From positions 622,358-686,357 of the forward strand of contig OY763929.1 in the NCBI GenBank assembly GCA_963667675.1: DNA of 64,000 nucleotides, written 5' to 3'. Positions 1 through 64,000 of the stretch are shown piece after piece. Origin of the DNA: Dehalococcoidia bacterium. Lineage in GTDB: Bacteria; Chloroflexota; Dehalococcoidia; Lucifugimonadales; UBA3495. The notes beneath the pieces were generated by a model. The model was not told where the DNA came from. It ran no database searches and worked only from the letters and a program-made list of their open reading frames with translations. Positions within the stretch are counted from its first letter, which is position 1. The number at the start of each line of letters is the position of its first letter. A program made the translations under genes and the position numbers.

Positions 1-1
1 G

Positions 2-91
2 GCGTCCACGCCTGAAGAGCAGAAGACGGTCGTCCAAGCCGTCGACAGCGCCACCCAGTCCCTTTGGCGGTTCTTGGACGGCGTGTACTAA
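2..91 (+). CDS. 3' end of an unidentified CDS that begins upstream of the window
   Basis: The frame is open from the window edge to TAA at 89-91 (…ASTPEEQKTVVQAVDSATQSLWRFLDGVY*). It is too short to assign a function. Confidence 0.3.
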   Translation, partial: ASTPEEQKTVVQAVDSATQSLWRFLDGVY

Positions 92-118
92 GCGCCGCCG
101 CCGGGCGCCTACAGCAGT

Positions 119-1093
119 TTACGAACGTCCGCCCTCCTCACCGGCGGAGATAGACTCAGTAGCATTCGTCGTCATCGTTTCGATGACTCCCATCAGGTCG
201 GTCAGTTCCTGTTCGGTGACCTTGCTCACGATGCTGGAATAGTGCTCCCCCACGCTCCCCATGAGTTCCAGCGCAAGAGCGCGGCCCTTGTCGGTCACCT
301 CCACCCTCACCAAGCGCCGGTTTCCCTTGACGCGCACCTTTCGGATTAGCCTCCTGTCTTCCAGTTTGGACACCATGCGGCTTATTCGTCCGACGTCCAC
401 TGGGATATGTTCTGCAAGGCCCGAAATCGTGATTCGTTCGTTGGCGAAACAGGTTGCGAAAACCGAATATTCTGCAACCGCAAACCCGTGCGGAGACACG
501 CGCTCTTGAATTCCGGTGAACAGGACGTTTATCAACGACGTCATGTCGCTCTGCAGCTTGCCGATGAGCGACTCAATCGACTGACTTTGAGGCGGCTCTG
601 CCATTCCGGACGCCTTCCCCTCTCCATCCGAAGGAGGCTCGGACGAATCATCCGCCGTAATCATCTTCTCCATGACCGCAATGCAGCCTGCCAGTCGCTC
701 ATGGCCGATGCCCCTTAGGAGAAGGGCATAGTATTCCTGCGATTGCCTCATTAACTCAGGTATTATGGCAGCCCCTTCTTCCGTAACCCTGAGGCGCACC
801 AGGCGTTGGTCGTCCATGAGGCGCATCTTTTGCATTAGTCCCTTGTTCTGGAGTTCGGTCGTTGTCCGGCTCATGTGTCCGGAATCAATTGGGACCAGCT
901 TTTTCAGGTCTCTAATCGCAATCGGTCCCGCGGCCATGCATGCGCCGAGAATCGTATGTTCTACGGCGTCCACATTATAGCGAGAAAGCTGTCTGTTAAG
1001 CCCTTTGACGAGGACTTGCACCAAGGTGCCTAGGTCCCCTTGCAGTTTGGCAATCTTTTGGGTCAAGGGCTGGGTTGGAGGTTGGTTGCGCAC
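119..1093 (-). CDS. Tandem (duplicated) MarR-family transcriptional regulator
   Basis: The 324-aa ORF has two successive winged-helix MarR-like halves. Each contains a similar I..L......D.G..SR....L....L....R...D.R..R(L/V) pattern, and an acidic linker joins them. Confidence 0.8.
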   Translation of the reverse strand: MRNQPPTQPLTQKIAKLQGDLGTLVQVLVKGLNRQLSRYNVDAVEHTILGACMAAGPIAIRDLKKLVPIDSGHMSRTTTELQNKGLMQKMRLMDDQRLVRLRVTEEGAAIIPELMRQSQEYYALLLRGIGHERLAGCIAVMEKMITADDSSEPPSDGEGKASGMAEPPQSQSIESLIGKLQSDMTSLINVLFTGIQERVSPHGFAVAEYSVFATCFANERITISGLAEHIPVDVGRISRMVSKLEDRRLIRKVRVKGNRRLVRVEVTDKGRALALELMGSVGEHYSSIVSKVTEQELTDLMGVIETMTTNATESISAGEEGGRS

Positions 1094-1107
1094 GTCAAAG
1101 TTTGGCT

Positions 1108-1139
1108 CTTGATATTACTTATCACCACTGTATATCAAG
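1108..1139. promoter_or_regulatory. Candidate MarR operator palindrome
   Basis: CTTGATAT (1108-1115) and ATATCAAG (1132-1139) are perfect inverted 8-mers 15-45 bp upstream of the MarR start. Two GTTAAC palindromes lie nearby at 1183-1188 and 1194-1199. Confidence 0.35.
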
Positions 1140-1478
1140 GCCGCGCAGCGCTTCAAGGCATATTGCCTGCCGGCAACAACTTGTTAACATACTGTTAACT
1201 AGTGGAGTAAGCCGGGACTTTCTCAGGGGGTAAGCCCGGCGGTTCACCCAGGGGAGTCCCTTGCATAACCGTTTTTCCGACCAAGCCTGTCTTGGTGGAA
1301 ACTGGGAAGCCGGAATCTAACCGTGGGGGCTGGGCTGAAAAATGCCCCGGCCATCCCTAAGTTCTGCTCTTTGGCGAGTGGCTCAAGGGTCTCCAGGGCC
1401 GCCTTTGCATGGCCTAACGACAAAGGCCGAGCGGGCCCGTCCTCGCCTCCCTGGGGCGTGTGCCTTCCGCCCGGTGTC

Positions 1479-2543
1479 TCACGTCTTTGCCTCGACGAAG
1501 GTGAGTGCATCCCGCGGATTGTCCACCAGAATCCTGTCTATTGCTTCGTTGCTCAACCCCCGAGCCCGCATCCTATGGACTACGTGGCCCAGTATGTAGT
1601 GGTACCCGTGGCCGCCGTACTTCACCAGCCTGTGCTTGGCGCAGATGTCCTGGGCAACCACCACCTTGTCACCGTATCCCTGCGATGAAATCCAGGCGAT
1701 GTCGTCTATGCGCTTGGCGTCGCTGGGCATGTCGATATTTGGATTGGGCGGGTAGTAGGAACTTTCGTTGCCGAATAGGTCCCACTCCAGGTAGCATCCC
1801 GTCTCGGCTATCTGGCTCAGGGTCTCTTTCAGGAACACCGTGCGGTCAAGGTGGCTCATGATCGTCCGGTTCAGGTCTGCCCCGGCCTCGTCTAGCACTC
1901 CGATGATTTCCATAGGCGCAGCTTCATCCCTGCCTGGGTGTATCAGCAAGGGAGCGCCGGTCATCCTCTGCGCCCTGGCCGACGCCCTTAATACCTTGCG
2001 CTCGTTGTCCTCCAACGGCCAAGAACAGCCGACCTCTCCGATTACGCCTGCTTTGATGCCCGTGTCGTCGGCCCCTTCGGTCACGTCCCGGACGATTTGT
2101 TGGACAATGTCCTGTTCCGTAAGCTGGTCCATCTCCGGCGGATGGGCCGCGCCCACGTAATAGGACGCTCCCATGACGACGTTCACCCCCGTGGCATTGG
2201 AGATTCGGAACAGCCCCACCGGGTCGCGGGCAAGGCCGATGCTGGTGGCGTCCACCAGGGAGACTCCGCCGTGCTGCTTGTACAGCATCACCTCGTCTAT
2301 GGCCGTGGCCACGTCGAACAGGCGGGCGTTGTCCTGGTTGGAGGCGGCGTAGTGGCGTATCTGGCCCACGTTTTCCTGGGTGACAGGCTGGAAAAAGAAG
2401 TCCTTGGCCGTTGCGCTTTCCGGTAGCCTGCGTACAACCGAAATGTCTATCAGCAGGTGCTCGTGAGTCAAGGTCACCCCCAAACGCTCCGGGTCGATGG
2501 GGCCAGTCACGGTCTGCACCTTGCCGGCTAAACTTCCGTCCAC
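1479..2543 (-). CDS. Phosphotriesterase-family (PTE/Php-like amidohydrolase) protein
   Basis: The 354-aa ORF has an N-terminal THEHLLID metal-binding HxH motif, GVIGEVG, and later His/Asp ligands (HPGR, SHLD, AQDI), as in the phosphotriesterase family. Confidence 0.85.
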   Translation of the reverse strand: MDGSLAGKVQTVTGPIDPERLGVTLTHEHLLIDISVVRRLPESATAKDFFFQPVTQENVGQIRHYAASNQDNARLFDVATAIDEVMLYKQHGGVSLVDATSIGLARDPVGLFRISNATGVNVVMGASYYVGAAHPPEMDQLTEQDIVQQIVRDVTEGADDTGIKAGVIGEVGCSWPLEDNERKVLRASARAQRMTGAPLLIHPGRDEAAPMEIIGVLDEAGADLNRTIMSHLDRTVFLKETLSQIAETGCYLEWDLFGNESSYYPPNPNIDMPSDAKRIDDIAWISSQGYGDKVVVAQDICAKHRLVKYGGHGYHYILGHVVHRMRARGLSNEAIDRILVDNPRDALTFVEAKT

Positions 2544-2662
2544 TGTATTCGCCTCCTATTGCATACCTGCCATTCCCGAGTAGGCTAGACTATATCCTCC
2601 CAGCCTGCAATCCCGGTTGCCGTCATGCTCTCAACCCAATGCCCAGCCAATATAATGTCTGC

Positions 2663-3214
2663 ATGGTTGAGCGCCCCGCCTCTGGACAATCCGAATCGAC
2701 AGGACCGACCGGTAGGGAAAACACGTCGGTGCGCGACGCCCGCGTCGGCGAGTTAGGCCAAATCGCCCAAATGATGCTGGATGCCTACCAAGAATACCAG
2801 GCCTATTTCCCGCCTGACACGTGGGAGCGGTATGCCGCAAACATCATGGACGTCCGCAGCCGGTTGGATGTCTCCGAATTGATCGTTGCCGAGCGCAACG
2901 GACGCGTGGTGGGTTCGGTTACCCTCTATCCCAATCTGGAGAACGCCGAACAGGACTGGCCTCCTGGATGGGCCGGCGTCCGGCTGCTGGCCGTTCACCC
3001 CGACGCCAGGGGGCAGGGTATCGGGCGTGTCTTGATGGATGAATGCCTGCGCCGGTCCCGCGGGCGACGCTCTGTAGCCGTGGGCCTGCACACGTCAGAC
3101 ATCATGAAGGTGGCCAGGGGTCTCTATGAGAGGATGGGATTCGTGCGGGTCCCGGAGTTCGACTTCCGTACCGGCTCCAACTGGAATGTGATGGCTTACC
3201 GGCTGGACTTGTAA
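2663..3214 (+). CDS. GNAT-family N-acetyltransferase
   Basis: The acetyl-CoA binding motif RGQGIGRVLMDE follows a LLAVHPDARG strand. The start was moved to the ATG at 2663 because the longer ORF would overlap the upstream gene and promoter region. Confidence 0.8.
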   Translation: MVERPASGQSESTGPTGRENTSVRDARVGELGQIAQMMLDAYQEYQAYFPPDTWERYAANIMDVRSRLDVSELIVAERNGRVVGSVTLYPNLENAEQDWPPGWAGVRLLAVHPDARGQGIGRVLMDECLRRSRGRRSVAVGLHTSDIMKVARGLYERMGFVRVPEFDFRTGSNWNVMAYRLDL

Positions 3215-3280
3215 TTGCATTGGTGGACAAGCAATAGGTATGGTGGATGGGCAAACGTCTCGGCCCAGACTTTGACGCGG

Positions 3281-3493
3281 TCAACCGGTGAAAAAGTCGA
3301 AGATATTGCCCAGCGCGCTGCTGTCGGCCTGGTAAATCTCCGTATACCTGCACCGTTTGCAGGTGACGGTGGTGAACTTCCGGCTCTGAACGTCGAACAG
3401 CTTTGACAGAAATCCCCCGGTAGCCCGAAACTCGCTGGTCTCGTACTCCCCGTTAGAACACTTGGCGCATTGGAACATCCCCGTAACTGCCAT
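3281..3493 (-). CDS. Small zinc-ribbon protein
   Basis: The 70-aa ORF has two CxxC pairs (CAKC … CKRC), which is typical of Zn-ribbon nucleic-acid-binding proteins. Confidence 0.6.
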   Translation of the reverse strand: MAVTGMFQCAKCSNGEYETSEFRATGGFLSKLFDVQSRKFTTVTCKRCRYTEIYQADSSALGNIFDFFTG

Positions 3494-3784
3494 CTTTCAT
3501 CTCCAATCAACGCCTGGTCTGAACTTCATCGCAGACGTCCCGTGTAGGGAGAGTGGACCAACGCCGTCGCAGCGGCCTTCCCACCATTTATACCACAGTC
3601 CAGGTTAAGGCTGGATAGTTTTGGCCCTGTGTCATGCCACAACTTCGCTGCGCCGCTATGCTACGCAGTGGCAGTCCAAAGCGGGGAGTTCCATCCGGGG
3701 GAACGACTGGAACGGCGAGACCGGTTGACGAATCAGATGCCCGGGGCCGAAACTGTACTGACCGCTGCACATGGAGGCAGGTCA

Positions 3785-4498
3785 GTGAAGCTGGGAAACC
3801 CGGTTCGGGTCACCGGCGGCGTCTATCAAGTACGGGCCATCGGCGCCAGGGTCACCGTGCTTACTGCAGGCGACGAAGCAATGCTGGTGGACGCCGGCAT
3901 GAGGGGCAGCTCTCCCTTCATAGCCGGCGGCTTGCAGGCTTTGGGCCTTTCCCTCGACGCGGTCAAGGTCGTGGTCGTCAGCCACCGTCACCCGGACCAC
4001 GCGTCCGGTGTCGGGGAACTTGTAGCCGGCAGACGAATCGCAGTCATGGCCCACCCCCTCGAAGCCAGCATCCTGGGCAGCGCTGAACGTCACCCCAGTC
4101 CGTTCCAGAATAGACTGGCGGCACAGGTTGCCCAGCCGGTCCTCGACGCAGTCAGTGGCAGCCCCATTGCCGTGGACGCCGAATTGGAAGACGGCCAGGC
4201 CATCCCCTTCTCGTATCTTGTCCGCGTAGTGCACCTGCCGGGTCACACCGCCGGCAGCATAGCCTTGTTCTTACCGGAGCAGAAACTGGTCATCGTAGGA
4301 GACGCCCTGCAGTACAAGCTTGGCCGCAGGCTCACTCCCCCCGCCGCCGGCGTCACCGAAGACCCGGCGCTGGCCCTGCAGTCGCTGCGAAAGCTGCTGG
4401 CCCTTGACTTCGACGCGCTCTGCTTCAGTCATTTCCCCCCAATGCGCAGTGGCGCATACGAGGCATTCAGCGCAATGCTCCGCCGGCGGGTCCCTTGA
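3785..4498 (+). CDS. MBL-fold metallo-hydrolase
   Basis: The HxHxDH motif SHRHPDHASG is present, with a later HLPGHTAG. The preferred start is GTG 3785, which lies 7 nt after GGAGG (3773-3777). In-frame alternatives are ATG 3737 and ATG 3629. Confidence 0.8.
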   Translation: MKLGNPVRVTGGVYQVRAIGARVTVLTAGDEAMLVDAGMRGSSPFIAGGLQALGLSLDAVKVVVVSHRHPDHASGVGELVAGRRIAVMAHPLEASILGSAERHPSPFQNRLAAQVAQPVLDAVSGSPIAVDAELEDGQAIPFSYLVRVVHLPGHTAGSIALFLPEQKLVIVGDALQYKLGRRLTPPAAGVTEDPALALQSLRKLLALDFDALCFSHFPPMRSGAYEAFSAMLRRRVP

Positions 4499-4574
4499 TT
4501 CCGGCCAAGCTGCGAAATGGCGGAACGTAGTCCCACGGACTAGCCCGGCAGCCTCCATTCAGGAGATTGAAGTA

Positions 4575-7082
4575 ATGCCAACCGGTAAAGACGGGGCCGC
4601 GACTGCGACTACTGTCATCGAGTTCATCAAGAAATGCGTCGACGCCCACGGCCCTCGCGATGCGCTGCTGTTCAAGCCGGGTTTCCGCTACCAGCGTTGG
4701 TCCTATGACCGCCTCTGGAAAGAATCGGGACAGGTGGCCTCCCTTCTCCAAAGCCGGGGATTGTCCAAGGGAGACCAAGCCGTCCTCTGGGGGCCCAATT
4801 CTCCCCAGTGGGTGCTCATCTTCTTGGGCTGCCTGCGGGCAGGCGTCATTGTTGTGCCGCTGGACCTACGCAGCGCGCCGGATTACGTCCAGCGGGTCGT
4901 CTCGCTGGTGTCGCCCAAGGTCGCCTTCACCTCGCGCTACACGCCCAAGGGAGACGTAACTCTTGACGCGCCGGAGATTACCTTCGAGGAACTGGAGGAC
5001 CGTATTCTGGGTCTTGGCGCCCCCGACCCCGTCGAAACGATCCCGGACGACCTGGTGGAGATCATGTTTACCTCGGGCACCACGGGCGACCCCAAGGGCG
5101 TGATGCTGACCCATCGCAACATCACCGCCAATATCGAAGGCATCTCCCAATACATCACCTGCCAGCCGTCCAGCAGGCTCCTCTCCATCCTGCCCCTCAG
5201 CCACATGTACGAGCAGACTGGCGGCCTGCTCACCGCGTTGCACTTCGGGGCCAGCGTCACCTATCCCACCAGCAGGCAGCCGACGGTCCTCGCCCGCACC
5301 ATGCGAGAACGCAAAGTCACCACCATGCTCCTTGTCCCCCAGGCGCTGGAACTGCTCATGAACGGCATCGAACGGGAGGTCAGGCGCCAGGGAAAAGAAG
5401 GGCTTTGGCTGAAACTGCTGAAGATAGCCGGTAAGACTCCCTTCCCATTGCGCCGGCGTCTCTTCGGCCGCGTACACCGGCAGTTTGGCGGAAAGCTCGA
5501 CTTCATCGTCTCCGGCGGCGCGGCCCTCGACCCGGAATTGGGCCGCAAGTGGGAGTTGCTCGGCGTCAAAATCGTACAAGGCTACGGGGCCACCGAGGCA
5601 TCCCCCGTCATTAGCAACCACACCCTGAGCGAGCGAAGGCACGACTCGGTGGGCCGTCCCCTGCCCAACGTCCAGGTCCAAATCACCGAGGAAGGCGAAA
5701 TCCTCGCCAGGGGAGAAAGCATATCGCCAGGCTACTGGAACGCCCCGGAGCAGACGGCTGCCGCCTTCAAAGAGGGCTGGTACTACACCGGCGATATTGG
5801 CTATTTCGACGAGGAGGGATTCCTCCACATCAAGGGCCGCGTCAAGGACATGATTGTCCTGTCCAGTGGGCAGAACGTGTACCCCGACGACATCCAGGCA
5901 GTGCTCAACCGGCACCCCAATGTCACCGACTCTGCGGTGGTGGGCCTGCCCAGGGGGAGCTCCATCGAGGTGCACGCCGCCCTGATTATCAACGATGATG
6001 CAGACCCCGGATCAATCATCTCGTGGGCCAACGAACAGCTGGCCGAGCATCAGATGGTGAGGGGCCACACCGTCTGGCCGGGCGAAGACTTCCCCCGCAC
6101 CCACACCATGAAGGTGAAGAAGCAACTGCTCATCGACGCGCTCCAGGGCAACGCCCCTCCTGTCCCCGCGGCCGGCGCCGGCCCGGCGGCGTCGGGCAGC
6201 CGTCCGGGAGACCGGGGCCTCGAGGACGTCATCGCCGAGGTCGCCAATGTTGACCCCTCTGAAATCACGCCGGGCATGACCTTGGGCGATGACCTCGGCC
6301 TGGACTCCCTTGGCCGGGTCGAGCTGCTGTCGGCCGTCGAGGCGGACCTTGGTACCTACTTGGACGAGAGCCAGGTCGGGCCAGAGACCACCGTCCGGGA
6401 GCTTGAGCAAGTATTGGAAGAGGGCGCCAACAACCCGCCGCTCACCCGGTTCCCTGACTGGGGCATGGACTGGTGGTGCCGTATGACCCGGGGCATGATT
6501 CAACGGTTGCTGGTGTTCCCCCTCCTCAAACTCCCCTACGGCTTGAAGGTCTCCGGACAGGAAAACCTCCGCGCCATCGACGGCCCGGTTCTGTTCGCCT
6601 CCAACCACAGCCTTGGCCTCGACAATCCCCTGATTATCAAGGCAGTCCCTCCGGCATGGCGTCGGCGGTTGGCCATCGCCGGGGCCGCCGCCTTGTGGAA
6701 AAATCCCGTGTTTTGGGTCATGAACCCCCTGTTGGGCAACGGGTTCCCCCTCGCTCATGAAGGCGCCGTCCGCCCCAGCTTGGAGAACATGGGCAAGATT
6801 CTCGACAGCGGCTGGTCCGTGCTGATTTACCCTGAGGGGGAGCTGACCGTCGGCGGACCCATCAAGCCGTTCATGAACGGTACCGGCCTGGTCGCCGTAG
6901 AAGGCCGTCTGCCCGTAGTCCCCGTCAAGCTGCACATCTACCGCCTCGGCGCGCCTGTGCGATTTCCCGTCCTCAAGCGGGGCCACGTTGAGGTCCGCTT
7001 CGGCGAGCCCTTGACGTTCTCTCCAAGCGCGTCCTACCAGGAAGCCACCCAGGCGATTGAACAGGCGGTACGGGTGTTGTGA
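4575..7082 (+). CDS. Fusion protein of acyl-AMP/CoA ligase, acyl-carrier (PP-binding) domain and PlsC-type acyltransferase
   Basis: AMP-binding motifs are present (MFTSGTTGDPKGV, GYGATE, YYTGDIGYFDEEGFLHIKGRVKD). A carrier-domain motif LGLDSLGRVEL follows, and then the acyltransferase NHSLGLD(H..D-like)/YPEGE motifs. AGGAG precedes the start at ATG 4575. The 4320 start in the track is an upstream extension. Confidence 0.85.
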   Translation: MPTGKDGAATATTVIEFIKKCVDAHGPRDALLFKPGFRYQRWSYDRLWKESGQVASLLQSRGLSKGDQAVLWGPNSPQWVLIFLGCLRAGVIVVPLDLRSAPDYVQRVVSLVSPKVAFTSRYTPKGDVTLDAPEITFEELEDRILGLGAPDPVETIPDDLVEIMFTSGTTGDPKGVMLTHRNITANIEGISQYITCQPSSRLLSILPLSHMYEQTGGLLTALHFGASVTYPTSRQPTVLARTMRERKVTTMLLVPQALELLMNGIEREVRRQGKEGLWLKLLKIAGKTPFPLRRRLFGRVHRQFGGKLDFIVSGGAALDPELGRKWELLGVKIVQGYGATEASPVISNHTLSERRHDSVGRPLPNVQVQITEEGEILARGESISPGYWNAPEQTAAAFKEGWYYTGDIGYFDEEGFLHIKGRVKDMIVLSSGQNVYPDDIQAVLNRHPNVTDSAVVGLPRGSSIEVHAALIINDDADPGSIISWANEQLAEHQMVRGHTVWPGEDFPRTHTMKVKKQLLIDALQGNAPPVPAAGAGPAASGSRPGDRGLEDVIAEVANVDPSEITPGMTLGDDLGLDSLGRVELLSAVEADLGTYLDESQVGPETTVRELEQVLEEGANNPPLTRFPDWGMDWWCRMTRGMIQRLLVFPLLKLPYGLKVSGQENLRAIDGPVLFASNHSLGLDNPLIIKAVPPAWRRRLAIAGAAALWKNPVFWVMNPLLGNGFPLAHEGAVRPSLENMGKILDSGWSVLIYPEGELTVGGPIKPFMNGTGLVAVEGRLPVVPVKLHIYRLGAPVRFPVLKRGHVEVRFGEPLTFSPSASYQEATQAIEQAVRVL

Positions 7083-7292
7083 CGCCTCCCGGTAACATTA
7101 GTTAGTTGCGAGGCAACGATACCCATTTCGGTAACATCTATTGTGAGTCAACTCGGTCGCTGGCAATCAGCCTCATTGGACCGGCTGACGAACATTCGAC
7201 AGGGGTAAATGGGTCGGGGTCCAAGGGGGCGTCAGAGATGCTGACTGTTGCCGAAAGAGATGGGTCATCCACCTGACTTGGAGGGACGCCGT

Positions 7293-7868
7293 ATGAGCAA
7301 ACAAGAGAGTGAGATTCAGCCCGCTGCGCCGGTCAGGCGTCGTCGCGTCCGTCATGGACTGGTCATCGTCAATACAGGCGAGGGCAAGGGCAAGACAACC
7401 GCGGCGCTGGGGGTTATTTTTCGGGCTTGGGGCCGGGACTTCCGCATACGCATGTTCCAGTTCATCAAGCACACGGGAGCTCGATTCGGAGAGCATCGGA
7501 CGGCCCAACGGCTGGAAATACCCATAGAGGCCCTGGGCGATGGCTTCACTTGGCTTTCCAAGGACATGGACAGGACCGCGGCCCTCGCCGTCGAACAGTG
7601 GGACCGCTGCAAAGAAGCCATCCTGAACGGAGACGAGGACATCATCATCCTCGATGAGTTCACCTACGCCATGCACTACGGCTGGGTCCCCGTTGCCGAC
7701 GTCGTTGACGCCCTGCAGCGGCGGAGAGACACCATGCACGTAATCATCACCGGCCGGTATGCCCCGCAAGAGCTTGTAGACTGCGCCGACCTGGTCACCG
7801 AAATGAAGATGATTAAGCATCCTTACCAGGAAAAGGGCATCAAGGCCCAACAGGGCATAGAGTTCTAG
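7293..7868 (+). CDS. cobO: Cob(I)yrinic acid a,c-diamide adenosyltransferase (CobO/BtuR type)
   Basis: The P-loop-like motif NTGEGKGKTTAALG and the length are typical of the CobA/CobO/BtuR family. ATG 7293 follows GGAGGGA. Confidence 0.85.
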   Translation: MSKQESEIQPAAPVRRRRVRHGLVIVNTGEGKGKTTAALGVIFRAWGRDFRIRMFQFIKHTGARFGEHRTAQRLEIPIEALGDGFTWLSKDMDRTAALAVEQWDRCKEAILNGDEDIIILDEFTYAMHYGWVPVADVVDALQRRRDTMHVIITGRYAPQELVDCADLVTEMKMIKHPYQEKGIKAQQGIEF

Positions 7869-7901
7869 CGATGACCATTGCAGTAGTACAATGATCTGGA
7901 A

Positions 7902-8084
7902 ATGACAGCCAACAGAGTCAAGATCGTCGCCCAGGCCCTGTTGTTCGTGCTGGCGGTTGTTGTGTTCTACGTGGGTCTTGGCGTAGGACTGCAAATCAGC
8001 CCTACCCTCGGCTCCATCCTGTGGTTCGTCGCTGCGGCCATCGTGGCCTTGGACCTGATTTGGATTGCCCGGTCTCGTCGCTGA
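7902..8084 (+). CDS. Small two-TM membrane protein (hypothetical)
   Basis: The 60-aa ORF has two hydrophobic helices. No family was recognised. Confidence 0.4.
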   Translation: MTANRVKIVAQALLFVLAVVVFYVGLGVGLQISPTLGSILWFVAAAIVALDLIWIARSRR

Positions 8085-8272
8085 CGCAACTGCCCAAGAT
8101 ACCGTAGACCACAGGCCAACTATCTTGCAGGCTTACGTTGCGTTGACAAGAGCTACGGGCCAAGCCTACACTTCACCGGCTGTCTGCGCCTGCATTCGCC
8201 TCCGTTAGCCTTAGATGTCCCCAGTTGGAATGCAGGCAAACTCTAGCCCACCCTCGGTTTGGAGTCGGCATA

Positions 8273-8929
8273 ATGCAGAATGTAATCAGGTCCGGCGAAT
8301 TTGTGGTTCAGGCCAAGCCGTGGTCGGTGATAGGCCCGTTCAACAACTCCCTTATGGACTCCCTCTTCCCGTCCATCAATACCCTCCAGAGATTGGCCAT
8401 ATCGTTGCTGTTCGTGGGATTGCTGGTAGCCTTCGGGCGGGCGACGTTCTACCTGCCGGATAACCCCGTACCCATCACCTTTCAGACCACCGGCGTACTC
8501 CTCATTGGAGGAGTCTTGGGGCTGCGGTGGGGCCTCTTTGCCATCCTCGTCTACTACTTCCTGGGCATGGCCGGGGTTCCAGTATTCAAAGACGGCGGCA
8601 ATGGCTGGGACTACGTGACCGGCTCAGTCACTGGAGGTTATCTTATCGGGTTTGTCGCCGCCGCCGTGTTGGTGGGCTACCTGTCCCAGCGCGGTTGGAA
8701 TCGCGGCCGTTCCCTGTGGCCCATGCTCCTGGGAAGCCTCTTCATCTACGTCCCTGGTCTCCTGTGGCTGCACTATTTTGACTTCGGTTGGCCCGCCGAG
8801 GGAGAACTCTTCAGCGGCGGAATGTACCCGTTTATCCCCGGAGACCTGGTGAAGCTGATGATCGCGTCGCTGGTGGTAGGCTTCGGCTGGAAACTTGCAG
8901 ACCGGCGCCAGCAGTCCGACGGGCCCTAA
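8273..8929 (+). CDS. bioY: Biotin transporter BioY (ECF S-component)
   Basis: The polytopic membrane protein has the BioY-like segments GGYLIGF and PFIPGDLVK. The start is uncertain (ATG 8273, versus 8225 in the track). Confidence 0.8.
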   Translation: MQNVIRSGEFVVQAKPWSVIGPFNNSLMDSLFPSINTLQRLAISLLFVGLLVAFGRATFYLPDNPVPITFQTTGVLLIGGVLGLRWGLFAILVYYFLGMAGVPVFKDGGNGWDYVTGSVTGGYLIGFVAAAVLVGYLSQRGWNRGRSLWPMLLGSLFIYVPGLLWLHYFDFGWPAEGELFSGGMYPFIPGDLVKLMIASLVVGFGWKLADRRQQSDGP

Positions 8930-9089
8930 CCCGGAAATCATACTCCGTTGGACTTTCCTACGCCGTTGACCCCGGAAGTCCGCGTGAGACTCCCCGAATA
9001 CACTAGCGGATGAGCTAGGAGTCGATTTGGGCCGCCGCTGGGCATGCGCGGCCGATGGAGCTCTTTTATGGTTTATCGAGGGAAATGTT

Positions 9090-9175
9090 TGGTGCCGGGG
9101 GAGGGAATCGAACCCACACACCGGTCAAGGTAGCGGATTTTAAGTCCGCCGCGTCTACCGTTCCGCCACCCCGGC
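9090..9175 (-). tRNA. tRNA-Leu (anticodon UAA)
   Basis: The reverse complement folds as a cloverleaf. It has acceptor GCCGGGG/CCCCGGC, anticodon loop CUUAAAA, a long variable arm, T-loop GGTTCGATTCC, and an encoded CCA. Confidence 0.9.
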
Positions 9176-9311
9176 CACCTGGCCGCCTCCGTTGGCCGAC
9201 ACTGACATAGCGCCAGCTACGAAGGCATGTCTATTCTAGCATAAGGCCCCCTGTCACTCTGCCCTTGACACGCCCGAAACCCCATACCTAAACTGAGACC
9301 TACCGCCCCGC

Positions 9312-9340
9312 CATTCCCGCCCCCGAGCGGGAATCTAAAG
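9312..9340. repeat. REP-like hairpin element (type A variant)
   Basis: The sequence is cATTCCCGCccccgaGCGGGAATctaaag. It has the same architecture as the copies at 23686, 26857, 26930, 31428, 31604 and 34165. Confidence 0.6.
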
Positions 9341-9411
9341 TCCGGCGGCCCCGCCAAATAACCACCCGTCGACCTAGCCGATTCCGCACCGCCAGGAGAA
9401 GAAACATAGCC

Positions 9412-10842
9412 ATGGCCACAAAGACATATTCGGTCTCAGGAAAAGACGCATCCATCGACCTCATCCGCCACGCTGGAAGCCTGTCTTATGAAGAACTGCC
9501 CGACGAACTGGTGAATCTGACCAAGCAGTGCATCCTGGACACTTTGGGCGTCACCACCGGCGCCAGCGGCCTCGCCCCCGAGGGACGCATGGCCTTCGAG
9601 TACGTGCGGGACATGGGAGGCGCTCCCGAAAGCACCATCCTCGGCTTTGGCGGAAAGGCGCCGGCGCAGTGGGCGGCTTTCGTCAACGGTTCATTGGGCC
9701 ACATGCTGGACTACGACGACGTGGAGCCCGGCGGCGGACACCACAGCATCGCCACCGTTCCCGTGGCCTTTGCGGCAGCCGAGAAGGAGGGCGCAATCGG
9801 CGGACGGGAGATGATTGCAGTCGTGGCCGCCGGTCAGGACCTCATGGCGCGCATCGCCCTCTCCATAACCATTCCCGAGTGGACCATGAACGAGGGCTGG
9901 TTCCCCACCAATCTCCTGGGCTATCTCGGCGGCGCTGTCGTAGCCGGACGCCTCTACGGGCTGAACGAGGGACAGTTGGAAAACGCTCTGGGCATTGCCT
10001 TCAACCAGCTCAGCGGCAGCCGCCAAATGGCCGTGGCCGAAGCCACCCACATGCGCAGCATGCAGGCGGGATTCACCGGCCAGGGCGCCGTCATGGCGGC
10101 AGACTTGGCCCGCAGGGGAGTCACCGGCCCCAAACAAATCCTCGAAGGCCGGTACGGCTTCTACAAGACCTACGTCCGCTGCGAGCCCGACTGGGGCCAG
10201 CTCACCGGCGGCCTGGGCGACTATTTCCCATTGCTCCAGTGCCACGCCTTCAAGGTCTGGCCGGCCTGCGCCGCAACTAGACCTAGCAATGCCGCCATCC
10301 TCAACCTGCGGCGTGAACATGACCTGAACCCTGGCGACATCGACGAGGTAGTCGTCCTCGGCGGCAACATGCACACCGAGTTGCTGTCCGAGCCCATCGA
10401 ACTGAAGCGCCGGCCCGAGACCAGCATCGACGCCAAGTACAGCATTCCCTTCACATCCGCTGTCGCCATGGCCAAGGGCAACGTGACCCTGAGCGCCTAC
10501 ACCGACCAGGGACTGCACGACCCCGAGGTCCTGGCGATGGCCGATAGAGTCCGCTATCAGCCCTTGCCGCCTGAAGAGAACCACTTCGTGCCCGGCATCG
10601 AGATTCACACCCGCGACGGCCGGCGGCTGTTCCAGCGCGTTGAGGCCCTTCCTGGAGCGCCGGGCAATCCCGCCAGCCAGGACCTGCTGGAATCGAAATT
10701 CCGCGACTGCGTCTCCTTCTCCGCTTCTCCCGTCGCACCGGCCAACGCCGACCGCGTCATAGAAATGGTCAACAACCTGGAGACGGTGAGCGACGTGGGC
10801 GAGATCGTGCGCTTGCTTGCGCCGGCATACGGAACCCCATGA
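9412..10842 (+). CDS. MmgE/PrpD-family protein (2-methylcitrate dehydratase-like)
   Basis: The 476-aa ORF has family-typical length and layout, including an N-terminal ..CILDTLGV.. segment. Confidence 0.85.
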   Translation: MATKTYSVSGKDASIDLIRHAGSLSYEELPDELVNLTKQCILDTLGVTTGASGLAPEGRMAFEYVRDMGGAPESTILGFGGKAPAQWAAFVNGSLGHMLDYDDVEPGGGHHSIATVPVAFAAAEKEGAIGGREMIAVVAAGQDLMARIALSITIPEWTMNEGWFPTNLLGYLGGAVVAGRLYGLNEGQLENALGIAFNQLSGSRQMAVAEATHMRSMQAGFTGQGAVMAADLARRGVTGPKQILEGRYGFYKTYVRCEPDWGQLTGGLGDYFPLLQCHAFKVWPACAATRPSNAAILNLRREHDLNPGDIDEVVVLGGNMHTELLSEPIELKRRPETSIDAKYSIPFTSAVAMAKGNVTLSAYTDQGLHDPEVLAMADRVRYQPLPPEENHFVPGIEIHTRDGRRLFQRVEALPGAPGNPASQDLLESKFRDCVSFSASPVAPANADRVIEMVNNLETVSDVGEIVRLLAPAYGTP

Positions 10843-10920
10843 CAGAAGGGGCTTTATTGTCATAACCCTCGCTGGTATGGTAGTCGTGCTTGCAAAGATG
10901 GTTGAAAGGGGAGTGAAGCG

Positions 10921-11799
10921 ATGGTGGAAGTAGCGCCTCAGGCCAATTCGACGGGAACAGGCCGTAGAATTGCTGTTCACCGAAGGGGTGGTCGAGACCG
11001 AAAGATTGCCTTCGGGTGGTACGGGGGCAAATTCAGCCACCTTGATTTCATTCTACCCAACATCCCGTCGGACGGACGGCACTTTTGCGACGTCTTTGGC
11101 GGCTCCGCTGCGGTACTCATCAATCGCGAACCTGCCCCTGTTGAGACGTACAACGACATAGACTCGGAGCTCGTCAATTTCTTTGAAGTGCTTAGAGATG
11201 ATGGAGATGAACTTGTACGTGCAATCAGTCTGACTCCGTTTTCTAGGCAAGAACTTGCGCGAGCGTGTGTGTTTGAGACTGGACTGTCGAAACGGGAGCG
11301 AGCCAGGCGCTTCTTCGTGAGAGCGCGCCAGACTAGGACTGGACTAGCCCAACGGAGCAGCCAGGGCCGATGGGCGCACTGCGTTCTAACGTCACGCTCT
11401 GGCATGGCTGGTGCAGTGTCCCGCTGGCTCGGTTCGGTCGATGGACTTGCAGAGATTACACTTCGGCTGCAAAGGGTACAAATCGAGAATGCACCCGCTC
11501 TAGATGTCATAAGGCGCTATGACACCCCAGAAACGATTTTCTATCTGGACCCACCCTACGTTCACTCGTCTAGAGGCGATACCGCAGCGTACGAAAACGA
11601 AATGACTGACGATGAACACGCTGAACTGGCTGATGCGCTTTCGTTGATTCGTGGGCGCGCCGTTCTGTCTGGATATAGGACTCCCCTGTATGACCAGTTA
11701 TTCCGAGATTGGAGGCGGATAGACGCTCCCGTGCGAACTGCCAACTCCGTCCGTCAACCCCGTCAAGAGTCCCTCTGGCTCAATTTCGACCATGACTGA
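10921..11799 (+). CDS. D12-class (Dam-like) N6-adenine DNA methyltransferase
   Basis: It contains WYGGK, FCDVFGGSAAV (the FxGxG SAM motif), ETYNDID and the catalytic motif YLDPPY. Confidence 0.85.
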   Translation: MVEVAPQANSTGTGRRIAVHRRGGRDRKIAFGWYGGKFSHLDFILPNIPSDGRHFCDVFGGSAAVLINREPAPVETYNDIDSELVNFFEVLRDDGDELVRAISLTPFSRQELARACVFETGLSKRERARRFFVRARQTRTGLAQRSSQGRWAHCVLTSRSGMAGAVSRWLGSVDGLAEITLRLQRVQIENAPALDVIRRYDTPETIFYLDPPYVHSSRGDTAAYENEMTDDEHAELADALSLIRGRAVLSGYRTPLYDQLFRDWRRIDAPVRTANSVRQPRQESLWLNFDHD

Positions 11800-11959
11800 A
11801 GAAGAATTAACATCGATTACCTCCCTCGCCAGAAGTTCGTTTATGCTGCTCGGCGAAGAATGGCGAGTTGAGTTCCTCCAGGCGATTGGCGCCGAATTGG
11901 ATGCCCGTACTTCTCAACCCTCGGACCGCACTGCATTCGCCGCTTTGTTGACTGGATAG
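11792..11959 (+). CDS. Small acidic ORF (55 aa) inside the methyltransferase operon
   Basis: This ORF was found manually because it is below the track cutoff. Its ATG overlaps the stop of the upstream methyltransferase (ccATGActga). It translates to MTEEELTSITSLARSSFMLLGEEWRVEFLQAIGAELDARTSQPSDRTAFAALLTG. No family was recognised. Confidence 0.25.
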   Translation: MTEEELTSITSLARSSFMLLGEEWRVEFLQAIGAELDARTSQPSDRTAFAALLTG

Positions 11960-11967
11960 CCCTGGCC

Positions 11968-12852
11968 GTGAGTTATGCCCGTGGCAGCCAAGACATCCTC
12001 TGGGGTATGAATTTGCCTGAACCGGATTCTGTGATATTGGCCTGTGAAGACAACCTCGCCTTCATGGCAAGGATGCCCGACGAAACAATAAAGCTTATAG
12101 TCACGTCGCCACCCTACAACCTTGGTAAAGACTACGAGGCCAAGACTTCACTTGACGACTACCTCAAGGCCCAGAGGCGTGTAATCAGCGAATGCGTCCG
12201 GGTTCTCCATCCCCGGGGATCTATCTGCTGGCAGGTCGGGAACTACGTCAATAACGGAGAAATCGTTCCTTTGGACGCGGTGCTTTACCCGCTGTTCCGG
12301 GATCAGGGACTCAAGCTCCGCAACCGGATAGTCTGGCACTTCGGTCACGGCTTGCATTCGTCGAGGAGACTTTCCGGGCGGTACGAGACCATCAACTGGT
12401 GGACGAAGACCGACGACTACACCTGGAACCTGGACCCCATCAGGGTCCCGTCCAAGTATCCGGGCAAGCGCCACTTCAAGGGACCCAACATCGGCAAGTT
12501 GTCGGGTAATCCCAAGGGCAAGAACCCCAGCGACGTATGGGAATTCCCCAATGTCAAAAGCAACCACCCGGAGAAGACAATCCATCCTTGCCAATTTCCC
12601 GTTGAACTGGTGGAACGCCTAGTTCTCTCTATGACCAATGAAGGCGACGTGGTATTTGACCCCTATATGGGAGTTGGATCAGCCGTTGTCGCCGCTCTCA
12701 TGCACGACCGCGTCGCCTACGGGTGTGACATAGTGCAGGACTATGTGGATGTTGCCAGGGGGCGAGTGCACGGGTATTACGCCGGACAACTCCGTACACG
12801 CCCCATGGGAAAGCCCATATACGATCCGTCCAAGCCCAATGGAACCTCATGA
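11968..12852 (+). CDS. Beta-class DNA methyltransferase (N4-cytosine/N6-adenine; SPPY motif)
   Basis: Catalytic motif IV, TSPPYNLGKDY, is N-terminal. The SAM motif FDPYMGVGSAVVAA is C-terminal, which is the beta permutation. Confidence 0.85.
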   Translation: MSYARGSQDILWGMNLPEPDSVILACEDNLAFMARMPDETIKLIVTSPPYNLGKDYEAKTSLDDYLKAQRRVISECVRVLHPRGSICWQVGNYVNNGEIVPLDAVLYPLFRDQGLKLRNRIVWHFGHGLHSSRRLSGRYETINWWTKTDDYTWNLDPIRVPSKYPGKRHFKGPNIGKLSGNPKGKNPSDVWEFPNVKSNHPEKTIHPCQFPVELVERLVLSMTNEGDVVFDPYMGVGSAVVAALMHDRVAYGCDIVQDYVDVARGRVHGYYAGQLRTRPMGKPIYDPSKPNGTS

Positions 12853-14096
12853 TCGCTCCCAACTTCGCAGACAAGACTATCTGGACCGGCGACAACCTGG
12901 ATATCCTCCGGGGTATGAACTCGGAGTGCGTGGATCTGATTTATTTGGACCCGCCATTCAACTCCAACCGCGACTATGCTGCCCCGGTGGGCAGCAAGGC
13001 CGCCGGGGCAGCTTTCAAGGACACGTGGACTCTATCGGATCTGGACGTGGCTTGGATGGGGTTGATTGCCGACGAACAGCCAGGCGTCTATTCGGTGCTT
13101 CAAGCAGCTGGACGGACACATGGCAAGGGGATGCAGTCTTACCTCTGCATGATGGCGGTGAGGCTCATGGAGATGCGACGAGTGTTGAAAAACACTGGAA
13201 GCATCTACCTCCACTGCGACCCGACGGCCGGCCATTACCTGAAGCTGCTGATGGACGCTATCTTCGGAGACCAGAATTTTTGCAACGAGATAATTTGGCA
13301 TTACCGAAAATGGCCAACTGGTAAATTCACGTTTCAAAGGAATCATGACATCATCCTGTTCTATTCCCGCTCGCAAACGCGGGATAGAGTGTTCAACCAA
13401 CTTTATATGGACCGGGCCCCATCCACCATTAAGAGATTCGGCATGGCCCAAATTGTCTCTGGACACGATGAATCTGGACAACGGATCCCCTCACAAGTTG
13501 AATCCAATGAATCTAGAGGGGTCCGGCAAGATGATGTTTGGGAAATCGGCAGGGTTGCTCCCATCAAGCAACTGTTCCCCACTCAAAAACCCTTAGCCCT
13601 TGTAGAGCGCATCATCAAGGCCAGCAGCAACCCTAGAGATGTAGTTTTGGACCCGTTCTGCGGTTGTGCCACAGCGTGTGTGGCTGCGGAAGTTCTGGGC
13701 AGGCAGTGGGTAGGGATAGACCTTTCTCCAATGGCCTATACGTTGGTTAGGCAAAGACTATTCAAAGAGGTCGCAGTAGGGGCGGAAGAACAAGTTCACT
13801 TCATGGGGCGGCAGGTAACCCATCGTACCGACATACCTAAGCGGACGGATATTGAGGCCCCCATCCCTTATCGACAGAACAAGCACATCCTCTTTGGTCA
13901 ACAAGAAGGCCTGTGCAACGGCTGCAAGGGGGACTTTCCGTTCAAGTTATTTGAAGTTGATCACATTGTCCCACAGAAGCGGGGCGGCACCGACCACCTT
14001 GAGAACTTGCAGTTGCTTTGCACCAACTGCAACCGCGTTAAGGGCGACCGTCCCCAAGAGTACCTCATGGCCCGTTTGAAAGAGATGGAGGGATAA
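12849..14096 (+). CDS. Beta-class DNA methyltransferase (DPPF motif) fused to a C-terminal HNH nuclease domain
   Basis: It contains LDPPFNSNRDY and later LDPFCGCATACVAA. The C-terminus is CNGC…VDHIVPQKRGGTDHLENLQLLCTNCNRVKGD, which is an HNH domain with two CxxC pairs. The start overlaps the upstream stop (ATGA). Confidence 0.85.
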   Translation: MIAPNFADKTIWTGDNLDILRGMNSECVDLIYLDPPFNSNRDYAAPVGSKAAGAAFKDTWTLSDLDVAWMGLIADEQPGVYSVLQAAGRTHGKGMQSYLCMMAVRLMEMRRVLKNTGSIYLHCDPTAGHYLKLLMDAIFGDQNFCNEIIWHYRKWPTGKFTFQRNHDIILFYSRSQTRDRVFNQLYMDRAPSTIKRFGMAQIVSGHDESGQRIPSQVESNESRGVRQDDVWEIGRVAPIKQLFPTQKPLALVERIIKASSNPRDVVLDPFCGCATACVAAEVLGRQWVGIDLSPMAYTLVRQRLFKEVAVGAEEQVHFMGRQVTHRTDIPKRTDIEAPIPYRQNKHILFGQQEGLCNGCKGDFPFKLFEVDHIVPQKRGGTDHLENLQLLCTNCNRVKGDRPQEYLMARLKEMEG

Positions 14097-14108
14097 AGGA
14101 GTCTTGGT

Positions 14109-14411
14109 ATGCTGATGGACGATGCCACTTTGGGCAGAAAGATGAGGTCCCGAAGTGAAACTGCTAAGCAGATTGAAGCCTTGGAGAGCCGCATTAAGAC
14201 CAAAGTGGCCTCCTTCTTCAACCTAATTACGGGTCTGCAAAAAGATCCTGCCTCGATTCATATCTTGGAAGACGGAGGACTGATTGCTGAGCGGGGTAAA
14301 CCAGTCTCTCCAGATACTATACGAGCACTGGCTAGTGAATTATCGGAACTCAAAAAGCTACGTACTAAACTTGATTCGTTGACTCAACAATTGGCCCATG
14401 AGGGTTTCTAA
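14109..14411 (+). CDS. Hypothetical coiled-coil protein (100 aa)
   Basis: AAGGAG lies 7 nt upstream of the ATG. The ORF is tightly packed in the operon and looks helical/coiled-coil. No family was recognised. Confidence 0.5.
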   Translation: MLMDDATLGRKMRSRSETAKQIEALESRIKTKVASFFNLITGLQKDPASIHILEDGGLIAERGKPVSPDTIRALASELSELKKLRTKLDSLTQQLAHEGF

Positions 14412-15492
14412 CCCTATGGCTGCTTATTCCGTTTCCGAGTACAACAGAAGAATCCATGAATTACTAAACCTCGCCAGAAAAGGAGAACACCGCAATTGCC
14501 TATTTACCAATCAATGCACCGAGAAAGTGATTGATGCTCACTCAGTTCCGCGAGCGGTCCTTCGTACGATTCAAGACGACGGACACGTCATACAACCAGA
14601 GGTGAAAGACGATAAGGATGCGGAAGGGCGCTCTCGACCGGCTATTACGTTCAACTTGGAGGGGATAGGGGTAGCCTCAACAGGCACCTTCGCTTGCCAG
14701 AGACATGACAACGTCTTTAAGGAGATAGACACCGTTTTCATGGATCTGGAGGACCCAAATATTCGCAACCTGCTCCTATATCGAGCAGTCATACGGGAGA
14801 TATGGCGGTTGTTCGCACTACGGCCTAGCACGAAATCTACAGACCAAGCATTACCAAGTTTACACCGCTCATCTATACATCCAGAAACTCGACTAAAGAC
14901 TTTATTTTATCTGCGAGACGCTGTGATGCGTTCATTGGCTAATCGGGGTTGCACCGAGGATATGCCCCGAGTGGTGCACATGGTCCGACGAGTGAGAAGC
15001 CCTTATCCAATACTTGCGGCGTCCTGTGCATCAGGCGGCTCAATGCTACTTCAGGATGCCCAGACTGGGGAATTGCTCCCTGATAGCTATGCACGCTCAC
15101 ACCTGAGTATGGAGCCATACACATGCTGGGGACTAACAATAATTCCTCAGGAGGATGCACACATGGCTTTGTTCTCTTGGCTAGAAGGAAGCGCCGCCGA
15201 GACGTATTTTACGCATGTCAACGAGGTGCAAGGCTCGGAGTTGGAAGCTGCTATATCAGCAGAGCTAATTCTATTCTGCGAGAATTGGTTCCTGAGGCCC
15301 AAGGTTTGGGAGGGTTATGGCGCAACAAAGCGGGACGCTATTTGGGAAGCTTACAACAACGTAAATGAAATGCTGTCAGGTCAGTATATGCGGTGGGATA
15401 GAAACCCGAAGAAACCGTGGTACGAATATCTGAAGCTCGGTAATAGACACCAAATAAACTTATTTCGTTACGATCAGTCCGTCCTTGGATAG
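14398..15492 (+). CDS. Uncharacterised Cys/His-motif protein (364 aa)
   Basis: This is the last ORF of the methyltransferase operon and overlaps the previous ORF. Its motifs CLFTNQCTEKVIDAHSVPRAVL and FACQRHDNVF suggest a metal-binding or nuclease-like core, but I cannot name a family. An alternative start is ATG 14416. Confidence 0.6.
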   Translation: MRVSNPMAAYSVSEYNRRIHELLNLARKGEHRNCLFTNQCTEKVIDAHSVPRAVLRTIQDDGHVIQPEVKDDKDAEGRSRPAITFNLEGIGVASTGTFACQRHDNVFKEIDTVFMDLEDPNIRNLLLYRAVIREIWRLFALRPSTKSTDQALPSLHRSSIHPETRLKTLFYLRDAVMRSLANRGCTEDMPRVVHMVRRVRSPYPILAASCASGGSMLLQDAQTGELLPDSYARSHLSMEPYTCWGLTIIPQEDAHMALFSWLEGSAAETYFTHVNEVQGSELEAAISAELILFCENWFLRPKVWEGYGATKRDAIWEAYNNVNEMLSGQYMRWDRNPKKPWYEYLKLGNRHQINLFRYDQSVLG

Positions 15493-15623
15493 CAGCGCAC
15501 TAAACGACAGCGCGAATCTGAGGCGGCACGGTGACTGCCATACTCCCTAGTCTGGCAATCCTGGCGCACTGGGCGAAGCTTTGAGGGACTCGTGGAAGTT
15601 GTACAGCAAGTGCGGGCAGGTAA

Positions 15624-15700
15624 TGGAGGCGACGGGCGGATTCGAACCGCCGAATAGAGGTTTTGCAGACCTCCGCCTTAGTCCACTTGGCTACGTCGCC
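15624..15700 (-). tRNA. tRNA-Cys (anticodon GCA)
   Basis: The reverse complement reads GGCGACG…CUGCAAA anticodon loop…GGTTCGAATCC…CGTCGCC-U-CCA and folds as a 77-nt cloverleaf. Confidence 0.9.
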
Positions 15701-15712
15701 CCTGGTTAGGCC

Positions 15713-15799
15713 TGGTGCCGAGGGCGGGATTTGAACCCACACAGGCGCACGCCCACGGCCCCCTCAAGACCGCGTGTCTACCAATTCCACCACCTCGGC
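15713..15799 (-). tRNA. tRNA-Leu (anticodon GAG)
   Basis: The reverse complement reads GCCGAGG…anticodon stem CGGTC/GGCCG with loop UUGAGGG…long variable arm…GGTTCAAATCC…CCTCGGC-A-CCA. Confidence 0.9.
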
Positions 15800-15958
15800 C
15801 CGCCGAAGAGGCGCCTATTATATCACGTACCCCGCCCGGAAACAGCCGCGATCCAGCCTCCACGCGCCCCCACGGCGTTGTAGTTATGGCGTAGAATAAC
15901 GGTTGTAAATTCTTAGCCAATAGGCCCTGACTTAAGGAAGCGCCCGCGCAGTCATCTG

Positions 15959-16321
15959 ATGCCCTTCTCACGACGCAATCGAGAAAAGCAAGTCCGCCTG
16001 ACCGTATTCGACAACGAGCCAATCGCCAGGCTGGCCGAGCAGAGGCTCCGACAAGCGGGCATACCCTGCTTCATCCGCTCCCTGCGCGGCGGCCCCGGCC
16101 TGTGGGGATCGGCCTACAACCTGCCCCACGACCTCTACGTCTATGCCTCCGACGAGGCCCCGGCCCGACAGCTTCTGGAGTTGACCCCCAGCGGGACGGA
16201 AGACGAGCGCGTAGAGCGACAGGCGGGGATGGACCAGAGAATATGGCCTGTAATAGGCGGGGCGCTGCTGGCAATCCTGGCCTTGGTCCTAGTCGTCTCG
16301 CTGTTCAGCCCCGGCGGCTGA
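15959..16321 (+). CDS. Hypothetical protein, DUF2007-like N-terminus with a C-terminal TM helix
   Basis: The 120-aa ORF starts like the small 'putative signal transducing' fold proteins (VFDNEPIARLAEQRLRQAGIPCFIRS). The assignment is weak. Confidence 0.5.
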   Translation: MPFSRRNREKQVRLTVFDNEPIARLAEQRLRQAGIPCFIRSLRGGPGLWGSAYNLPHDLYVYASDEAPARQLLELTPSGTEDERVERQAGMDQRIWPVIGGALLAILALVLVVSLFSPGG

Positions 16322-16401
16322 GGCGGCCTTTACAGAGGAACTGCTGGTCTCCAAGTTAGCAGACCGTACCAACGTGGTCTCACAGATAGTGAACGCGTCG
16401 G

Positions 16402-17283
16402 CTAACGTTGTCCGAGGGCTTCCTGTACCGTTGAACCTATGTCAGCGGGTGTGGGAATTATCCTCGCGCCCGCATCCTGCAATGCCTGCACCTTGGTATC
16501 CGCCTGGCCTGCTTCTCCGGTGATGATGGCTCCGGCATGCCCCATGCGCTTGCCTGGGGGCGCCGCCTTCCCCACCACCAAGGCGCAAATAGGCTTGCTG
16601 AATTCCTCTTTGATGTAGGCCGCCGCCTCCTGCTCCTTGGTGCCGCCGATCTCGCCGATGAGCACCACCAATTCAGTCTCCGGGTCCTTGTCGAAAAGTC
16701 GCAGGACGTCCACGAAGTTCGTCCCCCCTATGGGGTCGCCGCCGATACCCACGCAACTGGACTGGCCTATGCCCGCCGCGGTCAACTGGCCCACCGCTTC
16801 GTAGGTCAACGTGCCGCTGCGTGACACCACGCCCACTTTCCCGGGCAGATGGATGGCTCCCGGCATGATTCCCACTTTGCAGCGGGCGCCGGGGCTGATC
16901 AGGCCGGGACAGTTCGGGCCCAGCAACCGCACCGGCTTGGTCTCCAAATAGCGCCCGACCCGCACCATGTCCAACACCGGCACACCCTCGGTGATGCACA
17001 CAATCAGCGGAACGCCGGCGTCCGCCGCCTCCACGATGGCGTCGGGAGCGAACGGAGGGGGCACAAAGATTAGCGATAGGTTGGCCCCCGTCTGGCCCAC
17101 CGCTTCTTCCATGGAGTCGAAGACCGGCACCGCATCGTCGAATATCTGGCCGCCCTTTCCTGGCGTAACGCCCGCTACCACGTTGGTGCCGTAGGCTATG
17201 CAGGCCCTGGCATGGAAGCTTCCCTCGCGGCCGGTGATCCCCTGGACCACTACCCGCGTGTTCTCATCTACCAGAACTGACAT
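16402..17283 (-). CDS. sucD: Succinate--CoA ligase subunit alpha
   Basis: The match runs the full length, with [14 protein letters not shown], the catalytic-His region MGHAGAII and SRSGTLTYE. Confidence 0.95.
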
Positions 17284-17352
17284 ACTGCGGCTACTCTACT
17301 ACGGATCCATCATACGAAATCAAGAGGAGGAAATACGGCGCCGTCGGCCCAA

Positions 17353-18507
17353 TCACTTGTAGCTAATGGCCTGGGCTGCCTCTGCCAAGGTGTCGGCAAA
17401 AGTGACGGGCAGGCCGGAATCACTCAGAATCGATTTGCCTTCGTCGACGTTGGTGCCCAGCATGCGCACCACCAGGGGCAGATTGCTGCCCTTGTTCCGG
17501 TAAGCCTGCACAATCCCCTCGGCGGCTATGTCGCAGCGGAGAATCCCGCCGAACACGTTGACCAGTACCCTGTTGACCTTGGCGTCGGACAGGATGATTT
17601 CCACTGCGCTGGCCACCTTCTCAACGCTGGCTCCTCCGCCGACGTCCAGGAAGTTAGCCGGGGAAGCCCCGGCGTTAGTGGCAGCGTCCAGGGTAGCCAT
17701 GGCCAGCCCGGCCCCGTTGACCAGGCAGCCCACGTCCCCTTCCAGGTTGACGTAAGAAATGCCGAGATCCACCGCCCGGGCCTCCAATGCGTTCTCTTGG
17801 GACCGGTCCCTGAGTTCCGCCAGTTCGGGTTGCCGGAACAACGAATCGTCTTCCAGGTCGATTTTGGCGTCCAGAGCGATCAGTTTACCGTCGGTCGACG
17901 TCACCAGAGGGTTGATTTCCACCAGCGTGCAATCGTTGTCCTGAAATATGCGGTAGAGAGCATCGATGGTCTGCGACAATTCCCGGGCCTGCTTGGCGTC
18001 CAGCCCCAGCCGGGCTGCCAGCCGCTTGGACTGAAACGGCATGAACCCCAACACCGGGTCTATCGGTTCGGTGTGTATCTCCTCCGGGCTCGACGCCGCC
18101 ACCTGCTCTATGTCCATGCCCCCTTTGCCGCTCACCAGCGCCACCGGGCACCGCTGCACCGAGTCCACGGTGATGGCCAGGTAGAGCTCCCGGCCTATTT
18201 CATCCAGCAGTTCCTCCACCAGCAACTGGTTCACCGGGGAGCCCTCAGCGCCCGTCTGGGCCGTCACCAGCGGCGTTCCCAGCATCGCGCGGGCCGTTTC
18301 CTCCGCCGCGTCAGGAGATCGGACCACCTTGACCCCGCCGGCTAGGCCTCGCCCGCCCGCGTGCACCTGCGCCTTCAGCACCGCCTGTCCTCCCAGGTCA
18401 TGAGTTGCCGCACGCGCTCCCTCTGGCGAACTCACGACCACGGAATTGGGCGTCTTCACCCCATAGCGGGCAAAAATCTCTTTGGCTTGGTACTCGTGAA
18501 TCCTCAT
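17353..18507 (-). CDS. sucC: Succinate--CoA ligase subunit beta
   Basis: The ORF begins MRIHEYQAKEIFARYGV and has an ATP-grasp layout. It lies directly upstream of sucD. Confidence 0.95.
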   Translation of the reverse strand: MRIHEYQAKEIFARYGVKTPNSVVVSSPEGARAATHDLGGQAVLKAQVHAGGRGLAGGVKVVRSPDAAEETARAMLGTPLVTAQTGAEGSPVNQLLVEELLDEIGRELYLAITVDSVQRCPVALVSGKGGMDIEQVAASSPEEIHTEPIDPVLGFMPFQSKRLAARLGLDAKQARELSQTIDALYRIFQDNDCTLVEINPLVTSTDGKLIALDAKIDLEDDSLFRQPELAELRDRSQENALEARAVDLGISYVNLEGDVGCLVNGAGLAMATLDAATNAGASPANFLDVGGGASVEKVASAVEIILSDAKVNRVLVNVFGGILRCDIAAEGIVQAYRNKGSNLPLVVRMLGTNVDEGKSILSDSGLPVTFADTLAEAAQAISYK

Positions 18508-18618
18508 CGCTGCGTCAAGACGCTACCTGCCGGGCCAGCATCGCCCTGATGCCCGGCAGAAAGCATGCGGCATAGTCAAAGAGCAATATGGGACTGGGGC
18601 CGGCCGTTACCTCTCGGG

Positions 18619-19737
18619 TTACTGGCCTTCCCCTTCGTCAGCCGTGGCCTCGCCCTCCGACGCTTCTTCCATCCCTTCAGAATCGTCGGTCGTAGCCCCG
18701 TCATCCGGCGCTTCCCCAGTCCCTTCAGACTCTCCGGTCGTCCCTTGATCATCTGGAGGCGCCGCCGCCCCATCCCCTTGCCCGGAAAGCTCACCCCCGG
18801 ACGTGTCCAGGAACTGGAAGAGAGGAGAATCCGCCGAGAGGATAACGGTAGTTCCTGGGTCGAAGATACTCTGGTAGGCCTCCAGGCTGCGCCTGAAGGA
18901 GAAGAATTCAGGGTCTTGTTCCAAGGCCTCCGCCAATATGGCAATTGCGCTGGCTTCCCCTTCGCCCCTCAACTGGTTGCTCCGTTTGTCGGCATCCGCC
19001 CGGATCACTTCCGCCTGTCGATTGGCATCGGCCCTGATGTTGCGCGATTGCTCTTCTCCTTCAGCGCGGAGGCGCCGAGCTATCTTTTCCCTTTCCGACG
19101 TCATACGAGCGAACACCCGGTCTGAAACTTCAACCGGGAAGTCGGCCCGCTTGATGCGCACGTCAACCACCTGCACGCCGTAGGGCTCCGGCTCGTCTGC
19201 CAAATCTTGTATGACAGCCTCCAGCACCCTGTCTAGCATCTCACTACGGGACTCCGAGGCTACAACAACACTGTTGCCATCCTCGTCCGTAACGGCGAAT
19301 CCTTCGTCATCTACTTGCACATCGGCGCCAATGATCTCGGACCGCCTCAGTTGCGCCACTTCCGCCCTCAGCGCATCGTTCACTATCTGTCCCAATACTT
19401 CGCGGGCGCTGTTCTCCGAATTCAAAGTCTTACGGAACTGGATAGCATCGGTGATGCGGTAACGGGCATAGACGTCGATATCTAGTAGCAGCAAGTTCCT
19501 ATCTGGCATCGCCTGGGGAGGGGCGTCGACTCTCAACAGCCGTTTCTCATAGGTGGTTACCTGGTCGATGTTGAAAGGCGCCTTGAAATACAGGCCAGGC
19601 ACAGTCTTGACATCCCCTTGGACTTCACCGAATCGGGTTACGATGGCCTGCTCAGTCTCATCGACGGTGTAAACCGAGCAACTGAACATGATGATGCCGA
19701 AAATCACGAAGCCGCCTATGAGCAGCAAGTTTCGCAT
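18619..19737 (-). CDS. hflC: Protease modulator HflC (SPFH/band-7) with an acidic C-terminal tail
   Basis: It has an N-terminal TM helix and an SPFH domain, and it is the second gene of an hflK-hflC pair near ftsH. Confidence 0.85.
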   Translation of the reverse strand: MRNLLLIGGFVIFGIIMFSCSVYTVDETEQAIVTRFGEVQGDVKTVPGLYFKAPFNIDQVTTYEKRLLRVDAPPQAMPDRNLLLLDIDVYARYRITDAIQFRKTLNSENSAREVLGQIVNDALRAEVAQLRRSEIIGADVQVDDEGFAVTDEDGNSVVVASESRSEMLDRVLEAVIQDLADEPEPYGVQVVDVRIKRADFPVEVSDRVFARMTSEREKIARRLRAEGEEQSRNIRADANRQAEVIRADADKRSNQLRGEGEASAIAILAEALEQDPEFFSFRRSLEAYQSIFDPGTTVILSADSPLFQFLDTSGGELSGQGDGAAAPPDDQGTTGESEGTGEAPDDGATTDDSEGMEEASEGEATADEGEGQ

Positions 19738-19778
19738 AAATACCTCTTTACCTCACAGTGCTGGAGAAGCCGTTCACC

Positions 19779-20900
19779 CTAGGGGTTGGGACCTATGGGA
19801 ATGGGAGCTACGGCGCCATCCTGGCCTCCCAGGACCAATACCGACTCGGTATCTTCGGACACGATGATCTTGGTTATGCCAGGCAGGATAGCCTCCATCG
19901 CTTCCAGGTAGAGCCGCTGGCGGGTAACTTCCTCTGATTCCTTGAATTCCGTGAGGATGGCGGTAAATTGATCGGCCTCACCTTCCGCCCTGGCTATTCG
20001 GGCTTCCTTGAACGCCTCCGCCGCCTGAACAATCTGTGCCGCCTGACCCCGAGCTTCGGGGACTACTTGGTTTTCGAATGCCTGGGCCTGGTTAATCGCC
20101 GTCTGCTTATCCTGCCTGGCCCGCACCACGTCGGCAAATGCGTCTCGGACCTGCTCTGGGGCTTGCACTTCCTGAAGTTCGACGCCTGTGATGTTGATGC
20201 CAGTCTGGTAGTTGTCCAGAATCTCTTGCAGCCTAGCCCTGGTCGCTTGCGCTACTTCAGTACGCTCTTCTGCCAACACCGCCCCGATTGACCTCTGTCC
20301 CACAACCAACCTGAGCGCGGCTTCGGCTGCGTCCTTTAGAGTCCGGCCGTCGGGTCTCCCCATAGAGATGTTGCGCTCAGGACCAGCCGTCTCCCCCGGG
20401 TCGTCAACCCGGAAAAGATAGTCCACCAAGTTCTTTATGTTGTACTGGACCACCATCCGCACGTCCACGATGTTCAGGTCGCCGCTGATCATCAGGGCCT
20501 CGTCCAGCACCGGGGCGGTTGCTCCCTCCTCGGCCCTGAACCCAAGCTCCATGCGGCGCACTTCGTTCACCAGCAGCACCTGCCTCTTGCCGATGGGGCT
20601 GGGCCACCACCAGTGCAGCCCCGTGTTGGTCACCAGCCCGCCGTCTTCGTCGCAAGGGCCGACTACGCTGTCGCAGACGCTCCCAAACCTTTGGAGAGCG
20701 GCCTGCTCCCCAGGGCCGATGGTATAGATGCCGGTGGCCAGCCAGATGACCAAAATCAACCCGACCAGCAGGACGGCCACCAGGCCGATGCCGCCGCCGC
20801 CCAGCCGCCGGCTGATCCGGTCCCACCCTTCTCGGGCCCGGCCCATCACCTGCTCGAAGTCGAATTCGGGTTGCCGTCCTCCCTGTGGGTACATAGTCAA
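19779..20900 (-). CDS. hflK: Protease modulator HflK (SPFH/band-7)
   Basis: It has a TM helix, an SPFH domain and a coiled-coil region, and it lies upstream of hflC. Confidence 0.85.
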   Translation of the reverse strand: MTMYPQGGRQPEFDFEQVMGRAREGWDRISRRLGGGGIGLVAVLLVGLILVIWLATGIYTIGPGEQAALQRFGSVCDSVVGPCDEDGGLVTNTGLHWWWPSPIGKRQVLLVNEVRRMELGFRAEEGATAPVLDEALMISGDLNIVDVRMVVQYNIKNLVDYLFRVDDPGETAGPERNISMGRPDGRTLKDAAEAALRLVVGQRSIGAVLAEERTEVAQATRARLQEILDNYQTGINITGVELQEVQAPEQVRDAFADVVRARQDKQTAINQAQAFENQVVPEARGQAAQIVQAAEAFKEARIARAEGEADQFTAILTEFKESEEVTRQRLYLEAMEAILPGITKIIVSEDTESVLVLGGQDGAVAPIPIGPNP

Positions 20901-21141
20901 GCGTCCTTATTCGCGATTGGTCAGTTAGACCGGCAACGGTATTCGCCGGTTGGGTTAACGGATGTCGTCAACCCGGTAGATTCTACCATTAACACCGGAG
21001 ATGTACCATATCTGCGTCAATGACTGCTGCCTGTTCCCGGCAACCCGTATACAATCCGATTGGCTCAGGGATTTACTATCGGCCAGAAACCTGGCTAAAT
21101 ATTCCCTGGGAATACTGCCATATATTGGAGGATTAGTCCTG

Positions 21142-21429
21142 ATGGCTGACTACGGCATGAACGTAACAACCGGCAACGACATGACCCGGATACAAGTCTC
21201 GTGCGAACACCAAAGCGGCCTAATTTACATCGTGCCTGCTGAGAGAAGCTGGGTCTGCTCCAGTGAACGGTTGTCTGCTCACGCCATGGCCGGGTTTTTC
21301 AGGGAATTGGCCGCATTGCAGGAGCCAGCGGTGCGGCAGCTAATGCAGGACTGGGGGGTCTATTACCGGGCCCTTCCCATCGCAACGGCAGAGGGCGACG
21401 CTCCAGACCAGGATTCGTCAACCCAGTAA
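21142..21429 (+). CDS. Hypothetical protein (95 aa)
   Basis: GGAGG lies 9 nt upstream of ATG 21142. No family was recognised. The longer 21001 start in the track is less likely. Confidence 0.35.
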   Translation: MADYGMNVTTGNDMTRIQVSCEHQSGLIYIVPAERSWVCSSERLSAHAMAGFFRELAALQEPAVRQLMQDWGVYYRALPIATAEGDAPDQDSSTQ

Positions 21430-21534
21430 ACGGGCAGTCCAAGGCGAACTGACAGCCCAGCACAAAGGGGGGCCTACGGCCTGAAGCGAAGGCAGAACGC
21501 CCTGGATGAGATAGAGGACTAACCCGGATCGGGT

Positions 21535-23502
21535 CTAGCCGCCCGAAGGCGGCGATTGCCCCCTCTGGCTGGAGAAGGTGGGCGCCGGGTGGGGAATGGG
21601 CCCTGGCGCAGGGTCAGGCGCCGGAGCCGGTGAGTGAGGAGGAGGCTCAGGCGGGATCGCCGGGGTTGCCGGCTCGTCGCCCCAGTCCTCATCGCCTAGC
21701 AGCTTGTTCAGGCTGTCGCCGGTGATGCTCTCGTACTCAATCAAGTACTCGGCAAGCTGCACCAGCTTGGGTTTGTTTTCGACCAGTATCTCCTCGGACC
21801 GGCGGTACGCCGCCCCGAATATCTCCTTGACCTCGTCGTCTATTTCCTCGGCCACCTTGTCGCCGTAGTCCCGCTCTTCACTGATTTCCCGGCCCAGGAA
21901 GACCAATTCTTCCCGCTTGCCGAAAGTCCTCGGCCCCAGGCCCTCGCTCATGCCGTACCGCTTGATCATGCTCAATGCGATTTTCGTGGCCCGCTCCAGG
22001 TCGTTGCTCGCGCCCGTGGTTATCTCGTCGAAGATCAACTGCTCCGCCACCCGCCCGCTCATGGTTACCACCAGCATGTCCAGGAACTGGTTCTTGGTCC
22101 ACAGGTAACGGTCTTCGTCGGGCAAAAGCGAGGTATGGCCGCCCATGGCTCCCCGGGCCACGATGGAAATCTTGTGTACCCGGTCTGCGTGGGGGAGGAT
22201 CCAGGCCGCCAGAGCGTGCCCGGCCTCGTGATAGGCCGTCATCTCCTTTTCCCTGGCGCTGATTACCCGGCTCTTTCGTTCGGGGCCAGCGATAATCCGC
22301 TCGACGGCCTCTTCGAATTCGTCCATGAAGATGGCCTTCTTGTTGGCCCTGGCCGCCAGCAGGGCAGCCTCGTTAATCAGGTTGGAAAGGTCGGCCCCGC
22401 TGAATCCAGGAGTCTCCTTGGCCAGGGTGTCCAGCACCACCTCCGGCGCTAGCGGTTTGCCCGCGGAGTGGACCTTCAAAATCGCCGTGCGTCCCACCAC
22501 GTCGGGCAGGTCCAGCGTCACCCGCCGGTCAAACCGCCCCGGCCGCAGCAGCGCCGGGTCCAGGATGTCCGGCCTGTTAGTCGCAGCCACCACGATGATA
22601 TTGGTATTGGTCTCGAAACCGTCCATCTCCACCAGGATTTGGTTCAGCGTCTGTTCCCGTTCGTCGTGCCCTCCGCCCAGCCCTGCGCCTCGGTGCCGGC
22701 CCACGGCGTCGATTTCGTCCACGAACACTATGCAGGGAGCATTGCGCTTGGCCTGCTCGAACAGGTCCCGCACCCGCGCCGCGCCCACTCCCACGAACAT
22801 CTCCACGAACTCGCTGCCGCTGATGTGGAAGAAGGGCACTCCCGCCTCCCCGGCCACCGCCCGCGCCAGCAGGGTCTTACCGGTGCCTGGCTGTCCCACC
22901 AGCAGAATTCCCTTGGGGATTCGGGCGCCCAGTGACAGGAACCTCTCGGGGTACTTCAGGAACTCCACCACTTCCTGCAGTTCGTTCTTGGCCTCTTCGA
23001 CCCCCGCCACGTCGGCAAACGTAACTCCAGGCCGGTTGATGGGCATCATCCGCGCCCGGCTGCGCCCGAAGCTCAGGGTCTGGTTGTTGCTGCCCTGGGC
23101 CTGACGCATCATGAACAGGATCAGGCCGCCGAAGAATATCAGGGGCAGGAAGTTGAGCAGCAGCCCGAAGAAACTTCTCAGTCCGCTGGAGCCCTTGAAC
23201 GAGACCTCTATCCCGCCGGGAGTCCCCAGCTCAACTCCGCTGTTTTGCAGCAGGGTCACGACGTCGGTCTCGCCGCTGATTCTGCTGGTGTACTGCTCCC
23301 CGCTGTTGGGATAGACGGTAAGCTTATTGCCGTCGACCTGGATTTCCCGGATTTCGCCGCTCTTGGCCATCGCGATGACCGTGGACAACGACCTTTCGCT
23401 GCTTCCGCCAAAGCTGGGCAGCAGGGTATAGAAGATTACGATGACCCCGATGATCACCAGCAAATAGACGAACCCGTTCCGCAGCCAGCGGTTGCTGCCC
23501 AT
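21535..23502 (-). CDS. ftsH: ATP-dependent zinc metalloprotease FtsH
   Basis: It has Walker A GQPGTGKT, Walker B VFVDEIDA, the SRH motif, and the HEAGHAL zinc site. A Pro-rich C-terminal tail follows. Confidence 0.95.
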
Positions 23503-23620
23503 TAGTACCTCTGCCCAAGCTATAGCCGGGCTGTGTCTGAAGCTACGCTTTTATCTTACCGGAGCGCCTCGTAAATTGCAAAAAGGCGGATAGCGAAAAT
23601 ACGGGCAATTCGCTGCCCCC

Positions 23621-23715
23621 CGTTCGCCCTGAGTCAGTCGAAGGGCCTGCCCTGAGGCTCTCGAAGGGGCCCCGCCCCCAACGCGTCATTCCGAGCGAAG
23701 CCGAGGAATCTAGGG
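23621..23715. repeat. REP-like palindromic element cluster (type B plus type A)
   Basis: The type B copy is cgttcgccctgag…gtcgaaggg…ctcgaagggg at 23621-23669. The type A hairpin is gtcATTCCGAGcgaagcCGAGGAATctaggg at 23686-23715. Confidence 0.7.
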
Positions 23716-23805
23716 CGCGTGGCAACCTCAACGTGTGGCCTTGCCATAACCCCGCTGCCGTTGCGCCTACGCCCAAGCCACCCGCCGCGCTCGCCGCGCC
23801 GAGTC

Positions 23806-24654
23806 CTACTTCTCGATAGGCGCGCCGACGATGCTCCCCCACTCGGTCCACGACCCGTCGTAGTTGCGCACGTTTTCGTGCCCCAGCAGCTGGGTCAGCA
23901 CAAACCACGTATGGGAAGAACGCTCCCCGATGCGGCAGTATGCGATGGTCTCCCGGCTGCCGTCGATTCCTTTGCCGCCATACAGGGCCAGCAACTCATC
24001 GGCGGACTTGAACGTGCCGTCCTCGTTGGCCGCCTGACCCCAGGGAATATTGGCCGCGCCGGGGATATGTCCGCCTCGCTGCGACCCTTCCTGCGGCAAG
24101 GCCGGAGGCGCCAGCAACGCCCCGGAATACTCATCGGGAGAACGGACGTCCACCAGCGAAATGTTGCCAGCGTTCACCGACGCCAGCACCTGGTCCCGGT
24201 AGGCCCGCACCGACTGGTCGGGCTCGCCGGCGCTGTACGTTTGGGGAGTGTGATTGGCCGGCTCGGTGGTCAGCGCCCGTCCGTCCGCCTCCCACTTGGC
24301 CCGCCCTCCATTCATTATCTTCGCGTCTTTGTGCCCGTAGTACTTCAACTGCCAGAACGCCCAGCAGGCGAACCAGTTGTTGTTGTCGCCGTAAAGGACG
24401 ATGGTAGTGTCGTTGCCGATGCCGGAATTGCCCAGCAGTTGCTCCATCTCCTCCTTGCTGATTACGTCCCGCTGCACCGACTGCTGCAATTGACTCTGCC
24501 AGTTCCAGCCCACGGCTCCGGCTATATGTCCCGTGTCGTAGGCGGCAGTGTCCACGTCCACTTCCACCAACCGGACGTTGGAGTCGCCGCTGTGTGCCGC
24601 CACCCACTCCACGCTCACCAAGGACTCTGGGTGCGTATACTCTGCCATGACCAA
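23806..24654 (-). CDS. Thiosulfate/3-mercaptopyruvate sulfurtransferase (tandem rhodanese)
   Basis: It has two rhodanese domains and the active-site loop YCRIGERSS. Confidence 0.85.
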   Translation of the reverse strand: MVMAEYTHPESLVSVEWVAAHSGDSNVRLVEVDVDTAAYDTGHIAGAVGWNWQSQLQQSVQRDVISKEEMEQLLGNSGIGNDTTIVLYGDNNNWFACWAFWQLKYYGHKDAKIMNGGRAKWEADGRALTTEPANHTPQTYSAGEPDQSVRAYRDQVLASVNAGNISLVDVRSPDEYSGALLAPPALPQEGSQRGGHIPGAANIPWGQAANEDGTFKSADELLALYGGKGIDGSRETIAYCRIGERSSHTWFVLTQLLGHENVRNYDGSWTEWGSIVGAPIEK

Positions 24655-24800
24655 TCCCTCCGTTCAGTCTTTCGCTACAAGGCTTGATGGACCGGGTCGC
24701 AACGTTGATTCCCTCAGTCAGAATCTCGCCGACGCGCCCGGTCAACGAAGATCACTGCCGGCCAACCCGCCAGGCGATGGTTGTCAGAGTGGACAGAGGC

Positions 24801-26717
24801 CTAGGCCGTCGCCGGAATCTCCTGGGCCCCCTCGCCCAAGGTTGCCGCCGCCTTGTCAGGGAAAAAGGCCCGCAGCACCCGTTGGGCGATTCCGTCGGCG
24901 TCCAACTCCAACCGGTGGCGCTGGTCGGCCGCGGTGCCATGTTCTATGAATTCGTCCGGCATGCCTATACGGTGGACGGATACGTCGTCCATCCCCGCGT
25001 CGGACAGGGCTTCCAGCACCGCCGAGCCGAATCCGCCGGCCAGCACGTTTTCCTCCACGGTCACGATTCGGCGGGTCCTGCTGGCCGCATCCAGGAGCAG
25101 GTCAACGTCCAGCGGCTTTACGAACACCGGGTCTACGACGCCGCAGGAAACGCCGCATCTCTCCAGTTCTTCCGCCGCAGCCAGGGCGGCCGAGGTCGAC
25201 TTGCCCAAGGCGAAGATCACCGCGTCCTGGCCCTCCCTGATAACCGTTCCTTTGCCAAGTGGCAACTCCTTGAGTTCCCCGTCCAGCGCCGCGCCGACGG
25301 CGGCCCCTCGGGCAATACGGATAGCGAAGGGGCCTTGGTGCTTGTAGGCGGTGTAGACCAGGTGCTGCAGTTGGTTTTCGTCCCTCGGCGCCGCAACCAC
25401 CGCGTTGGGCAGGCACCTCAGGTAAGAGATGTCGAAAGCGCCGTGGTGTGTCTTGCCGTCCTCACCCACTATCCCCGCCCGGTCGGCTATCAGCCCCACC
25501 GGCAGGTTCTGTAGGCACACGTCGTGCACTATCTGGTCAAAGGCCCGTTGTAGAAACGTCGAGTATATCGACACGAACGGCTTCAGCCCGTGGGACGCCA
25601 TTCCGGCCGCCATGCTCACGGCGTTCTGCTCGGCTATGCCCACGTCGAAGACCCGGTCCGGGAATTCGCCCCGCACTTCGGCCAGGCCGGTACCCTCCAG
25701 CATCGCCGCGCTTATGCCTACCACGCCGTCGTCCTCCCGCATGATGCGGGATATGGTCTGCGCGAAGACCTTAGAGTACGTGGGAGCTCCCGAACTATCG
25801 CCCAGCGGCGAACTGGGCTGGTGGAACTTCACGGGATCGTCCTCCGCCGGTTCGTACCCGTGGCCTTTGTGGGTCACCACGTGTATCAGCGGTACCGAGC
25901 CCGTGGACTTCATGGCTTGCCGCAGCGTCTGTTCCAGTTGCTTGAAGTTATGGCCGTCCACCGGGCCCAAGTACTGAAAGCCCATCTCGGTCCAGAACAT
26001 CGTCGGAACAATCGCTCCGGCCAGCCCGGTGTTCAACCGCTTGACCAGCCGGTACATCAGTTCCCCTGTGGGCACCTTCTTGGAGATGCGTCTCACCCGC
26101 CCCACCATGGCCTGGTATTCAGGGTGGGTGATTAAGCGCTTTCGCCAGTTGGTTAGAAAGCCGATGTTCTCCGAGATGGACATCCCGTTGTCGTTCAGGA
26201 TGACTATCAACCCCTTAGGGTTCAGGTGCACGATGTTGTTCACCGCCTCGAAGCTGGACCCCGAGGTCATTGCCCCGTCCCCGACGACGGCGATGGTCCA
26301 GGAACCGTCCTCCCGCTTGGCTGCGCCTTCGGCTATGCCCAGGGCTATGGAGAGACCGGTTCCTGCGTGGCCCGCGCACAGGGTGTCGTGAGGGCTCTCG
26401 TTGGGCTCTCCGAACCCCGATAGGCCCCCTTCCAGGCGAATGGCTTGAAAGCCCTCCCTCCGCCCCGTCACCAGCTTGTGGGTATAGGTCTGGTTGGTCG
26501 TGTCCCAGACGATACTGTCCTTGGGGCTGTCGAAGACCCGGTGCAACGCCAGCGTAAGCTCGACCACCCCCAGGTTGGAAGCCAGGTGGCCGCCCCGCTC
26601 GGTTATGACCGAGATAATGGCCTGGCGGGCCTCCTTCGCAACTTGGGCTAACTGCCGGTAGTTGAGCCCTTTCAGGTCTTCGGGGCTGTCGATTCGGTCC
26701 AAGAGTTGGTCGGCCAT
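24801..26717 (-). CDS. dxs: 1-deoxy-D-xylulose-5-phosphate synthase
   Basis: The ORF begins MADQLLDRIDSPEDLKGL and has TPP-binding GHAGTGLS and GDGAMTSG motifs. AAGGAG precedes the ATG at 26717. Confidence 0.95.
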   Translation of the reverse strand: MADQLLDRIDSPEDLKGLNYRQLAQVAKEARQAIISVITERGGHLASNLGVVELTLALHRVFDSPKDSIVWDTTNQTYTHKLVTGRREGFQAIRLEGGLSGFGEPNESPHDTLCAGHAGTGLSIALGIAEGAAKREDGSWTIAVVGDGAMTSGSSFEAVNNIVHLNPKGLIVILNDNGMSISENIGFLTNWRKRLITHPEYQAMVGRVRRISKKVPTGELMYRLVKRLNTGLAGAIVPTMFWTEMGFQYLGPVDGHNFKQLEQTLRQAMKSTGSVPLIHVVTHKGHGYEPAEDDPVKFHQPSSPLGDSSGAPTYSKVFAQTISRIMREDDGVVGISAAMLEGTGLAEVRGEFPDRVFDVGIAEQNAVSMAAGMASHGLKPFVSIYSTFLQRAFDQIVHDVCLQNLPVGLIADRAGIVGEDGKTHHGAFDISYLRCLPNAVVAAPRDENQLQHLVYTAYKHQGPFAIRIARGAAVGAALDGELKELPLGKGTVIREGQDAVIFALGKSTSAALAAAEELERCGVSCGVVDPVFVKPLDVDLLLDAASRTRRIVTVEENVLAGGFGSAVLEALSDAGMDDVSVHRIGMPDEFIEHGTAADQRHRLELDADGIAQRVLRAFFPDKAAATLGEGAQEIPATA

Positions 26718-26856
26718 GTCGGAACTCCTTGGCAAGTGTCAACGGACGCAGAAACCCACTACAGCTTTGCGCCAGATAATTCTAGGCGCATGAGGCCCAC
26801 ATTACAAGTTGGCGTGACTACAGCACAGTTAACATTGTTGAGAAGCGCCCCCACTC

Positions 26857-27078
26857 GTCATTCCGGCCCCCGAGCCGGAATCCAGAAATACCGGCCCCAA
26901 TCCTGCCCATAGTAACCCCACCCCGCCCTGTCATTTCGAGCGAAGCCGAGAAATCTCAAACCCCGCCCTCCAACCTCGAAATTGCGCCCTCACTGATACT
27001 TGCCCCCTTCCGTTCACCCTGAGGTTCTCGAAGGGCCTGCCCTGGTCCCGTCGAAGGGGGAAATCGAAGGGTCCGCCG
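26857..27078. repeat. REP-like palindromic element cluster (two type A plus one type B)
   Basis: It holds gtcATTCCGGCccccgaGCCGGAATccag at 26857-26887 and gtcATTTCGAGcgaagcCGAGAAATctc at 26930-26960. A type B copy, cgttcaccctgag…tcgaaggg…tcgaaggggg…atcgaaggg, lies at 27011-27078. Confidence 0.7.
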
Positions 27079-27089
27079 CCATCCCGCCC

Positions 27090-27210
27090 AAAAAAGTAGA
27101 GGACAGGCCGTAGCCTGCCCCCTCATTTGTTGCCATAAGGCTTGTTAACGGAACCTCCCCGATCTCCCATCGGATATAATACCGTTTCAGCCTCTCGGCA
27201 AAGCCTCTAA
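27090..27210 (-). ncRNA. Predicted tracrRNA (divergent from cas9)
   Basis: The minus strand at 27180-27144 reads AUUAUAUCCGAUGGGAGAUCGGGGAGGUUCCGUUAAC. This is complementary to the minus-strand crRNA repeat GUUGCGGUUCCUCCCCGAUCUCCCAUCGGCUAUAAU, with a 17-nt perfect core plus a bulge and mismatches. It is followed by AAGCC… and a GC hairpin, GGGCAGGC-UACG-GCCUGUCC, then a U6 tract (the A-run at 27090-27095). The 5' end is not determined. A candidate TGGTATACT extended -10 lies on the minus strand at 27218-27226. Confidence 0.7.
27175..27180 (+). promoter_or_regulatory. Candidate -10 box (TATAAT) for cas9, derived from the repeat-like sequence
   Basis: The plus strand of the anti-repeat region is a degenerate copy of the CRISPR repeat. 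It ends in TATAAT about 70-80 nt upstream of the cas9 start. No clear -35 is present. Confidence 0.35.
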
Positions 27211-27258
27211 CTTGGTGAGTATACCACCGCTTAAATCTAACTGCAAACGGTGACGGCA

Positions 27259-30200
27259 ATGACAAACGTCAAAGACAAAAAGTACCGCCTCGGCCTCGAC
27301 TTGGGCACCAATTCCATCGGCTGGGCCGCGGTTAGCCTGGACGACAATGACGAACCCTGTGGCGTGCTGGGCATGGGCGTCCGCATCTTCCCCGACGGGC
27401 GCGATGCTCAAAGCAAGACCTCCAACGCCGTCGACCGCCGCATGGCCCGTGGCCAACGCCGCCGCCGCGACCGCTACCTCGAGCGGCGCCGCGACTTGAT
27501 GGATGCCTTGGTCGAGTTTGGCCTCATGCCCCAGGATGCGGAGCAACGTAAAGACTTGCAGACCCTCGATCCTTACGCGCTCCGGGCTAAGGCCCTTGAT
27601 GAACCCTTGGAACCCTCCGAATTGGCCCGCGCCCTGTTCCACTTGAACCAGCGGCGCGGCTTCAAGTCCAACCGAAAAGCAGACACTGACGAGGTCGAAG
27701 GAAGATCGCTCAGTGAGCGAATCGGCGAACTGCGCCGCCAAATGCAGGAAACCAGCGCTCGCACCTTGGGCGAGTTCCTGTATCGCCGCCGCGTAAATAG
27801 CGAGACGGTCCGCGCCCGTCCCGACCTCAGACTCTATCCCGACCGCGCCATGTATCTGGAAGAGTTCTGCAAAATCCGGGCTGCCCAAAAACCGCATCAG
27901 CCCCTGACGCCCGATCAGTGGGACAAGCTGAAAGAAATCATTTTCCACCAGCGTCCCCTCGAACCTGTGGACCCCGGCTGGTGCCAGTTCGAGTACGAAA
28001 ACGACGAAAAGCGGGCCGCGAAGGCTCTGCCGGTCTTCCAGGAGTTTCGCATCCTCCAGGAAGTCAATAACATCAGGGTGCGGGTTGGCTCCCAGCCGGA
28101 ACGTCGTCTCGATGAACGAGAACGAGGGGCGGTTCTGGCGAGGCTCCGTTCCGGCAAGGACATAGACTTCGGCAAGCTTACCGGAGACTTGAGGAAGCTG
28201 CTGGCGGAAGCTGACTTCAACCTGGCTCTGGGCGGACGAGAGAAGATAAAGGGAGATGAGACAACCGCCAGGCTCGCCTCATCCCCACAGCCGGCCAAGG
28301 GAGACAAGCCAGCTAAGCCCGGGTTGTTCGGCGATAAGTGGCTCAACCTCCCCATTGACCGGCGCAACGAAATCGTAAAGTTCCTCCTGAATACCGAGGA
28401 CCCGGACAAGGTCCGGGAAAAAGCAATTCAAGAATGGGGACTTAACACCGCCCAAGCCGACGCTGTTGCCCGCGTGTCTTTGGTGGCCGGCTACGGTAGC
28501 CTTAGTGAAAAGGCCATAAACAAGCTCCTGCCTCACCTGGAAGGCGGGATGCGGTATGACGAGGCCGTCAAAAAGGAGTACAAACACCATTCCGACTTCC
28601 GCAACGAAGAAGCCCACGACAGCCTGCCCTACTACGGCAAAGTCCTGCCCCGAGACGCCGTGGGCGCCAACTCCAAGAAAGCCCCGGAGATAGACGGCGA
28701 AGTAGCCCGCTATGGACGCTTCCCCAATCCCACAGTCCACATCGGCCTCAACCAACTCCGCCGCGTCGTCAACCGGCTTATTGAAGCCCACGGCAAGCCC
28801 CAGGACGTTGTTGTCGAGTTGACCCGCGACTTGAAGCTGAACCCGCAGCAGAAGCGAGACCTCCTCAAACAGCAACGAGAAGGCGGCCAGAGCAACATTC
28901 GTTTTACCGAAATGTTGCAGTCAATGGGACAGGACGTCACCCCCAACGTACTCCGCAAGCTTCGCCTTTGGGAGGAGCAGGGCCCGCCCCAGGCCAGAGT
29001 CTGCCCTTATACTGGCAGGCGACTTTCATGCGAGATGGTCGTGTCCGAGCAGACCGAAGTTGACCACATCCTGCCCTACTCTAGAACCCTGGACAATTCA
29101 CCGTCCAACATGGTGGTCTGCATCGCCGCCGCCAACCGCTTTAAGGGCGATCGCTCGCCCGATGAAGCCTTTAGCAGCAACCCGCAGAACTACAGCTACC
29201 AGGAAATCCTGGACCGCGTAGCCAAGTTCCCAGACAACAAGAAATGGCGCTTCCAGCCCGACGCCATGAAGCGGTTTGAAGAAGATGACCGGTTCCTGGA
29301 CCGCCAGCTAAACGAGACTAGCTACCTATCCCGCACCGCAAAGAACTACCTGGCCTACCTCTACGACGAGAAAGGCGAGGGCCGCACCCGCGTCCGCGCC
29401 GCGCCTGGCCGCATGACCGCCCTGCTCCGCCGCGGGTGGTGCTTGGAAGGGATGCTGCGGACGTCGCCCGAGGGAGAGATAACTCGCAAGCAGCGCGACG
29501 ACCACCGCCACCATGCCGTCGATGCCTTTGTCGTCGCTTGCACGACCCAGGGATTGCTCCAGAAGTTCGCCCGCGCCGCCGGAGCGTCACACAATTCCGA
29601 GGAAAGGCTGGCTGCTTTGGCCGGTGAAACCCCTCCCTGGGAAGGCTTTGACCGAAACAAGCTGAAGCCCTTCCTCGGTAAGATAGTCGTCTCCTACAAG
29701 CCCGACCACGGCACGCGCGGCGCAAAGACCAAGTCCACTACCGGCCAACTCCACAAAGAGACCGCCTACGGGTTGGTCGAATTCTCAGAGAACGGCCCGT
29801 CCAAGGTGGTTACTCGCAAGAAGCTGGACGCCGTCAAGAAGCGAAAGGACCTGGAGTCCGTGCGCGACTCTGTAATGCGGGATGCCCTGCTCAAGCTGTG
29901 GGATGACGTGGCAAGAGAAGGCGGGGAAGTGGGGAGTTTCTCAGACCGGGCCGCCAAAGAAGGTGTGCTGCTCGAAAAAGGCCGCCGTCAGACGGTGCGT
30001 CGGGTGCGTGTGCTCGATAAACAGACCGTCATACCCATCAAGCGCGGCAAGGGGCACCCTGAGGTCGGAAAACCCTACAAGGGCTACCTGCTAGGGGGCA
30101 ACGCCTGGGCCGACATGTGGCAGATGCCCGACAAGCAAAAAACCTGGAAGATGGTCGTAGTGCCAACTTTTCATGCCAATCAGCCGGGTTTTAAGCTGGA

Positions 30201-30495
30201 ACAGTTCCGCCCCCACGCCGATGCCAAGAAGCTCTTCAGAATTCAAATCGACGACATGGGAGCCCTGGGCGATGGAGCTGAGCGCCGTATTGTGCGCGTC
30301 AGGAAAATCACCAACGCAACATCTGGCGCATTCGTAGTATTGGATGAACACAATCAAGCTAATGTGGCAGACCGTGTAGGAAAAGACATGAAAGAAAATA
30401 GGTACTCTGCCCGGCAACTCAAGCAGTTGGGGTTCCGCAAAGTCGGCGTAGACGAAATCGGCCGCGTGCTGGACCCCGGCCCCCGCAACCCATGA
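27259..30495 (+). CDS. cas9: Cas9 endonuclease, type II-C-like (about 1078 aa)
   Basis: It has RuvC-I YRLGLDLGTNSIGWA, an Arg-rich bridge helix RMARGQRRRRDRYLERRR, RuvC-II VVVELTRD, HNH EVDHILPYSRTLDNSPSNMVVCIAAANRFKGDRSP, and RuvC-III DDHRHHAVDAFVVA. An alternative start is GTG 27250. Confidence 0.95.
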   Translation: MTNVKDKKYRLGLDLGTNSIGWAAVSLDDNDEPCGVLGMGVRIFPDGRDAQSKTSNAVDRRMARGQRRRRDRYLERRRDLMDALVEFGLMPQDAEQRKDLQTLDPYALRAKALDEPLEPSELARALFHLNQRRGFKSNRKADTDEVEGRSLSERIGELRRQMQETSARTLGEFLYRRRVNSETVRARPDLRLYPDRAMYLEEFCKIRAAQKPHQPLTPDQWDKLKEIIFHQRPLEPVDPGWCQFEYENDEKRAAKALPVFQEFRILQEVNNIRVRVGSQPERRLDERERGAVLARLRSGKDIDFGKLTGDLRKLLAEADFNLALGGREKIKGDETTARLASSPQPAKGDKPAKPGLFGDKWLNLPIDRRNEIVKFLLNTEDPDKVREKAIQEWGLNTAQADAVARVSLVAGYGSLSEKAINKLLPHLEGGMRYDEAVKKEYKHHSDFRNEEAHDSLPYYGKVLPRDAVGANSKKAPEIDGEVARYGRFPNPTVHIGLNQLRRVVNRLIEAHGKPQDVVVELTRDLKLNPQQKRDLLKQQREGGQSNIRFTEMLQSMGQDVTPNVLRKLRLWEEQGPPQARVCPYTGRRLSCEMVVSEQTEVDHILPYSRTLDNSPSNMVVCIAAANRFKGDRSPDEAFSSNPQNYSYQEILDRVAKFPDNKKWRFQPDAMKRFEEDDRFLDRQLNETSYLSRTAKNYLAYLYDEKGEGRTRVRAAPGRMTALLRRGWCLEGMLRTSPEGEITRKQRDDHRHHAVDAFVVACTTQGLLQKFARAAGASHNSEERLAALAGETPPWEGFDRNKLKPFLGKIVVSYKPDHGTRGAKTKSTTGQLHKETAYGLVEFSENGPSKVVTRKKLDAVKKRKDLESVRDSVMRDALLKLWDDVAREGGEVGSFSDRAAKEGVLLEKGRRQTVRRVRVLDKQTVIPIKRGKGHPEVGKPYKGYLLGGNAWADMWQMPDKQKTWKMVVVPTFHANQPGFKLEQFRPHADAKKLFRIQIDDMGALGDGAERRIVRVRKITNATSGAFVVLDEHNQANVADRVGKDMKENRYSARQLKQLGFRKVGVDEIGRVLDPGPRNP

Positions 30496-31403
30496 TTGGC
30501 CGCGTCATCGAAATAGCCGGCGAGGGCCGCCACCTCGCCCGCAGCCGTGGCCTGATGACCGTCTCCCAGGACGGCGCTGAGGTCGGGCGCGTGCCCTTGG
30601 ACGACATCGGCGTCCTCCTCTGCAACGCCCGCGGCCTCACCTACTCCAACGACCTGATGACCGAGCTTGCCCACCGCGGCGCCTCGGTGGTGATGTGCGG
30701 CGACAGGTTCCTCCCCGTGGCCTGGGTCTGGCCCTTGGAAGGCCACCACGTCCAGGCCCTGCGGATGCGCCGCCAGTTGGAGGCTGGTCTCCCCCTTCGC
30801 AAGCGCCTCTGGCAGGCCCTCGTAAAGGGAAAAATCACCCAGCAGTCCAACGTGTTGAAGCTGCTGGAAGTTTCCGGCGGCAGCCTTGATGCCCTGGCGC
30901 AGCGGGTCAAGTCCGGCGACCCCGGCAACGTGGAAGCCCAGGCCGCCAGGCTGTACTGGCCCATGCTCTTCGGCAGGAACTTCAGGCGGGAACGTTTCGG
31001 CCCCATGCCCAACCCCCTCCTCAACTACGGCTACACCGTCCTGCGCGCCTCCGCCGCCCGCGCCTTGGTCGCCTCCGGTCTCCACCCCTCCCTGGGCATC
31101 CACCACAGCAACCGTACCAACAGCTTATGCCTGGTGGACGACCTCATGGAGCCATTCCGCCCCTTTGTGGACTACGTCGTCTCCGTGCTGGTATCCAACC
31201 AGCGCGAGGAAATGACCATCGAGGTCAGGCGCGACCTCGCCTCGGTCCTGGTAATGGACCTCGCTACTGACCGTGGGACCACTCCCCTTCAGACCTGCCT
31301 GGAACGCGCCGCCCAGTCCCTGGCCCAGTCCTTCGAGACCGGCAAGCCGGAACTGGTTCTACCCGACCGGCTCATCTCCCGCGGCCTGCCTGCCATTGCC
31401 TAG
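30492..31403 (+). CDS. cas1: CRISPR-associated endonuclease Cas1 (type II)
   Basis: The 303-aa ORF has an ATGA overlap with the cas9 stop. It shows a Cas1 alpha-helical domain pattern (NPLLNYGYTVLR…GLHPSLGIHH…LVDDLMEPFRPFVD). Confidence 0.95.
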   Translation: MIGRVIEIAGEGRHLARSRGLMTVSQDGAEVGRVPLDDIGVLLCNARGLTYSNDLMTELAHRGASVVMCGDRFLPVAWVWPLEGHHVQALRMRRQLEAGLPLRKRLWQALVKGKITQQSNVLKLLEVSGGSLDALAQRVKSGDPGNVEAQAARLYWPMLFGRNFRRERFGPMPNPLLNYGYTVLRASAARALVASGLHPSLGIHHSNRTNSLCLVDDLMEPFRPFVDYVVSVLVSNQREEMTIEVRRDLASVLVMDLATDRGTTPLQTCLERAAQSLAQSFETGKPELVLPDRLISRGLPAIA

Positions 31404-31427
31404 CCGTCATCCCGGCCCTACTCTTTC

Positions 31428-31502
31428 GTCATTCCGGCCCCCGAGCCGGAATCCAGGGAATCCCCATGCCCAACCGTCTTTCCGGCGGAAGCCGGAATCC
31501 AG
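31428..31502. repeat. 75-bp double-hairpin repeat element, copy A (between cas1 and cas2)
   Basis: The sequence is gtcattCCGGCccccgaGCCGGaatccagggaatccccatgcccaaccgtctttCCGGCggaaGCCGGaatccag. It differs from copy B at 3 positions. Confidence 0.85.
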
Positions 31503-31603
31503 AAGCGTAATAAACCATCACCTCAATGAGCGCAAGGAAGTGTGTATATCCCCCCTTCGCAAAGCGCAAGGGGGCTAGGGGGATGCCCCGCCCCCACTTT
31601 CCA

Positions 31604-31678
31604 GTCATTCCGGCCCCCGAGCCGGAATCCAGGGAATCCCCATGCGTAACCGTCTTTCCGGCGGAAGCCGGAATCTAG
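31604..31678. repeat. 75-bp double-hairpin repeat element, copy B (between cas1 and cas2)
   Basis: This is a direct repeat of 31428-31502, offset by 176 bp, with the same two GC hairpins. Confidence 0.85.
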
Positions 31679-31786
31679 GAACTGGACCCCAGGTTGAAAG
31701 ACGCCCATGCACCCTCCCAAATTCATGCCCTTGAGAAATTGCCTAAATGTCTCCGTTCTGCCGGGCAGCGGCTGAGGCATTAGGCC

Positions 31787-32113
31787 GTGCTTTCCGGCTA
31801 CCGTCTCATGTGGATGATGGTCCTGTTCGACCTGCCGGTCCTCACCGATAAGGAGCGGCGGGCCGCCAATAAGTTCCGCAACTTCCTGATGGACCAGGGT
31901 TTCGACCGCTGCCAGTTGTCCGTCTACCTGCGCTTCTGCGCCGGCAAAGAGCAGGCCCAGGTCTATACCAAGCGGGTCCAGGGGGCATTGCCCGAATCAG
32001 GCGACGTCCAGATTATCTACTTCACCGACAAGCAGTACGAAAACATCGTCAGTTTCAGCGGGCCAAGGCGGCGACCGGCCAACAATAATCCGGAGCAATT
32101 CACCCTGTTTTGA
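31787..32113 (+). CDS. cas2: CRISPR-associated endoribonuclease Cas2
   Basis: The 108-aa ORF has a GTG start and an N-terminal beta-strand MWMMVLFDLPV with the conserved Asp. Its position just before the array supports the call. Confidence 0.9.
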   Translation: MLSGYRLMWMMVLFDLPVLTDKERRAANKFRNFLMDQGFDRCQLSVYLRFCAGKEQAQVYTKRVQGALPESGDVQIIYFTDKQYENIVSFSGPRRRPANNNPEQFTLF

Positions 32114-32140
32114 CGCCGCTGGGGACGGTTTTTCAAAGGG

Positions 32141-32181
32141 AAAAAGCTACCCGGCCAAACCTGTCGCCAAGCTGGGCCGGG
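32141..32181 (-). terminator. Candidate terminator for minus-strand CRISPR transcripts
   Basis: On the minus strand, CCCGGCC-(18 nt loop)-GGCCGGG is followed by UAGCUUUUU. It lies between the last transcribed repeat and cas2. There is no T-run on the plus strand. Confidence 0.4.
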
Positions 32182-32189
32182 CACCCTCT

Positions 32190-33603
32190 ATTATAGCCGA
32201 TGGGAGATCGGGGAGGAACCGCAACGATGTCCGACGGCATCCGGTAGTTGGGCTGATTATAGCCGATGGGAGATCGGGGAGGAACCGCAACGGACCGGGC
32301 TGCGCTGCCTAGCATTGCGGAATTATAGCCGATGGGAGATCGGGGAGGAACCGCAACAGCAGTTTCGGGGGTTAGCGTGGGCCGCAAATTATAGCCGATG
32401 GGAGATCGGGGAGGAACCGCAACCTCAGATAGTTTTGCTTGTTCGGGCCGTTCATTATAGCCGATGGGAGATCGGGGAGGAACCGCAACTCAGCTTTCTC
32501 ATGGTCGTGCCATCGGTTCATTATAGCCGATGGGAGATCGGGGAGGAACCGCAACGCGCCAAGTATTAGGGGAAATACGGGCATATTATAGCCGATGGGA
32601 GATCGGGGAGGAACCGCAACAGGTTACGGGATACGCTAGGCTTTTACTTTATTATAGCCGATGGGAGATCGGGGAGGAACCGCAACTAGGCTTACTCCGT
32701 CTCGATAGTTCTGATTATAGCCGATGGGAGATCGGGGAGGAACCGCAACCCATCGTGTGAGGCATGGTCCGCCAAGGCCATTATAGCCGATGGGAGATCG
32801 GGGAGGAACCGCAACCAAATCATCAGGCGCTTGTCCTTGGCCGCATTATAGCCGATGGGAGATCGGGGAGGAACCGCAACGGTCCTCATGTGGCACCCCG
32901 CGCCGGCCGGATTATAGCCGATGGGAGATCGGGGAGGAACCGCAACTTCACCGCGGTGGTAGCCGCACTGGGCGATATTATAGCCGATGGGAGATCGGGG
33001 AGGAACCGCAACCTCCTGTGTGACTTTAAGGATTGGCCAGCGATTATAGCCGATGGGAGATCGGGGAGGAACCGCAACTGGATTATGAGCCGGGGTTCAA
33101 GCTGGTCCATTATAGCCGATGGGAGATCGGGGAGGAACCGCAACGCTACAATCAGCGTCCCCACGGTTAGCGACATTATAGCCGATGGGAGATCGGGGAG
33201 GAACCGCAACTAAAGGTCGTGATGCCTGTGCTCCGGTCCATTATAGCCGATGGGAGATCGGGGAGGAACCGCAACTAGCTGGCCGGTCAAGGTCTCGACG
33301 GCCTGATTATAGCCGATGGGAGATCGGGGAGGAACCGCAACTAGCTGGCCGGTCAAGGTCTCGACGGCCTGATTATAGCCGATGGGAGATCGGGGAGGAA
33401 CCGCAACTAGCTGGCCGGTCAAGGTCTCGACGGCCTGATTATAGCCGATGGGAGATCGGGGAGGAACCGCAACACCGGAATGGTGATGAGCCTTACCCTG
33501 GCCATTATAGCCGATGGGAGATCGGGGAGGAACCGCAACGCATCGCGATGACTATGGTCCCTGCCTTATTATAGCCGATGGGAGATCGGGGAGGAACCGC
33601 AAC
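32190..33603 (-). CRISPR. CRISPR array with 22 identical 36-bp repeats and 21 spacers
   Basis: The repeat on the plus strand is ATTATAGCCGATGGGAGATCGGGGAGGAACCGCAAC. Its reverse complement is GTTGCGGTTCCTCCCCGATCTCCCATCGGCTATAAT. Sixteen spacers are 30 nt, three are 29 nt, one is 28 nt and one is 27 nt. The minus-strand call rests on the GTTG…TATAAT repeat form, the tracrRNA complementarity and the terminator at 32141-32181. Confidence 0.97.
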
Positions 33604-33696
33604 ACGGCCTGATGAAGACGCCAGCAGCAAGTAGAGAAGAAGCCCTGGGCGCTGAACGGAGGAGATTGCGTAAACCCCGCCGCAGGCCGGAGAAAT

Positions 33697-34035
33697 TCAA
33701 GACCCGTCGTGGGTCTGGTCGATGCGGACTATGTCGGCCTGAATCACCGCCATGGCCTGCATCATCCGTTGCAGCGTCTCATCCCGGCGCGCGCTGGAAT
33801 CTTGTAGTTGACGGACAGCCTCATCCGTTCCACGGACTGCTTCATCCGTTCGCTGGACCGCTTCATCCATTCGCCGGACCGCTTCATTCATTCGTCGTAC
33901 AGCCTCAATCATTCGCTCCACCGCTGCTCTCGTTCGCTTCTGGTCCTCATCTATCAGCGCAATCATGTCGGTGGCGTACCGGGTGAATTCTTCCAGGTTG
34001 CCGATCCGGTCTTCCATGCCAGCCTTGCCCTCCAC
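33697..34035 (-). CDS. Hypothetical coiled-coil protein with heptad (21-bp) tandem repeats
   Basis: The 112-aa ORF contains EAVRRM(N/D)-type heptads. They are encoded by five 21-bp tandem units at 33813-33917. No family was recognised. Confidence 0.45.
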   Translation of the reverse strand: MEGKAGMEDRIGNLEEFTRYATDMIALIDEDQKRTRAAVERMIEAVRRMNEAVRRMDEAVQRTDEAVRGTDEAVRQLQDSSARRDETLQRMMQAMAVIQADIVRIDQTHDGS

Positions 34036-34164
34036 TTCCGCGGTTCCCTTGGCGGTCGCGCCCTGCGGGTGTCAGAACAGCATTATAGCCCATGACCCGG
34101 CTGGGAAAAACACAACCATGTCACCCCGAACCATACCCCACTGCTCCCCCGACCTACCCCCACT

Positions 34165-34273
34165 GTCACCCCGAGCGCAGCCGAGGGGTCTAAAGCCCTT
34201 GCCCGCCGCGCATCTTTCCTCTCCGTCCGCCGCGTGCCTTCTCCACCCGTTCGCCCTGAGCGTGTCGAAGGGC
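34165..34273. repeat. REP-like palindromic element cluster (type A variant plus type B)
   Basis: It holds gtcACCCCGAGcgcagcCGAGGGGTctaaag at 34165-34195 and cgttcgccctgagcgtgtcgaagggc at 34248-34273. Confidence 0.65.
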
Positions 34274-34578
34274 AAACCCACACCCCGGAAAATGCCCCCA
34301 ATCCTGTCTATCCCATCAATCCCATGAATCCCAGTTCAGACCGCCACTGACATTTCCTCGTTGACGCACCCCAGGCCCAGGCCATAAGCTAGTATCATGT
34401 CGTTTGCACCTCAACCACCAACCCGCAAGGGCGTGCCTGCCGGCCCGCTGCCGGAATCATCCCTGTCCCTTCTATCGAGGGCCGAATACCCCGCGGCGAC
34501 ACCGGATTCGCCGGAAAGGCGAAATGGGACCCAGTGGGACGGAAGTAAAAATTTTAGCCATTAACGAGTCCAACCTGT

Positions 34579-34608
34579 AATGTCGCAAAATGTCCCAGAA
34601 TGTCCCAG
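34579..34608. repeat. Three tandem 10-bp units upstream of glnA
   Basis: The units are AATGTCGCAA, AATGTCCCAG and AATGTCCCAG. They lie about 170 bp upstream of the glnA ATG with helical-turn phasing. Confidence 0.3.
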
Positions 34609-34773
34609 CCGCAAGAAAACCCCTTGAACCGAGACACATTGCCGGCTCCCCAGGCCCCAAATGAGAGCGAATGAGGGGAACCATGCCGCCGCCGGCGTAG
34701 CCCTGAGGTTTCCTCTAAATTCGCTGGCGGGTACAATAGTGGCATCCTGGGCTTCCCCCAAGGAGGGTTCGCA

Positions 34774-36111
34774 ATGGCAGAAAACGGCGCCGCCGAGAGG
34801 GACTTCGTCCTGAGGAGCGCGCGGGAAAACGACGTCAAGTTCGTCCGCCTCTGGTTCACCGACATATTGGGTAACCTCAAGGGCTTCACCATCGACGTAG
34901 ACGACCTGGAAGACGCCATTGAGCAGGGCGTGGGCTTCGACGGCAACGCCATTGAAGGCTTCGCCCGTATCGGTGAGAGCGACATGCGGGCCTTTCCCGA
35001 CCCCTCCACCTTCGCCGTGCTGCCGTGGAGGCCCCGCCAGAACGCCGTGGCCCGGATGTTCTGCGACATCCGCTCCCCCAGCGGCGACCCCTTCATCGGC
35101 GACCCCAGATACGCCCTCAAGCGCAACCTGGAAAGGCTGGCCCAAGCCGGGTTCACCTACTACGTCGGTCCCGAGTTGGAGTATTTCTACTTCCGCGACT
35201 CCGATTCCGCCCAGCCCCTGGACTCCAGCGGGTACTTCGACCAGCTCTCCAGCCAACCCGCCAACGACCTGCGCCGGGACACCGTGCTCAACCTGGCCGA
35301 CATGGGCATTCCCGTCAAATACTCCCACCACGAAGGGGCGCCCAGCCAGCACGAGATAGACCTCCAGTACACCGACGCCCTGACCATGGCCGACAACGTC
35401 ATGACCGCCAAGCTGGTCATCAAAGAACTGGCCCAGCAGCGGGGCGCCCATGCGTCGTTCATGCCCAAGCCCATTGCCGGCAAAAACGGCTCAGGCATGC
35501 ACACCCACCAGTCCCTGTTCCGAGGCAACAAGAACGCCTTTTTCGACCACGACGACGACCACCGCCTGTCGCTCGTCGGCAAACGCTTCATCGCCGGGTT
35601 GCTCCGCCACGCCCCCGAAATCACCTTGGTGACCAACCAGTGGGTGAACTCCTACAAGCGCCTGGTCCCCGGCTACGAAGCCCCCGTATACGTGTCCTGG
35701 GCCCACGTGGACCGCTCGGACCTGGTCCGGGTGCCCTCATACAAGCCGGGCTACGAGAATTCCATGCGCGTCGAATACCGCGCCCCAGACCCCGCCTGCA
35801 ATCCCTACCTGGCCTTCAGCGCCATGCTGGGCGCGGGAATGCGCGGCGTCGAGGAAGAGTACCCGCTGCCGCCCCAGGTGGAGGGCGACGTCAACGCCAT
35901 GACTCACGACGAGCGCCTGGCCCGGGGCATCAAGACCCTGCCGGGGAGCCTCAGCGAAGCCATAGCCGAGGCCGAAGACGGAGAACTTCTCAGGAACACC
36001 CTGGGAGAACACATCCTGAACAGCGTCATACGCAACAAGCGAATGGAGTGGGAAGAATACCGGGCCACCGTCACCGACTACGAAGTCGCCCGCTACCTCC
36101 CGACACTCTAG
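34774..36111 (+). CDS. glnA: Glutamine synthetase, type I
   Basis: The 445-aa ORF has VKFVRLWFTDILGNLKGF, HHEGAPSQHEI and NGSGMHTHQSLF motifs. Confidence 0.95.
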   Translation: MAENGAAERDFVLRSARENDVKFVRLWFTDILGNLKGFTIDVDDLEDAIEQGVGFDGNAIEGFARIGESDMRAFPDPSTFAVLPWRPRQNAVARMFCDIRSPSGDPFIGDPRYALKRNLERLAQAGFTYYVGPELEYFYFRDSDSAQPLDSSGYFDQLSSQPANDLRRDTVLNLADMGIPVKYSHHEGAPSQHEIDLQYTDALTMADNVMTAKLVIKELAQQRGAHASFMPKPIAGKNGSGMHTHQSLFRGNKNAFFDHDDDHRLSLVGKRFIAGLLRHAPEITLVTNQWVNSYKRLVPGYEAPVYVSWAHVDRSDLVRVPSYKPGYENSMRVEYRAPDPACNPYLAFSAMLGAGMRGVEEEYPLPPQVEGDVNAMTHDERLARGIKTLPGSLSEAIAEAEDGELLRNTLGEHILNSVIRNKRMEWEEYRATVTDYEVARYLPTL

Positions 36112-36191
36112 CCCCGCCGCCGCTCCCTGGATTCGGTTCCGAGCCGGAGTGATGGGGTTAGCTGGGTGCCGTCCTCGCCGCCAACTAGATA

Positions 36192-36581
36192 TTAGCTTAC
36201 TTGATATACAAAAGTAAGCTCGGATGAGCAGTCATAGATATTAATAGTGCCCAATGCGTAGTATTCCGCATCGTATCCACGTATATCTCTTGCTGTGAAG
36301 TCTACTCTAATTATCCTGTCACCTGAAGAGCCACCTCTGTCTGCAATATTAGTTTTAATATTACGCATACTGTGAGGCACTATTTCTCCATATATGCGTA
36401 TGAGGCCTATAAAGCTCTCATGGTCTCCACTAAAACTTAGGCAGTGCTCTCCTTCTACTGATTCATCTACTGCACTATTTTCATTGTCATTGCTGTTATC
36501 AGCAGTTATAAATCCTATGATAAACAGCAGTACCATGCCCCCAATAATTACAAGGCATCCAGTCTTTAGTGGTGACTGCAA
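36192..36581 (-). CDS. AT-rich ORFan, membrane-anchored hypothetical protein (129 aa)
   Basis: It has an N-terminal TM helix (CLVIIGGMVLLFIIGFI). Its composition is strikingly A/T-rich relative to the flanks. No family was recognised. Confidence 0.5.
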   Translation of the reverse strand: MQSPLKTGCLVIIGGMVLLFIIGFITADNSNDNENSAVDESVEGEHCLSFSGDHESFIGLIRIYGEIVPHSMRNIKTNIADRGGSSGDRIIRVDFTARDIRGYDAEYYALGTINIYDCSSELTFVYQVS

Positions 36582-36612
36582 ACAAGGCCCCCTCGCAACA
36601 AAGAGTTGTGGA

Positions 36613-36713
36613 GACTTAGCCGGTCACCAAAACCCAGCGCAGATTACGAGGGGACATGAAGCACAACCCCTTGTAAATCTGCGCAAATTGGCTACTGTAT
36701 GACCGGCTAAGTC
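36613..36713. other. Nested extended inverted repeat (about 101 nt hairpin)
   Basis: The outer arms are a perfect 14-bp pair, GACTTAGCCGGTCA (36613-36626) and TGACCGGCTAAGTC (36700-36713). The inner arms are GCGCAGATTACGAGGGG (36637-36653) and CCCCTTGTAAATCTGCGC (36667-36684), with one wobble and one bulge. Confidence 0.6.
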
Positions 36714-36844
36714 GAGGGGAGTATAGCTATAAGTTACCTCTAGTGTCAATCAAATTGAGGCACTACCGTGCTTTGATCCCTCCTTGATTCGCTGGTTGGC
36801 CGGCTCTTACACTGTGAAGGGGAAGCGTACCTAGGTTGGTAAGG

Positions 36845-39800
36845 CTACAGACCGAATTTCGCAATGATTCCTTTGAGTTCTGTCTTCGTTTCCTCGTCCA
36901 AGGGCGTTTGGAGCAATTGGTCAATGATAGGTTTCGCTCCGTGCCACATAAACTTTTCGGCGTCCGCCTCGCCAAGTCGGATTAGTAGCTTCGCGAGTGA
37001 ACACGGATACCTAGAGGGTATGTCAGAGTCGGTAAGCCCGAAGAGCAGGTGATCCGGCGGCATCGGCACCACAAGCATATTGAGCGCTAACCCGACTGCC
37101 TCCGGGTAGACCGCCGTTAGGCTGTTGGTCCACTCGAGCATCATCTCTATTTCCTTATGGTCCAGTGGCGCTGGAATACCGTCAAGACGATTTTCCCAGT
37201 ATCCTCTGAGCCAGGTGTTCCACCATTCTAGTTGTGCGGGCTCGTCCAGAGACCGTAGGTGGAATACGATTTCACGTGTAAATTGTTGCCTGACGTCCTG
37301 GTCGGTGCCTGCTATTAGTTTGGTAATCCATTGGTCGGAAGGGCCGGACACAAACCAAGTGAGCAACGAGGTGTATCTCGTGATAAATCTTTGTTTCGTT
37401 GCTGGCGTCATCCTGTCGTCGATGTATTTGACTGTTTCTAAGAACGGGTCTCTTAGCAGTTCGGCGACCGTTGGGTTGAATTGCGACGCGTACGATATGC
37501 CTTCCCATGCGCTTTCGAATTCTTGGTGGTTACGTTCCAGTAGTGGTATCAAGTTTCGCTTAGACCACTCTTCGTCCACCGCCGTTAGAAACGAAATTTG
37601 TGAAGTGAATATTACCCTGGCAAGCTTTCCAGGCAATTCGTGGTCCGCCATTATCGTCGCCAGTACATCCTGGTATTCGATACTGAGCGCTGCCGGCAAC
37701 GCCCTTTGGTGTTTCCTCCATAGGGCGATGCTATGCAGCCAGAATTGAGCGAGCCTTCCTGAAAGGTGGTTCATGGCTTTGGTAAGCCAATCTACTTCTT
37801 CTTGAACTCCTCCGACGTATCGAGTTATTTCGGGTGCGTCAACCGTGCCTGCATAACTATGCAATTTCATGGCGATAGCGTTGGCCTGGGAAAGAAATTC
37901 TGAGATCTTCGAGCCAGTGAATTTTGGGGCTATGCTGCATATTGCATCGGCCATCTCCCTAGTGTGATTTAGGCATAGCTCGTCGTTATCGAGACAGTCC
38001 AGAACTTGGCGAATGTCATCCTCATCTAACTCCGCGTTCGCCCAAGCACTCATAAGACAAGGCCAGAGGTCAGCATCCCACCGGCCCATACTGGCCATTT
38101 CACGCGCCAAATTGAAACCCCAATCAAAGTTTTCCTGCGCAGCTTCCTTAACAGTAGTCAACAAACCTACTCTGCTGCCACTGTCGAGAAATACCGTTGG
38201 TTGATATTCAAGTAACTCCGTCAACAATTCTTTCGCAGGTTTCGCTAGTAGTTCCTCAACTGACAGAGGGCTACTAGCTCGTGTCCATGTTCCTGTCGTC
38301 CAATGCATCAGGAGGTCCGGATGCTCGCGTTGGAGAAATTCCGGGTAGCGAATAAGGATGGCTTCCACAGCTTGTTTAGCCTGAGAGCAATCCGGATCAG
38401 CGTCCAATAGCCAGTGCAGCCATGTGAAACGGCTATAATCCTCCTCGCCCTCTTTGTGCTCATCCTCTTGGTTTGGTCGCCTAAACGACTGGATAGCCTG
38501 GATAAGAGTCTCTCTCACTGCAAAGCCCGCTTTTGGATATGCTTTGCCAATCGCTTGGAAGATTTCATGATGGGTAACTATGTCATGCAAGTTACAATGC
38601 TCCAGCAGCCAGGATATTTTCTCGTCTGCTGGCATATCAATCCACGACAGTGCGTGAATCGCCAGTCGGCGTAGCAGCGGTGCTTCTGAGTCGTTGTAGC
38701 GTTCAGACCACGACTTCACCATATCCGGTTGGTTGACAGCAAGCCATTCGAGGCAGTCCCTTGCAATGTCTATAAGTGCATCAACGCCTCGAGGATATTT
38801 GTCCTGTTCGTGGGGTTCGATAGCGGAGCGCGATAACGTGTCGGAATCCAGTAGGCGCTTACCTTCCCATGCGTTTATTAACGAGTGACGCTCTTCCAAT
38901 CTAAAGGCGGTTTTCTCGAGCAGCGATTCAGCTATTTTCGGCAAGTTGGGTTTCAGGCACTTCTCCCATAAGGGTTGGATGTGGTGGTCAAAGAGGTCTG
39001 AGTTGCGTCTGAAAGACCGCGGGTTGGTTATGCCGCGGCTTTCTGTCATCGAGTCGTAGATTTGCAACAAATTGACCAGCAACCCTTGGCTGGCGCAGTT
39101 TTCGGCCATCTTCTCCAACAGGATATACTTGGAAAAATCCGAGGGAGCTGCGCTTAACAAGAAATGGGCCCATCGGGAAAGGGTCCGTTCATCCGCCTGG
39201 CGTTCAGCGCCTACGCCCATCTGCCACGTAATCTTATTCCACAACGCCGGATTGAGCCTTGGACCGTGGCGTTCTATAAGAGAAAACAGTGCCTTGGGTT
39301 CCTTAGCGGCAAAGCTGCCCAACCACGCGGCCAGCAAACTCTTTTCTTCTGTAAGGTCGCCGTAGGAAAACAGGGCATCGAGATAATTGCGATTGTCCAG
39401 CCAATCGACCCATTCCAGCGATTTCGCTTTCTCAATGAAAAAGCGGGTATATACCGGATCGGCGAGGGCATGTTCTATTACGCCAACGGATTCTTCATCA
39501 AGGGGTGGCGGCCCGGAGGCAATACTGGTGATTTTTTGTTGCCAGTCTAGTATGCCGCGTCGTAAGTAATTTGCGAGGCCTGATACCGCCTCGAACAGTC
39601 CGCTGTAGTCGTCCTCGTCCTCTTGTGGGAATACAATGGGATATATGCCCAAATTGCGCCAACGCTCCGGCTCATCGCTCCGACTGCCAACAAGGGCATA
39701 GCGCCGGTCGCTGTCATCCCTTGGCAGAGATGGAGTCAAGTACGTCATTATCGTGTCATTGTGGCTGTAGCCCACGAACAGTACGATGTGCCTTGCAAAA

Positions 39801-40354
39801 AGGTCTACCAGGAAGCGTCGCGCCCAACCGTCGGATTCGGTCAGGTAAGCCCGGCCAAAGTCTTGACTGGTGAGCACCATTTCTTCAGGTTCGGTCACCG
39901 ACCCGTGGACATGCACAATGCCCCGAAATCGCCGGCCGTAGGGCAGTGCCGGGGCTAGGAACACTCTTGATGAGGTGCCTAGCTCTTTGGCGGACTGCTC
40001 AAACAGCAAATCGAAATTGGTGGTGACGATTCGCACATCTTCGGGTCTCCTGACCAATTTCAGCAGGTCGCGGTGAAGTTCCGTCGGCTCAGGATTGTGC
40101 TTCTGCAACAGTTCCGCAGCGCGTTTGTGGACATCGGCGCCAGTGGTTTTCAATCGATTCAAGAACCGGTCTTCCGGCTCTTGCTCGTCGATAGCATGTC
40201 CGCTTCCTTCGGATATTTGGTGGGTGAGCTTGGGGAAGTCCGGCAAGTTGGCTGGGGCTCCCATGGAGACGCCGGCGCCGGCAAAAATAACCAGATCACT
40301 GTCACGTAGGGCGTTCAGCAACTGGTCCGGGAAATTGACACCTTTGATGTTCAT
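36845..40354 (-). CDS. SIR2-domain protein with a large C-terminal helical domain (defence-associated sirtuin, DSR-like)
   Basis: The N-terminal ~250 aa match the SIR2_2 pattern: LVIFAGAGVS, VTTNFDLLFE, IVHVHGS, VLTSQDFGRAY and LFVGYSHND. About 900 aa of helical, repeat-like sequence follows with no recognisable family. The gene sits in a lower-GC islet. Confidence 0.8.
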   Translation of the reverse strand: MNIKGVNFPDQLLNALRDSDLVIFAGAGVSMGAPANLPDFPKLTHQISEGSGHAIDEQEPEDRFLNRLKTTGADVHKRAAELLQKHNPEPTELHRDLLKLVRRPEDVRIVTTNFDLLFEQSAKELGTSSRVFLAPALPYGRRFRGIVHVHGSVTEPEEMVLTSQDFGRAYLTESDGWARRFLVDLFARHIVLFVGYSHNDTIMTYLTPSLPRDDSDRRYALVGSRSDEPERWRNLGIYPIVFPQEDEDDYSGLFEAVSGLANYLRRGILDWQQKITSIASGPPPLDEESVGVIEHALADPVYTRFFIEKAKSLEWVDWLDNRNYLDALFSYGDLTEEKSLLAAWLGSFAAKEPKALFSLIERHGPRLNPALWNKITWQMGVGAERQADERTLSRWAHFLLSAAPSDFSKYILLEKMAENCASQGLLVNLLQIYDSMTESRGITNPRSFRRNSDLFDHHIQPLWEKCLKPNLPKIAESLLEKTAFRLEERHSLINAWEGKRLLDSDTLSRSAIEPHEQDKYPRGVDALIDIARDCLEWLAVNQPDMVKSWSERYNDSEAPLLRRLAIHALSWIDMPADEKISWLLEHCNLHDIVTHHEIFQAIGKAYPKAGFAVRETLIQAIQSFRRPNQEDEHKEGEEDYSRFTWLHWLLDADPDCSQAKQAVEAILIRYPEFLQREHPDLLMHWTTGTWTRASSPLSVEELLAKPAKELLTELLEYQPTVFLDSGSRVGLLTTVKEAAQENFDWGFNLAREMASMGRWDADLWPCLMSAWANAELDEDDIRQVLDCLDNDELCLNHTREMADAICSIAPKFTGSKISEFLSQANAIAMKLHSYAGTVDAPEITRYVGGVQEEVDWLTKAMNHLSGRLAQFWLHSIALWRKHQRALPAALSIEYQDVLATIMADHELPGKLARVIFTSQISFLTAVDEEWSKRNLIPLLERNHQEFESAWEGISYASQFNPTVAELLRDPFLETVKYIDDRMTPATKQRFITRYTSLLTWFVSGPSDQWITKLIAGTDQDVRQQFTREIVFHLRSLDEPAQLEWWNTWLRGYWENRLDGIPAPLDHKEIEMMLEWTNSLTAVYPEAVGLALNMLVVPMPPDHLLFGLTDSDIPSRYPCSLAKLLIRLGEADAEKFMWHGAKPIIDQLLQTPLDEETKTELKGIIAKFGL

Positions 40355-40482
40355 CTACCTCGACCGCTCCTTTGCAATCACCCCTTCCTCCCACCCTGTA
40401 CGTGATTCGGAAATCTTGTCCAAACGCCCGCCGCTTGGCTCTTCAAGCACCTTGTAGCTTTACAAGACTTCCGCGAGAATAT

Positions 40483-41517
40483 CTACCCCACTTCCACGGA
40501 AACCCCGCGCTCCATCGACTCGTAAGCCTTCAGCACCACCGACAGCGCCGCAATCCCCGCCTCGCCAGAGGTCAGCGGTTCCCTCCCTTCCAGGATGCTG
40601 CTCCGAAACTCCCGTACCATTGGGACCAACCCGTAATGGGCGGGTTCCAGCGCCACCGTGCGCTGTTCCCGGCCGTCATCCCACGTCAGCGTAAGTTGTT
40701 CCTCGCCGTCACCCGACGCCAGCCGGAACGCGCCCATTTCAAAGTACAGACGCCCCCGCATCCCCGATACGGATACCCACTGCGGCCCCGGACTCTTGGC
40801 CGCGGTCCAGGAATGGTTGACTACCCCCACCACACCGTCGGCTGTCTTGGTCACGATCACCGCGCCGTTCTCGACCTCTCCGGCTGCTGGGCCGGCCGGC
40901 AGAGAGGCGGCGAACACCTGCCGTGGCATGCCCGACAGGTAGACCAGGATGTCCACCTTGTGAATCCCGCCGTCTATCAGCACCCCGCCTCCGCTCGAAC
41001 TGCGTTGGCCCCTCCATTCTTCGGAGACCATTGCCGCTTCTTCCTGGAGCTGGACCAGCCGCAGGTCGCCCAGGGCGCCTGATTCAATAATCTCCCTGGC
41101 CTTGCGCACCCCGGTCATGAAACGGTAGTTCTCAGCGACCATGAGTGTCACGCCCGCCCGCCGCGCCTCCGCCACCATGTCGCGGGCCTCTTCAATAGAC
41201 AGGGCTATGGGCTTTTCCACCAAGACGTGCTTGCCGGCCCGCGCCGCCATGACGGCCTGTTCCCGGTGCAAGTGGTGGGGCGTACAAACGTACATGGCCT
41301 GCACCCTCGGGTCCGCCGCGGCCTCCTCGTATGAGCCGAAGGCCCCGCTGCCGCCGTAGGCCTCCGCAAAGGCTTGGGCGCGGCCCAAGTCCCTGCTGGC
41401 AAAGAACAACTCCACCTCGCCCCTCATATACCCCATTGCCCGAGCAAAGGTCTTGGCGAAACTGCCGCATCCCACTACGCACAACGACAGCTTTATGCTT
41501 TGGCTCCCGCGCGGCAA
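40483..41517 (-). CDS. Gfo/Idh/MocA-family oxidoreductase
   Basis: It has an N-terminal Rossmann motif VVGCGSFA and the EKP motif (VLVEKPIA). Confidence 0.85.
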   Translation of the reverse strand: MPRGSQSIKLSLCVVGCGSFAKTFARAMGYMRGEVELFFASRDLGRAQAFAEAYGGSGAFGSYEEAAADPRVQAMYVCTPHHLHREQAVMAARAGKHVLVEKPIALSIEEARDMVAEARRAGVTLMVAENYRFMTGVRKAREIIESGALGDLRLVQLQEEAAMVSEEWRGQRSSSGGGVLIDGGIHKVDILVYLSGMPRQVFAASLPAGPAAGEVENGAVIVTKTADGVVGVVNHSWTAAKSPGPQWVSVSGMRGRLYFEMGAFRLASGDGEEQLTLTWDDGREQRTVALEPAHYGLVPMVREFRSSILEGREPLTSGEAGIAALSVVLKAYESMERGVSVEVG

Positions 41518-41518
41518 C

Positions 41519-43534
41519 TTAGTTCACCCGCCTCACTGCCAGTGTATATTCCGCTTCCTGACGCGTCTTCGGCGCCACGGCGGCTACCGCCACCACCAGC
41601 TTCTCCGACTCCGCAGGCGCGGCAATGACCACCGAACCCGAATTGCTCTCGTCCAACCGCATCTGAGTCACTCTATTGACCTGCCCTGCCTCGATCACTT
41701 GCACGATATAGTCCTGCTCCACGCTGTTGTCGGTAAGCGCGAACCCTTCAGCGGTCCATCCATCCAAGTCCATCGAAACGCCCAACTCTGGGATGGAAAC
41801 ACCTCTCACGCAAATCCCGGAACCGTGTATCGCATCGTCGGTAACATAGTGGAACCGCAGCAGGACTTCCTGCCCCGCGTAGCGGGTGAGATCGACGCTT
41901 TCGTCGATCCAGCCGCGGCTGTCGCCAGTATAGCCCATCCCAAAGTTGTTCCCGATTGGATTATCAGCCGAGGTATGAGGCGTCTCCAAGATATCCCACC
42001 TCTTTCCGCCATCCACTGATACTTCCAGATACCCGTAGTCCCAGTCTTCTTCTACCTCGAACCATATCTGGTATTCCAGAGTAGCCCGGCCCAACGCTGT
42101 TAGGTCCACCGGCCTAGTCAGCGTGGAACTAATGGAATCCCCCAGGTTGCTCCACCAGCAGCCTCTGGAGTCTACTTCCACTGGCAGCAGCCGGTTCTGC
42201 GCTGGCGCATTGAACTGTATCTCCAACGGCTCGTCGAAAGAGTCCAACGTCGCATATTCCACGGCGTATTGCGGGATGCGCGATCTCAACGCCGAGAAAT
42301 TGGTGATGGACCTGGTGCGTCCAATTCCCACCTCCAGCGCGGAGTAGCCGTAGACGCCATGGTCTTCATCCAGCACGTTGGCTGCCGCCCAGTCCCCGAA
42401 TAAGTCCGAGAAAGTAGCTCCGTGACCGGAGCTTTGCAAGTAGGCGTCGACCCCCGCAATGCCGTCCGCCGGCTCTTCCAGCAGCGGCCTCACGTTGCTG
42501 AAGTCCCCATAGTGATCGACAAGGTAATGCATGAACAGGGAAGCAGCCCCGTAGTTCGCTCTCGAGCCCACTGGCGACAGCGGCCAGTGCACCACTGAAG
42601 TCGGTGGAGACCGCAAAAAGCGGTAGATGCTGGACTGGCCGAACCCGGCAACGGTTACCGCCACCTCCGCAAGCCCCTCGTTGACCCACGTTTCTTCGGA
42701 AGGGTCGGCATTCCAGTGCACCGCGTGCTGCAGTTCATGGGTCAGTACTTCTAGATACGCCGGAGAGTCCACGGGAATCGCTTCGGCGTTGATGTATATC
42801 ATTTCTCGTTCATTGCTGAACGGCCTGATGCTGGTGGGATACTCGTCGGTGGAACTGAAATAGCCTCCTACCCCCCTCAACCGGGCGTTGACTATGTTCA
42901 AGTGAGGATCGTTGTCCACCCCCGGCGTCCACTCGCGGCCGAAGGCGCTGGCGATCTTGGGGTAAATCTCATCCTCGAAACGCTCGGCAGTCCGTTCCAG
43001 GGCGGCCTGGCGAACAGGCAGCCCCTCCTCGAAATACCAGTAGGCGTGGGGCGTCACCAACCGCAACTCGAACCTGCTGGAATACACCTCCAAGTCCAAT
43101 ATGTCCACCAGCCAGAATGTGTCCTGTCTACCCGCGGCATAGCTCACCGGCGCAGGATTCACCACCCTGTCTCCATCTCCCACGTCGACCCCTTTGAGTT
43201 CGGCCGTCAGCCGGTACAGGTCCCGCTCCGGAGGTTCTGGGAACCTAGTACCCGGGAACCGCTCCGGGATTGCGGACGCCGGAGTTGGGGCGGCGGCGGC
43301 CAACGACTGCGACGGCGTTACCGGTATTGAGGTAGCTAAGGGCGCGGGAGAGGTCGGGAGGACTGTAGAAACTACAGTATCCGCCGCCGTCTCGGTTGAC
43401 GGGGTATCGGTCTGGGTAGGAGCAGCTAACGGGGTCGCGGCGGGCCCACTGGCGTCATTGCACCCGGCCAGCAGGACGGCCAGGAGAATGACGGGTATGT
43501 AGTGGTAAGGGCGCATTCCCCGTCGATTCATCAA
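41519..43534 (-). CDS. Putative secreted lipoprotein zinc metallopeptidase (MA-clan gluzincin-like)
   Basis: It has a lipobox LLAGC and a Thr/Pro-rich linker. The motif HELQHAVHW…WVNEGLAE matches the HExxH…NEGxAE gluzincin pattern, as in M1-like peptidases. Confidence 0.65.
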   Translation of the reverse strand: MMNRRGMRPYHYIPVILLAVLLAGCNDASGPAATPLAAPTQTDTPSTETAADTVVSTVLPTSPAPLATSIPVTPSQSLAAAAPTPASAIPERFPGTRFPEPPERDLYRLTAELKGVDVGDGDRVVNPAPVSYAAGRQDTFWLVDILDLEVYSSRFELRLVTPHAYWYFEEGLPVRQAALERTAERFEDEIYPKIASAFGREWTPGVDNDPHLNIVNARLRGVGGYFSSTDEYPTSIRPFSNEREMIYINAEAIPVDSPAYLEVLTHELQHAVHWNADPSEETWVNEGLAEVAVTVAGFGQSSIYRFLRSPPTSVVHWPLSPVGSRANYGAASLFMHYLVDHYGDFSNVRPLLEEPADGIAGVDAYLQSSGHGATFSDLFGDWAAANVLDEDHGVYGYSALEVGIGRTRSITNFSALRSRIPQYAVEYATLDSFDEPLEIQFNAPAQNRLLPVEVDSRGCWWSNLGDSISSTLTRPVDLTALGRATLEYQIWFEVEEDWDYGYLEVSVDGGKRWDILETPHTSADNPIGNNFGMGYTGDSRGWIDESVDLTRYAGQEVLLRFHYVTDDAIHGSGICVRGVSIPELGVSMDLDGWTAEGFALTDNSVEQDYIVQVIEAGQVNRVTQMRLDESNSGSVVIAAPAESEKLVVAVAAVAPKTRQEAEYTLAVRRVN

Positions 43535-43583
43535 GCCGCCGGATTCCCCAGTGACTTGTGCCGGTTTCCAGCAGCGGCCAGCC

Positions 43584-44153
43584 CTACGCCTCCAGCCGGT
43601 TGAACCGGTTCATGGCGGCGTCTATGCCCTCTGCCAGCCAACACTCCATCGCCGTCACCGCAACCTGTACGGCAGGGTCGACAACCTCGGATTCCTCGCT
43701 GGAGAACCGTCCAAGTACGAAATCAACCGGGTCTTCTTCCAAGGCTGGTTGGCCAATCCCCAGGCGCATCCTGGGAAACTCAACAGTGCCTAGGGCGGAT
43801 ATTATGGACTGCACCCCCCGGTGCCCGCCGTCGCTGCCGGACCGGCGAATGCGCAGGCGGCCCAGGGGCAACTCCATGTCGTCGTAGACCACCATGATTT
43901 CCTCCAGGTCGGCGCCGAAACGGGTCTGCAAATAGGCGACGCATTCACCGCTGTTGTTCATGAAGTTACGCGGCTTGGCCAGCGCTACGTCCTGACCGGC
44001 GTGGACGCCCTGCCCCAGGACCGCCTTGGCCCGCCGCTCCTTGATGGGAATCGACCACTTTTCGGCCATCAGGTCCACGCAGCGGAACCCCAGATTGTGC
44101 CTGGTGCCCCGGTACTTCAGCCCCGGGTTGCCCAGGCCGATGATCAGGCGCAT
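43584..44153 (-). CDS. pth: Peptidyl-tRNA hydrolase
   Basis: From ATG 44153 the ORF begins MRLIIGLGNPGLKYRGTRHNLGF. The longer ORF in the track would overlap ligA. Confidence 0.9.
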   Translation of the reverse strand: MRLIIGLGNPGLKYRGTRHNLGFRCVDLMAEKWSIPIKERRAKAVLGQGVHAGQDVALAKPRNFMNNSGECVAYLQTRFGADLEEIMVVYDDMELPLGRLRIRRSGSDGGHRGVQSIISALGTVEFPRMRLGIGQPALEEDPVDFVLGRFSSEESEVVDPAVQVAVTAMECWLAEGIDAAMNRFNRLEA

Positions 44154-44220
44154 GCCCAGCCCAGTAACCGGCGCGCCGGGGCCGCCATCGGCGCCGTCCG
44201 GGATGCACTCCGCGTTAAGG

Positions 44221-46296
<2,076 letters not shown>

Positions 46297-46358
46297 TCAC
46301 CACGGAATATGATACTACGCCGCTGAAATCGCTCTCGGCTCGCCGGATGAAGAGCGGC

Positions 46359-47474
46359 TTACGAAGGACTAGCCTGCCGCCGCCCCGACTCTGCCGAGGG
46401 CTTCCCGGACAGTAGTTTTTTGGCTTCATCGATGGAGGGATTGGGCGATGGATCTATGCCTCGGAGCAAAGCCAGGTAATAGCTTACATAGTCGCCCAGA
46501 ATCAGCATGTTCATAAGCTGGCTAAGCGGCGGCCCTTCATCTGCTTGCAGCCTATGGCATAAGATATTGTTGCGCTCAAGGAGCTCTGCGACAACCGCGT
46601 AGCGCTGCTGTTGGCCGCGGTCGAGACCGTGGGGTTCCAGCAGCAGGGCCACAGCCCGTTCCTTAATGGAAAATGTGGTGGGGAACGCTTCCACCGAGTT
46701 GTGCAGCATTTCAGGAATGGTCTCATAGTAGGCCCAGGCTTTGGCGTTCTCGTTGAACTGCGATTTCCAGCGGCGGGCTACGCCCTCGAACAGGCCGCCG
46801 CCGTACACCAGAATCAGCCTGTCTCTCAGCCCCATCGCCAGCTGCTTCGCCGGGTTTTCCGCCGTCGGGACGTCCTCCTTCAGGACGGCGATCTTCCGGC
46901 AAAGGGACTCCAAGGTCAGGTCGACCTCGACGTCGGTCAAGGGCAACAGCCCCAGCCGTTCCAGAACGCCAAGCAGGAGCATCAGGTTGTAGCCCACCGC
47001 GGAGCGGGGCTCCATCGGCGCCTCAATGCTAAGCATAGCCGCCGAGTCCCGCCGGGCTTTTGCCGCCAAGGCGCCGCCGCCGGTTATGGCTGCCGCTCTG
47101 GCCGGACTTTTGCGCACCTGGTCCCAAAGGGAAAGGGTCTCTTTGGTGTTGCCGGAATAGCTGCAGGCAATAAACAACGTCCGTTCAGACATATAGTGCG
47201 GCAGGGCCAAGTCCCTCACAACCAGTACCGGAACGCTGCCCCTAGCCGCCGCCAGACCCGCGGCCAGGTCTCCGGCGATGGCCGACCCGCCTACGCCGCC
47301 GATAATCACCTTGTCGCTATCAGCCCAGTCACTTGGCAAAGGAGCGGTCCTCGCCTGCCGCCAGGCCGCCAGGCAATGGCTCGGAAGGTCCCTGAGCCGT
47401 TTCCGGAGACCCGAGGGGTCCAGTTCAGGATATATTTCCGGGTCGTCGAGATTATGTTGCATTTGTCGAGGCAT
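46359..47474 (-). CDS. Bifunctional phosphoglucose/phosphomannose isomerase (SIS domain)
   Basis: It has SIS motifs (IGGVGGSAIAGD, ACSYSGNTKET). The start was set at ATG 47474. The upstream extension in the track is Arg/Pro-rich and implausible. Confidence 0.8.
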   Translation of the reverse strand: MPRQMQHNLDDPEIYPELDPSGLRKRLRDLPSHCLAAWRQARTAPLPSDWADSDKVIIGGVGGSAIAGDLAAGLAAARGSVPVLVVRDLALPHYMSERTLFIACSYSGNTKETLSLWDQVRKSPARAAAITGGGALAAKARRDSAAMLSIEAPMEPRSAVGYNLMLLLGVLERLGLLPLTDVEVDLTLESLCRKIAVLKEDVPTAENPAKQLAMGLRDRLILVYGGGLFEGVARRWKSQFNENAKAWAYYETIPEMLHNSVEAFPTTFSIKERAVALLLEPHGLDRGQQQRYAVVAELLERNNILCHRLQADEGPPLSQLMNMLILGDYVSYYLALLRGIDPSPNPSIDEAKKLLSGKPSAESGRRQASPS

Positions 47475-47881
47475 AGTATCGCTGGTTAGAACCTTGCTCC
47501 AACGCCATCGGCAGCGCCGGTGCCTAACGTCCCACGGAGATTCGTCACCGTGCGGCCGGCCGCCGGGGTGTAATGCAGGCCCGCGCATCTGTGGGCATCT
47601 TCCAGCGGCCATTATATCCCGTCCTCTGGCCCGCTCCAACTTTGGAGACGAGGAGAGGCGAGGCATTGAAGAAGCGGCCCCTCCAGGCCGGCGGTTGTCT
47701 TGACTTTGCATAGGCCACTATCTAGAATCTCCCAAGATTCAGGTGGGCGGCACTGCGCCGTGAAGTAGACGGAATTGCCAACGTTACTCCTCTTCCGCTG
47801 TGATGCCGTCAGCTTCCCGTTAACTCCCCTCATGCAGACCAAGACAGACTTTCATGCCGGTTTACCGGGGTGCGTTGGTCG

Positions 47882-49261
47882 ATGACAATAAGGAAACTCG
47901 GCGACGCGTTGCTCAGGCGCCCGGCAGCCAGATCCCTGCTCCTGCTGCTCATGCCGGGCCTCTCACTGAAGCGCTGGCTATGCCTTGGGATAATCGGCCT
48001 TGCGGCCGTCACCAGCGGCGTAATATTTGCCCTCGAACTGTCGCTGGGCCCGGACTTTAACTCCTTCATCGATACGCTGAGCCTTCGCGACGCGGCCCCC
48101 GCGGTTCGGGGAGTGGTGTTCGTTGTTGTTGGCGTTGCCGCCATCGGCATTGCAGTTTCCGGCCTGGCGGCCTCCCCCGCGGCAGCCCGCTTGCGAGAAC
48201 GCCGGGGCAACTTCCTGGACTCTTTGTACGTCGAGCGGGTGCTGAGCGGCGGACCAAAGGTCGTCGCAATTGGCGGCGGCAGCGGCCTGCCCAACCTGCT
48301 CCGAGGACTGAAGCACTACACCACCAACCTCACCGCCTTGGTCACCGTGGCAGACGACGGCGGCAGCTCGGGCAGGCTGCGTTCCGAACTGGGGATGCTT
48401 CCCCCCGGCGATATCCGCAACTGCCTGGTCGCCCTGGCGGATTCAGAAGCCGTGATGCAAGAGCTGATGGACTACCGTTTCTCCACCAACGGGCAGTTGG
48501 ACGGGCACAGCTTCGGCAACATACTGATCGCGGCGTTGGCCAGCATCGGTGGCGATTTCTACAAGGGCGTCGAGGCTGCCGGAAGGCTGCTGGCCGTCCG
48601 CGGCAGGGTGATTCCCTCCACGTTCACTGACGTTACCCTGGTGGGCAGCACCGTATCCGGAAGGCAACTGATCGGGGAGTCCAGCATCGGCACGTCCGCA
48701 GAGCGGCTGCGGTCCTTGGCGCTGGCTCCATCCGATGCTCCGGGGCATCCCGACGCCGTCAAGGCCATCGAAGAAGCGGACCTGATTATCTTGGGCCCAG
48801 GCAGCCTCTTTACCAGCATCGCACCCAACCTCCTGGTTCAGGACATTTCAAGCGCCATCTCGCGGTCCAGAGCGTTGAAGATGTACATCTGCAATGTCGC
48901 CGGCGAGCCCGGCGCCACCGTGGGATACTCGGTCGCAGACCACCTGAACGTCGTCCGCCACTATATCGGCGAAGCAGTACACGTCGTTATCGCCAACAGC
49001 AACGTTGCCCAGTCCGGCGACTCCGACGCCCTTGAACTGGTGCCCCACCAGGCTGGCTGGGACGACGATGCCATTTACCTTTCGGCGGATGTCATCGACG
49101 AGGAACAGCCCACGCGGCATGATCCAGACCGGCTCGCGTCCGCCATCAGTGAGGCCTATCAGAAGCACAGGGGCAAACGTCGCAGCGTGCCCCGCCTACG
49201 CCGCTACCTGCAGCAGCCCCAGTTTCAAGCCGATGGTTCCCGCCGTCTAAAGGTCGGATAA
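47882..49261 (+). CDS. YvcK/CofD-superfamily protein (gluconeogenesis factor family) with an N-terminal membrane extension
   Basis: It contains VAIGGGSGLPNLLRGLK…ALVTVADDGGSSGRLR, preceded by about 100 aa with hydrophobic helices. An alternative start is GTG 47870. Confidence 0.8.
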   Translation: MTIRKLGDALLRRPAARSLLLLLMPGLSLKRWLCLGIIGLAAVTSGVIFALELSLGPDFNSFIDTLSLRDAAPAVRGVVFVVVGVAAIGIAVSGLAASPAAARLRERRGNFLDSLYVERVLSGGPKVVAIGGGSGLPNLLRGLKHYTTNLTALVTVADDGGSSGRLRSELGMLPPGDIRNCLVALADSEAVMQELMDYRFSTNGQLDGHSFGNILIAALASIGGDFYKGVEAAGRLLAVRGRVIPSTFTDVTLVGSTVSGRQLIGESSIGTSAERLRSLALAPSDAPGHPDAVKAIEEADLIILGPGSLFTSIAPNLLVQDISSAISRSRALKMYICNVAGEPGATVGYSVADHLNVVRHYIGEAVHVVIANSNVAQSGDSDALELVPHQAGWDDDAIYLSADVIDEEQPTRHDPDRLASAISEAYQKHRGKRRSVPRLRRYLQQPQFQADGSRRLKVG

Positions 49262-49341
49262 TCGTCAATCGACTACACTCTATGGGGTTGGGCGCTCCGT
49301 CCAACCGGGCCAGTCCCCTGGTCAATGCAGGGTGAAACAGA

Positions 49342-50118
49342 TTGTCTGCTCGGGTAACACGGGCGCCCCCGGAGAGACCAGGACCACCGCATCTTTCCCT
49401 GGTCATCCCCACCTACAACGAGGCGGAAAACCTGCCCCGGTTAGTTGAGCGGGTATACAACGCGTTGGAAGGTTACAGCTTCGAGCTTATCGTCGTGGAC
49501 GACGACAGCCCCGACGGCACCGCAGCGGTTGCCAACGAGCTTAGCCGTGACTTTCCCCTGAAGCTGGTGGTCAGAACCGGCCAGCGGGCCCTGGCAACGG
49601 CGGTGCTTGCCGGATTCCACCGCGCAACCGGCCGGGTCCTGGGCGTGATGGACGCCGACCTTCAACACCCCCCGGAATACCTCACTCAAATACTGGCGGC
49701 CATCGACCAGGGATTTGACCTGGTAATCGCCAGCCGCTACAGCCAAGGCGGAGCCGACCAAGGCAGCATTGTCCGTAGATGCATGTCCAAGTCGGCGGCC
49801 CTGCTGACCAGGACAGTCGTCAGTCCCGCCAGAAAGACTCCCGACCCCCTCTCCGGGTTCTTCCTGCTGCGCAGAGAGGTCGTGGACGGCGTGGAGTTGA
49901 AGCTGGTGGGCTACAAGATACTCTTGGAGGTGCTTGTCCGGGGTAAAGCCCGCCAGGTTACTTCCCTGCCCTATGCATTTGAGCGGCGGCTGGCAGGCAA
50001 TAGCAAGTTCAATTTGAATGAGCAGGTGAGGTCTTTGGTGCACATACTGCGGCTGGCGTTTGCCGGACTCCGGCGCGGGGACCTGTTCAGCCGGGTTGAG
50101 AGAAAGGGGGACGGCTAA
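49342..50118 (+). CDS. GT2 glycosyltransferase (polyprenol-phosphate mannose/glucose synthase-like)
   Basis: It has LSLVIPTYNEAENL, VVDDDSPDGT and DADLQHPP motifs. The start is TTG as given in the track. Confidence 0.8.
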   Translation: MSARVTRAPPERPGPPHLSLVIPTYNEAENLPRLVERVYNALEGYSFELIVVDDDSPDGTAAVANELSRDFPLKLVVRTGQRALATAVLAGFHRATGRVLGVMDADLQHPPEYLTQILAAIDQGFDLVIASRYSQGGADQGSIVRRCMSKSAALLTRTVVSPARKTPDPLSGFFLLRREVVDGVELKLVGYKILLEVLVRGKARQVTSLPYAFERRLAGNSKFNLNEQVRSLVHILRLAFAGLRRGDLFSRVERKGDG

Positions 50119-50141
50119 CCTGCAGCCCCGGAGGCAACCCC

Positions 50142-50612
50142 CTAGGCGCCGCCGTCAACGGCCCGGCGTTCCATCATCGAGACCTTGTCCAGACGCCGGA
50201 GATGGCGCTCTTCCCCGCTGAACCGGGCCTCCAGGAAAGCCGTCGCCAGCTCCTTGGCCACCTCGATCCCCACTACCCTGCCTCCCAGGCACAGCACGTT
50301 CATCTTGTCGTGTTCGACACCCTGGTGGGCTGAATAGACGTCGTGACAGACCGAAGCCCGTATCCCCGGCACCTTGTTCGCCGCTACCGAAGCTCCAACT
50401 CCGCTCCCGCAGATTAGTATCCCCCGCTCCGCCTGGCCCGACGCCACCGCCTGCGCTGCCGCATCCACGAAGTCTGGGTAGTCATCGTCCGGGTCCAGGC
50501 CGTGGGCGCCCAAGTCCATGACTTGATATCCCCGGGACTGCAGCCACGGGGCCAACTCGGCCTTCAACGGAAACCCGCCGTGGTCCGCCGCCAACGCTAC
50601 GACCCGACTCAT
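50142..50612 (-). CDS. rpiB: Ribose-5-phosphate isomerase B
   Basis: It has the RpiB/LacAB pattern ADHGGFPLK…ICGSGVG…. Confidence 0.9.
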   Translation of the reverse strand: MSRVVALAADHGGFPLKAELAPWLQSRGYQVMDLGAHGLDPDDDYPDFVDAAAQAVASGQAERGILICGSGVGASVAANKVPGIRASVCHDVYSAHQGVEHDKMNVLCLGGRVVGIEVAKELATAFLEARFSGEERHLRRLDKVSMMERRAVDGGA

Positions 50613-50693
50613 TTCTCAACTCCCGGTCTTAAGGTCCCGGATGCACCAGGTTGCTTCACTCCATTATACCCTTGCAGCGTACGCCCCCCTATG

Positions 50694-51194
50694 TCAAAAT
50701 CGTTCCCAGTGAACAATATCCTCCATGGGGACCCGCGGAGTTCCCTGGCGTTTCACCCCCTCGTCTCGATAGCCGAAGGGCAGCACCGTTATCAACTCCA
50801 TCGATTCCGGGATGTTCAATAGCTCTTTGACCGTCCGCTGTTGCTCCGGGTCGCGAACACCCACGAAGCACATGCCGATGCCCTGGGCCCACGCCATTAG
50901 CTCCATTTGTTGCAGCGCCCTGCCCGCGTCCAACTGGGGTCTGGGCGCGTCGTCCATGACCACCGCGATGGCCAGGGGCGCTTGGCCGATGAACGTGCCC
51001 TGGGTGGCGATCTCTCCCAGGGTCGCCAGGGTTTCCCTGTCTTGGACTACGACGAAGTGCCACTTCTGCGTGTTGCTGGAGCTTGGCGCCCAACGGGCTG
51101 CCTGGAGAATCTTGTACAGGGCCTCCTCGGGAATCGCGTCGGGCTTGTAGTCACGCACCGTGCGCCGTGTGCGGATGCATTCGTAAACGTCCAT
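50694..51194 (-). CDS. Nitroreductase-family protein
   Basis: It begins RRTVRDYK…A.RWAPSSSNTQ.W, which is the characteristic nitroreductase N-terminal motif. Confidence 0.8.
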   Translation of the reverse strand: MDVYECIRTRRTVRDYKPDAIPEEALYKILQAARWAPSSSNTQKWHFVVVQDRETLATLGEIATQGTFIGQAPLAIAVVMDDAPRPQLDAGRALQQMELMAWAQGIGMCFVGVRDPEQQRTVKELLNIPESMELITVLPFGYRDEGVKRQGTPRVPMEDIVHWERF

Positions 51195-51235
51195 TGCTCC
51201 TAACCTCGTCGATGCTTCTCAGTATCCCGTGGGGC

Positions 51236-51793
51236 CTAGATGGGCAACTCCTTCTCCGTCCTCTCCTCCGGCAGTCCAACCCCGAATGCATTCACGTTGA
51301 AAGCCAGCATGGCGTAGCAACCCATCAGGTTGGTGAGCTCGATCAGGCCCAGGACCCCGAACTGGTCCAGCGCAGCATCGAATGCCGCCTGGCTCACCCG
51401 GCGGGTGCGAAAGAACTCCCTGCCGTAGTCAACTACCGCGGCCTCGTCGAGGGCCAGCCCGGAAAGCTCCCTGTTGTCCCTGAGGGCGTCTACTATGTCG
51501 TCCCGCAGACCCGCGGCCCTGGCCGGCGGAGCGTGGGCGTTCCAGATGTACTGGCAATTATTTTCCCGAGCCGTCAAGATCATCGCCAGTTCCCTGATGC
51601 GCGGCGAGAGGGACGTTTTCGACCGCATGAACAAGGCCAGGCCTCCCACTCGCAGCGCCACCTCCGGCGCGTTCAGCAGCACCGAGCCGGGCCCGCCCGC
51701 GGGTATCCCGCCTCGCCGCTCCACCACCTGATCGAACGCGGACCTCTGACTTGCAGGGACGCTGTCTCTCGTTACCGCGGGTACTCTGGCCAT
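51236..51793 (-). CDS. Carboxymuconolactone decarboxylase (AhpD-like) family protein
   Basis: The size and helical pattern are typical of the CMD family. The call rests on moderate similarity only. Confidence 0.7.
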   Translation of the reverse strand: MARVPAVTRDSVPASQRSAFDQVVERRGGIPAGGPGSVLLNAPEVALRVGGLALFMRSKTSLSPRIRELAMILTARENNCQYIWNAHAPPARAAGLRDDIVDALRDNRELSGLALDEAAVVDYGREFFRTRRVSQAAFDAALDQFGVLGLIELTNLMGCYAMLAFNVNAFGVGLPEERTEKELPI

Positions 51794-51880
51794 TTCGTCC
51801 TCCCCCTATAGTCCAAGACTGGATGCGATAGCCCGCGGCGCAAGTAGCAAGGCCCGTCCGGTGACTTGTTTCCTGCTCCG

Positions 51881-52846
51881 CTAGGCCAGGGACTGGGCTA
51901 CTTGGCCCAACAGCCTCAGCGTGCGGTCCAGGGCGGGCGGCTTGTCATCCCCCGCCAGCACCGGGGTCACCATGATTTCGGCCGCCCCCATGTCGAGCAA
52001 CTCCCGCAGGCGATCGCCGATACGCGCTTCGTCCCCGTGCACCAGCAGCCCGTCGATCATTGCGTCGCTCCAGGTCCCATCGGACGCCTCTGGATAACCC
52101 GCAGCTTCCATCATGCGTTGGTAATAGGGCAGGGTCAGGGTGCCGGCGTGGTCTGCTCGGAATGCGGCCCGGGCCTCTTTCGCGTTGTCGTGCAGGCACA
52201 CCGGGGTGTGTACGATTAGCGGAGGCACAAGCCGTCCTGCTTCTTCTGCGCCCTGGGCCATGGCGGGCAGGCCGACGTCTCGCAGGTAATCGTGGGGGCA
52301 TATCCAGGTGATGGCCCCGTCCGCCTCGGCGCCGGACAGCGCAAACGACCCCTTCTGCAGGGCCGACACCATGACCGGAACATCCACCGGCTCCGGGATA
52401 GTCTCGTGGGCCTGGTAGTATTCTCCGTCCAGGTCCACCTTGCCTTCCTGCAGCAGCGCCTTCAGTATCCTCACGTACTCCCGGAGGTGGCCCATGGGAC
52501 TCCGTAGATCGATCCCCATTTGCTCCATCAGAGGCCGGTGGCTGGGCCCGATTCCCAACCTGAACCGCCCCGGCGCCAGTTGCGCCGCCACCTGTACTTG
52601 CTGCGCCATTACCAGTGGGTGCCGGGGATAAGTCGGCACAATGGCGGTGCCCAACATGATGTCCCGCGTGCGGGCCGCGACCGCCGCCAAAGTGGTGATG
52701 CCGTCGATACGCGCCCCGTCGGTGGGCACCCAAGCCGCTTGAATGCCCAAGTGCTCAGCCCACTCGATATCCGTCTGGATTTCAGCAGCCTTCTTGCCCG
52801 ATAAGAAGAGTCCTATTCTCTTTTGGTCTGTTCCTGAGTTTTGCAT
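51881..52846 (-). CDS. LLM-class (luciferase-like) F420/flavin-dependent oxidoreductase
   Basis: It has a TIM-barrel LLM pattern (GTAIVPTYPRHP…RFRLGIGPSH). Confidence 0.85.
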   Translation of the reverse strand: MQNSGTDQKRIGLFLSGKKAAEIQTDIEWAEHLGIQAAWVPTDGARIDGITTLAAVAARTRDIMLGTAIVPTYPRHPLVMAQQVQVAAQLAPGRFRLGIGPSHRPLMEQMGIDLRSPMGHLREYVRILKALLQEGKVDLDGEYYQAHETIPEPVDVPVMVSALQKGSFALSGAEADGAITWICPHDYLRDVGLPAMAQGAEEAGRLVPPLIVHTPVCLHDNAKEARAAFRADHAGTLTLPYYQRMMEAAGYPEASDGTWSDAMIDGLLVHGDEARIGDRLRELLDMGAAEIMVTPVLAGDDKPPALDRTLRLLGQVAQSLA

Positions 52847-53068
52847 CTATCTCAAATCCGCAATCAGCAGTTGGGGATGTATGAGTCCAATCCGTTCAAC
52901 ACCCGCCAGGGCACAGCAAATCACGAAGCCGCGGCACCTGTCAAGAAGATGTGCACAGCCAGCCTACGGCACGTGAGCAGTTTGCCGCCTGCGTTGAGCG
53001 TCAGCCTGGTGGCAACTACAATGGACGCGTTAACTTCGGACAAACCTTTCTTGCGTGGAGGCCGGGAA

Positions 53069-53884
53069 ATGTCGGCAGTCCAGCGGTGGAACTCCATGGT
53101 CGAGGCCGAGCACGCCCAGTCGGAGCGGATGCGCCGTCACGAGCCGCCGCCCGCCGACCACTGGCAGGCCCACGCCCACCGGTTCAAGCCCGATGCCCGG
53201 GATGCCAACGACCCATTGCTGGAACGGCTGAAACGGGAGTTGCGACCCGACCGCACCCTCACGGACGTCGGCGCCGGCGCCGGCAGGCTGTGCCTCCCCC
53301 TGTCATCTCACTGCCGCCAAGTAGTCGCCGTGGAGCCGTCCCCAAGCATGGTCCAAGTCCTCGGCCAACAGGTGGCCGACCTGTCCATCCGTAACGTGTC
53401 GGTAATGCAGGCAACGTGGGAAGATTCCTCGGTAGACCCTGCCGACATAGTTCTTTGCTGCCACGTCGTGTACGTGGTGAAAGAGATCGAGGGGTTCGTT
53501 AGGAAGCTGGAGGCCCACGCTCGCGACAAGGTCTTGGTGGCGCTGTTTGATTCATCTCCCCAGGCGTCCGTATACCCAATTTGGAAGCGGGTCCATGGGG
53601 AGGACAGGCTTCCCCTGCCAGCCCTGCCCGAGTTTCTGGAGGTCTTGGCCGAGTTGGGCATCGACCCTGAGGTGGAAATGCTGCCGCCCCAGCAGGCCCG
53701 CGGCTTCGACAACCGCGGCCACGCCCTGGAAGAACTGTCCCGCCGCCTTTACTTGGCCCCAGGTAGCGGGGAGATGGCTGACCTGGAACGAATATTGCCT
53801 GACCTGCTGGAAGAAGTAGACGGCGCCCTGACGATTAAGGGTTCCCAACCCCACCAGCCTGCCCTCGTGTCCTGGCGTCCCTGA
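53069..53884 (+). CDS. Class I SAM-dependent methyltransferase
   Basis: It has motif I, LTDVGAGAGRL. GGAG precedes ATG 53069 by 8 nt. The longer ORF in the track overlaps the divergent gene. Confidence 0.7.
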   Translation: MSAVQRWNSMVEAEHAQSERMRRHEPPPADHWQAHAHRFKPDARDANDPLLERLKRELRPDRTLTDVGAGAGRLCLPLSSHCRQVVAVEPSPSMVQVLGQQVADLSIRNVSVMQATWEDSSVDPADIVLCCHVVYVVKEIEGFVRKLEAHARDKVLVALFDSSPQASVYPIWKRVHGEDRLPLPALPEFLEVLAELGIDPEVEMLPPQQARGFDNRGHALEELSRRLYLAPGSGEMADLERILPDLLEEVDGALTIKGSQPHQPALVSWRP

Positions 53885-53941
53885 TATCGACCCAGTCCGC
53901 GTTGTCTAACCACTGGAAACATCGGATTAAGGAGGAACAGC

Positions 53942-54436
53942 ATGCCGGCACAACCATCACCTGACTTGGAGTCCAGGCTCAGAGATCTGGAAGAGCGGCT
54001 ACAAGTAGTAGAGGACGTTCAAGCCATCCGGAACTTGAAAGCGGCCTACGCCGCCTATTGCGACGACGGCTACGACGCGGACAAAATCGCCGAGCTGTTT
54101 GTCGAGGGCGCAGTTTGGCAGAACGACGCGAGGGGCAGGATTGAGGGACGCGAGGCTATCCGGGCTCTATTCCAGACCGCCTCGCAAAGCTATAGCTTCG
54201 CCATCCACTACAGCTTGAATCCCCAGATAGAAGTCACCGGGGACACCGCCCGCGCCAAGTGGTACCTGTTCATGCCGTGCACCGCAGCCGACGGAAACCA
54301 GGCATTGTGGAGGGCCAGCATCGACAACGAGGAGTATGTACGCGTCGACGGCAAATGGAGGTTCAAGAGCAAGGTTGCGACGGCGGTCCTCAGCAGCCCT
54401 TTCGAGCAGAGCTGGGCCCAGGCCCGGAACGCCTAA
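53942..54436 (+). CDS. SnoaL-like / NTF2-family protein
   Basis: The 164-aa ORF has an N-terminal coiled LE.RL…D..AI.NL motif followed by an NTF2-like fold pattern. Confidence 0.65.
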   Translation: MPAQPSPDLESRLRDLEERLQVVEDVQAIRNLKAAYAAYCDDGYDADKIAELFVEGAVWQNDARGRIEGREAIRALFQTASQSYSFAIHYSLNPQIEVTGDTARAKWYLFMPCTAADGNQALWRASIDNEEYVRVDGKWRFKSKVATAVLSSPFEQSWAQARNA

Positions 54437-55281
54437 AGCCCCTTGAACGACGGCGCCCTCTTCTCCAGGAACGCGTCCCGCGCCTCCCTGGCGTCCTCAG
54501 AAGTGCCCAGGATGCCGCCGGCGTTGGAGGTCAACACCATTGTCCCTTCGAGGGTGCTGTCCACGGCCGCCCGCATGATTCGCTTGCCCACCCACTGCAC
54601 CAGCGGAGGCGTCCGAATGATGCGGGTGCACAACTCCCTGGTCTTCTCCTCCAATTCCTCAGAAGACACCAGGTAGTTCAGCAACCCCCAATCGTAGGCC
54701 CGCTGGGCGTCCAGGTGCCCGGTGTAAGCGAACTCCAACGCCCTGCCCAGGCCGGCCATCTTAGGCAGGTAGTAGCTGCCGCCGTTTTCTATGATTTGCC
54801 CTAGCTGCTGGTAGCCGATGAACCGGGTGTTCTCGCACCCCAGGCGGATGTCGCAGTGCAGCGCCATGTCCATACCCGACCCTACGGCGGGACCGTTGAT
54901 CATGGCAATCGTCGGCTTTCTTATGTGGGATATGTCCTTGTGCAGCTTGGTGAACCCGTGGTAGAAGAACTGACGCGTCCTGTCCGGCCCTTCTCCAGCG
55001 CCCCGGTTTCCGGGAAATAGCTCCCCCTTGACCTCTGCCGGCACGTCTCCCTTCATGTCCGCGCCCGAGCAAAAGCCCCGGCCCACTCCCGTCAGCACGA
55101 TGACTCGGACGTCCGGGTCGTCGTCGCCGGCCCGCATGTACTCGCCAACCTTGGCCACGGTGCCGTTCTCTTCGGAATTGCCGATCAACGCGTTCATCCG
55201 TTCCGGCCGGTTGAACTTGATCCACAGGATGCCAGATTCTTCTTTTTCATACAGGAGATGGTCCACCAGCTTAGGTCCCAT
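54433..55281 (-). CDS. Enoyl-CoA hydratase/isomerase (crotonase) family protein
   Basis: It contains ILWIKFNRPERMNAL…GRGFCSGADM…INGPAVGSG. The start was set at ATG 55281. Confidence 0.85.
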   Translation of the reverse strand: MGPKLVDHLLYEKEESGILWIKFNRPERMNALIGNSEENGTVAKVGEYMRAGDDDPDVRVIVLTGVGRGFCSGADMKGDVPAEVKGELFPGNRGAGEGPDRTRQFFYHGFTKLHKDISHIRKPTIAMINGPAVGSGMDMALHCDIRLGCENTRFIGYQQLGQIIENGGSYYLPKMAGLGRALEFAYTGHLDAQRAYDWGLLNYLVSSEELEEKTRELCTRIIRTPPLVQWVGKRIMRAAVDSTLEGTMVLTSNAGGILGTSEDAREARDAFLEKRAPSFKGL

Positions 55282-55412
55282 TTTGTTCCTCTCTATTGAT
55301 TTCGCATAGGTCGCCCAGGTTAAACGTGGGGTATTGCCTGCGGCTCCGCGTCGGAGTCGTTCCCGGATTCCCGCAATGGGTTTCTCTGTACCGGAAGCCC
55401 AGGCGCGGTGTG

Positions 55413-55904
55413 TTAGGCGCCGGCGGCCGCCTGTTGGGCCAGTTCCGCGTCCCAAGGACCCGGCATCCGGCCCTTCTCGGTGGTCCTTTGGCCCTGCACC
55501 CGCCCCCACTTCTCCGGAGGCAGTTCATACGAGACCTCGACGCCGTTGCCATCCGGGTCGCGGATGTAGATGCCAATGGAAAGGCCGTGGTCGGACACCC
55601 GCTCGATGGGGATGTTCTTCTCTTTGATTCGGTAGTAAAGCTCTTTCAGGTCGTCCAGGCTCTCCATGTACCAGGCCATGTGGTTCAAGCCCACCTGTCC
55701 CCTCTGCTGCAAGGGAGCGTCGTCGCCAACTTCCATCAGCGCAATCTCGTGGGAGATATCCAGGTCGGCCGACATGAAGGCCGCCGAGCCGGGCTCGAAA
55801 ATGTACGTGTGCAGCCCCAGCAGGTCCTCATACCAGCCTTTAGAACGCTCCACGTTGCGGACGTACACGTTGATGTGGCCCAGGGTCTTTGGCTTGTAAG
55901 TCAT
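55413..55904 (-). CDS. VOC (glyoxalase/dioxygenase) family protein
   Basis: It contains LGHINVYVRNVERSKGWYEDLLGL and later HMAW…, which is a VOC fold. Confidence 0.8.
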   Translation of the reverse strand: MTYKPKTLGHINVYVRNVERSKGWYEDLLGLHTYIFEPGSAAFMSADLDISHEIALMEVGDDAPLQQRGQVGLNHMAWYMESLDDLKELYYRIKEKNIPIERVSDHGLSIGIYIRDPDGNGVEVSYELPPEKWGRVQGQRTTEKGRMPGPWDAELAQQAAAGA

Positions 55905-56006
55905 GATTTCCCTCCCTTGGCGGGCTTTGCCTCACGTCGGCCAAGCTATCACAATCACCAACCCCGCGCAAGCAAAAGTGGAACCCTGCCTGGGTGGACC
56001 TGCCGG

Positions 56007-57029
56007 CTACGTCCCCCGTCCCTGCTTGACCCTCTCCCGAGACGCCAGGCCTTTTGCCCCGTTTTGTGGATGCCGCCAGCTGTCCAGAAGCGACGCCCGG
56101 TGTACGCATTGCAGGGTGCAGTAGGGGGCGCAGGGCTTCTCGGAGAAGTGTTCTCTGCGCATGTCCTCACGGGTGTAGCCTTCCAAGGGAACTCCGGGAT
56201 AACCCTTTTGCTGGGAACACCAGTGCACCAGCCCGAACTCGTCCACGTACAGGAACCGTGAGCCGGCGCGGCACTTCCAGTTGTTGGGCTTGCCCCGGGC
56301 CAGGTTCTCTTGGAACGAGTCCACCAGGCCGAAGCCCATACCCGCCCGCTTCTTGATTTTCCGGTAGACCACTCGTTCCCGTTCGTCCAGGGGCTTCATG
56401 CGCCCCTGCCCGTCGTGCAGTATTCCCAGGGAAGCGTTGAAGCCCAACTCTTTGGCCCGGTCGGCCACCGCCAGCGCCGCTTCCGGCTCGGAAATCCCGG
56501 CGCCTATAACCGCATTGGCGTTCACCCCGAACTGTGCGTGCTCGGAAAGCAAAGCCAGCTTTTGGTCCAGCACCTTCAGGCTCTTCATCGAGAACTCGTC
56601 GGGGTTTATGTTGTCGATGGATATCTGCAGATAGTCCAGGCCCGCCGCATTGAGCCCTGCAATCCGTTTTTTCGTCAAAAGGTACCCGTTGGTGATCACC
56701 GTCGCTACTATGCCGCGCTTGCGGATGCGGGCAATGACCTCATCCAGGTCGGGATGCAGCAACGGCTCGCCGCCAGTGAGAGTTACTATCGACGTGCCCA
56801 TGGAAGCAAGGCGATCGACGCGCCCCAATAGAGCCTCTACAGGGACGGGGTCAGACACTTGGTCGTATTCGTTGCAATAGGCGCAGGAAAGATTGCACCG
56901 CCGGGTTGCCACCAGGTGGACCAATATCGGATTGCGAGTCCAGACCAACCCCTTGGCCGTCAGCCGCGCTATGCGCAGGCCCCGGTGCGCTTGTGTCGCT
57001 GTCTTTCTAATCGAGTTCAGGCCGGTCAC
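56007..57029 (-). CDS. Radical SAM protein with a Cys-rich C-terminal (SPASM-like) region
   Basis: It has the CxxxCxxC cluster CNLSCAYC and the GGEP motif (LTGGEPLL). C-terminal cysteines are CRAGS…WC…CAPYCTLQC. Confidence 0.85.
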   Translation of the reverse strand: MTGLNSIRKTATQAHRGLRIARLTAKGLVWTRNPILVHLVATRRCNLSCAYCNEYDQVSDPVPVEALLGRVDRLASMGTSIVTLTGGEPLLHPDLDEVIARIRKRGIVATVITNGYLLTKKRIAGLNAAGLDYLQISIDNINPDEFSMKSLKVLDQKLALLSEHAQFGVNANAVIGAGISEPEAALAVADRAKELGFNASLGILHDGQGRMKPLDERERVVYRKIKKRAGMGFGLVDSFQENLARGKPNNWKCRAGSRFLYVDEFGLVHWCSQQKGYPGVPLEGYTREDMRREHFSEKPCAPYCTLQCVHRASLLDSWRHPQNGAKGLASRERVKQGRGT

Positions 57030-57124
57030 CTTCCAAGTTACCGTAGGCTGTCCATTTTAGCAGGCTGGCGCACGACCGGCAGGCAGCAACGTGGTCGCAT
57101 AGCCCCACTGGTCCAGCCCTCACC

Positions 57125-59374
57125 CTAATTCGCTGCGCCCGGCGTCGGGTTGTCTACCGTGCGGAAATCCCCGGTAGCGTCCGGGACCCGGGCATAGCTC
57201 AACCCTTCCCCAGCCTGCCCATCGTTCCAGTCCACGCTATCGACCAAAGCGCCGTCGGCCGTCCACACTCCCAACTCTTCGTCGCTTCCCAGGGCGAATC
57301 CGGGCCAGGCGTCCTTGTCCAATTCGACTTGCAGGTACTCCCCAGGCGCCATCACCAGTCCATCCGGGAAGGCCGCCCGCTTGCTTGGATCCTTCAGGTC
57401 ATCGGCCACGGTGAAGTTAGCCAGGACCAGGTGCGAGTCCGAAGCGTTGTAAAGCTCGAACCAGTCCAGCGGATCCCCTTTAGAGGCCACCTCGTTGATC
57501 ACCAAGCCTGCGTCAGACTCATACGCGATGGAAACAGGCTCCTCAGCATCGTCTCCCCAGCTGCCGAAAACTCCAAAGAAGCTGCCGGAAATCGCCGCGC
57601 CGCTGTCCACGCCCGCCTCGGACAATTCCAGCTTGCCTTCAGTGAACGGCGTGAAGCTGTCCGGCTCGGTGGCCCCGGCTGGAATGGACCATACCCCTCC
57701 CGCTATCTTGTCCTTTCCGATGACCAGTGTTGCGCCGCTTGTCAGGCTTTCTATGGGCATCGCCAGGGTAAAGCCGCCAATCGAGCCGTCATCCTCCAAC
57801 GCAATGCCTGCTAAAGAGGCCAAGTTGTCCAACCCTGGCAAAAGACCCATCTCCTCCGGGCTGGCGTGGCCGGCGATTATCCCTATGCCGTCCAGAGGCT
57901 GTTCCTCCCCGCCAACTGACAGGTAGACGACCTCGCCCTCTCCAAAGGGATTGAAGCTCTTATTGCTTCCCCAATTGGTCTCGAATTTGACCTCCAACGT
58001 GCCAGACTCGCCCGTTGCCGGCGGTGGGTCCGGCCACTCCGGCGGCGGCGTCAGATCCTCCAGTATCTCCGCCCGGCGTTTCTTGATGAACTGCCGCACC
58101 CGCCCCGCATCCGCCGCCGCGCCTGGCCGCGCCTCGGCCAAGGAGTGTTCCTCCACGATGGCAGCCATTGTGTCAACCAAGGCCAGCAGTTCTTCCTCAT
58201 CCCAAGCCGTGTCCAGAATCTCCTTCAACTCGGCGACGTACCGGGCCCGCCACTCTGCGTCGTTATACAGCCGGTTGGCGATGGCCGCCAGCGCCAGCAC
58301 CGAGGGCGGAGGCTCCGTAACGTGATCGAACACGTTGGGGTCTTCCTCCAAGTGGAAGGTGCTGTCCACCCCCCAGGGAATGAACACGAACTTGCCGCCG
58401 GGTTCCCGGTAGAACCAGTAGTTGTTGCGGTTCCCGGCATACCCGTCCCAGTGCCCCACCAGCACCTCCGTGGCCCAGAACGACAGAAATCTGTCCAGGT
58501 CAACCACCGCAGCCAGTGCTTCCAGGCCGGCGTCAGACGGGTCCTGGAGGGCGGCCACCACCGCATTGATGCCCGACCAGTCGTTTTCCTCCTCGTTGTT
58601 CTTCTTTTCTATCGTTCCCCGGTATTCGGGAGTGAAGTCGCTCACCGTTCCTTCGTACAAGTTGCCTTCTGCGCTGTCGAAGTGCCGGGCCAAAAACGGA
58701 ACCTTGATTTCCTCGACGTGAACGTACAGGCCCAGGTCCTTGCCGTTGACTGTCACCGTGGCGAAGTTGCACCGTGGCGCAGGGGAACCGGCGGAGGCGA
58801 AGACGTGGAGAGTCAGGCAGGTGTTGATCATTGACGAGTCCTGAACGCTGTTGTTCAGGGTCATCCGCTCCATGACCCCGCTCAGAGACTGGCCGTCCAC
58901 GTACTTGTCGAACCGCAGCTTCAGCGCCGGTTTGGTGTCGCTCTGCGAGCCCAGGAACCCCTTCTTGCGGACGCCCACTTCAGTGTGGGTCTCACCGTCC
59001 ACAGTCACCGTGGCGGAGAACCAGGTGTAAATGTCCGAGAAGGGCCGGGATAGCTGGTATTCTTCAATTTCCGCCAGCACGTCCTCGAAGGTCCTGGTCT
59101 GGTGTCGCAGCGTGTCCCAGTCTTCGGGCGCAATCTCAATTTCGACCTCCAGCACCCGCTCCATGGCAAAGAATGCATCGCTGGGGTCGATTTCGACAAC
59201 CAGTGTTGGCGTCGCCGGCGGCTGTTCCTGCATTGGAGCAGACGTCGCCGCGGCAGTGGGTGTTGTCACCGCTGTTGGTGCTGCCGCCGTAGCGGGCGTA
59301 GCCGCCGCAGTTGGCGCGTCCTTCTCATCAGTGTCTGACCCGCACCCGGCCGTTGCCAGCAGCATGCCAGCCAC
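57125..59374 (-). CDS. CotH-family kinase-like lipoprotein with a C-terminal lamin-tail domain
   Basis: It has a lipobox LATAGC and the CotH core (NNYWFYREPGGKFVFIPWGVDSTF). The LTD signature is VINEVASKGDPLDWFELYN. Confidence 0.8.
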   Translation of the reverse strand: MAGMLLATAGCGSDTDEKDAPTAAATPATAAAPTAVTTPTAAATSAPMQEQPPATPTLVVEIDPSDAFFAMERVLEVEIEIAPEDWDTLRHQTRTFEDVLAEIEEYQLSRPFSDIYTWFSATVTVDGETHTEVGVRKKGFLGSQSDTKPALKLRFDKYVDGQSLSGVMERMTLNNSVQDSSMINTCLTLHVFASAGSPAPRCNFATVTVNGKDLGLYVHVEEIKVPFLARHFDSAEGNLYEGTVSDFTPEYRGTIEKKNNEEENDWSGINAVVAALQDPSDAGLEALAAVVDLDRFLSFWATEVLVGHWDGYAGNRNNYWFYREPGGKFVFIPWGVDSTFHLEEDPNVFDHVTEPPPSVLALAAIANRLYNDAEWRARYVAELKEILDTAWDEEELLALVDTMAAIVEEHSLAEARPGAAADAGRVRQFIKKRRAEILEDLTPPPEWPDPPPATGESGTLEVKFETNWGSNKSFNPFGEGEVVYLSVGGEEQPLDGIGIIAGHASPEEMGLLPGLDNLASLAGIALEDDGSIGGFTLAMPIESLTSGATLVIGKDKIAGGVWSIPAGATEPDSFTPFTEGKLELSEAGVDSGAAISGSFFGVFGSWGDDAEEPVSIAYESDAGLVINEVASKGDPLDWFELYNASDSHLVLANFTVADDLKDPSKRAAFPDGLVMAPGEYLQVELDKDAWPGFALGSDEELGVWTADGALVDSVDWNDGQAGEGLSYARVPDATGDFRTVDNPTPGAAN

Positions 59375-59462
59375 GGCCCCCGCCGCTAGCAGCGTGAATA
59401 TACCCTTGGGTAGATATTGGAATTTCGTGTGTGCCCCCCTTCTCGGTCCCTCTTCCGCCGGC

Positions 59463-60431
59463 CTAGGGCGTTAACAACACCTTCCCGGTGGTCAGGCGGC
59501 CCTCCAACTGCCGATGTGCCTCATGGGCCTCTGACAGCGGCAGATTGAGGCTGATGTTCAGCTTCAACTGTCCCGTGGCTACCCAGTCCAGGACCTCGTT
59601 AGCCCGCCGCAACAGCTCCTCCCGCGTGGCGGTGAAGTCCGCCAGTGTGGGCCGGGTCAATGACAGGGAGCCGTTCCAGAGTATGGTCGTGTCGACGGGA
59701 GGGATCAGCCCGCTGGCCGACCCGTACAGTGCCATGTACCCCCGCCGCCCCAGGCAGTTCATTCCCTTGGCGAAGGTGCTCAACCCCACCGAGTCGTACA
59801 CGATCTTCACCCCCTGCCCACCGGTGGCCCTCTTCACTTCCTCCTCGAAGTCGTGCTGCGTGTAGTTGATCACTACGTCGGCGCCGAGGCCTCGCGCTAC
59901 CTCAGCCTTGGCATCAGTGGAAACCGTGGTAAACACCTGGGCCCCCACCTGTTTGAGCATCTGGATGAGCATCGATCCCATTCCACCGGCTCCGGCGTGC
60001 ACCAGCGCCGCGTCCCCCGGGTTCAGTCGGACGATGTCGAACACCAGGAAATGGGCGGTCATCGCCTGGATCATTGTGGCCGCCGCTGTGGCAAACTCCA
60101 TGCCTTCAGGAAGCCGTACCACCAACCAGGACGGGACCGCTTGCCGCTCGGCGTAGGTCCCCGTGTACATGGCGTAGGCCACCCGGTCTCCCACAGAAAC
60201 TTCGCTGACACCCTCACCCACCGCGGTGACCACCCCCGCGGCCTCCCGGCCTGGTGTCCAGGGAAGGTCTCCCGGAGGCGTGGCCCCTCGGCGGCTGGCA
60301 ACGTCTGTGAAATTGACCCCGATGGCCTTGATGTCGACCAAAGTCTCTCCGGGCCCCGGGCTGGGATCGGGCGCATCCTCGTACAAGAGCACTTCGGGCC
60401 CGCCCGTCTCATGGATCCTCACGGTTTTCAT
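59463..60431 (-). CDS. NADPH:quinone oxidoreductase (MDR/zeta-crystallin family)
   Basis: It has the MDR fold with VHAGAGGMGS as the nucleotide-binding motif. Confidence 0.85.
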   Translation of the reverse strand: MKTVRIHETGGPEVLLYEDAPDPSPGPGETLVDIKAIGVNFTDVASRRGATPPGDLPWTPGREAAGVVTAVGEGVSEVSVGDRVAYAMYTGTYAERQAVPSWLVVRLPEGMEFATAAATMIQAMTAHFLVFDIVRLNPGDAALVHAGAGGMGSMLIQMLKQVGAQVFTTVSTDAKAEVARGLGADVVINYTQHDFEEEVKRATGGQGVKIVYDSVGLSTFAKGMNCLGRRGYMALYGSASGLIPPVDTTILWNGSLSLTRPTLADFTATREELLRRANEVLDWVATGQLKLNISLNLPLSEAHEAHRQLEGRLTTGKVLLTP

Positions 60432-60599
60432 TGCGCCTCCGCTGAAACAAGGGTGTCCGACTCCCCGAAAGAGTACAGGAAATGGGCGCTTCTGGAAAGC
60501 CGGCCGGCAATGCAGCAGAGTTTACATGCCCCATCCCGTGTGGTGTACTAATGGGCGTCGCTGCCGCATGGATTTACCCGCACGGAGGAGAGCATCGTT

Positions 60600-61370
60600 A
60601 TGAGCGCCCAGGCTGTCATCGTCGACAAGACGGACCGCGTCGCAGTCCTCACCTTGAACCGCCCCAAGGTGTTGAACGCCATGAACCTCCAACTCGTCCG
60701 AGAGTTGGACATCGCGTTGACCGAGTTCGAACACGACGACGGCGTGGGAGCGATAATCATCACCGGGGCGGGAGAGCGGGCTTTCTCCGCCGGCGCGGAC
60801 ATTCACGAGAACCGGGAAATCACCGACGAGGAACGGCCCCGGTACTCCGCCGAAAGAACGCAGCACACCTGGCGACTGGCCACCTATCCCAAGCCCATTA
60901 TCGGTGCCATCAACGGGCTGTGCTACGGCGGAGGCACGGTCCTCGCCACGTCCCTGGACTTTCTTATTGGCTGCGAGCGCACCAGCTTCCGGTTCCTGGC
61001 CGTCAACTACGGCCAGATGAACGCCACCTGGAGCCTCCCCACCATACTCGGCTGGCCCCGGGTCAAAGAACTACTCTACAGCGGCCGCGAGGTGTTCGCC
61101 GAGGAGTCCTACCGCATCGGCCTCATCAACCACCTGGTTTCATCCGGCGAGTTGCTGGACAAGGCGGTGGAGGCCGCCTCCGGTATCGCCAAGAACCGCG
61201 TCGCCTCCGTGGCCAACATCAAGCAGATTCTGTTGGAACACACGGGACTATCCCTGGAGCAACAATACATGGCCGAGGTCGAAGGACGGCAAGACCGCTT
61301 CAAGGGACTCTCGGTGGAAGAAGGCTTCGCCGACTTTCTCAACCGCAAGGGCCGCAAGCCGCGGGCCTAA
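60600..61370 (+). CDS. Enoyl-CoA hydratase/isomerase family protein
   Basis: It contains VAVLTLNRPKVLNAM…GAGERAFSAGADI…INGLCYGGG. Confidence 0.85.
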   Translation: MSAQAVIVDKTDRVAVLTLNRPKVLNAMNLQLVRELDIALTEFEHDDGVGAIIITGAGERAFSAGADIHENREITDEERPRYSAERTQHTWRLATYPKPIIGAINGLCYGGGTVLATSLDFLIGCERTSFRFLAVNYGQMNATWSLPTILGWPRVKELLYSGREVFAEESYRIGLINHLVSSGELLDKAVEAASGIAKNRVASVANIKQILLEHTGLSLEQQYMAEVEGRQDRFKGLSVEEGFADFLNRKGRKPRA

Positions 61371-61382
61371 CCCGATCCAGCC

Positions 61383-61823
61383 ATGTCCCAGGAACCCACT
61401 GTCCCACGGTTGCCCCTGGGCCGCGCCGGGTTGGAGCCAGACGCCGCGGCGCCCGACGGCTCCGAGATTCGCTTCCTCATCGACCACCGTCACGGCGCCC
61501 GCCGCGCCAGCATGGTCCACGTTACCCTGCCCGCCGGACAGGTCTCCCGCCCCGTCTGGCACCGCACTGTGGAAGAGATCTGGTACGTCCTGGAAGGCCG
61601 CGGCCAGGTGTGGCGCTGCCCGCCAGGCGCTCCCGCCGAGTCTGTGGCCCCGGTATCCGTCGCCCCAGGCGATGCCCTGGTCATACCAACCGGCTGGCGT
61701 TTCCAGTTCGCCGCCGGCGCAGACGCACCGCTGAGGTTCCTGTGCTACACGTCCCCTCCATGGCCCGGCCCCGAAGAAGCCCAGGACGCCGGACACGGCG
61801 GCCTGGGCCCATCAACCGTATGA
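61383..61823 (+). CDS. Cupin-domain protein
   Basis: It has the two-motif cupin pattern (H…E.WYVLEG.G… P.G..H.f-like). Confidence 0.65.
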   Translation: MSQEPTVPRLPLGRAGLEPDAAAPDGSEIRFLIDHRHGARRASMVHVTLPAGQVSRPVWHRTVEEIWYVLEGRGQVWRCPPGAPAESVAPVSVAPGDALVIPTGWRFQFAAGADAPLRFLCYTSPPWPGPEEAQDAGHGGLGPSTV

Positions 61824-61913
61824 TCGGGCAGAGCTACCCCCGCTTATTGCAAGCCTATGCAAGCTGTCGTTGCGTTGCCCTAAGACCATTGCAAGGCCCG
61901 CGGGTAGGTTGCC

Positions 61914-61945
61914 CGTTCGCCCTGAGGGAAATCGAAGGGCGAACG
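61914..61945. repeat. REP-like hairpin (type B)
   Basis: The sequence is CGTTCGCCCtgagggaaatcgaaGGGCGAACG, with a perfect 9-bp stem. Confidence 0.65.
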
Positions 61946-62034
61946 GACAACCGTCGTTGCACCTAAGGTCTCCCTATTGCGGCTGCGATAAGACTTACTG
62001 GCGAACTTATGACACCAAAGGCTCTACCCAATAC

Positions 62035-62367
62035 CTAACGCCGCAAGGTCAGTCGTTCCGCCGCCAGCCGATTCATGCTGACACCCGCTTCCGCCGCGTC
62101 CATCGCTAGCGCCCGGTGAGTGTCCGGCGGAATGCGGAGCGTAATTGTCCCGCTGTACCTCCGTGTTGATAGCGGTTCCGGTACTGGCTTGCCTTCCTCC
62201 CGTAACCAGTCGACTGAGAAGGCGACCAAGTCCCTTATGCCTGCCAATGCCTTGTAGGGTGAGTCGTCCAAGTGGCTGAGGCCCTCGAATTCTAGGCAAG
62301 TACCCACGTACTCTTGGTCCTCGTCGGACCAGAATACGCGGTAGGTGTATCGCTCGCAGTCGTTCAT
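62035..62367 (-). CDS. hicB: HicB-family antitoxin (HicB fold plus C-terminal RHH)
   Basis: From ATG 62367 (GGAGG upstream) the ORF reads MNDCERYTYRVFWSDEDQEYVGTCLEFEGLSHLDDSPYKALAGI… It ends in …LRIPPDTHRALAMDAAEAGVSMNRLAAERL. Confidence 0.75.
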   Translation of the reverse strand: MNDCERYTYRVFWSDEDQEYVGTCLEFEGLSHLDDSPYKALAGIRDLVAFSVDWLREEGKPVPEPLSTRRYSGTITLRIPPDTHRALAMDAAEAGVSMNRLAAERLTLRR

Positions 62368-62481
62368 TTCAGCGCCTCCACGAGCTTGTCCACGCAAAAA
62401 TGATAGCAATAATGCCATCACCAATCAAGAGCGGATATGTCTTTCAGGAAGTAATCTGCCCTTGCCATCAAGCCGCCCCAA

Positions 62482-62511
62482 TTGACACCCTAGCCACACC
62501 TGCTCTATACT
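62482..62511 (+). promoter_or_regulatory. Near-consensus sigma70-type promoter for the trpE leader
   Basis: TTGACA (62482-62487) is followed by an 18-nt spacer and TATACT (62506-62511). Confidence 0.5.
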
Positions 62512-62517
62512 CACACT

Positions 62518-62848
62518 CGCGAAATCGAATACTCAAAGGCTGTGAAGGGGAGTAGTAGGCTTCGAGCGAGGCCCAGAGAGCCGGGTTAGGTGGGAGCCGG
62601 CGCCGGACGCAGAAGCACAAATGGACCCCGGAGCCGCAGGCCGATCACCGGAGAGCTATCAAAGGCTATCCGGCGCTAGGCTGGGACGGTTGGGCGCCGT
62701 TAAAGGCCCACGGCACAGGGACCGCCTAGACTTAAGGTCCCTCCCGCCGGGTAAGATGTCGGCCGGTCCCGTCTAGAGCATGGGGACGGGCTGAAAACAA
62801 GGGTGGCAACGCGGCCAGGACCCGTCCCTTTGAGGGACGGGTTTTTTG
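62518..62848 (+). promoter_or_regulatory. T-box riboswitch leader, predicted Trp-specific
   Basis: It has a GA/AGUA K-turn region (62543-62554) and the AGAGAG plus GGUUAGGUGGGA distal Stem I motifs (62575-62595). The specifier is UGG followed by A (62622-62625). The T-box sequence is AACAAGGGTGGCAACGCGG (62796-62814). GGGGACGGG (62782-62790) can pair alternatively with the 5' arm of the terminator. Confidence 0.75.
62820..62848 (+). terminator. Intrinsic terminator of the T-box leader
   Basis: ACCCGTCCC-tttga-GGGACGGGT is followed by TTTTTTGTTT, about 35 nt upstream of the trpE ATG. Confidence 0.75.
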
Positions 62849-62880
62849 TTTGCCGTGCCGCCGCCGGTTTGGAGAAATCC

Positions 62881-64000
62881 ATGTACTACCCAAGTCTGGA
62901 AGAAGTCAAAGCAATGGCCGGAAGGGGCAACCTGGTCCCGGTGTACCGCTCCATTAACGCCGACCTGGAAACCCCCGTTTCCGCCTATCTCAAGGTGGCC
63001 CGCCCTCCCTACTCGTTCTTGCTGGAGAGCGTAGCCGGGGGCGAGCGCATCGGCCGCTACAGCTTCATCGGCACCGACCCTTATAAGGTCATCAAGACCG
63101 GACCGGGCCAGCCTAACGGCCAAATCGACCCGCTGACTCTTGTCCAGGCCGAGATGGACCAGTACAAGCTGGTACCCGTCGATGACCTTCCCAGGTTCCA
63201 CGGCGGCGCCGTGGGTTACCTGGCCTACGACACCATCAGCTACTTCGAACCCCGGGTGCCCCCCATGCCCGCCGACCCCCAGGGTCTGCCTGAGTCGGTG
63301 TTTACCTTCGTAGACACTCTTTTGGTCTTCGACCATCTGCGGCACGACATCAAGGTGGTCAGCCACGTCAGGCTCAACGGCGACATCCCCGCGGCGTACG
63401 CCCAGGCCACCGCCAAAATCGACGACATGGTGCGCCGCCTAGCCCAGCCGTTGGAGTTGTCCCAGGACCTCCGGGGGCCGTCCGAGTCTGCCGGCGATGG
63501 GGAAGTCCGCTCCAACTTCACCCGTGAGGAATACGGAGCGGCGGTGGAGCAGGCTGTAGAGTACATCTACGCTGGAGAAGTGATCCAGGTGGTCAACTCC
63601 CAGCGGTTCTCCCGTCGCACCAACGTCCACCCCTTCCAGGTCTATCGTTCCCTGAGGAGCATCAACCCCTCACCCTACATGTACTACCTGGACCTTGACG
63701 GGTTCAACATCGTGGGCGCCGCCATCGAAACGGTCGTCGCCGTCGAGGACGGTATAGCGGCCACCCACCCCATCGCTGGCACCAGGCCCCGGGGCCGCAC
63801 CCCCGAAGAAGACGACGCCCTGGAGAATGAGCTCAAGACCAGCGAGAAGCAGCGCGCCGAGCACATCATGCTGGTAGACCTGGGTCGTAACGACATAGGC
63901 CGGGTCAGCCTCCCCGGCACCGTGTCGGTCACCCAGTTGATGGACGTCGAACGCTTCTCCCACGTGATGCACCTGGTTTCCCACGTGGAAGGCCGTCTCA
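62881..64000 (+). CDS. trpE: Anthranilate synthase component I (5' part; continues beyond the window)
   Basis: This was translated manually because there is no stop in the window. The ORF reads MYYPSLEEVKAMAGRGNLVPVYRSINADLETPVSAYLK…LLESV…GRYSFIG…, then SPYMYYL…GTRPRG…AEHIMLVDLGRNDIGRV. Confidence 0.9.
   Translation, partial: MYYPSLEEVKAMAGRGNLVPVYRSINADLETPVSAYLKVARPPYSFLLESVAGGERIGRYSFIGTDPYKVIKTGPGQPNGQIDPLTLVQAEMDQYKLVPVDDLPRFHGGAVGYLAYDTISYFEPRVPPMPADPQGLPESVFTFVDTLLVFDHLRHDIKVVSHVRLNGDIPAAYAQATAKIDDMVRRLAQPLELSQDLRGPSESAGDGEVRSNFTREEYGAAVEQAVEYIYAGEVIQVVNSQRFSRRTNVHPFQVYRSLRSINPSPYMYYLDLDGFNIVGAAIETVVAVEDGIAATHPIAGTRPRGRTPEEDDALENELKTSEKQRAEHIMLVDLGRNDIGRVSLPGTVSVTQLMDVERFSHVMHLVSHVEGRL

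Follow-up and report, generated by a model that had tools for sequence, protein, structure and literature searches.

Whether a compact run of DNA methyltransferase genes represents one defense system or an accumulation of unrelated ones is the question raised by a locus in the DNA of a Dehalococcoidia bacterium analyzed here (hereinafter the window, a stretch of 64,000 nucleotides). Six closely spaced ORFs in this locus encode three different methyltransferases, one of them fused to an HNH domain, along with three small or unassigned proteins. Comparison with sibling genomes suggests that the block is very probably a restriction-modification (R-M) hotspot that holds the leftovers of several independent selfish or defense units rather than one system.

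Composition and layout of the block

All six ORFs were verified on the + strand between 10921 and 15492 (Table 1). Most of the descriptive part of the first-pass annotation stands: the co-directional ORFs, the GC dip (0.48-0.56 over the block vs about 0.60-0.65 in the flanks) and the tRNA-Cys/tRNA-Leu pair were all found at their coordinates; the three methyltransferase classes and the HNH fusion are recovered by Pfam (PF02086, PF01555 twice and PF01844); and there is indeed no integrase, transposase or phage structural gene within the block. The impression that the layout is unlike a textbook R-M system was borne out, and the accessory, non-core status of the block is evident from the different genes that close relatives hold at the same site.

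The GC3 values in the block (0.47-0.68) are below those of the core genes PrpD and sucCD (0.78-0.81) and vary from gene to gene: 0.54 in ORF1 and ORF2, 0.68 in ORF3, 0.63 in ORF4 and 0.47-0.50 in ORF5 and ORF6. The block includes at least three compositional strata and therefore was not acquired as a single unit. Overlaps were identified between ORF1 and ORF2 (8 nt), ORF3 and ORF4 (4 nt), and ORF5 and ORF6 (14 nt); together with the close spacing, these would permit co-transcription and hence some functional interplay among the ORFs. The six ORFs are not a conserved operon. Neither a sigma-70-like promoter nor a + strand terminator was detected in 10700-15800, a kind of search that is uninformative for this phylum. 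ORF2, ORF5 and ORF6 have no match in Pfam, PADLOC, NCBIfam or PHROGs, and only methylases are recognized in the block by PADLOC-DB v2, with zero defense families assigned to these three ORFs.

Table 1. Features of the methyltransferase block and its anchors (positions in the window)
Feature	Position	Strand	Remarks
MmgE/PrpD gene	9412..10842	+	Conserved; bounds the variable site on the left
12-nt repeat GGAACCyCATGA, copy 1	10831..10842	+	PrpD 3' end and stop
Cassette B remnant (ORF1 + ORF2)	10838..11979	+	Alignment to L019 in two pieces
ORF1, D12-class Dam-like N6-adenine methyltransferase (DPPY), 292 aa	10921..11799	+	PF02086
ORF2, deletion relic of a SacI-family endonuclease, 55 aa	11792..11959	+	tblastn vs L019 endonuclease
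ORF3, beta-class SPPY methyltransferase, 294 aa	11968..12852	+	PF01555; 5' end clipped by cassette B
12-nt repeat, copy 2 (copy of PrpD 3' end)	12841..12852	+	Forms ORF3 stop and ORF4 start
ORF4, beta-class DPPF methyltransferase with C-terminal HNH, 415 aa	12849..14096	+	PF01555, PF01844
ORF4 5' leader (M..PNFADKTIWTGDN..IL.GMN)	12849..12922	+	Relic directly after PrpD in relatives
ORF5, predicted helical protein, 100 aa	14109..14411	+	Good AGGAG ribosome-binding site; GC3 0.47
ORF6, Cys/His protein, 364 aa	14398..15492	+	Member of an unnamed superfamily
tRNA-Cys(GCA)	15624-15700	-	ARAGORN, Rfam; bounds the variable site on the right with its 3' end
tRNA-Leu(GAG)	15713-15799	-	ARAGORN, Rfam

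A variable site with alternative R-M cassettes

The block occupies a variable site that spans from the MmgE/PrpD stop codon to the tRNA-Cys 3' end. Alignments of the window with all relatives end at 10826-10843 and resume at 15622-15623; inside these breakpoints, the alignable portion is limited to ORF3 (allele A) or to ORF1 and the ORF2 tail (allele B). The nucleotide identity of PrpD with L014-L020 is 85-86% and reaches as far as the stop codon (dN/dS 0.108, dS 0.60), and the C-terminus, ...GTP* in the window, reads ...ATS* in L016; L014 and L016 have the same tRNA pair. Three different contents are found between PrpD and tRNA-Cys among the genomes compared. In allele A (L014-L017), PrpD is followed by a methyltransferase (M) orthologous to ORF3, a PF09195 (Endonuc-BglII) endonuclease (R) and tRNA-Cys, and in allele B (L019 and L020), by an M orthologous to ORF1, a PF09566 (RE_SacI) endonuclease and a 165-aa ORF, after which synteny resumes at the tRNA-Cys position. 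The flanks of L019 and L014 are 97-98% identical but the cassettes are different. The window contains both methylases, ORF1 and ORF3, and neither endonuclease. In L021, too, R is decaying: the BglII-like gene is interrupted by an in-frame stop, and the M next to it is intact.

Among the other loci examined, none has more than one of the modules ORF1-2, ORF3, ORF4 and ORF6, and the other window genes are missing around the relatives of ORF4 (L007-L010, L024) and of ORF6 (L001-L006, L011-L013). All sequences compared are metagenome-assembled, with few MAGs sampling the site, and the composite arrangement might in principle be a chimera assembled from alleles that co-exist. Such an artifact is made less likely by the in-frame deletion and the clipped junctions, and by an identity to the other alleles of 84-90% where about 100% would be expected.

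Orphaned methyltransferases of two Type II systems

ORF1 (PF02086, 74.6 bits; PADLOC MTase_II PDLC03244, 175 bits) shares 97.3% amino acid identity with the M gene of L019 (dN/dS 0.032, dS 0.38), and in both L019 and L020 the ORF1 ortholog is directly followed by the RE_SacI gene (73.9 bits). Cassette B, which has no counterpart in the allele A relatives L014-L017, aligns with L019 in two pieces (10838-11811 with L019 9918-10891 at 89.7%, and 11810-11979 with L019 11787-11956 at 81%), between which about 895 bp of L019 (10892-11786) are missing. ORF2, originally listed as a 55-aa acidic ORF and absent from the gene calls of the protein collection, is not an independent gene but a relic of this endonuclease: residues 1-7 match the N-terminus of R (MTEEELT vs MTEDELT), residues 7-55 share 88% identity with R residues 306-354 (tblastn E 1e-21), and the 8-nt overlap with the M stop is the same as the M/R overlap in L019. 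ORF2 is an in-frame pseudogene stump of a SacI-like enzyme that lacks residues 8-305, and an endonuclease of this family cut down to 55 codons cannot function. The SacI-family pairing fails in the window, where ORF1 is intact and the adjacent PF09566 endonuclease is only a stump, and ORF1 is the M that was left without its partner from a Type II system of the SacI family.

ORF3 (PF01555, 179.9 bits) retains both the SPPY and the FxGxG-type motifs. Its nucleotide identity with the M genes of L014-L017 (84-85%) equals that of the flanks, and the amino acid identity is 87-88% by direct alignment, with P0315 and P0316 at 91% and 89%, respectively, in the homolog listing; the C-terminus is ...PNGTS* as opposed to ...PNGGH* in the M of the relatives. 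Directly downstream of the ORF3 ortholog, L014-L017 encode the Endonuc-BglII protein (116.3 bits), and tblastn detected no BglII-like endonuclease gene or remnant in the window. ORF3 is thus the orphan M from a Type II system of the BglII family whose endonuclease has been deleted in full. M.BglII is an N4-cytosine enzyme, with which the SPPY motif of ORF3 is consistent, and ORF3 probably is an N4-cytosine enzyme of the BglII-system type.

The dS of ORF3 (0.82-0.89, with dN/dS 0.085-0.093) compared to that of the flanks (0.57-0.63) implies that this gene dates back at least to the species split, and the dS of 0.38 implies that ORF1 is younger and was exchanged. With dN/dS of 0.03-0.09, both genes are intact and selected; it is from intact motifs and dN/dS only that we infer methyltransferase activity for ORF1, ORF3 and ORF4.

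With respect to known systems, ORF3 resembles the Type IIP R-M systems of the BglII type in being orthologous to the M located upstream of a PF09195 endonuclease at the same chromosomal site, but is an orphan in a window that lacks this endonuclease. Similarly, ORF1 is 97% identical to an M paired with PF09566, with the same 8-nt M/R overlap, as in SacI-family Type II systems, but here the endonuclease is a 55-codon stump and its partner is a D12 m6A methylase. As in other orphan methyltransferases produced by R-M degradation, M is intact and under purifying selection, and R has been truncated or has disappeared altogether; what differs is that two orphans of different systems adjoin each other, together with a third methylase.

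ORF4, a methyltransferase-HNH fusion

In ORF4, the methyltransferase domain (PF01555, 139.2 bits) is followed by an HNH domain (PF01844, 50.9 bits; cut-off 21.4) at residues 356-401 (about 13914-14051). This architecture is common to more than 120 clusters with 56-75% identity; the homolog search yielded at least 8,000 candidates, and the best-scoring 120 clusters, which were inspected, all possess it. The HNH motif CxxC...[D/E]H...N...CxxC[N/H], including the zinc and catalytic positions, is intact in ORF4 and in 119 of the 120 best-scoring relatives. The HNH domain is kept by selection and would most likely act as a nuclease or nickase linked to the methylase of the same protein, which would make ORF4 a single-chain R-M-like unit or endow it with a mobility function. 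ORF4 shares with Type IIC/IIG single-polypeptide R-M enzymes and with HNH-type restriction or homing endonucleases the combination of a methylase and a nuclease in one chain and the appearance of a solitary, mobile gene. To our knowledge, the methylase of the characterized Type IIC/IIG enzymes is of the gamma class and is joined to a PD-(D/E)XK nuclease domain, unlike the beta-class methyltransferase with a C-terminal HNH in ORF4, a combination of which we found no description in the literature searched.

The relatives of ORF4 are solitary in all six other contexts (L007-L010 and L024 among them), with integrases or IS elements as neighbors, including an adjoining IS1595 transposase in two of the six. 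Homology among these units begins at the ATG and stops at the stop codon, and ORF4 is a self-contained, stand-alone gene unit. The 5' leader, present in 106 of the 120 ORF4-family members, persists as a relic in the relatives (window 12834-12922 aligns with L014 9987-10074, and window 12834-12904 with L019 9839-9908, both at 82%). Among 120 members of the ORF3 family, a leader of the ORF4 type is limited to P0314-P0316 and P0339, of which P0315 and P0316 were tagged by a regular expression and the other two were added by inspection of the N-termini. The HNH fusion is found in 2 of 73 relatives from viral contigs; viral contigs and Streptomyces phages often carry relatives consisting of the methyltransferase alone.

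ORF5 and ORF6, a separate low-GC pair

Within the block, ORF5 and ORF6 stand apart as a pair of low GC. ORF5 is a singleton cluster in the protein collection, and no relatives were found with family profiles, protein clusters, plasmid or metagenome searches; metagenome matches were rejected as spurious coiled-coil similarity within an apparent phage scaffold protein. In contrast to this singleton, ORF6 has 45 close clusters of relatives and, at E<=1e-3, a superfamily of 2,226 representative clusters, for which no named family was found. ORF6 has no relative in IMG/VR. Residues C34, H48, C100, H103 and F107 are invariant, and the pattern C34-x5-C/H40...H48...C100-x2-H103-[D/E] resembles that of His-Me finger/HNH nucleases. 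The AF2 model (pLDDT 83.7, pTM 0.84) found no match with Foldseek in PDB or BFVD; for this full model and for that of the isolated N-terminal domain (pLDDT 85.7) alike, there was no significant Foldseek match and no HNH/His-Me finger among the listed hits, and the profile search against PDB sequences was empty.

Relatives of ORF6 are solitary in seven of the seven distinct other contexts (L001-L006, which represent four distinct loci, and L011-L013), and the superfamily occurs on plasmids, beside IS elements and in regions resembling defense islands. For superfamily members, PADLOC gives weak matches only, to E2/PDC-S12-type models; in the Lactococcus member, these sit on N-terminal residues overlapping the SEC-C motif, to which the matches are attributed. 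Most likely, ORF6 binds zinc and would work alone in a plasmid, IS or defense-island role. A bolder proposal, that the ORF4 family is a single-chain R-M-like or self-mobilizing selfish gene inserting as a bare ORF and the ORF6 superfamily performs a new single-gene function in defense or plasmid competition, appears rather unlikely; if true, each of the two would be new biology in its own right.

Alternative explanations

The co-directional, tight or overlapping genes, the pairing of SPPY and DPPY methylases, and the presence of a conserved HNH nuclease together with an unassigned 364-aa Cys/His protein could all be taken to mean that the six genes are one atypical or new Type IIS-like R-M or modification-dependent system, in which the HNH domain and/or ORF6 is responsible for restriction. 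However, ORF1 and ORF3 have their own cognate endonucleases at the same site in the siblings, with ORF2 being the stump of one of these, the strata (at least three) differ in age, PADLOC sees methylases only, and no other examined locus joins any two modules. Such a system seems highly improbable, and the allelic comparison can be considered to have largely refuted it already. The MboII-like Type IIS pair of m4C and m6A methylases suggested in the first-pass annotation dissolves into methylases that occur in different alleles, each beside a Type IIP-family endonuclease of its own, and searches of the block with Pfam, PADLOC and NCBIfam revealed no endonuclease family of Type IIS. The single new modification-dependent defense module proposed there likewise finds no support, with no two modules co-occurring at other loci examined, and the supposed novelty of ORF1-ORF3 is lost, given that these genes correspond to R-M types already described, for which the restriction subunit is assigned.

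Equally hard to sustain is a phage or prophage anti-restriction cassette, also put forward originally, in which orphan methylases protecting mobile DNA were left at a tRNA integration site. The block abuts the tRNA 3' end and is low in GC, its methylases score well against phrog_56 and phrog_67, and the HNH-less ORF4 relatives are frequent in viruses, as noted above; but the block and its surroundings contain neither an integrase, an att repeat nor a phage gene, the site is a hotspot within chromosomal DNA that is syntenic in the relatives, ORF1 and ORF3 derive from complete chromosomal R-M pairs, merely 2 of the 73 viral relatives carry the HNH fusion, and ORF6 has neither an IMG/VR relative nor a viral fold match in BFVD. 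A replacement of the BglII-like endonuclease en bloc by a functional unit of ORF4, ORF5 and ORF6, for example with ORF4 as the methylase-nuclease and ORF5/ORF6 as a partner effector or regulator, fares slightly better but is still unlikely. These genes fill exactly the stretch without a counterpart in the relatives (12843-15621), and ORF5, with its good ribosome-binding site, overlaps ORF6 and is similar to it in composition. Against this unit speak the solitary relatives of ORF4 and ORF6 in all six and all seven contexts, respectively, the GC3 of ORF4 (0.63 vs 0.47-0.50), the lack of an ORF5 homolog anywhere searched, and the leader relic in the relatives, which suggests that ORF4 is older at the site than ORF5 and ORF6.

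A probable decaying R-M hotspot and its possible history

A hotspot containing remnants of independent units, the explanation we favor, has precedents in anchored defense hotspots, which undergo replacement with or without an integrase, and some of which are tRNA-anchored, as exemplified by the E. coli immigration control region and the tRNA-leuX hotspot 37 (PMC12707154). As in these hotspots, the boundary genes, PrpD and tRNA-Cys, are constant, one anchor being a tRNA, and the cargo varies between near-identical genomes, with replacement of whole R-M units; the absence of an integrase is shared with the E. coli immigration control region (PMC12707154). The Dehalococcoidia site differs in being far smaller (0.6-4.8 kb) and in that the cassettes in the window are stacked and decayed instead of cleanly exchanged.

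Under this scenario, R-M cassettes would enter the site through recombination, without an integrase. Loss of the endonuclease would be tolerated, whereas a cell that lost the methylase first would die; decay would therefore leave intact orphan methylases, which might go on methylating their sites under purifying selection. Ancestrally, an ORF4-type gene probably adjoined PrpD; in this lineage, cassettes B and A might have been inserted between the two, and in the relatives, the body of ORF4 might have been overwritten by cassettes, with the 5' relic marking the former occupancy. This order of insertion is reconstructed from few genomes and short junctions, and alternative orders are possible.

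The repeat GGAACCyCATGA occurs twice in the 64 kb vs 0.02 occurrences expected, for a pattern derived post hoc from the same data. The window also contains 4 AGATCT sites vs 9.9 expected and 9 GAGCTC sites vs 21.9 expected, a scarcity that is a weak sign of the putative AGATCT-like and GAGCTC-like specificities.

Gene content and composition of the block

The first-pass annotation had described six co-directional ORFs in a GC-poor block, among them three DNA methylases, one of which is fused to an HNH domain. All of this holds: the ORFs are found at the predicted positions, the methylase classes and the HNH fusion are recovered by Pfam, and the GC content drops to 0.48-0.56 in the block compared with ~0.60-0.65 in the flanks. 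The products of ORF2, ORF5 and ORF6 have no match in Pfam, PADLOC, NCBIfam or PHROGs.

Coordinates and assignments of the features in and around the block
Feature	Coordinates	Strand	Assignment
tRNA-Leu(TAA)	9090-9175		tRNA
12-nt repeat, left copy	10831-10842		PrpD stop
ORF1	10921-11799	+	D12 N6-adenine MTase (PF02086, 74.6 bits)
ORF2	11792-11959	+	
ORF3	11968-12852	+	beta-class N6_N4 MTase, SPPY (PF01555, 179.9 bits)
12-nt repeat, right copy	12841-12852		ORF3 stop/ORF4 start
ORF4	12849-14096	+	MTase, DPPF (PF01555, 139.2 bits) with C-terminal HNH (PF01844, 50.9 bits; residues 356-401)
ORF5	14109-14411	+	
ORF6	14398-15492	+	
tRNA-Cys and tRNA-Leu	15624-15799	-	tRNA pair

The block consists of at least three strata by GC3, with 0.54 in ORF1 and ORF2, 0.68 in ORF3, 0.63 in ORF4 and 0.47-0.50 in ORF5 and ORF6, compared to 0.78-0.81 in core genes. 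Direct repeats of the 3' tRNA end that would resemble att sites were sought around the island, and none was found. No sigma-70-like promoter and no plus-strand terminator was detected in 10700-15800, a result that says little in this phylum. The block is most probably a small anchored hotspot of restriction-modification (R-M) systems, built up by the stacking of separate units and stripped of both of its conventional endonucleases; two orphan methylases are left, along with one solitary MTase-HNH gene and a pair of accessory genes unrelated to these.

The variable site in related genomes

The closest relatives of ORF3, P0315 and P0316 (91% and 89% identity in the homolog search; 87-88% by direct alignment), are encoded on Mb-scale contigs from MAGs of related Dehalococcoidia and have the chromosomal neighborhood seen in the window; all sequences compared here, including the window itself, are metagenome assemblies. 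The shared gene order is MmgE/PrpD, variable site, tRNA-Cys/tRNA-Leu, a DUF2007-like gene, sucD, sucC and Band_7, where the variable site is the interval between the MmgE/PrpD stop and the tRNA-Cys 3' end. Around P0315 and P0316, this site contains two genes only, a methylase (M) followed directly by a BglII-family restriction endonuclease (R) that covers the whole PF09195 profile in a direct scan (116.3 bits); we denote this allele, present in loci L014-L017, cassette A. At the same site, loci L019 and L020 carry cassette B. It begins with an ORF1 ortholog (97.3% amino acid identity) as the M gene, the end of which is shared over 8 nt with the gene for a SacI-family endonuclease (PF09566, 73.9 bits); a 165-aa ORF follows. 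Both flanks of L019 and L014 are 97-98% identical whereas the cassettes are wholly different, and thus the interval from PrpD to tRNA-Cys is a hotspot at which R-M cassettes replace one another. A review of R-M systems (PMC12707154) describes anchored hotspots with exchange of cassettes in both integrase-free (ICR) and tRNA-associated (leuX hotspot 37) forms.

Lost endonucleases and the history of the locus

In the alignment with the relatives' alleles, the sequences flanking the variable site are 83-86% identical; on the left, this similarity breaks off at the stop codon of PrpD (10826-10843), and on the right, it resumes at 15622, two bases away from the 3' end of tRNA-Cys. Between these breakpoints, positions 10838-11811 and 11810-11979 match cassette B of L019 at 90% and 81%, respectively, with ~895 bp of the SacI-like R gene absent between the two segments. 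The next segment, 11983-12842, is 84-85% identical to M from cassette A, and the remainder, 12843-15621 (ORF4-ORF6), has a counterpart in none of the relatives aligned. The 55-aa acidic ORF of the first-pass annotation, ORF2, comprises the first 7 residues of the SacI-like endonuclease followed, in frame, by the last 49 residues of that enzyme (88% identity, E 1e-21) and is missing from the gene calls of the protein collection; as judged from this alignment, it is a pseudogene stump of that enzyme. A remnant of the BglII-like endonuclease was sought in the window, and none was found. The first part of the 5' region of ORF3 has been lost to the insertion of cassette B, with the leader tail (ILWGMN.PEPDS) retained.

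Loss of the endonuclease with retention of the methylase is the expected direction of R-M decay. In locus L021, the BglII-family R gene (10876-11487) is interrupted by an in-frame stop, yielding fragments of 46 and 155 aa beside an intact ORF3-type M, which is either another, independent instance of such decay or a sequencing error.

An earlier state of the site can be tentatively reconstructed from traces of the ORF4-type gene. In L014, L016 and L019, the first 58-75 nt of such a gene directly follow PrpD and are ~82% identical to the 5' end of ORF4. This leader is present in 106 of the 120 ORF4-family members and in only 4 of the 120 ORF3-family members, namely the three closest relatives and P0339 (two tagged by a regular expression and two recognized by eye). 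A 12-nt copy of the PrpD 3' end (GGAACCCCATGA) is found at the ORF4 start in the window (GGAACCTCATGA). The resulting direct repeat, GGAACCyCATGA, brackets ORF1-ORF3 and occurs twice in 64 kb against 0.02 expected for a pattern that was defined after the fact; it looks like a duplicated junction from the time when ORF4 abutted PrpD. Ancestrally, an ORF4-type gene would have abutted PrpD; in the present lineage, cassettes A and B would have been inserted between PrpD and ORF4, an order drawn from few genomes, and in the relatives, the cassettes would have overwritten the ORF4 body.

The chimeric-looking M start in the relatives, with its ORF4-type leader, may be partly a gene-calling artefact, the true start possibly being internal. 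Across the ORF3 family (P0314-P0433, 76-94% identical), the 10-45 residues that precede the LACEDNL motif are hypervariable, reflecting either over-extended starts set by the gene caller or a cassette that repeatedly landed in frame behind foreign 5' ends.

The two methylases differ in age at the locus. Because dS of ORF3 (0.82-0.89) is not below that of the flanking genes (0.57-0.63, with dN/dS of 0.07-0.11) and its dN/dS is low (0.085-0.093), ORF3 has been at the locus at least since the species split and under purifying selection. For ORF1 (dN/dS 0.032), dS is only 0.38, below the flanks, which places the exchange of cassette B after the species split. At its left end in L019 (9900-9935, compared to 10815-10850 of the window), this cassette includes ~19 nt (GTATGCGATAGGGCATGAC) that resemble the PrpD 3' end of the window (GCATACGGAACCCCATGAC), a hint that it might have carried a small piece of its former flank along when moving between lineages.

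The MTase-HNH fusion

The homolog search with ORF4 yielded at least 8,000 candidates, and the domain architecture was read on the 120 best clusters (56-75% identity), all of which combine PF01555 with HNH. The complete CxxC...[D/E]H...N...CxxC[N/H]..K motif is present in 119 and DPPF in 117 of these clusters, a retention indicating that both the MTase and the HNH halves are maintained by selection. Among viral contigs, many relatives of the methylase part were detected, with the HNH domain present in only 2 of 73. No description of the fusion was found in the searched literature, and this very large, strongly conserved family is a lead of wider value.

In all other contexts examined (L007-L010 and L024), the ORF4-type gene is solitary: it is fused end-to-end with an integrase gene in L007 and flanked by housekeeping genes in L008. 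In two unrelated contigs, L009 (6712-9236) and L024 (4821-7227; a viral contig with tape-measure genes), an IS1595-family transposase gene immediately precedes the MTase-HNH gene in the same orientation, and the fusion may travel as a passenger of IS1595 elements. In L010, the whole gene is tandemly duplicated (6561-7775 and 8001-9215) beside an IS3-family transposase, each copy with ~60 nt of identical flank on either side, suggestive of recent local amplification. The homology among ORF4 units extends from the ATG to the stop codon and ends there; no conserved DNA ends, such as inverted repeats or att sites, were detected.

ORF5 and ORF6

The ORF6 protein belongs to a large, unnamed superfamily (a profile search gives 2,226 representative clusters at E<=1e-3, 470 of them at E<=1e-10, mostly of 310-400 aa), in which an N-terminal SEC-C zinc motif, present in occasional members, is the sole named feature. 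Residues C34, H48, C100, H103 and F107 are invariant, most members have Cys or His at position 40, and position 104 is occupied by Asp or Glu; this pattern suggests a four-ligand zinc site and a separate, putatively essential histidine. The AlphaFold model is confident for the full length (pLDDT 83.7, pTM 0.84) and for the isolated domain (pLDDT 85.7). Foldseek yielded no significant match for the full model against PDB and BFVD or for the isolated Cys/His domain against PDB, and the matches listed include no HNH or His-Me finger structures. The possibility that ORF6 is a His-Me finger nuclease was raised by the motif pattern only and, given the lack of a Foldseek match, is unsupported; identity with a known nuclease or defence protein was likewise rejected after PDB sequence searches (single and profile) came up as empty as the domain databases. 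The superfamily, with its confident predicted fold that has no structural relative, is another lead of wider value.

Among the 45 close clusters of ORF6, 4 were located in the GTDB genome scan, all in Dehalococcoidia MAGs, and a paralog (P0023, ~50% identity) is encoded on the same 2.6-Mb contig outside the window. The relatives are solitary genes with no companion common across loci: the neighbors are TIR and transposase genes in L001, DUF499/DUF1156 in L002 and DDE_3 transposases in L005 and L006, and further relatives are found in accessory regions of Aminobacter, Priestia and Lactococcus plasmids. None of the loci examined contains methylases related to ORF1-ORF4 next to the ORF6 relative, and searches of IMG/VR and of JGI metagenomes gave no relatives.

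ORF5 is preceded by a good ribosome-binding site and has no homologs in the protein collection, plasmids or metagenomes searched. Its two metagenome matches were rejected as coiled-coil similarity inside an apparent phage scaffold protein, so called solely because it lies within an ORF run of portal-scaffold-capsid-like order. A conserved small partner of ORF6 was also considered and rejected: the small genes downstream of the homologs in L001 and L002 are unrelated to ORF5, and those in L005 and L006 differ again. The L001 and L002 genes (11094-11405 and 10973-11329) are 55% identical to each other and have a DGDGDG-type motif at the C-terminus in common; neither the window nor L005 or L006 contains a counterpart.

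Cassette turnover and alternative readings

From the co-occurrence of m4C-type and m6A-type methylases, the first-pass annotation had proposed a Type IIS pairing and, with the additional genes in mind, a single new defence module or a phage anti-restriction cassette. Each of the three readings is contradicted by the allelic comparison and by the separate occurrence of the parts elsewhere; the accessory nature of the block, also proposed there, is borne out. As a system, the locus is ordinary, a well-resolved instance, in an uncultured Dehalococcoidia lineage, of a known process, the turnover of R-M cassettes at an anchored hotspot that leaves orphan methylases behind. It cautions that tightly packed, co-directional defence-like genes can be stacked unrelated remnants, and that what is left of a restriction enzyme can pass for a small uncharacterized acidic ORF.

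Both AGATCT (4 sites in the window vs 9.9 +/- 3.2 expected from dinucleotide shuffles) and GAGCTC (9 vs 21.9 +/- 4.4) are depleted, which is compatible with past restriction pressure, although the signal is unspecific and a window of this size is too small to be decisive.

A second variable site might exist at a tRNA, upstream of tRNA-Leu(TAA) (window 9079-9295). In this region, L014 and L019 (6400-8400) contain an HTH_Tnp_1 transposase fragment and different genes, and L015-L017 (6200-8400 in L016), like the window, contain cobalamin-salvage genes and BioY.

Follow-up and report, generated by a model that had tools for sequence, protein, structure and literature searches.

A complete, seemingly intact type II-C CRISPR-Cas9 locus with an uncharacterised Cas9 in a Dehalococcoidia bacterium

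Genes and RNA elements of the locus

The window (the whole stretch of 64,000 nucleotides that was analysed) carries intact cas9, cas1 and cas2 genes, a perfectly conserved array of 22 repeats and, directly upstream of cas9 on the opposite strand, a tracrRNA gene (Table 1). As judged from these parts, the locus is a complete, seemingly intact type II-C CRISPR-Cas9 immune system. A preliminary description had named a compact system of this type with the same components, and all of them were found.

Table 1. Features of the CRISPR-Cas9 locus and its surroundings (positions in the window)
Feature	Position	Strand	Details
Segment missing from close syntenic relatives	26836..34703		7.87 kb: CRISPR-Cas locus and REP-rich flanks
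tracrRNA, predicted primary transcript	27089..27211	-	5' end inferred from promoter
tracrRNA promoter	27218..27247	-	-35 TTTGCA, 18-nt spacer, extended -10 TGnTATACT (promoter scan)
cas9	27259..30495	+	1078 aa, ATG start; alternative GTG start at 27250; single ORF
cas1, type II class	30492..31403	+	303 aa; TIGR03639 cas1_NMENI 243.4 bits; PF01867
REP-like palindromic element, two copies	31411..31678		92-nt composite, family D3, copies 90% identical
cas2	31787..32113	+	108 aa, GTG start; TIGR01573 64.5 bits; PF09827
Leader-like flank	32114..32189		between cas2 and first repeat; conserved among relatives
CRISPR array	32190..33603	- (crRNA sense)	22 identical 36-nt repeats, 21 spacers of 27-30 nt
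Coiled-coil ORF, unknown function	33697..34035	-	112 aa; just past array, co-directional with crRNA transcription

The features of type II are present: a single large Cas9 with a split RuvC domain (I, II and III) and an inserted HNH domain. The ATG form of the protein is 100% identical to a deposited sequence (P0001) and matches TIGR01865 end to end with 599.5 bits (residues 12-1071 on positions 1-1069 of the 1070 in the profile); Pfam matches are RuvC_III, HNH_4 and Cas9_a. The catalytic residues of RuvC-I (D14), RuvC-II (E520), HNH (D602, H603 and N626) and RuvC-III (H752 and D755) are all there and align with those of HpaCas9. Across 28 relatives D602 is nearly invariant and the others are invariant. 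The intact RuvC and HNH motifs described earlier for a Cas9 of about 1078 aa are thus confirmed, and careful alignment to HpaCas9 and the relatives revealed no mutated catalytic residue.

The start of cas1 overlaps the stop codon of cas9 by 4 nt (ATGA), and three related contigs (L083, L085 and L086) show the same overlap and a cas1 of equal length. The GTG start of cas2 has a GAGG about 10 nt upstream. The gap between both genes is 383 nt wide and holds the D3 copies. In L085 and L086 it measures 10 nt; in L083 it is 137 nt long and contains one REP unit. These REP elements could attenuate the expression of cas2. Family searches on the ORFs of the locus and its flanks confirmed cas1 and cas2 and yielded neither csn2 (the mark of II-A) nor cas4 (the mark of II-B), in agreement with the preliminary description. 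No ORF is located between cas2 and the array, and the flanking ORFs are dxs, glnA and small ORFs without family matches. Grouping with subtype II-C is further indicated by the match of Cas1 to the NMENI model and by the solved structures that match Cas9 best (Hpa, Nme1, ThermoCas9 and GeoCas9), which rank above Sau, St1 and Spy. The Cas9d (II-D) model reaches 117.9 bits against a cut-off of 375.

The array begins 76 nt after cas2 and consists of exactly 22 identical copies of ATTATAGCCGATGGGAGATCGGGGAGGAACCGCAAC, the number given before. Spacers 17 to 19 are identical, so that 19 unique spacers remain. Because the repeat (GUUGCGGUUCCUCCCCGAUCUCCCAUCGGCUAUAAU in crRNA sense) is complementary to the minus-strand tracrRNA, the crRNAs would correspond to the minus strand and thus be antisense to the cas genes. 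An alignment of array flanks gives the consensus ...ACCTGTCnCCAAGCTGGnCCGG...ATCT for the leader-like flank and shows a degenerate last repeat at the cas-distal end in several relatives; new spacers are therefore probably added at the cas2-proximal side. A candidate degenerate 23rd repeat beyond position 33603 was discarded, since its alignment score was no better than that of shuffled sequence.

In crRNA sense the last six letters of every repeat are TATAAT, which may act as an internal promoter; of 54 related II-C repeats, 50 end in TAnnnT. Internal crRNA promoters reportedly occur in Neisseria and Campylobacter. The box in our array has no -35 box and no TG extension, unlike the one in Neisseria, and the repeats were not called by the promoter scan. 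Moreover, pairing with the tracrRNA requires this portion of the repeat in any case, and conservation of the box is therefore no proof of promoter function.

About 10 nt separate the tracrRNA promoter from the start codon of cas9, and the two face in opposite directions; when six related loci are aligned, the promoter pattern TTTGC...GTGnTAnnnT shows no variation. The predicted transcript opens with a 5' leader of roughly 30 nt, followed by the anti-repeat (27180 to 27144), an invariant motif (CCGUUAACAAG), a nexus hairpin (GCC-UUAU-GGC) and, according to a terminator scan, a terminator hairpin of 11 bp (27123 to 27098) followed by U6. A matching anti-repeat had been noted before, and indeed 30 of 36 ungapped positions match the repeat; cofolding gives -57.3 kcal/mol for the full-length duplex against -19.6 +/- 3.6 for shuffled repeats. 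The fold of the tracrRNA has a z-score of -4.67. In ten relatives 8 of the 11 pairs of the 3' hairpin covary, with 96% of cells paired against 38-57% in slid controls. A covariance model matches positions 27089-27180 with 108.6 bits, and an Rfam scan of 26000-35000 returned no family at E <= 1, hence no Rfam model for this tracrRNA. Overall, the predicted tracrRNA gene is well supported by its promoter, anti-repeat duplex, nexus and covarying terminator.

Relation to other Cas9 systems

Identity to this Cas9 is 59% or higher in more than 100 clusters, of which those labelled with an organism are Chloroflexota MAGs. In a search of 5.8 billion proteins the closest relative reached 75% identity; it is encoded on a metagenome contig. 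By sequence comparison, the protein is an uncharacterised orthologue in a large, mostly metagenomic Cas9 clade, and given this membership the system itself is not of a new kind. Literature searches found no publication characterising any member of the clade and nothing relevant on Cas9 in Chloroflexi, Chloroflexota or Dehalococcoidia. Also, a catalogue of 79 tested Cas9 orthologues (main text and 11 supplementary files) makes no mention of Chloroflexi or of a GTTGCGG-type repeat.

We compared the locus with Chloroflexota loci from Dehalococcoidia and Caldilineaceae records (L001-L005 and L061) and from the contigs L083-L086. Among the matches listed their Cas9s are 58-75% identical to ours. 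Gene order is the same, gene sizes are as in this locus, and so are the tracrRNA promoter, nexus and terminator, whereas the genomic neighbourhood differs at each. L085 has the identical repeat, and L061, L083, L084 and L086 have variants of it with one base changed. Two further features recur in L083: the REP unit in the cas1-cas2 gap and, past the array in the same position, a 54% identical homologue of the coiled-coil ORF. Searches of this ORF against Pfam, PHROGs and PADLOC returned sub-threshold coiled-coil noise only; an association with the CRISPR system is possible. Differences concern the REP insertion, which is longer in our locus than in these relatives, an extra hairpin inside the anti-repeat of L001, L003 and L004, and L084, which is without cas1 and cas2.

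Similarity extends to alpha- and betaproteobacterial II-C loci, for instance those of Azospirillum brasilense (L011), Parvibaculaceae (L009), Rhodospirillales (L018) and Acidovorax (L071/L073). These share a repeat family (A.T.TAGC...CCGCAAC on the cas9 strand) and the position, orientation and architecture of the tracrRNA (30-72 bits with the covariance model of the window clade), but the sequences of repeat, anti-repeat and hairpins have diverged, and their Cas9s are about 35-42% identical to ours among the matches listed. The Cas9 of Parvibaculum lavamentivorans, which we take to be a member of this group, has reportedly been tested.

The systems of Nme1Cas9 (PDB 6jdq/6kc8) and HpaCas9 (PDB 8hnt) likewise consist of cas9, cas1 and cas2 with neither csn2 nor cas4. 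Both proteins have the same catalytic motifs, rank first among solved structures by sequence and by fold and have a similar size (1055-1082 aa), and the likeness to Neisseria II-C proposed earlier is therefore upheld for size and gene set. In these two systems the repeats are also 36 nt long and end in a -10-like box, the spacers measure about 30 nt and the array runs antisense to the cas genes. The present locus differs in the repeat sequence, in the tracrRNA located upstream of cas9 on the opposite strand and in the single 3' hairpin after the nexus. The earlier statement that repeat and scaffold are unlike the well-known examples holds for the sequences of Neisseria and Campylobacter, but these elements are not special to this genome: apart from the identical repeat in L085, the covariance model gives a full-length match, equally placed and oriented ahead of cas9, in approximately 70 of 84 related loci searched, alpha- and betaproteobacteria included.

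Against the PDB the best phmmer match of Cas9 reaches 203.5 bits, with HpaCas9, Nme1Cas9 and ThermoCas9 at about 200 bits, and this similarity spans residues 8-776 only. In Foldseek alignments based on a query model with pLDDT 57, identity to these three proteins is 20-23%. Together with the 75% of the nearest database protein, these values agree with the earlier suggestion of an uncharacterised orthologue, and near-identity to a characterised Cas9 was not found. The AlphaFold2 model, built from 28 close relatives, has a pTM of 0.30 and is too poor to judge the PAM-interacting fold; in the Foldseek search with this low-confidence model II-C Cas9s still ranked first, at TM-scores of about 0.2. 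The C-terminal 299 aa yielded no Cas9 match in the PDB, whether queried with the one sequence or with a profile of the clade. This part would form the WED and PAM-interacting region, without a detectable relative among solved structures. Given its lack of similarity to Nme1Cas9 and HpaCas9, their PAM cannot be transferred to this protein.

Genomic setting and spacers

A blastn comparison with the relatives L081 and L082, whose Dxs proteins are 95-97% identical, shows that the 7.87-kb segment is absent there, its place being taken by 1.68 kb that include a second gene for glutamine synthetase. The absence from close syntenic relatives points to a strain-specific insertion, which sits between dxs and glnA. 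Two other defence insertions are found nearby, a methyltransferase/HNH cluster and a DSR1-like sirtuin gene, and this stretch of the chromosome would have gained all three. The flanks of the locus contain REP elements of family D4 (26855-26885) and of families D5 and D6 (26916-27059 and 34151-34296).

Syntenic relatives without the locus might also be expected if it were foreign to the chromosome, that is, an assembly or binning chimera in a metagenome-assembled genome; the records of the relatives resemble metagenome assemblies, and duplicated spacers can arise as artefacts of long-read assembly. We consider this extremely unlikely. The sequence runs on into conserved flanks at both sides, the G+C content of cas9 (0.598) matches that of the window (0.602), families D4-D6 recur elsewhere in the window (at 9308 and 23620-23711), with D4 also present in the cas1-cas2 gap, and the deposited protein P0001 is encoded on a contig of 2.6 Mb.

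All searches for spacer targets were negative. The 19 unique spacers gave no protospacer in GenBank phages and PLSDB plasmids, and all spacers gave none in the 64-kb window (up to 7 mismatches) or in 80 related loci (up to 5 mismatches). Exact 24-mers had no match in IMG/VR (eight spacers) or JGI metagenomes (two spacers), and 204 spacers from ten related arrays matched the related loci at chance level only. With no protospacer from these searches, no PAM could be inferred.

These results bear on the question whether the main role of the system could be other than phage defence, such as limiting natural transformation or regulating host genes. In Neisseria, II-C spacers target DNA acquired by transformation, and in Francisella Cas9 regulates a host gene. 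By analogy such a role might be argued here, the more so as the G+C content of the spacers equals that of the window (0.60), which would fit targets from related genomes. It nevertheless seems very unlikely, as the window and the related loci contain no spacer match, the neighbours are strain-specific defence genes and the anatomy is no different from that of a standard interference system.

The missing matches might alternatively be a sign of decay, with a locus that is still recognisable but past spacer acquisition and interference and heading for loss. REP elements have entered the locus at the cas1-cas2 gap and in both flanks, the spacer in three copies points to recombination rather than acquisition, close relatives miss the locus, and L084 has already lost cas1 and cas2. 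On the other hand, no truncation affects the three cas ORFs, which are co-linear with those of relatives, no catalytic residue is affected, all 22 repeats are identical and the promoter and hairpins of the tracrRNA are intact. The REP unit in the gap is common to L083 and thus seems to have been long tolerated, and absent protospacer matches are the norm for poorly sampled environmental lineages. Such a relic is therefore unlikely. Instead, we favour a chromosomal type II-C CRISPR-Cas9 adaptive immune system that is functional by appearance, to which we assign a probability of roughly 85%.

Predicted mode of action and significance

The predicted activity of this Cas9 is RNA-guided, PAM-dependent cleavage of double-stranded DNA. 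The tracrRNA would be transcribed from its conserved extended -10 promoter (from about 27211 to 27089) and the crRNAs from the minus strand of the array; the latter may start inside each spacer from the box at the repeat end, as in Neisseria meningitidis and Campylobacter jejuni. The 36-nt repeat would then pair with the anti-repeat in a duplex with a 2x2 U-U internal loop, a one-base bulge and one mismatch, and the duplex, the nexus and the 3' hairpin would jointly be bound by Cas9. The enzyme is then expected to cut DNA complementary to a guide of approximately 22-30 nt, beside a PAM on the 3' side. New spacers would be inserted by Cas1 and Cas2 at the cas2-proximal end, beside the conserved 76-nt leader-like flank.

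In biological terms, this is an ordinary case of a strain-specific defence insertion, which opens no new question. Its clade is large in metagenomes, and neither a published characterisation nor a solved structure of a member was found. Tentatively, and with less than even odds, it might be argued that in this clade (labelled members being Chloroflexota) the PAM-interacting region is a sequence family of its own with a PAM outside the characterised II-C range, and that -10 boxes in repeat and anti-repeat may drive both the guide RNAs and cas9. Genome editing benefits from compact Cas9s (about 1080 aa) with new PAMs because they fit viral delivery vectors. As for the boxes, GGATATAAT is found on the plus strand of the anti-repeat, some 80 nt ahead of the start codon of cas9. 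Should this box be active, a single repeat-derived element would be the source of promoters for the crRNAs as well as for cas9.

Composition of the locus and the Cas9 protein

The cas genes, a repeat array and a matching anti-repeat are all present (see the table), in agreement with the complete II-C-like locus claimed in the preliminary description. Neither csn2 nor cas4 is found: the flanking ORFs are dxs, glnA and small ORFs without a family match, and between cas2 and the array no room is left.

Features of the CRISPR-Cas9 locus, its surroundings and related contigs
Feature	Sequence	Position	Strand	Details
REP-like palindrome clusters	window	9308; 23620-23711; 26855-27059; 31411-31678; 34151-34296		several families, intergenic
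Methyltransferase segment	window	10826-15571		absent from L081/L082; three DNA methyltransferase genes and a 364-aa ORF
tRNA-Cys and tRNA-Leu	window	15624-15799		
CRISPR-Cas insertion	window	26836-34703		7.87 kb
Terminator-like hairpin	window	27123 to 27098	-	followed by T6
Anti-repeat	window	27144-27180	- (tracrRNA sense)	+ strand similar to the repeat's reverse complement
-10 hexamer, putative cas9 promoter box	window	27173-27180	+	~80 nt 5' of the cas9 start codon
Predicted tracrRNA start	window	near 27211	-	
tracrRNA promoter-like site	window	27247 to 27218	-	-35 TTTGCA, 18-nt spacer, extended -10 TGnTATACT
cas9	window	27250 (GTG) or 27259 (ATG) to 30495	+	single ORF
cas1	window	30492-31403	+	TIGR03639, 243 bits; 4-nt overlap with the cas9 stop codon
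Composite REP copies	window	31411-31678		two copies of 92 nt
cas2	window	31787-32113	+	TIGR01573, 64.5 bits; downstream of cas1
CRISPR array	window	32190-33603	- (crRNA sense)	exactly 22 identical 36-nt repeats, 21 spacers of 27-30 nt
Spacers 17-19	window	33276-33437		identical
Coiled-coil ORF	window	33697-34035	-	112 aa; 93 nt past the last repeat, co-directional with crRNA transcription
21-nt tandem repeat	window	33810-33915		heptads of the coiled-coil ORF
DSR1-like segment	window	36121-40483		absent from L081/L082; 2.5 kb past the array
SIR2_2/DUF4020 protein	window	36845-40354	-	1169 aa; PADLOC Dsr1 (defence-associated sirtuin), 242.8 bits
tracrRNA with extra hairpin	L001; L003; L004	5709-5837; 5778-5899; 10758-10880		
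Second glutamine synthetase gene	L081; L082	8353-9776; 8354-9778		474 aa
Coiled-coil ORF homologue	L083	11946-12203		54% identical
CRISPR-Cas9 locus	L084	5001-9363		12-repeat array 77 nt past cas9

Cas9 matches the equivalog profile TIGR01865 from end to end (599.5 bits, residues 12-1071 on profile positions 1-1069 of 1070), with further Pfam matches to RuvC_III, HNH_4 and Cas9_a. The 1078-aa ATG form has 100% identity to a deposited protein, P0001, from a 2.6-Mb contig. The RuvC-I/II/III and HNH motifs, described earlier as intact, indeed contain all catalytic residues: D14 (RuvC-I), E520 (RuvC-II), D602/H603/N626 (HNH) and H752/D755 (RuvC-III). These align with the catalytic residues of HpaCas9, and in an alignment of 28 relatives all are invariant except D602, which is nearly so. 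The best solved structures are of type II-C, namely HpaCas9 (8hnt; 203.5 bits over residues 8-776) followed by Nme1Cas9, ThermoCas9 and GeoCas9, at 20-23% identity in Foldseek alignments. The last 299 residues, where the WED and PAM-interacting domains should lie, match no solved structure either as a single sequence or as a clade profile.

The gap between cas1 and cas2 measures 383 nt in the window, 137 nt in L083 (the contig with the closest Cas9 relative) and 10 nt in L085 and L086 (contigs with related Cas9). In the window it is occupied by the two composite copies of REP-like palindromic elements; the L083 gap has one such unit and the ~110 nt preceding cas2 in common with it. In another related contig, L084 (Cas9 69% identical), the locus consists of tracrRNA, cas9 and array, without cas1 and cas2.

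Guide RNAs and the array

Because the sole terminator-like hairpin with a T-run lies on the minus strand, we place the tracrRNA on that strand, divergent from cas9. Its promoter pattern, TTTGC...GTGnTAnnnT, is invariant in an alignment of the window and five relatives, and the promoter position predicts a primary transcript of ~122 nt. The short interval in front of cas9 is taken up by this promoter; cas9 must therefore have a promoter that overlaps the tracrRNA gene. On its plus strand the anti-repeat terminates in GGATATAAT, which is a perfect -10 hexamer and as such a candidate cas9 promoter box.

Ten related tracrRNAs retain both the invariant motif CCGTTAACAAG and a three-pair nexus hairpin, and in their 11-bp 3' hairpin eight pairs are changed on both sides. 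Paired cells amount to 96% in this set, a share that drops to 38-57% on sliding the partners by 1-3 columns. On cofolding, repeat and tracrRNA form a duplex across all 36 nt, with a 2x2 U-U internal loop, a one-base bulge and one mismatch (-57.3 kcal/mol; shuffled repeats, -19.6 +/- 3.6). A candidate sgRNA would read N22-24 + GUUGCGGUUCCUCCCCGAUCUCCC + GAAA + GGGAGAUCGGGGAGGUUCCGUUAACAAGCCUUAUGGCAACAAAUGAGGGGGCAGGCUACGGCCUGUCCUCUACUUUUUU. In three loci of Chloroflexota MAGs (L001, L003 and L004) an additional hairpin of ~20-35 nt interrupts the tracrRNA exactly where the repeat:anti-repeat duplex has its internal loop; the L004 tracrRNA gene is located between cas2 and the array, not upstream of cas9.

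To pair with the tracrRNA, the crRNAs have to come from the minus strand of the array, antisense to the cas genes, an arrangement common to this locus and those of Neisseria and Campylobacter. In crRNA sense the repeat is GUUGCGG...GGCUAUAAU. TATAAT ends every repeat in the window, and TAnnnT ends 50 of 54 related II-C repeats. Neisseria and Campylobacter arrays reportedly have their own promoter in each repeat; the TATAAT ends would be consistent with internal crRNA promoters, rather than proof of them. Relatives conserve the 76-nt stretch that separates cas2 from the first repeat, and in several of them the last repeat, at the cas-distal end of the array, is degenerate; together this suggests that new spacers are probably added beside cas2. 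In the window array no degenerate repeat is detectable.

Besides the identical spacers in the window, duplicated spacers or spacer blocks occur in six of nine related arrays (L083, L084, L085, L086, L002 and L004). They may stem either from recombination that recurs in the clade between identical repeats or from a long-read assembly artefact. The spacer search proposed initially as a way to the PAM gave no protospacer: none of the unique spacers matches the phage and plasmid collections, the window or the related loci, and exact 24-mers were without match in IMG/VR (eight spacers) and in JGI metagenomes (two spacers). For the coiled-coil ORF past the array a family search gave no assignment; its L083 homologue occupies the equivalent position.

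Genomic setting

Two contigs syntenic with the window (L081 and L082; Dxs 95-97% identical, synteny at 85-93% nucleotide identity) lack the CRISPR-Cas locus and have 1.68 kb in place of the insertion. Exactly there, between dxs and glnA, a second gene for glutamine synthetase is found in both contigs; in L081 it is split into two ORFs. Of the methyltransferases in the segment adjoining the tRNA genes, one is of the D12 class and two are of the N6_N4 class, one of the latter being fused to an HNH endonuclease; the 364-aa ORF has no family match. This segment looks like a restriction-modification island. By comparison with both contigs, three insertions within 30 kb are strain-specific, the CRISPR locus being one of them, and at least one of the three, with the DSR1-like gene, is a recognised defence system.

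The cas9 loci of relatives lie in unrelated neighbourhoods, which is consistent with horizontal movement. At 0.598, cas9 matches the window (0.602) in G+C content. Both flanks of the insertion contain the same two REP families in the same order. REP families of the flanks recur at other sites of the window, and one flank family is also present between cas1 and cas2. The matching G+C content and the shared REP elements suggest that the locus has long resided here, and they speak against an assembly chimera.

Relatives and novelty of the Cas9

The nearest Cas9 among 5.8 billion proteins is 75% identical, and more than 100 Cas9 clusters are found there at 59-70% identity. Among the matches listed for GTDB species genomes, relatives at 58-66% derive from Dehalococcoidia and Caldilineaceae MAGs, followed by alpha- and betaproteobacterial II-C Cas9 at ~35-42%; all organism-labelled relatives that are at least 58% identical, again among the matches listed, are Chloroflexota. 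A literature search yielded no paper on Chloroflexota Cas9, and a catalogue of 79 tested orthologues mentions neither Chloroflexi nor a GTTGCGG-type repeat (main text and 11 supplementary files). On these grounds we regard the Cas9 as uncharacterised, as the preliminary description had proposed.

The distinct guide scaffold proposed along with it is shared more widely. L085 (Cas9 68% identical) has an identical repeat, one-base variants occur in L061 (a Chloroflexota MAG), L083, L084 and L086, and most proteobacterial relatives have the general repeat pattern in common with the window. With a tracrRNA covariance model for the clade, ~70 of the 84 related loci that were searched gave a full-length match, placed upstream of cas9 and on the strand opposite to it (for example Rhodospirillales with 72 bits, Azospirillum with 52, Parvibaculaceae with 43 and Acidovorax with ~30). 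The scaffold is not unique to the window locus.

Overall, the sequence evidence identifies the locus as a type II-C system of standard architecture, with a divergent, uncharacterised Cas9 that belongs to a populous environmental clade. Its value is practical, as a compact nuclease candidate whose predicted guide is well defined, and its biological interest is modest.

What the first reader, a model, noticed from the sequence alone, without database searches (positions are those of the whole stretch)
27090..27247. Predicted tracrRNA encoded divergently, immediately upstream of cas9
Plus strand 27144-27180 (GTTAACGGAACCTCCCCGATCTCCCATCGGATATAAT) is a degenerate copy of the reverse-complemented CRISPR repeat. 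A minus-strand transcript from here would therefore carry an anti-repeat. That anti-repeat pairs with crRNA through a 17-nt perfect core flanked by a bulge and U:U mismatches, which is the classic repeat:anti-repeat geometry. Downstream on the minus strand come AAGCC…, an 8-bp GC stem with a UACG tetraloop, and U6, a typical tracrRNA 3' tail and terminator. A plausible promoter lies upstream on the minus strand: TTTGCA, 18 nt, then the extended -10 TGGTATACT (27218-27247).
Basis: seen in the sequence. Interest (0 to 1): 0.65.

Follow-up and report, generated by a model that had tools for sequence, protein, structure and literature searches.

The report
Type II-C Cas9 tracrRNA gene
This is the gene for the small helper RNA (tracrRNA) that Cas9 needs to use its CRISPR guides, and it is an ordinary, well-conserved member of a widespread family, useful mainly for designing a single-guide RNA for this uncharacterised Cas9.

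Summary

**Locus.** The window carries a complete type II-C locus: cas9 27259-30495, cas1, cas2, and 22 identical 36-nt repeats at 32190-33603.

**Anti-repeat.** The only repeat-like sequence outside the array is at 27144-27180. It lies on the opposite strand to the array repeats. Its perfect core is 20 nt, not 17.

**Transcript.** Read on the minus strand, it sits in a compact small-RNA gene:
- promoter TTTGCA-18-TGgTATACT
- a leader of about 32 nt
- a 37-nt anti-repeat
- AAG plus a 3-bp nexus hairpin
- an 8-nt linker
- an 11-bp hairpin with a UACG loop, followed by U6

**Independent test.** I built a covariance model from 30 homologous tails, leaving the window out. It hits 27152..27094 at 62.5 bits (E about 1e-13) and nothing else significant in the 64 kb.

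**Family.** The same module occurs once per locus in 146 of 167 sources searched (166 related cas9 loci plus the window). It is almost always divergent and within 450 nt or less upstream of cas9. Covariation is strong: 91.8% of cells paired, against 40-56% for slid controls.

**Verdict.** This is a new member of a known kind, and interest is low. Expression, processing and Cas9 function remain untested.

**Side observations.**
- The tracrRNA -35 box lies 11 nt from the cas9 ATG, so the cas9 promoter must lie inside or beyond the tracrRNA gene.
- A leader:tail fold is conserved only in the closest relatives.

The parts
27242..27247 (-). tracrRNA promoter, -35 box TTTGCA; it lies 11 nt from the cas9 ATG
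   Evidence: Found by the promoter scan. The box is conserved in position in close relatives L081-L086 and L167-L171.
27218..27226 (-). extended -10 box TGGTATACT
   Evidence: TGnTAnnnT sits in the same register in 7 of 8 close relatives, and L006 has TGATATAGT. Among five further close loci, three keep it at the same offset, one is shifted by 2 nt, and one matches only the unextended TATAAT.
27090..27212 (-). predicted primary tracrRNA, about 123 nt; the start site near 27211-27213 is inferred from the -10 box, and the 3' end lies in the U6 tract
   Evidence: Inferred. The fold is -52.8 kcal/mol, z = -5.2 against shuffles.
27181..27212 (-). 5' leader ahead of the anti-repeat; it can pair with the end of the anti-repeat and with the nexus region
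   Evidence: Present in the minimum-energy fold. The helices are kept in 83-94% of cells in 8 close relatives, but the pairing is not family-wide.
27144..27180 (-). anti-repeat AUUAUAUCCGAUGGGAGAUCGGGGAGGUUCCGUUAAC
27154..27173 (-). 20-nt core perfectly complementary to the crRNA repeat
   Evidence: the only copy outside the array, with 0 expected by chance.
27132..27143 (-). AAG plus the nexus hairpin GCC-UUAU-GGC
   Evidence: Covariance model alignment. The G-C closing pair is invariant, and the next two pairs covary across 68 loci.
27124..27131 (-). single-stranded linker AACAAAUG (family consensus CAC[AC]AAAU)
   Evidence: Alignments A2 and A4.
27098..27123 (-). terminator hairpin: 11 pairs, UACG loop
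   Evidence: Of its 12 modelled pairs, 11 show changes on both sides across the family.
27090..27095 (-). U6 tract of the intrinsic terminator
27259..30495 (+). cas9, 1078 aa, type II-C
   Evidence: TIGR01865, 599.5 bits. An identical protein is on record (P0001). The closest solved structures include Nme1Cas9 6jdq, at about 200 bits.
30492..31403 (+). cas1
   Evidence: TIGR03639, 243 bits.
31787..32113 (+). cas2
   Evidence: TIGR01573, 64.5 bits.
32190..33603 (-). CRISPR array: 22 identical 36-nt repeats and 21 spacers of 27-30 nt. The crRNA sense is the minus strand (GUUGCGG...CUAUAAU).
   Evidence: The orientation is inferred from the tracrRNA tail and terminator lying 3' of the anti-repeat on the minus strand, and from the -10-like box at the 3' end of each repeat.

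Best explanation
**What it is.** Window 27090-27247, minus strand, is the tracrRNA gene of a type II-C CRISPR-Cas9 system. The nearest relatives of its Cas9 are from Dehalococcoidia metagenome-assembled genomes.

**Shown here**
- A sigma-70-type promoter with an extended -10 box is present.
- Downstream comes a 37-nt anti-repeat. It can pair over the full 36 nt of the CRISPR repeat as a 7-bp lower stem, a UU/UU internal loop, a 20-bp upper stem, a single mismatch and 6 further bp.
- The invariant CCGUUAAC-AAG junction follows, then a short nexus hairpin, an A-rich linker, and a G+C-rich hairpin with U6.
- The tail is a conserved, covarying RNA module, found once per locus next to orthologous cas9 genes.

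**Inferred from established type II biology**
- The RNA starts near 27212 and ends near 27090.
- It base-pairs with repeat-derived parts of crRNAs transcribed from the minus strand of the array.
- Those crRNAs may start at the TATAAT box that ends each repeat, as in Neisseria and Campylobacter type II-C systems.
- RNase III may trim the duplex.
- Cas9 binds the lower stem, bulge, nexus and hairpin.
- The complex cleaves PAM-flanked DNA that matches the spacer.
For: **Locus and anti-repeat**
- cas9, cas1 and cas2 are identified by curated models.
- The array has 22 identical repeats.
- There is a single anti-repeat outside the array, on the opposite strand, with 0 expected by chance.
- The duplex is -57.3 kcal/mol, against -16.6 +/- 3.8 for shuffles.

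**Transcription signals**
- The promoter and terminator are found by the scans.
- The extended -10 box keeps the same register in close relatives.

**Independent model and family**
- Covariance model R1 was built without the window. It hits 27152..27094 at 62.5 bits, E = 7.9e-14. The next hit has E = 1.6.
- R1 finds one hit per locus in 68 of 81 sources and 78 of 86. Nearly all are on the strand opposite cas9 and 450 nt or less upstream.
- The best anti-repeat occupies the same place in nearly all related loci that carry an array.
- Covariation: 91.8% of cells paired against 40-56% slid; score 0.651 against 0.21 or less; 13 of 15 pairs show changes on both sides.

**Protein-coding alternative**
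- The mechanical open reading frame across the region, 27014-27265 on the minus strand, matches no Pfam family.
Against: - There are no expression data.
- No Rfam family matches, so membership rests on my own model.
- Some orthologues lack a U-tract after the hairpin, so termination efficiency is uncertain across the family. The window itself has U6.
- Only 64 kb of a genome of about 2.6 Mb could be searched for competing anti-repeats.
- The covariance-model alignment used for pair counts is fitted to the model, which favours the structure. However, the unfitted MAFFT/RNAalifold analysis also shows 8 of 12 pairs with compensatory changes.
Confidence: 0.9

Rival explanations
1. The sequence is a decayed orphan repeat, a remnant of an old or inverted array end, with no function. 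On this view the promoter-like and terminator-like sites are coincidental.
For: - tracrRNAs are thought to derive from degenerated repeats (Chylinski 2013, PMC3737331, read), so a solo repeat is a natural by-product.
- Promoter and terminator scans report only consensus matches.
Against: - The 3' flank of the repeat copy is a conserved, covarying structure, found once per locus in 146 of 167 sources.
- The promoter register is conserved.
- The anti-repeat co-varies with the cognate repeat across loci. For example, GCGGUUAAC in L009 and L010 pairs with repeats that begin GUUGCCGC.
- A neutral remnant would not keep all of this.
Confidence: 0.03
2. The functional product is on the plus strand. 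On this view the degenerate repeat lies in the cas9 5' UTR and acts as a crRNA-like or scaRNA-like element, or supplies the cas9 promoter through its TATAAT box at 27175-27180. The minus-strand RNA would then be secondary.
For: - The tracrRNA -35 box is 11 nt from the cas9 ATG. The cas9 promoter must therefore lie inside or beyond the tracrRNA gene.
- The plus strand carries a perfect TATAAT hexamer pointing at cas9.
Against: - The scan finds no plus-strand promoter in 26700-27400. No acceptable -35 box and no TG extension precede the TATAAT.
- On the plus strand the sequence 3' of the repeat copy runs into cas9 without a terminator.
- G.U pairs in the conserved helices fit only the minus-strand RNA.
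- This reading could coexist with the tracrRNA rather than replace it.
Confidence: 0.05
3. The region encodes a small protein: the mechanical open reading frame 27014-27265 on the minus strand, 83 aa with a TTG start.
For: The open reading frame is listed.
Against: - It matches no Pfam family.
- Orthologous regions differ by hairpin-sized insertions and deletions and by compensatory base changes, which are incompatible with a conserved reading frame.
- The frame would overlap the cas9 start codon.
Confidence: 0.01

Closest known systems
Neisseria meningitidis / Campylobacter jejuni type II-C tracrRNAs
   Same: - Both have a minimal cas9-cas1-cas2 operon.
- Both have 36-nt repeats that begin GUU in crRNA sense and end in a -10-like box.
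- The array is read opposite to the cas operon (PMC3737331; PMC12080349).
- The tracrRNA has the same parts: anti-repeat, AAG junction, nexus hairpin and terminal hairpin.
- Nme1Cas9 (6jdq) is among the closest solved Cas9 structures, at about 200 bits.
   Different: - Here the tracrRNA gene lies upstream of and divergent from cas9. From my own recollection, not tested here, those species carry it inside or downstream of the cas operon.
- The tail here is short, with a 3-bp nexus and a single hairpin.
- The -10 box in the repeats has no TG extension.
- Sequence similarity to those tracrRNAs was not tested.
Streptococcus pyogenes type II-A tracrRNA, including the long form tracr-L
   Same: - The gene lies upstream of cas9 on the opposite strand.
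- The anti-repeat:repeat duplex contains a bulge.
- A nexus and a terminator follow.
- A 5' leader can fold back onto the anti-repeat region, reminiscent of tracr-L. This resemblance is from my own knowledge of Workman et al. 2021 and was not tested.
   Different: - The subtype differs: there is no csn2, and Cas9 is 1078 aa.
- The array is read in the opposite direction.
- The leader fold-back here also consumes the nexus, so it would not form a natural single-guide RNA.
- No Rfam family, including any tracrRNA model, matched.
tracrRNA tail covariance-model clusters (Dooley 2021; CRISPRtracrRNA, PMC9486595)
   Same: I applied the same evidence categories: tail covariance model, terminator, repeat:anti-repeat interaction, Cas9 cassette and strand consistency.
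   Different: Those models were not available here, so I could not check whether this clade (CCGUUAAC-AAG, nexus, CAC[AC]AAAU, hairpin) is already one of their clusters.

Membership tests
tracrRNA (type II CRISPR-Cas) | An anti-repeat complementary to the repeat of the cognate array | tested here: met
   The match has a 20-nt perfect core and pairs over all 36 nt of the repeat, at -57.3 kcal/mol against -16.6 for shuffles. It is the only such site in the window.
tracrRNA (type II CRISPR-Cas) | Encoded within or next to a cas9 locus that has an array | tested here: met
   The gene ends 11 nt upstream of the cas9 ATG. cas9, cas1, cas2 and the array are all identified.
tracrRNA (type II CRISPR-Cas) | A structured 3' tail (nexus plus one or more hairpins), conserved among orthologous loci | tested here: met
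   The independent covariance model scores 62.5 bits, E = 7.9e-14. It gives 146 hits in 167 sources. Covariation score is 0.651 against 0.21 or less for slid controls.
tracrRNA (type II CRISPR-Cas) | A Rho-independent terminator on the same strand, 3' of the tail | tested here: met
   An 11-bp hairpin followed by U6.
tracrRNA (type II CRISPR-Cas) | Its own promoter, and a strand consistent with crRNA orientation | tested here: met
   The promoter is TTTGCA-18-TGgTATACT, and the extended -10 register is conserved. The repeat reads GUU...UAUAAU on the same strand sense needed for pairing. This rests on consensus and conservation only.
tracrRNA (type II CRISPR-Cas) | Expressed, pairs with pre-crRNA, and is required for Cas9 interference | not testable with these tools
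   This needs RNA sequencing or Northern blots, together with in vitro or in vivo cleavage assays.
Any Rfam RNA family (release 15) | Reaches the gathering score of an Rfam model | tested here: not met
   Only three tRNAs pass in the window. In 26700-27400 there are only chance-level hits, E of 0.8 or more.
Type II-C CRISPR-Cas | A cas9-cas1-cas2 operon with no csn2 or cas4 | tested here: met
   NCBIfam hits for the three genes. Small open reading frames between cas1 and cas2 and beside the array have no significant Pfam match.
Type II-C CRISPR-Cas | Repeat-internal promoters and RNase III-independent crRNA 5' ends | tested here: inconclusive
   Each repeat ends in CTATAAT in crRNA sense. There is no TG extension, and the scan calls no promoter inside the repeats.

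The most novel reading that the evidence does not exclude
The tracrRNA gene and cas9 are wired head to head, so that they regulate each other.
- The tracrRNA -35 box abuts the cas9 ribosome-binding site, 11 nt from the ATG. The cas9 mRNA must therefore start inside or beyond the tracrRNA gene and be antisense to it. That would give transcriptional interference, or an RNase III-sensitive duplex between the cas9 5' UTR and the tracrRNA.
- In addition, the primary tracrRNA of this Dehalococcoidia-type subclade may adopt a 'closed' fold. In that fold the 5' leader (UUGCC, AGGCU, AACGG) masks the nexus and the lower-stem part of the anti-repeat, until crRNA pairing or processing opens it.
- Together these would form a type II-C counterpart of the tracr-L autoregulation known from type II-A.
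Probability: 0.15. Interest if true: 0.45.

Novelty: new member of a known kind. Interest (0 to 1): 0.2.

Why it matters
**Practical value.** The result gives the complete guide-RNA parts list for an uncharacterised 1078-aa type II-C Cas9 from a Chloroflexota-like genome: the crRNA repeat sense, lower stem, bulge, upper stem, nexus and terminator. It also gives a covariance model that locates the tracrRNA in about 87% of related loci (146 of 167 sources). A single-guide RNA can be designed directly from this.

**Biological value.** It confirms that the upstream, divergent tracrRNA layout and the CCGUUAAC-AAG junction are conserved. They hold across Dehalococcoidia, Alpha- and Betaproteobacteria and other lineages carrying this Cas9 clade.

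It does not change what is known about CRISPR-Cas9.

Tried and rejected
- **Rfam.** Searches at gathering and permissive thresholds found no family for the region.
- **Source genome.** A look-up of the window's own Cas9 in the assembly index found no record, so the source genome could not be named or scanned for a second anti-repeat.
- **Metagenome scans.** A scan with the single protein found nothing. The scan with the alignment returned only relatives at 57% identity or less. These were useful for counting model hits but not for the close subclade.
- **Protospacers.** I searched for protospacers to obtain a PAM and an independent check on orientation. Three 24-nt spacer seeds had no exact match in IMG/VR. 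A blastn-short search of all spacers against the window and all held loci gave only chance matches.
- **Leader:nexus pairing across the family.** A test of cognate against non-cognate duplex energies over 74 loci gave a mean z of only -0.45. I therefore rejected the pairing as a family trait and kept it only as a subclade observation.
- **tracr-L-like natural single-guide RNA.** I considered and set this aside, because the leader pairing also disrupts the nexus.
- **Plus-strand promoter for cas9.** The scan found none in 26700-27400.
- **Protein-coding reading of the region.** It has no Pfam support.
- **Literature search.** A search for the junction motif CGTTAACAAG or CGUUAACAAG returned only unrelated primer hits.

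Full report
**1. What is in the sequence**

The window holds a complete type II-C CRISPR-Cas locus.
- cas9 is at 27259-30495 and encodes 1078 aa. It matches TIGR01865 at 599.5 bits.
- cas1 is at 30492-31403, and cas2 is at 31787-32113.
- The array is at 32190-33603. It has 22 identical 36-nt repeats, ATTATAGCCGATGGGAGATCGGGGAGGAACCGCAAC on the plus strand, and 21 spacers of 27-30 nt.
- No csn2 or cas4 candidate is present.
- Upstream of the finding, on the minus strand, lies dxs at 24801-26735.

**2. Checking the observation**

It aligns over its whole length with the reverse complement of the repeat, with one single-base indel and four substitutions.

The 20-nt core CCTCCCCGATCTCCCATCGG was searched with up to three mismatches.
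- It occurs 23 times in the 64 kb.
- The 22 array copies are on one strand, and the single copy at 27154-27173 is on the other.
- Dinucleotide shuffles give zero matches.
- The next-best repeat-like match in the window scores 21, against 49 for this one.

The perfect core is therefore 20 nt, not 17.

The RNA duplex between the crRNA-sense repeat (GUUGCGG...CUAUAAU) and the minus-strand anti-repeat is -57.3 kcal/mol. A thousand shuffled anti-repeats give -16.6 +/- 3.8.

Its geometry, from the guide-proximal end, is:
- a 7-bp lower stem with one bulged U and one G.U pair
- a 2x2 UU/UU internal loop
- 20 bp
- a C/U mismatch
- 6 bp

The scan tool independently reports two further features:
- the promoter TTTGCA-18 nt-TATACT with an upstream TG, at 27247..27218 on the minus strand
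- a terminator at 27123..27098, with 11 pairs (7 G-C) and a UACG loop, followed by ACUUUUUU

The 123-nt candidate folds at -52.8 kcal/mol, z = -5.2.

**3. Evidence from related loci**

The Cas9 has thousands of homologues, the closest at 75% identity.

I fetched 80 loci from species-representative genomes using an alignment of 30 orthologues.
- The nearest are Dehalococcoidia metagenome-assembled genomes, at 58-66% identity.
- Next comes Parvibaculum at 49%.
- Many Alpha- and Betaproteobacteria follow at 35-41%.

In nearly every locus that contains an array, the best anti-repeat lies on the strand opposite the array repeat and 70-300 nt upstream of cas9.

The candidates share the following features:
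- an extended -10 promoter
- the anti-repeat
- an invariant CCGUUAAC-AAG junction
- a variable nexus hairpin
- a CAC[AC]AAAU linker
- a G+C-rich hairpin with a YNCG loop

To obtain a test independent of the window, I aligned 30 homologous tails without the window sequence and built covariance model R1.
- R1 hits window 27152..27094 on the minus strand at 62.5 bits, E = 7.9e-14.
- The only other hit in the 64 kb has E = 1.6.
- Across the window plus the 80 genome loci, it finds one hit in each of 68 sources.
- Across 80 metagenome loci plus six close relatives, it finds 78.
- By my reading of the coordinates, about 64 of the first 68 lie on the strand opposite cas9 and within 450 nt upstream.

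The exceptions are informative rather than contradictory:
- In L004 the tracrRNA lies between cas2 and the array.
- In L074 and L125 it is on the same strand as cas9.
- In L039 it is 4 kb upstream, and in L002 about 2 kb upstream.
- In L083 an IS66 element separates it from cas9.

Pair counts on the 68-sequence alignment are as follows.

| Measure | Observed | Control |
|---|---|---|
| Cells paired | 91.8% | 40-56% with the 3' partners slid |
| Covariation score | 0.651 | 0.21 or less when slid |
| Covariation score reached by shuffles | — | 0 of 500 |
| Pairs with changes on both sides | 13 of 15 | — |

That alignment is fitted to the model. The unfitted MAFFT/RNAalifold analysis already gave 8 of 12 pairs with compensatory changes.

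The repeat and anti-repeat also co-vary between loci. For example, repeats that begin GUUGCCGC are partnered by GCGGUUAAC.

**4. Closest relatives and the promoter**

I fetched eleven loci encoding Cas9 at 66-75% identity, L081-L086 and L167-L171. Together with L006 they show the same gene.
- TGnTAnnnT is at a fixed distance from the anti-repeat in 7 of the first 8 sequences. Of the further five, three keep that distance, one is shifted by 2 nt, and one lacks the TG extension.
- The -35 box is followed immediately by GTCACC. On the plus strand this reads GGTGAC, the likely cas9 Shine-Dalgarno sequence.
- The cas9 start codon follows.

The promoter is thus supported by conservation as well as by its match to the consensus. 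The start site near 27211-27213 and the 3' end at 27090-27095 are inferences.

**5. Mechanism**

*Shown here:* an anti-repeat with the lower stem, internal loop and upper stem layout; a conserved nexus; a terminator hairpin; a promoter; and co-location with cas9.

*Inferred from established type II biology:*
- The RNA pairs with repeat-derived parts of crRNAs read from the minus strand of the array.
- Cas9 binds the duplex and the tail.
- RNase III may trim the upper stem.
- The complex cleaves PAM-flanked targets.

Each repeat ends, in crRNA sense, in CTATAAT.
- This matches the published picture that type II-C repeats carry their own promoters, and that new spacers enter at the last repeat (PMC12080349).
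- A start about 7 nt downstream would leave a guide of about 23-24 nt.
- There is no TG extension, however, and the scan calls no promoter there. This step remains open.

**6. Rival explanations**

- **A functionless orphan repeat.** This is contradicted by the conserved, covarying tail and promoter.
- **A plus-strand product.** No plus-strand promoter is found by the scan, there is no terminator before cas9, and the G.U pairs fit only the minus strand. It could still coexist with the tracrRNA.
- **The mechanical 83-aa open reading frame.** It has no family match, and its orthologous regions differ by hairpin-sized indels.

**7. Comparison with what is known**

This is a standard tracrRNA, judged by all the criteria that dedicated pipelines use (PMC9486595).
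- The cas operon and the array orientation match type II-C as defined by Chylinski et al. 2013 (PMC3737331).
- Nme1Cas9 (6jdq) is among the closest solved Cas9 structures, at about 200 bits.
- No Rfam family covers it.
- I found no paper that pairs tracrRNA with Dehalococcoidia or that quotes the junction motif.
- I could not run the published tracrRNA cluster models. I therefore rate it a new member of a known kind, not a new variant.

**8. Side observations**

- **Head-to-head layout.** The tracrRNA -35 box is 11 nt from the cas9 ATG. The cas9 promoter must therefore lie inside or beyond the tracrRNA gene, which implies antisense overlap or transcriptional interference.
- **Leader:tail pairing.** In the minimum-energy fold the 5' leader pairs with the end of the anti-repeat and with the nexus region.
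  - In eight close relatives these helices are kept in 83-94% of cells, and three pairs change on both sides.
  - A family-wide test of cognate against non-cognate pairing is essentially negative, with mean z of -0.45.
  - I report it as an unproven feature of the subclade.
- **Inserted hairpins.** Several orthologues carry an extra hairpin inserted at exactly the position of the internal loop of the anti-repeat.

**9. Verdict**

The finding is real and correctly interpreted, but ordinary for a type II-C locus. Its value is practical: guide-RNA design for this Cas9, and a model that locates tracrRNAs across the clade.

Noticed in passing
window 27242-27261: The tracrRNA -35 box (27242-27247) is only 11 nt from the cas9 ATG (27259). 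It abuts GGTGAC, the likely cas9 ribosome-binding site. This arrangement is conserved in L081-L086 and L167-L171. The cas9 promoter must therefore lie inside or beyond the tracrRNA gene, so the two transcripts probably overlap in antisense.
   Followed up: partly
window 27181-27212 paired with 27124-27150: The 5' leader of the predicted primary tracrRNA can pair with the 3' end of the anti-repeat and with the nexus and linker (UUGCCG:UGGCAA, GAGGCU:AGCCUU, AACGG:CCGUU). The pairing is kept in 83-94% of cells in 8 close relatives, with 3 doubly changed pairs. It is not a family-wide trait.
   Followed up: partly
window 27175-27180 (+) and the 3' end of every repeat, e.g. 32190-32195 (crRNA sense): Each repeat ends in TATAAT in crRNA sense. 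This is a -10-like box, as in the repeat-internal promoters of Neisseria and Campylobacter type II-C systems, but without a TG extension. The same hexamer in the anti-repeat reads TATAAT on the plus strand and points at cas9, 79 nt upstream of the ATG.
   Followed up: partly
window 33276-33437: Spacers 17, 18 and 19 are three identical copies of TAGCTGGCCGGTCAAGGTCTCGACGGCCTG. This points to a duplication of repeat-spacer units inside the array.
   Followed up: no
window 9312-9335, 26859-26882, 31430-31453, 31606-31629: A small dispersed hairpin repeat, CATTCCGGCCCCCGAGCCGGAATC, occurs four times. One copy lies between the tracrRNA terminator and dxs. Two copies lie inside an insert of about 380 bp that separates cas1 from cas2. 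In relatives L085, L086 and L168-L171, cas1 and cas2 are only about 10-30 nt apart.
   Followed up: partly
L001 7780-7840, L003 7842-7900, L004 12834-12880, L005 7784-7835, L015 7789-7844, L143 about 764-830: Some orthologous tracrRNAs carry an extra hairpin of 15-35 nt inserted in the anti-repeat. It sits exactly where the window has the UU/UU internal loop, so the bulge position tolerates large insertions on the tracrRNA side.
   Followed up: no
L004 12763-12834; L074 7688-7746 (+); L125 590-648 (+); L083 2217-2275 with IS66 at 2422-3795; L039 3685-3745: The tracrRNA gene has moved in a few relatives. In L004 it lies between cas2 and the array. In L074 and L125 it is inverted, onto the cas9 strand. 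In L083 an IS66 transposase gene separates it from cas9. In L039 it lies 4 kb upstream.
   Followed up: no
window 33810-33916: A 21-nt tandem repeat (about 5 copies) lies inside a minus-strand open reading frame just beyond the array. That frame (33697-34035) has only weak coiled-coil-like Pfam hits.
   Followed up: no
window 9093-9175, 15627-15700, 15716-15799: There are three tRNA genes on the minus strand. They are unrelated to the finding.
   Followed up: no
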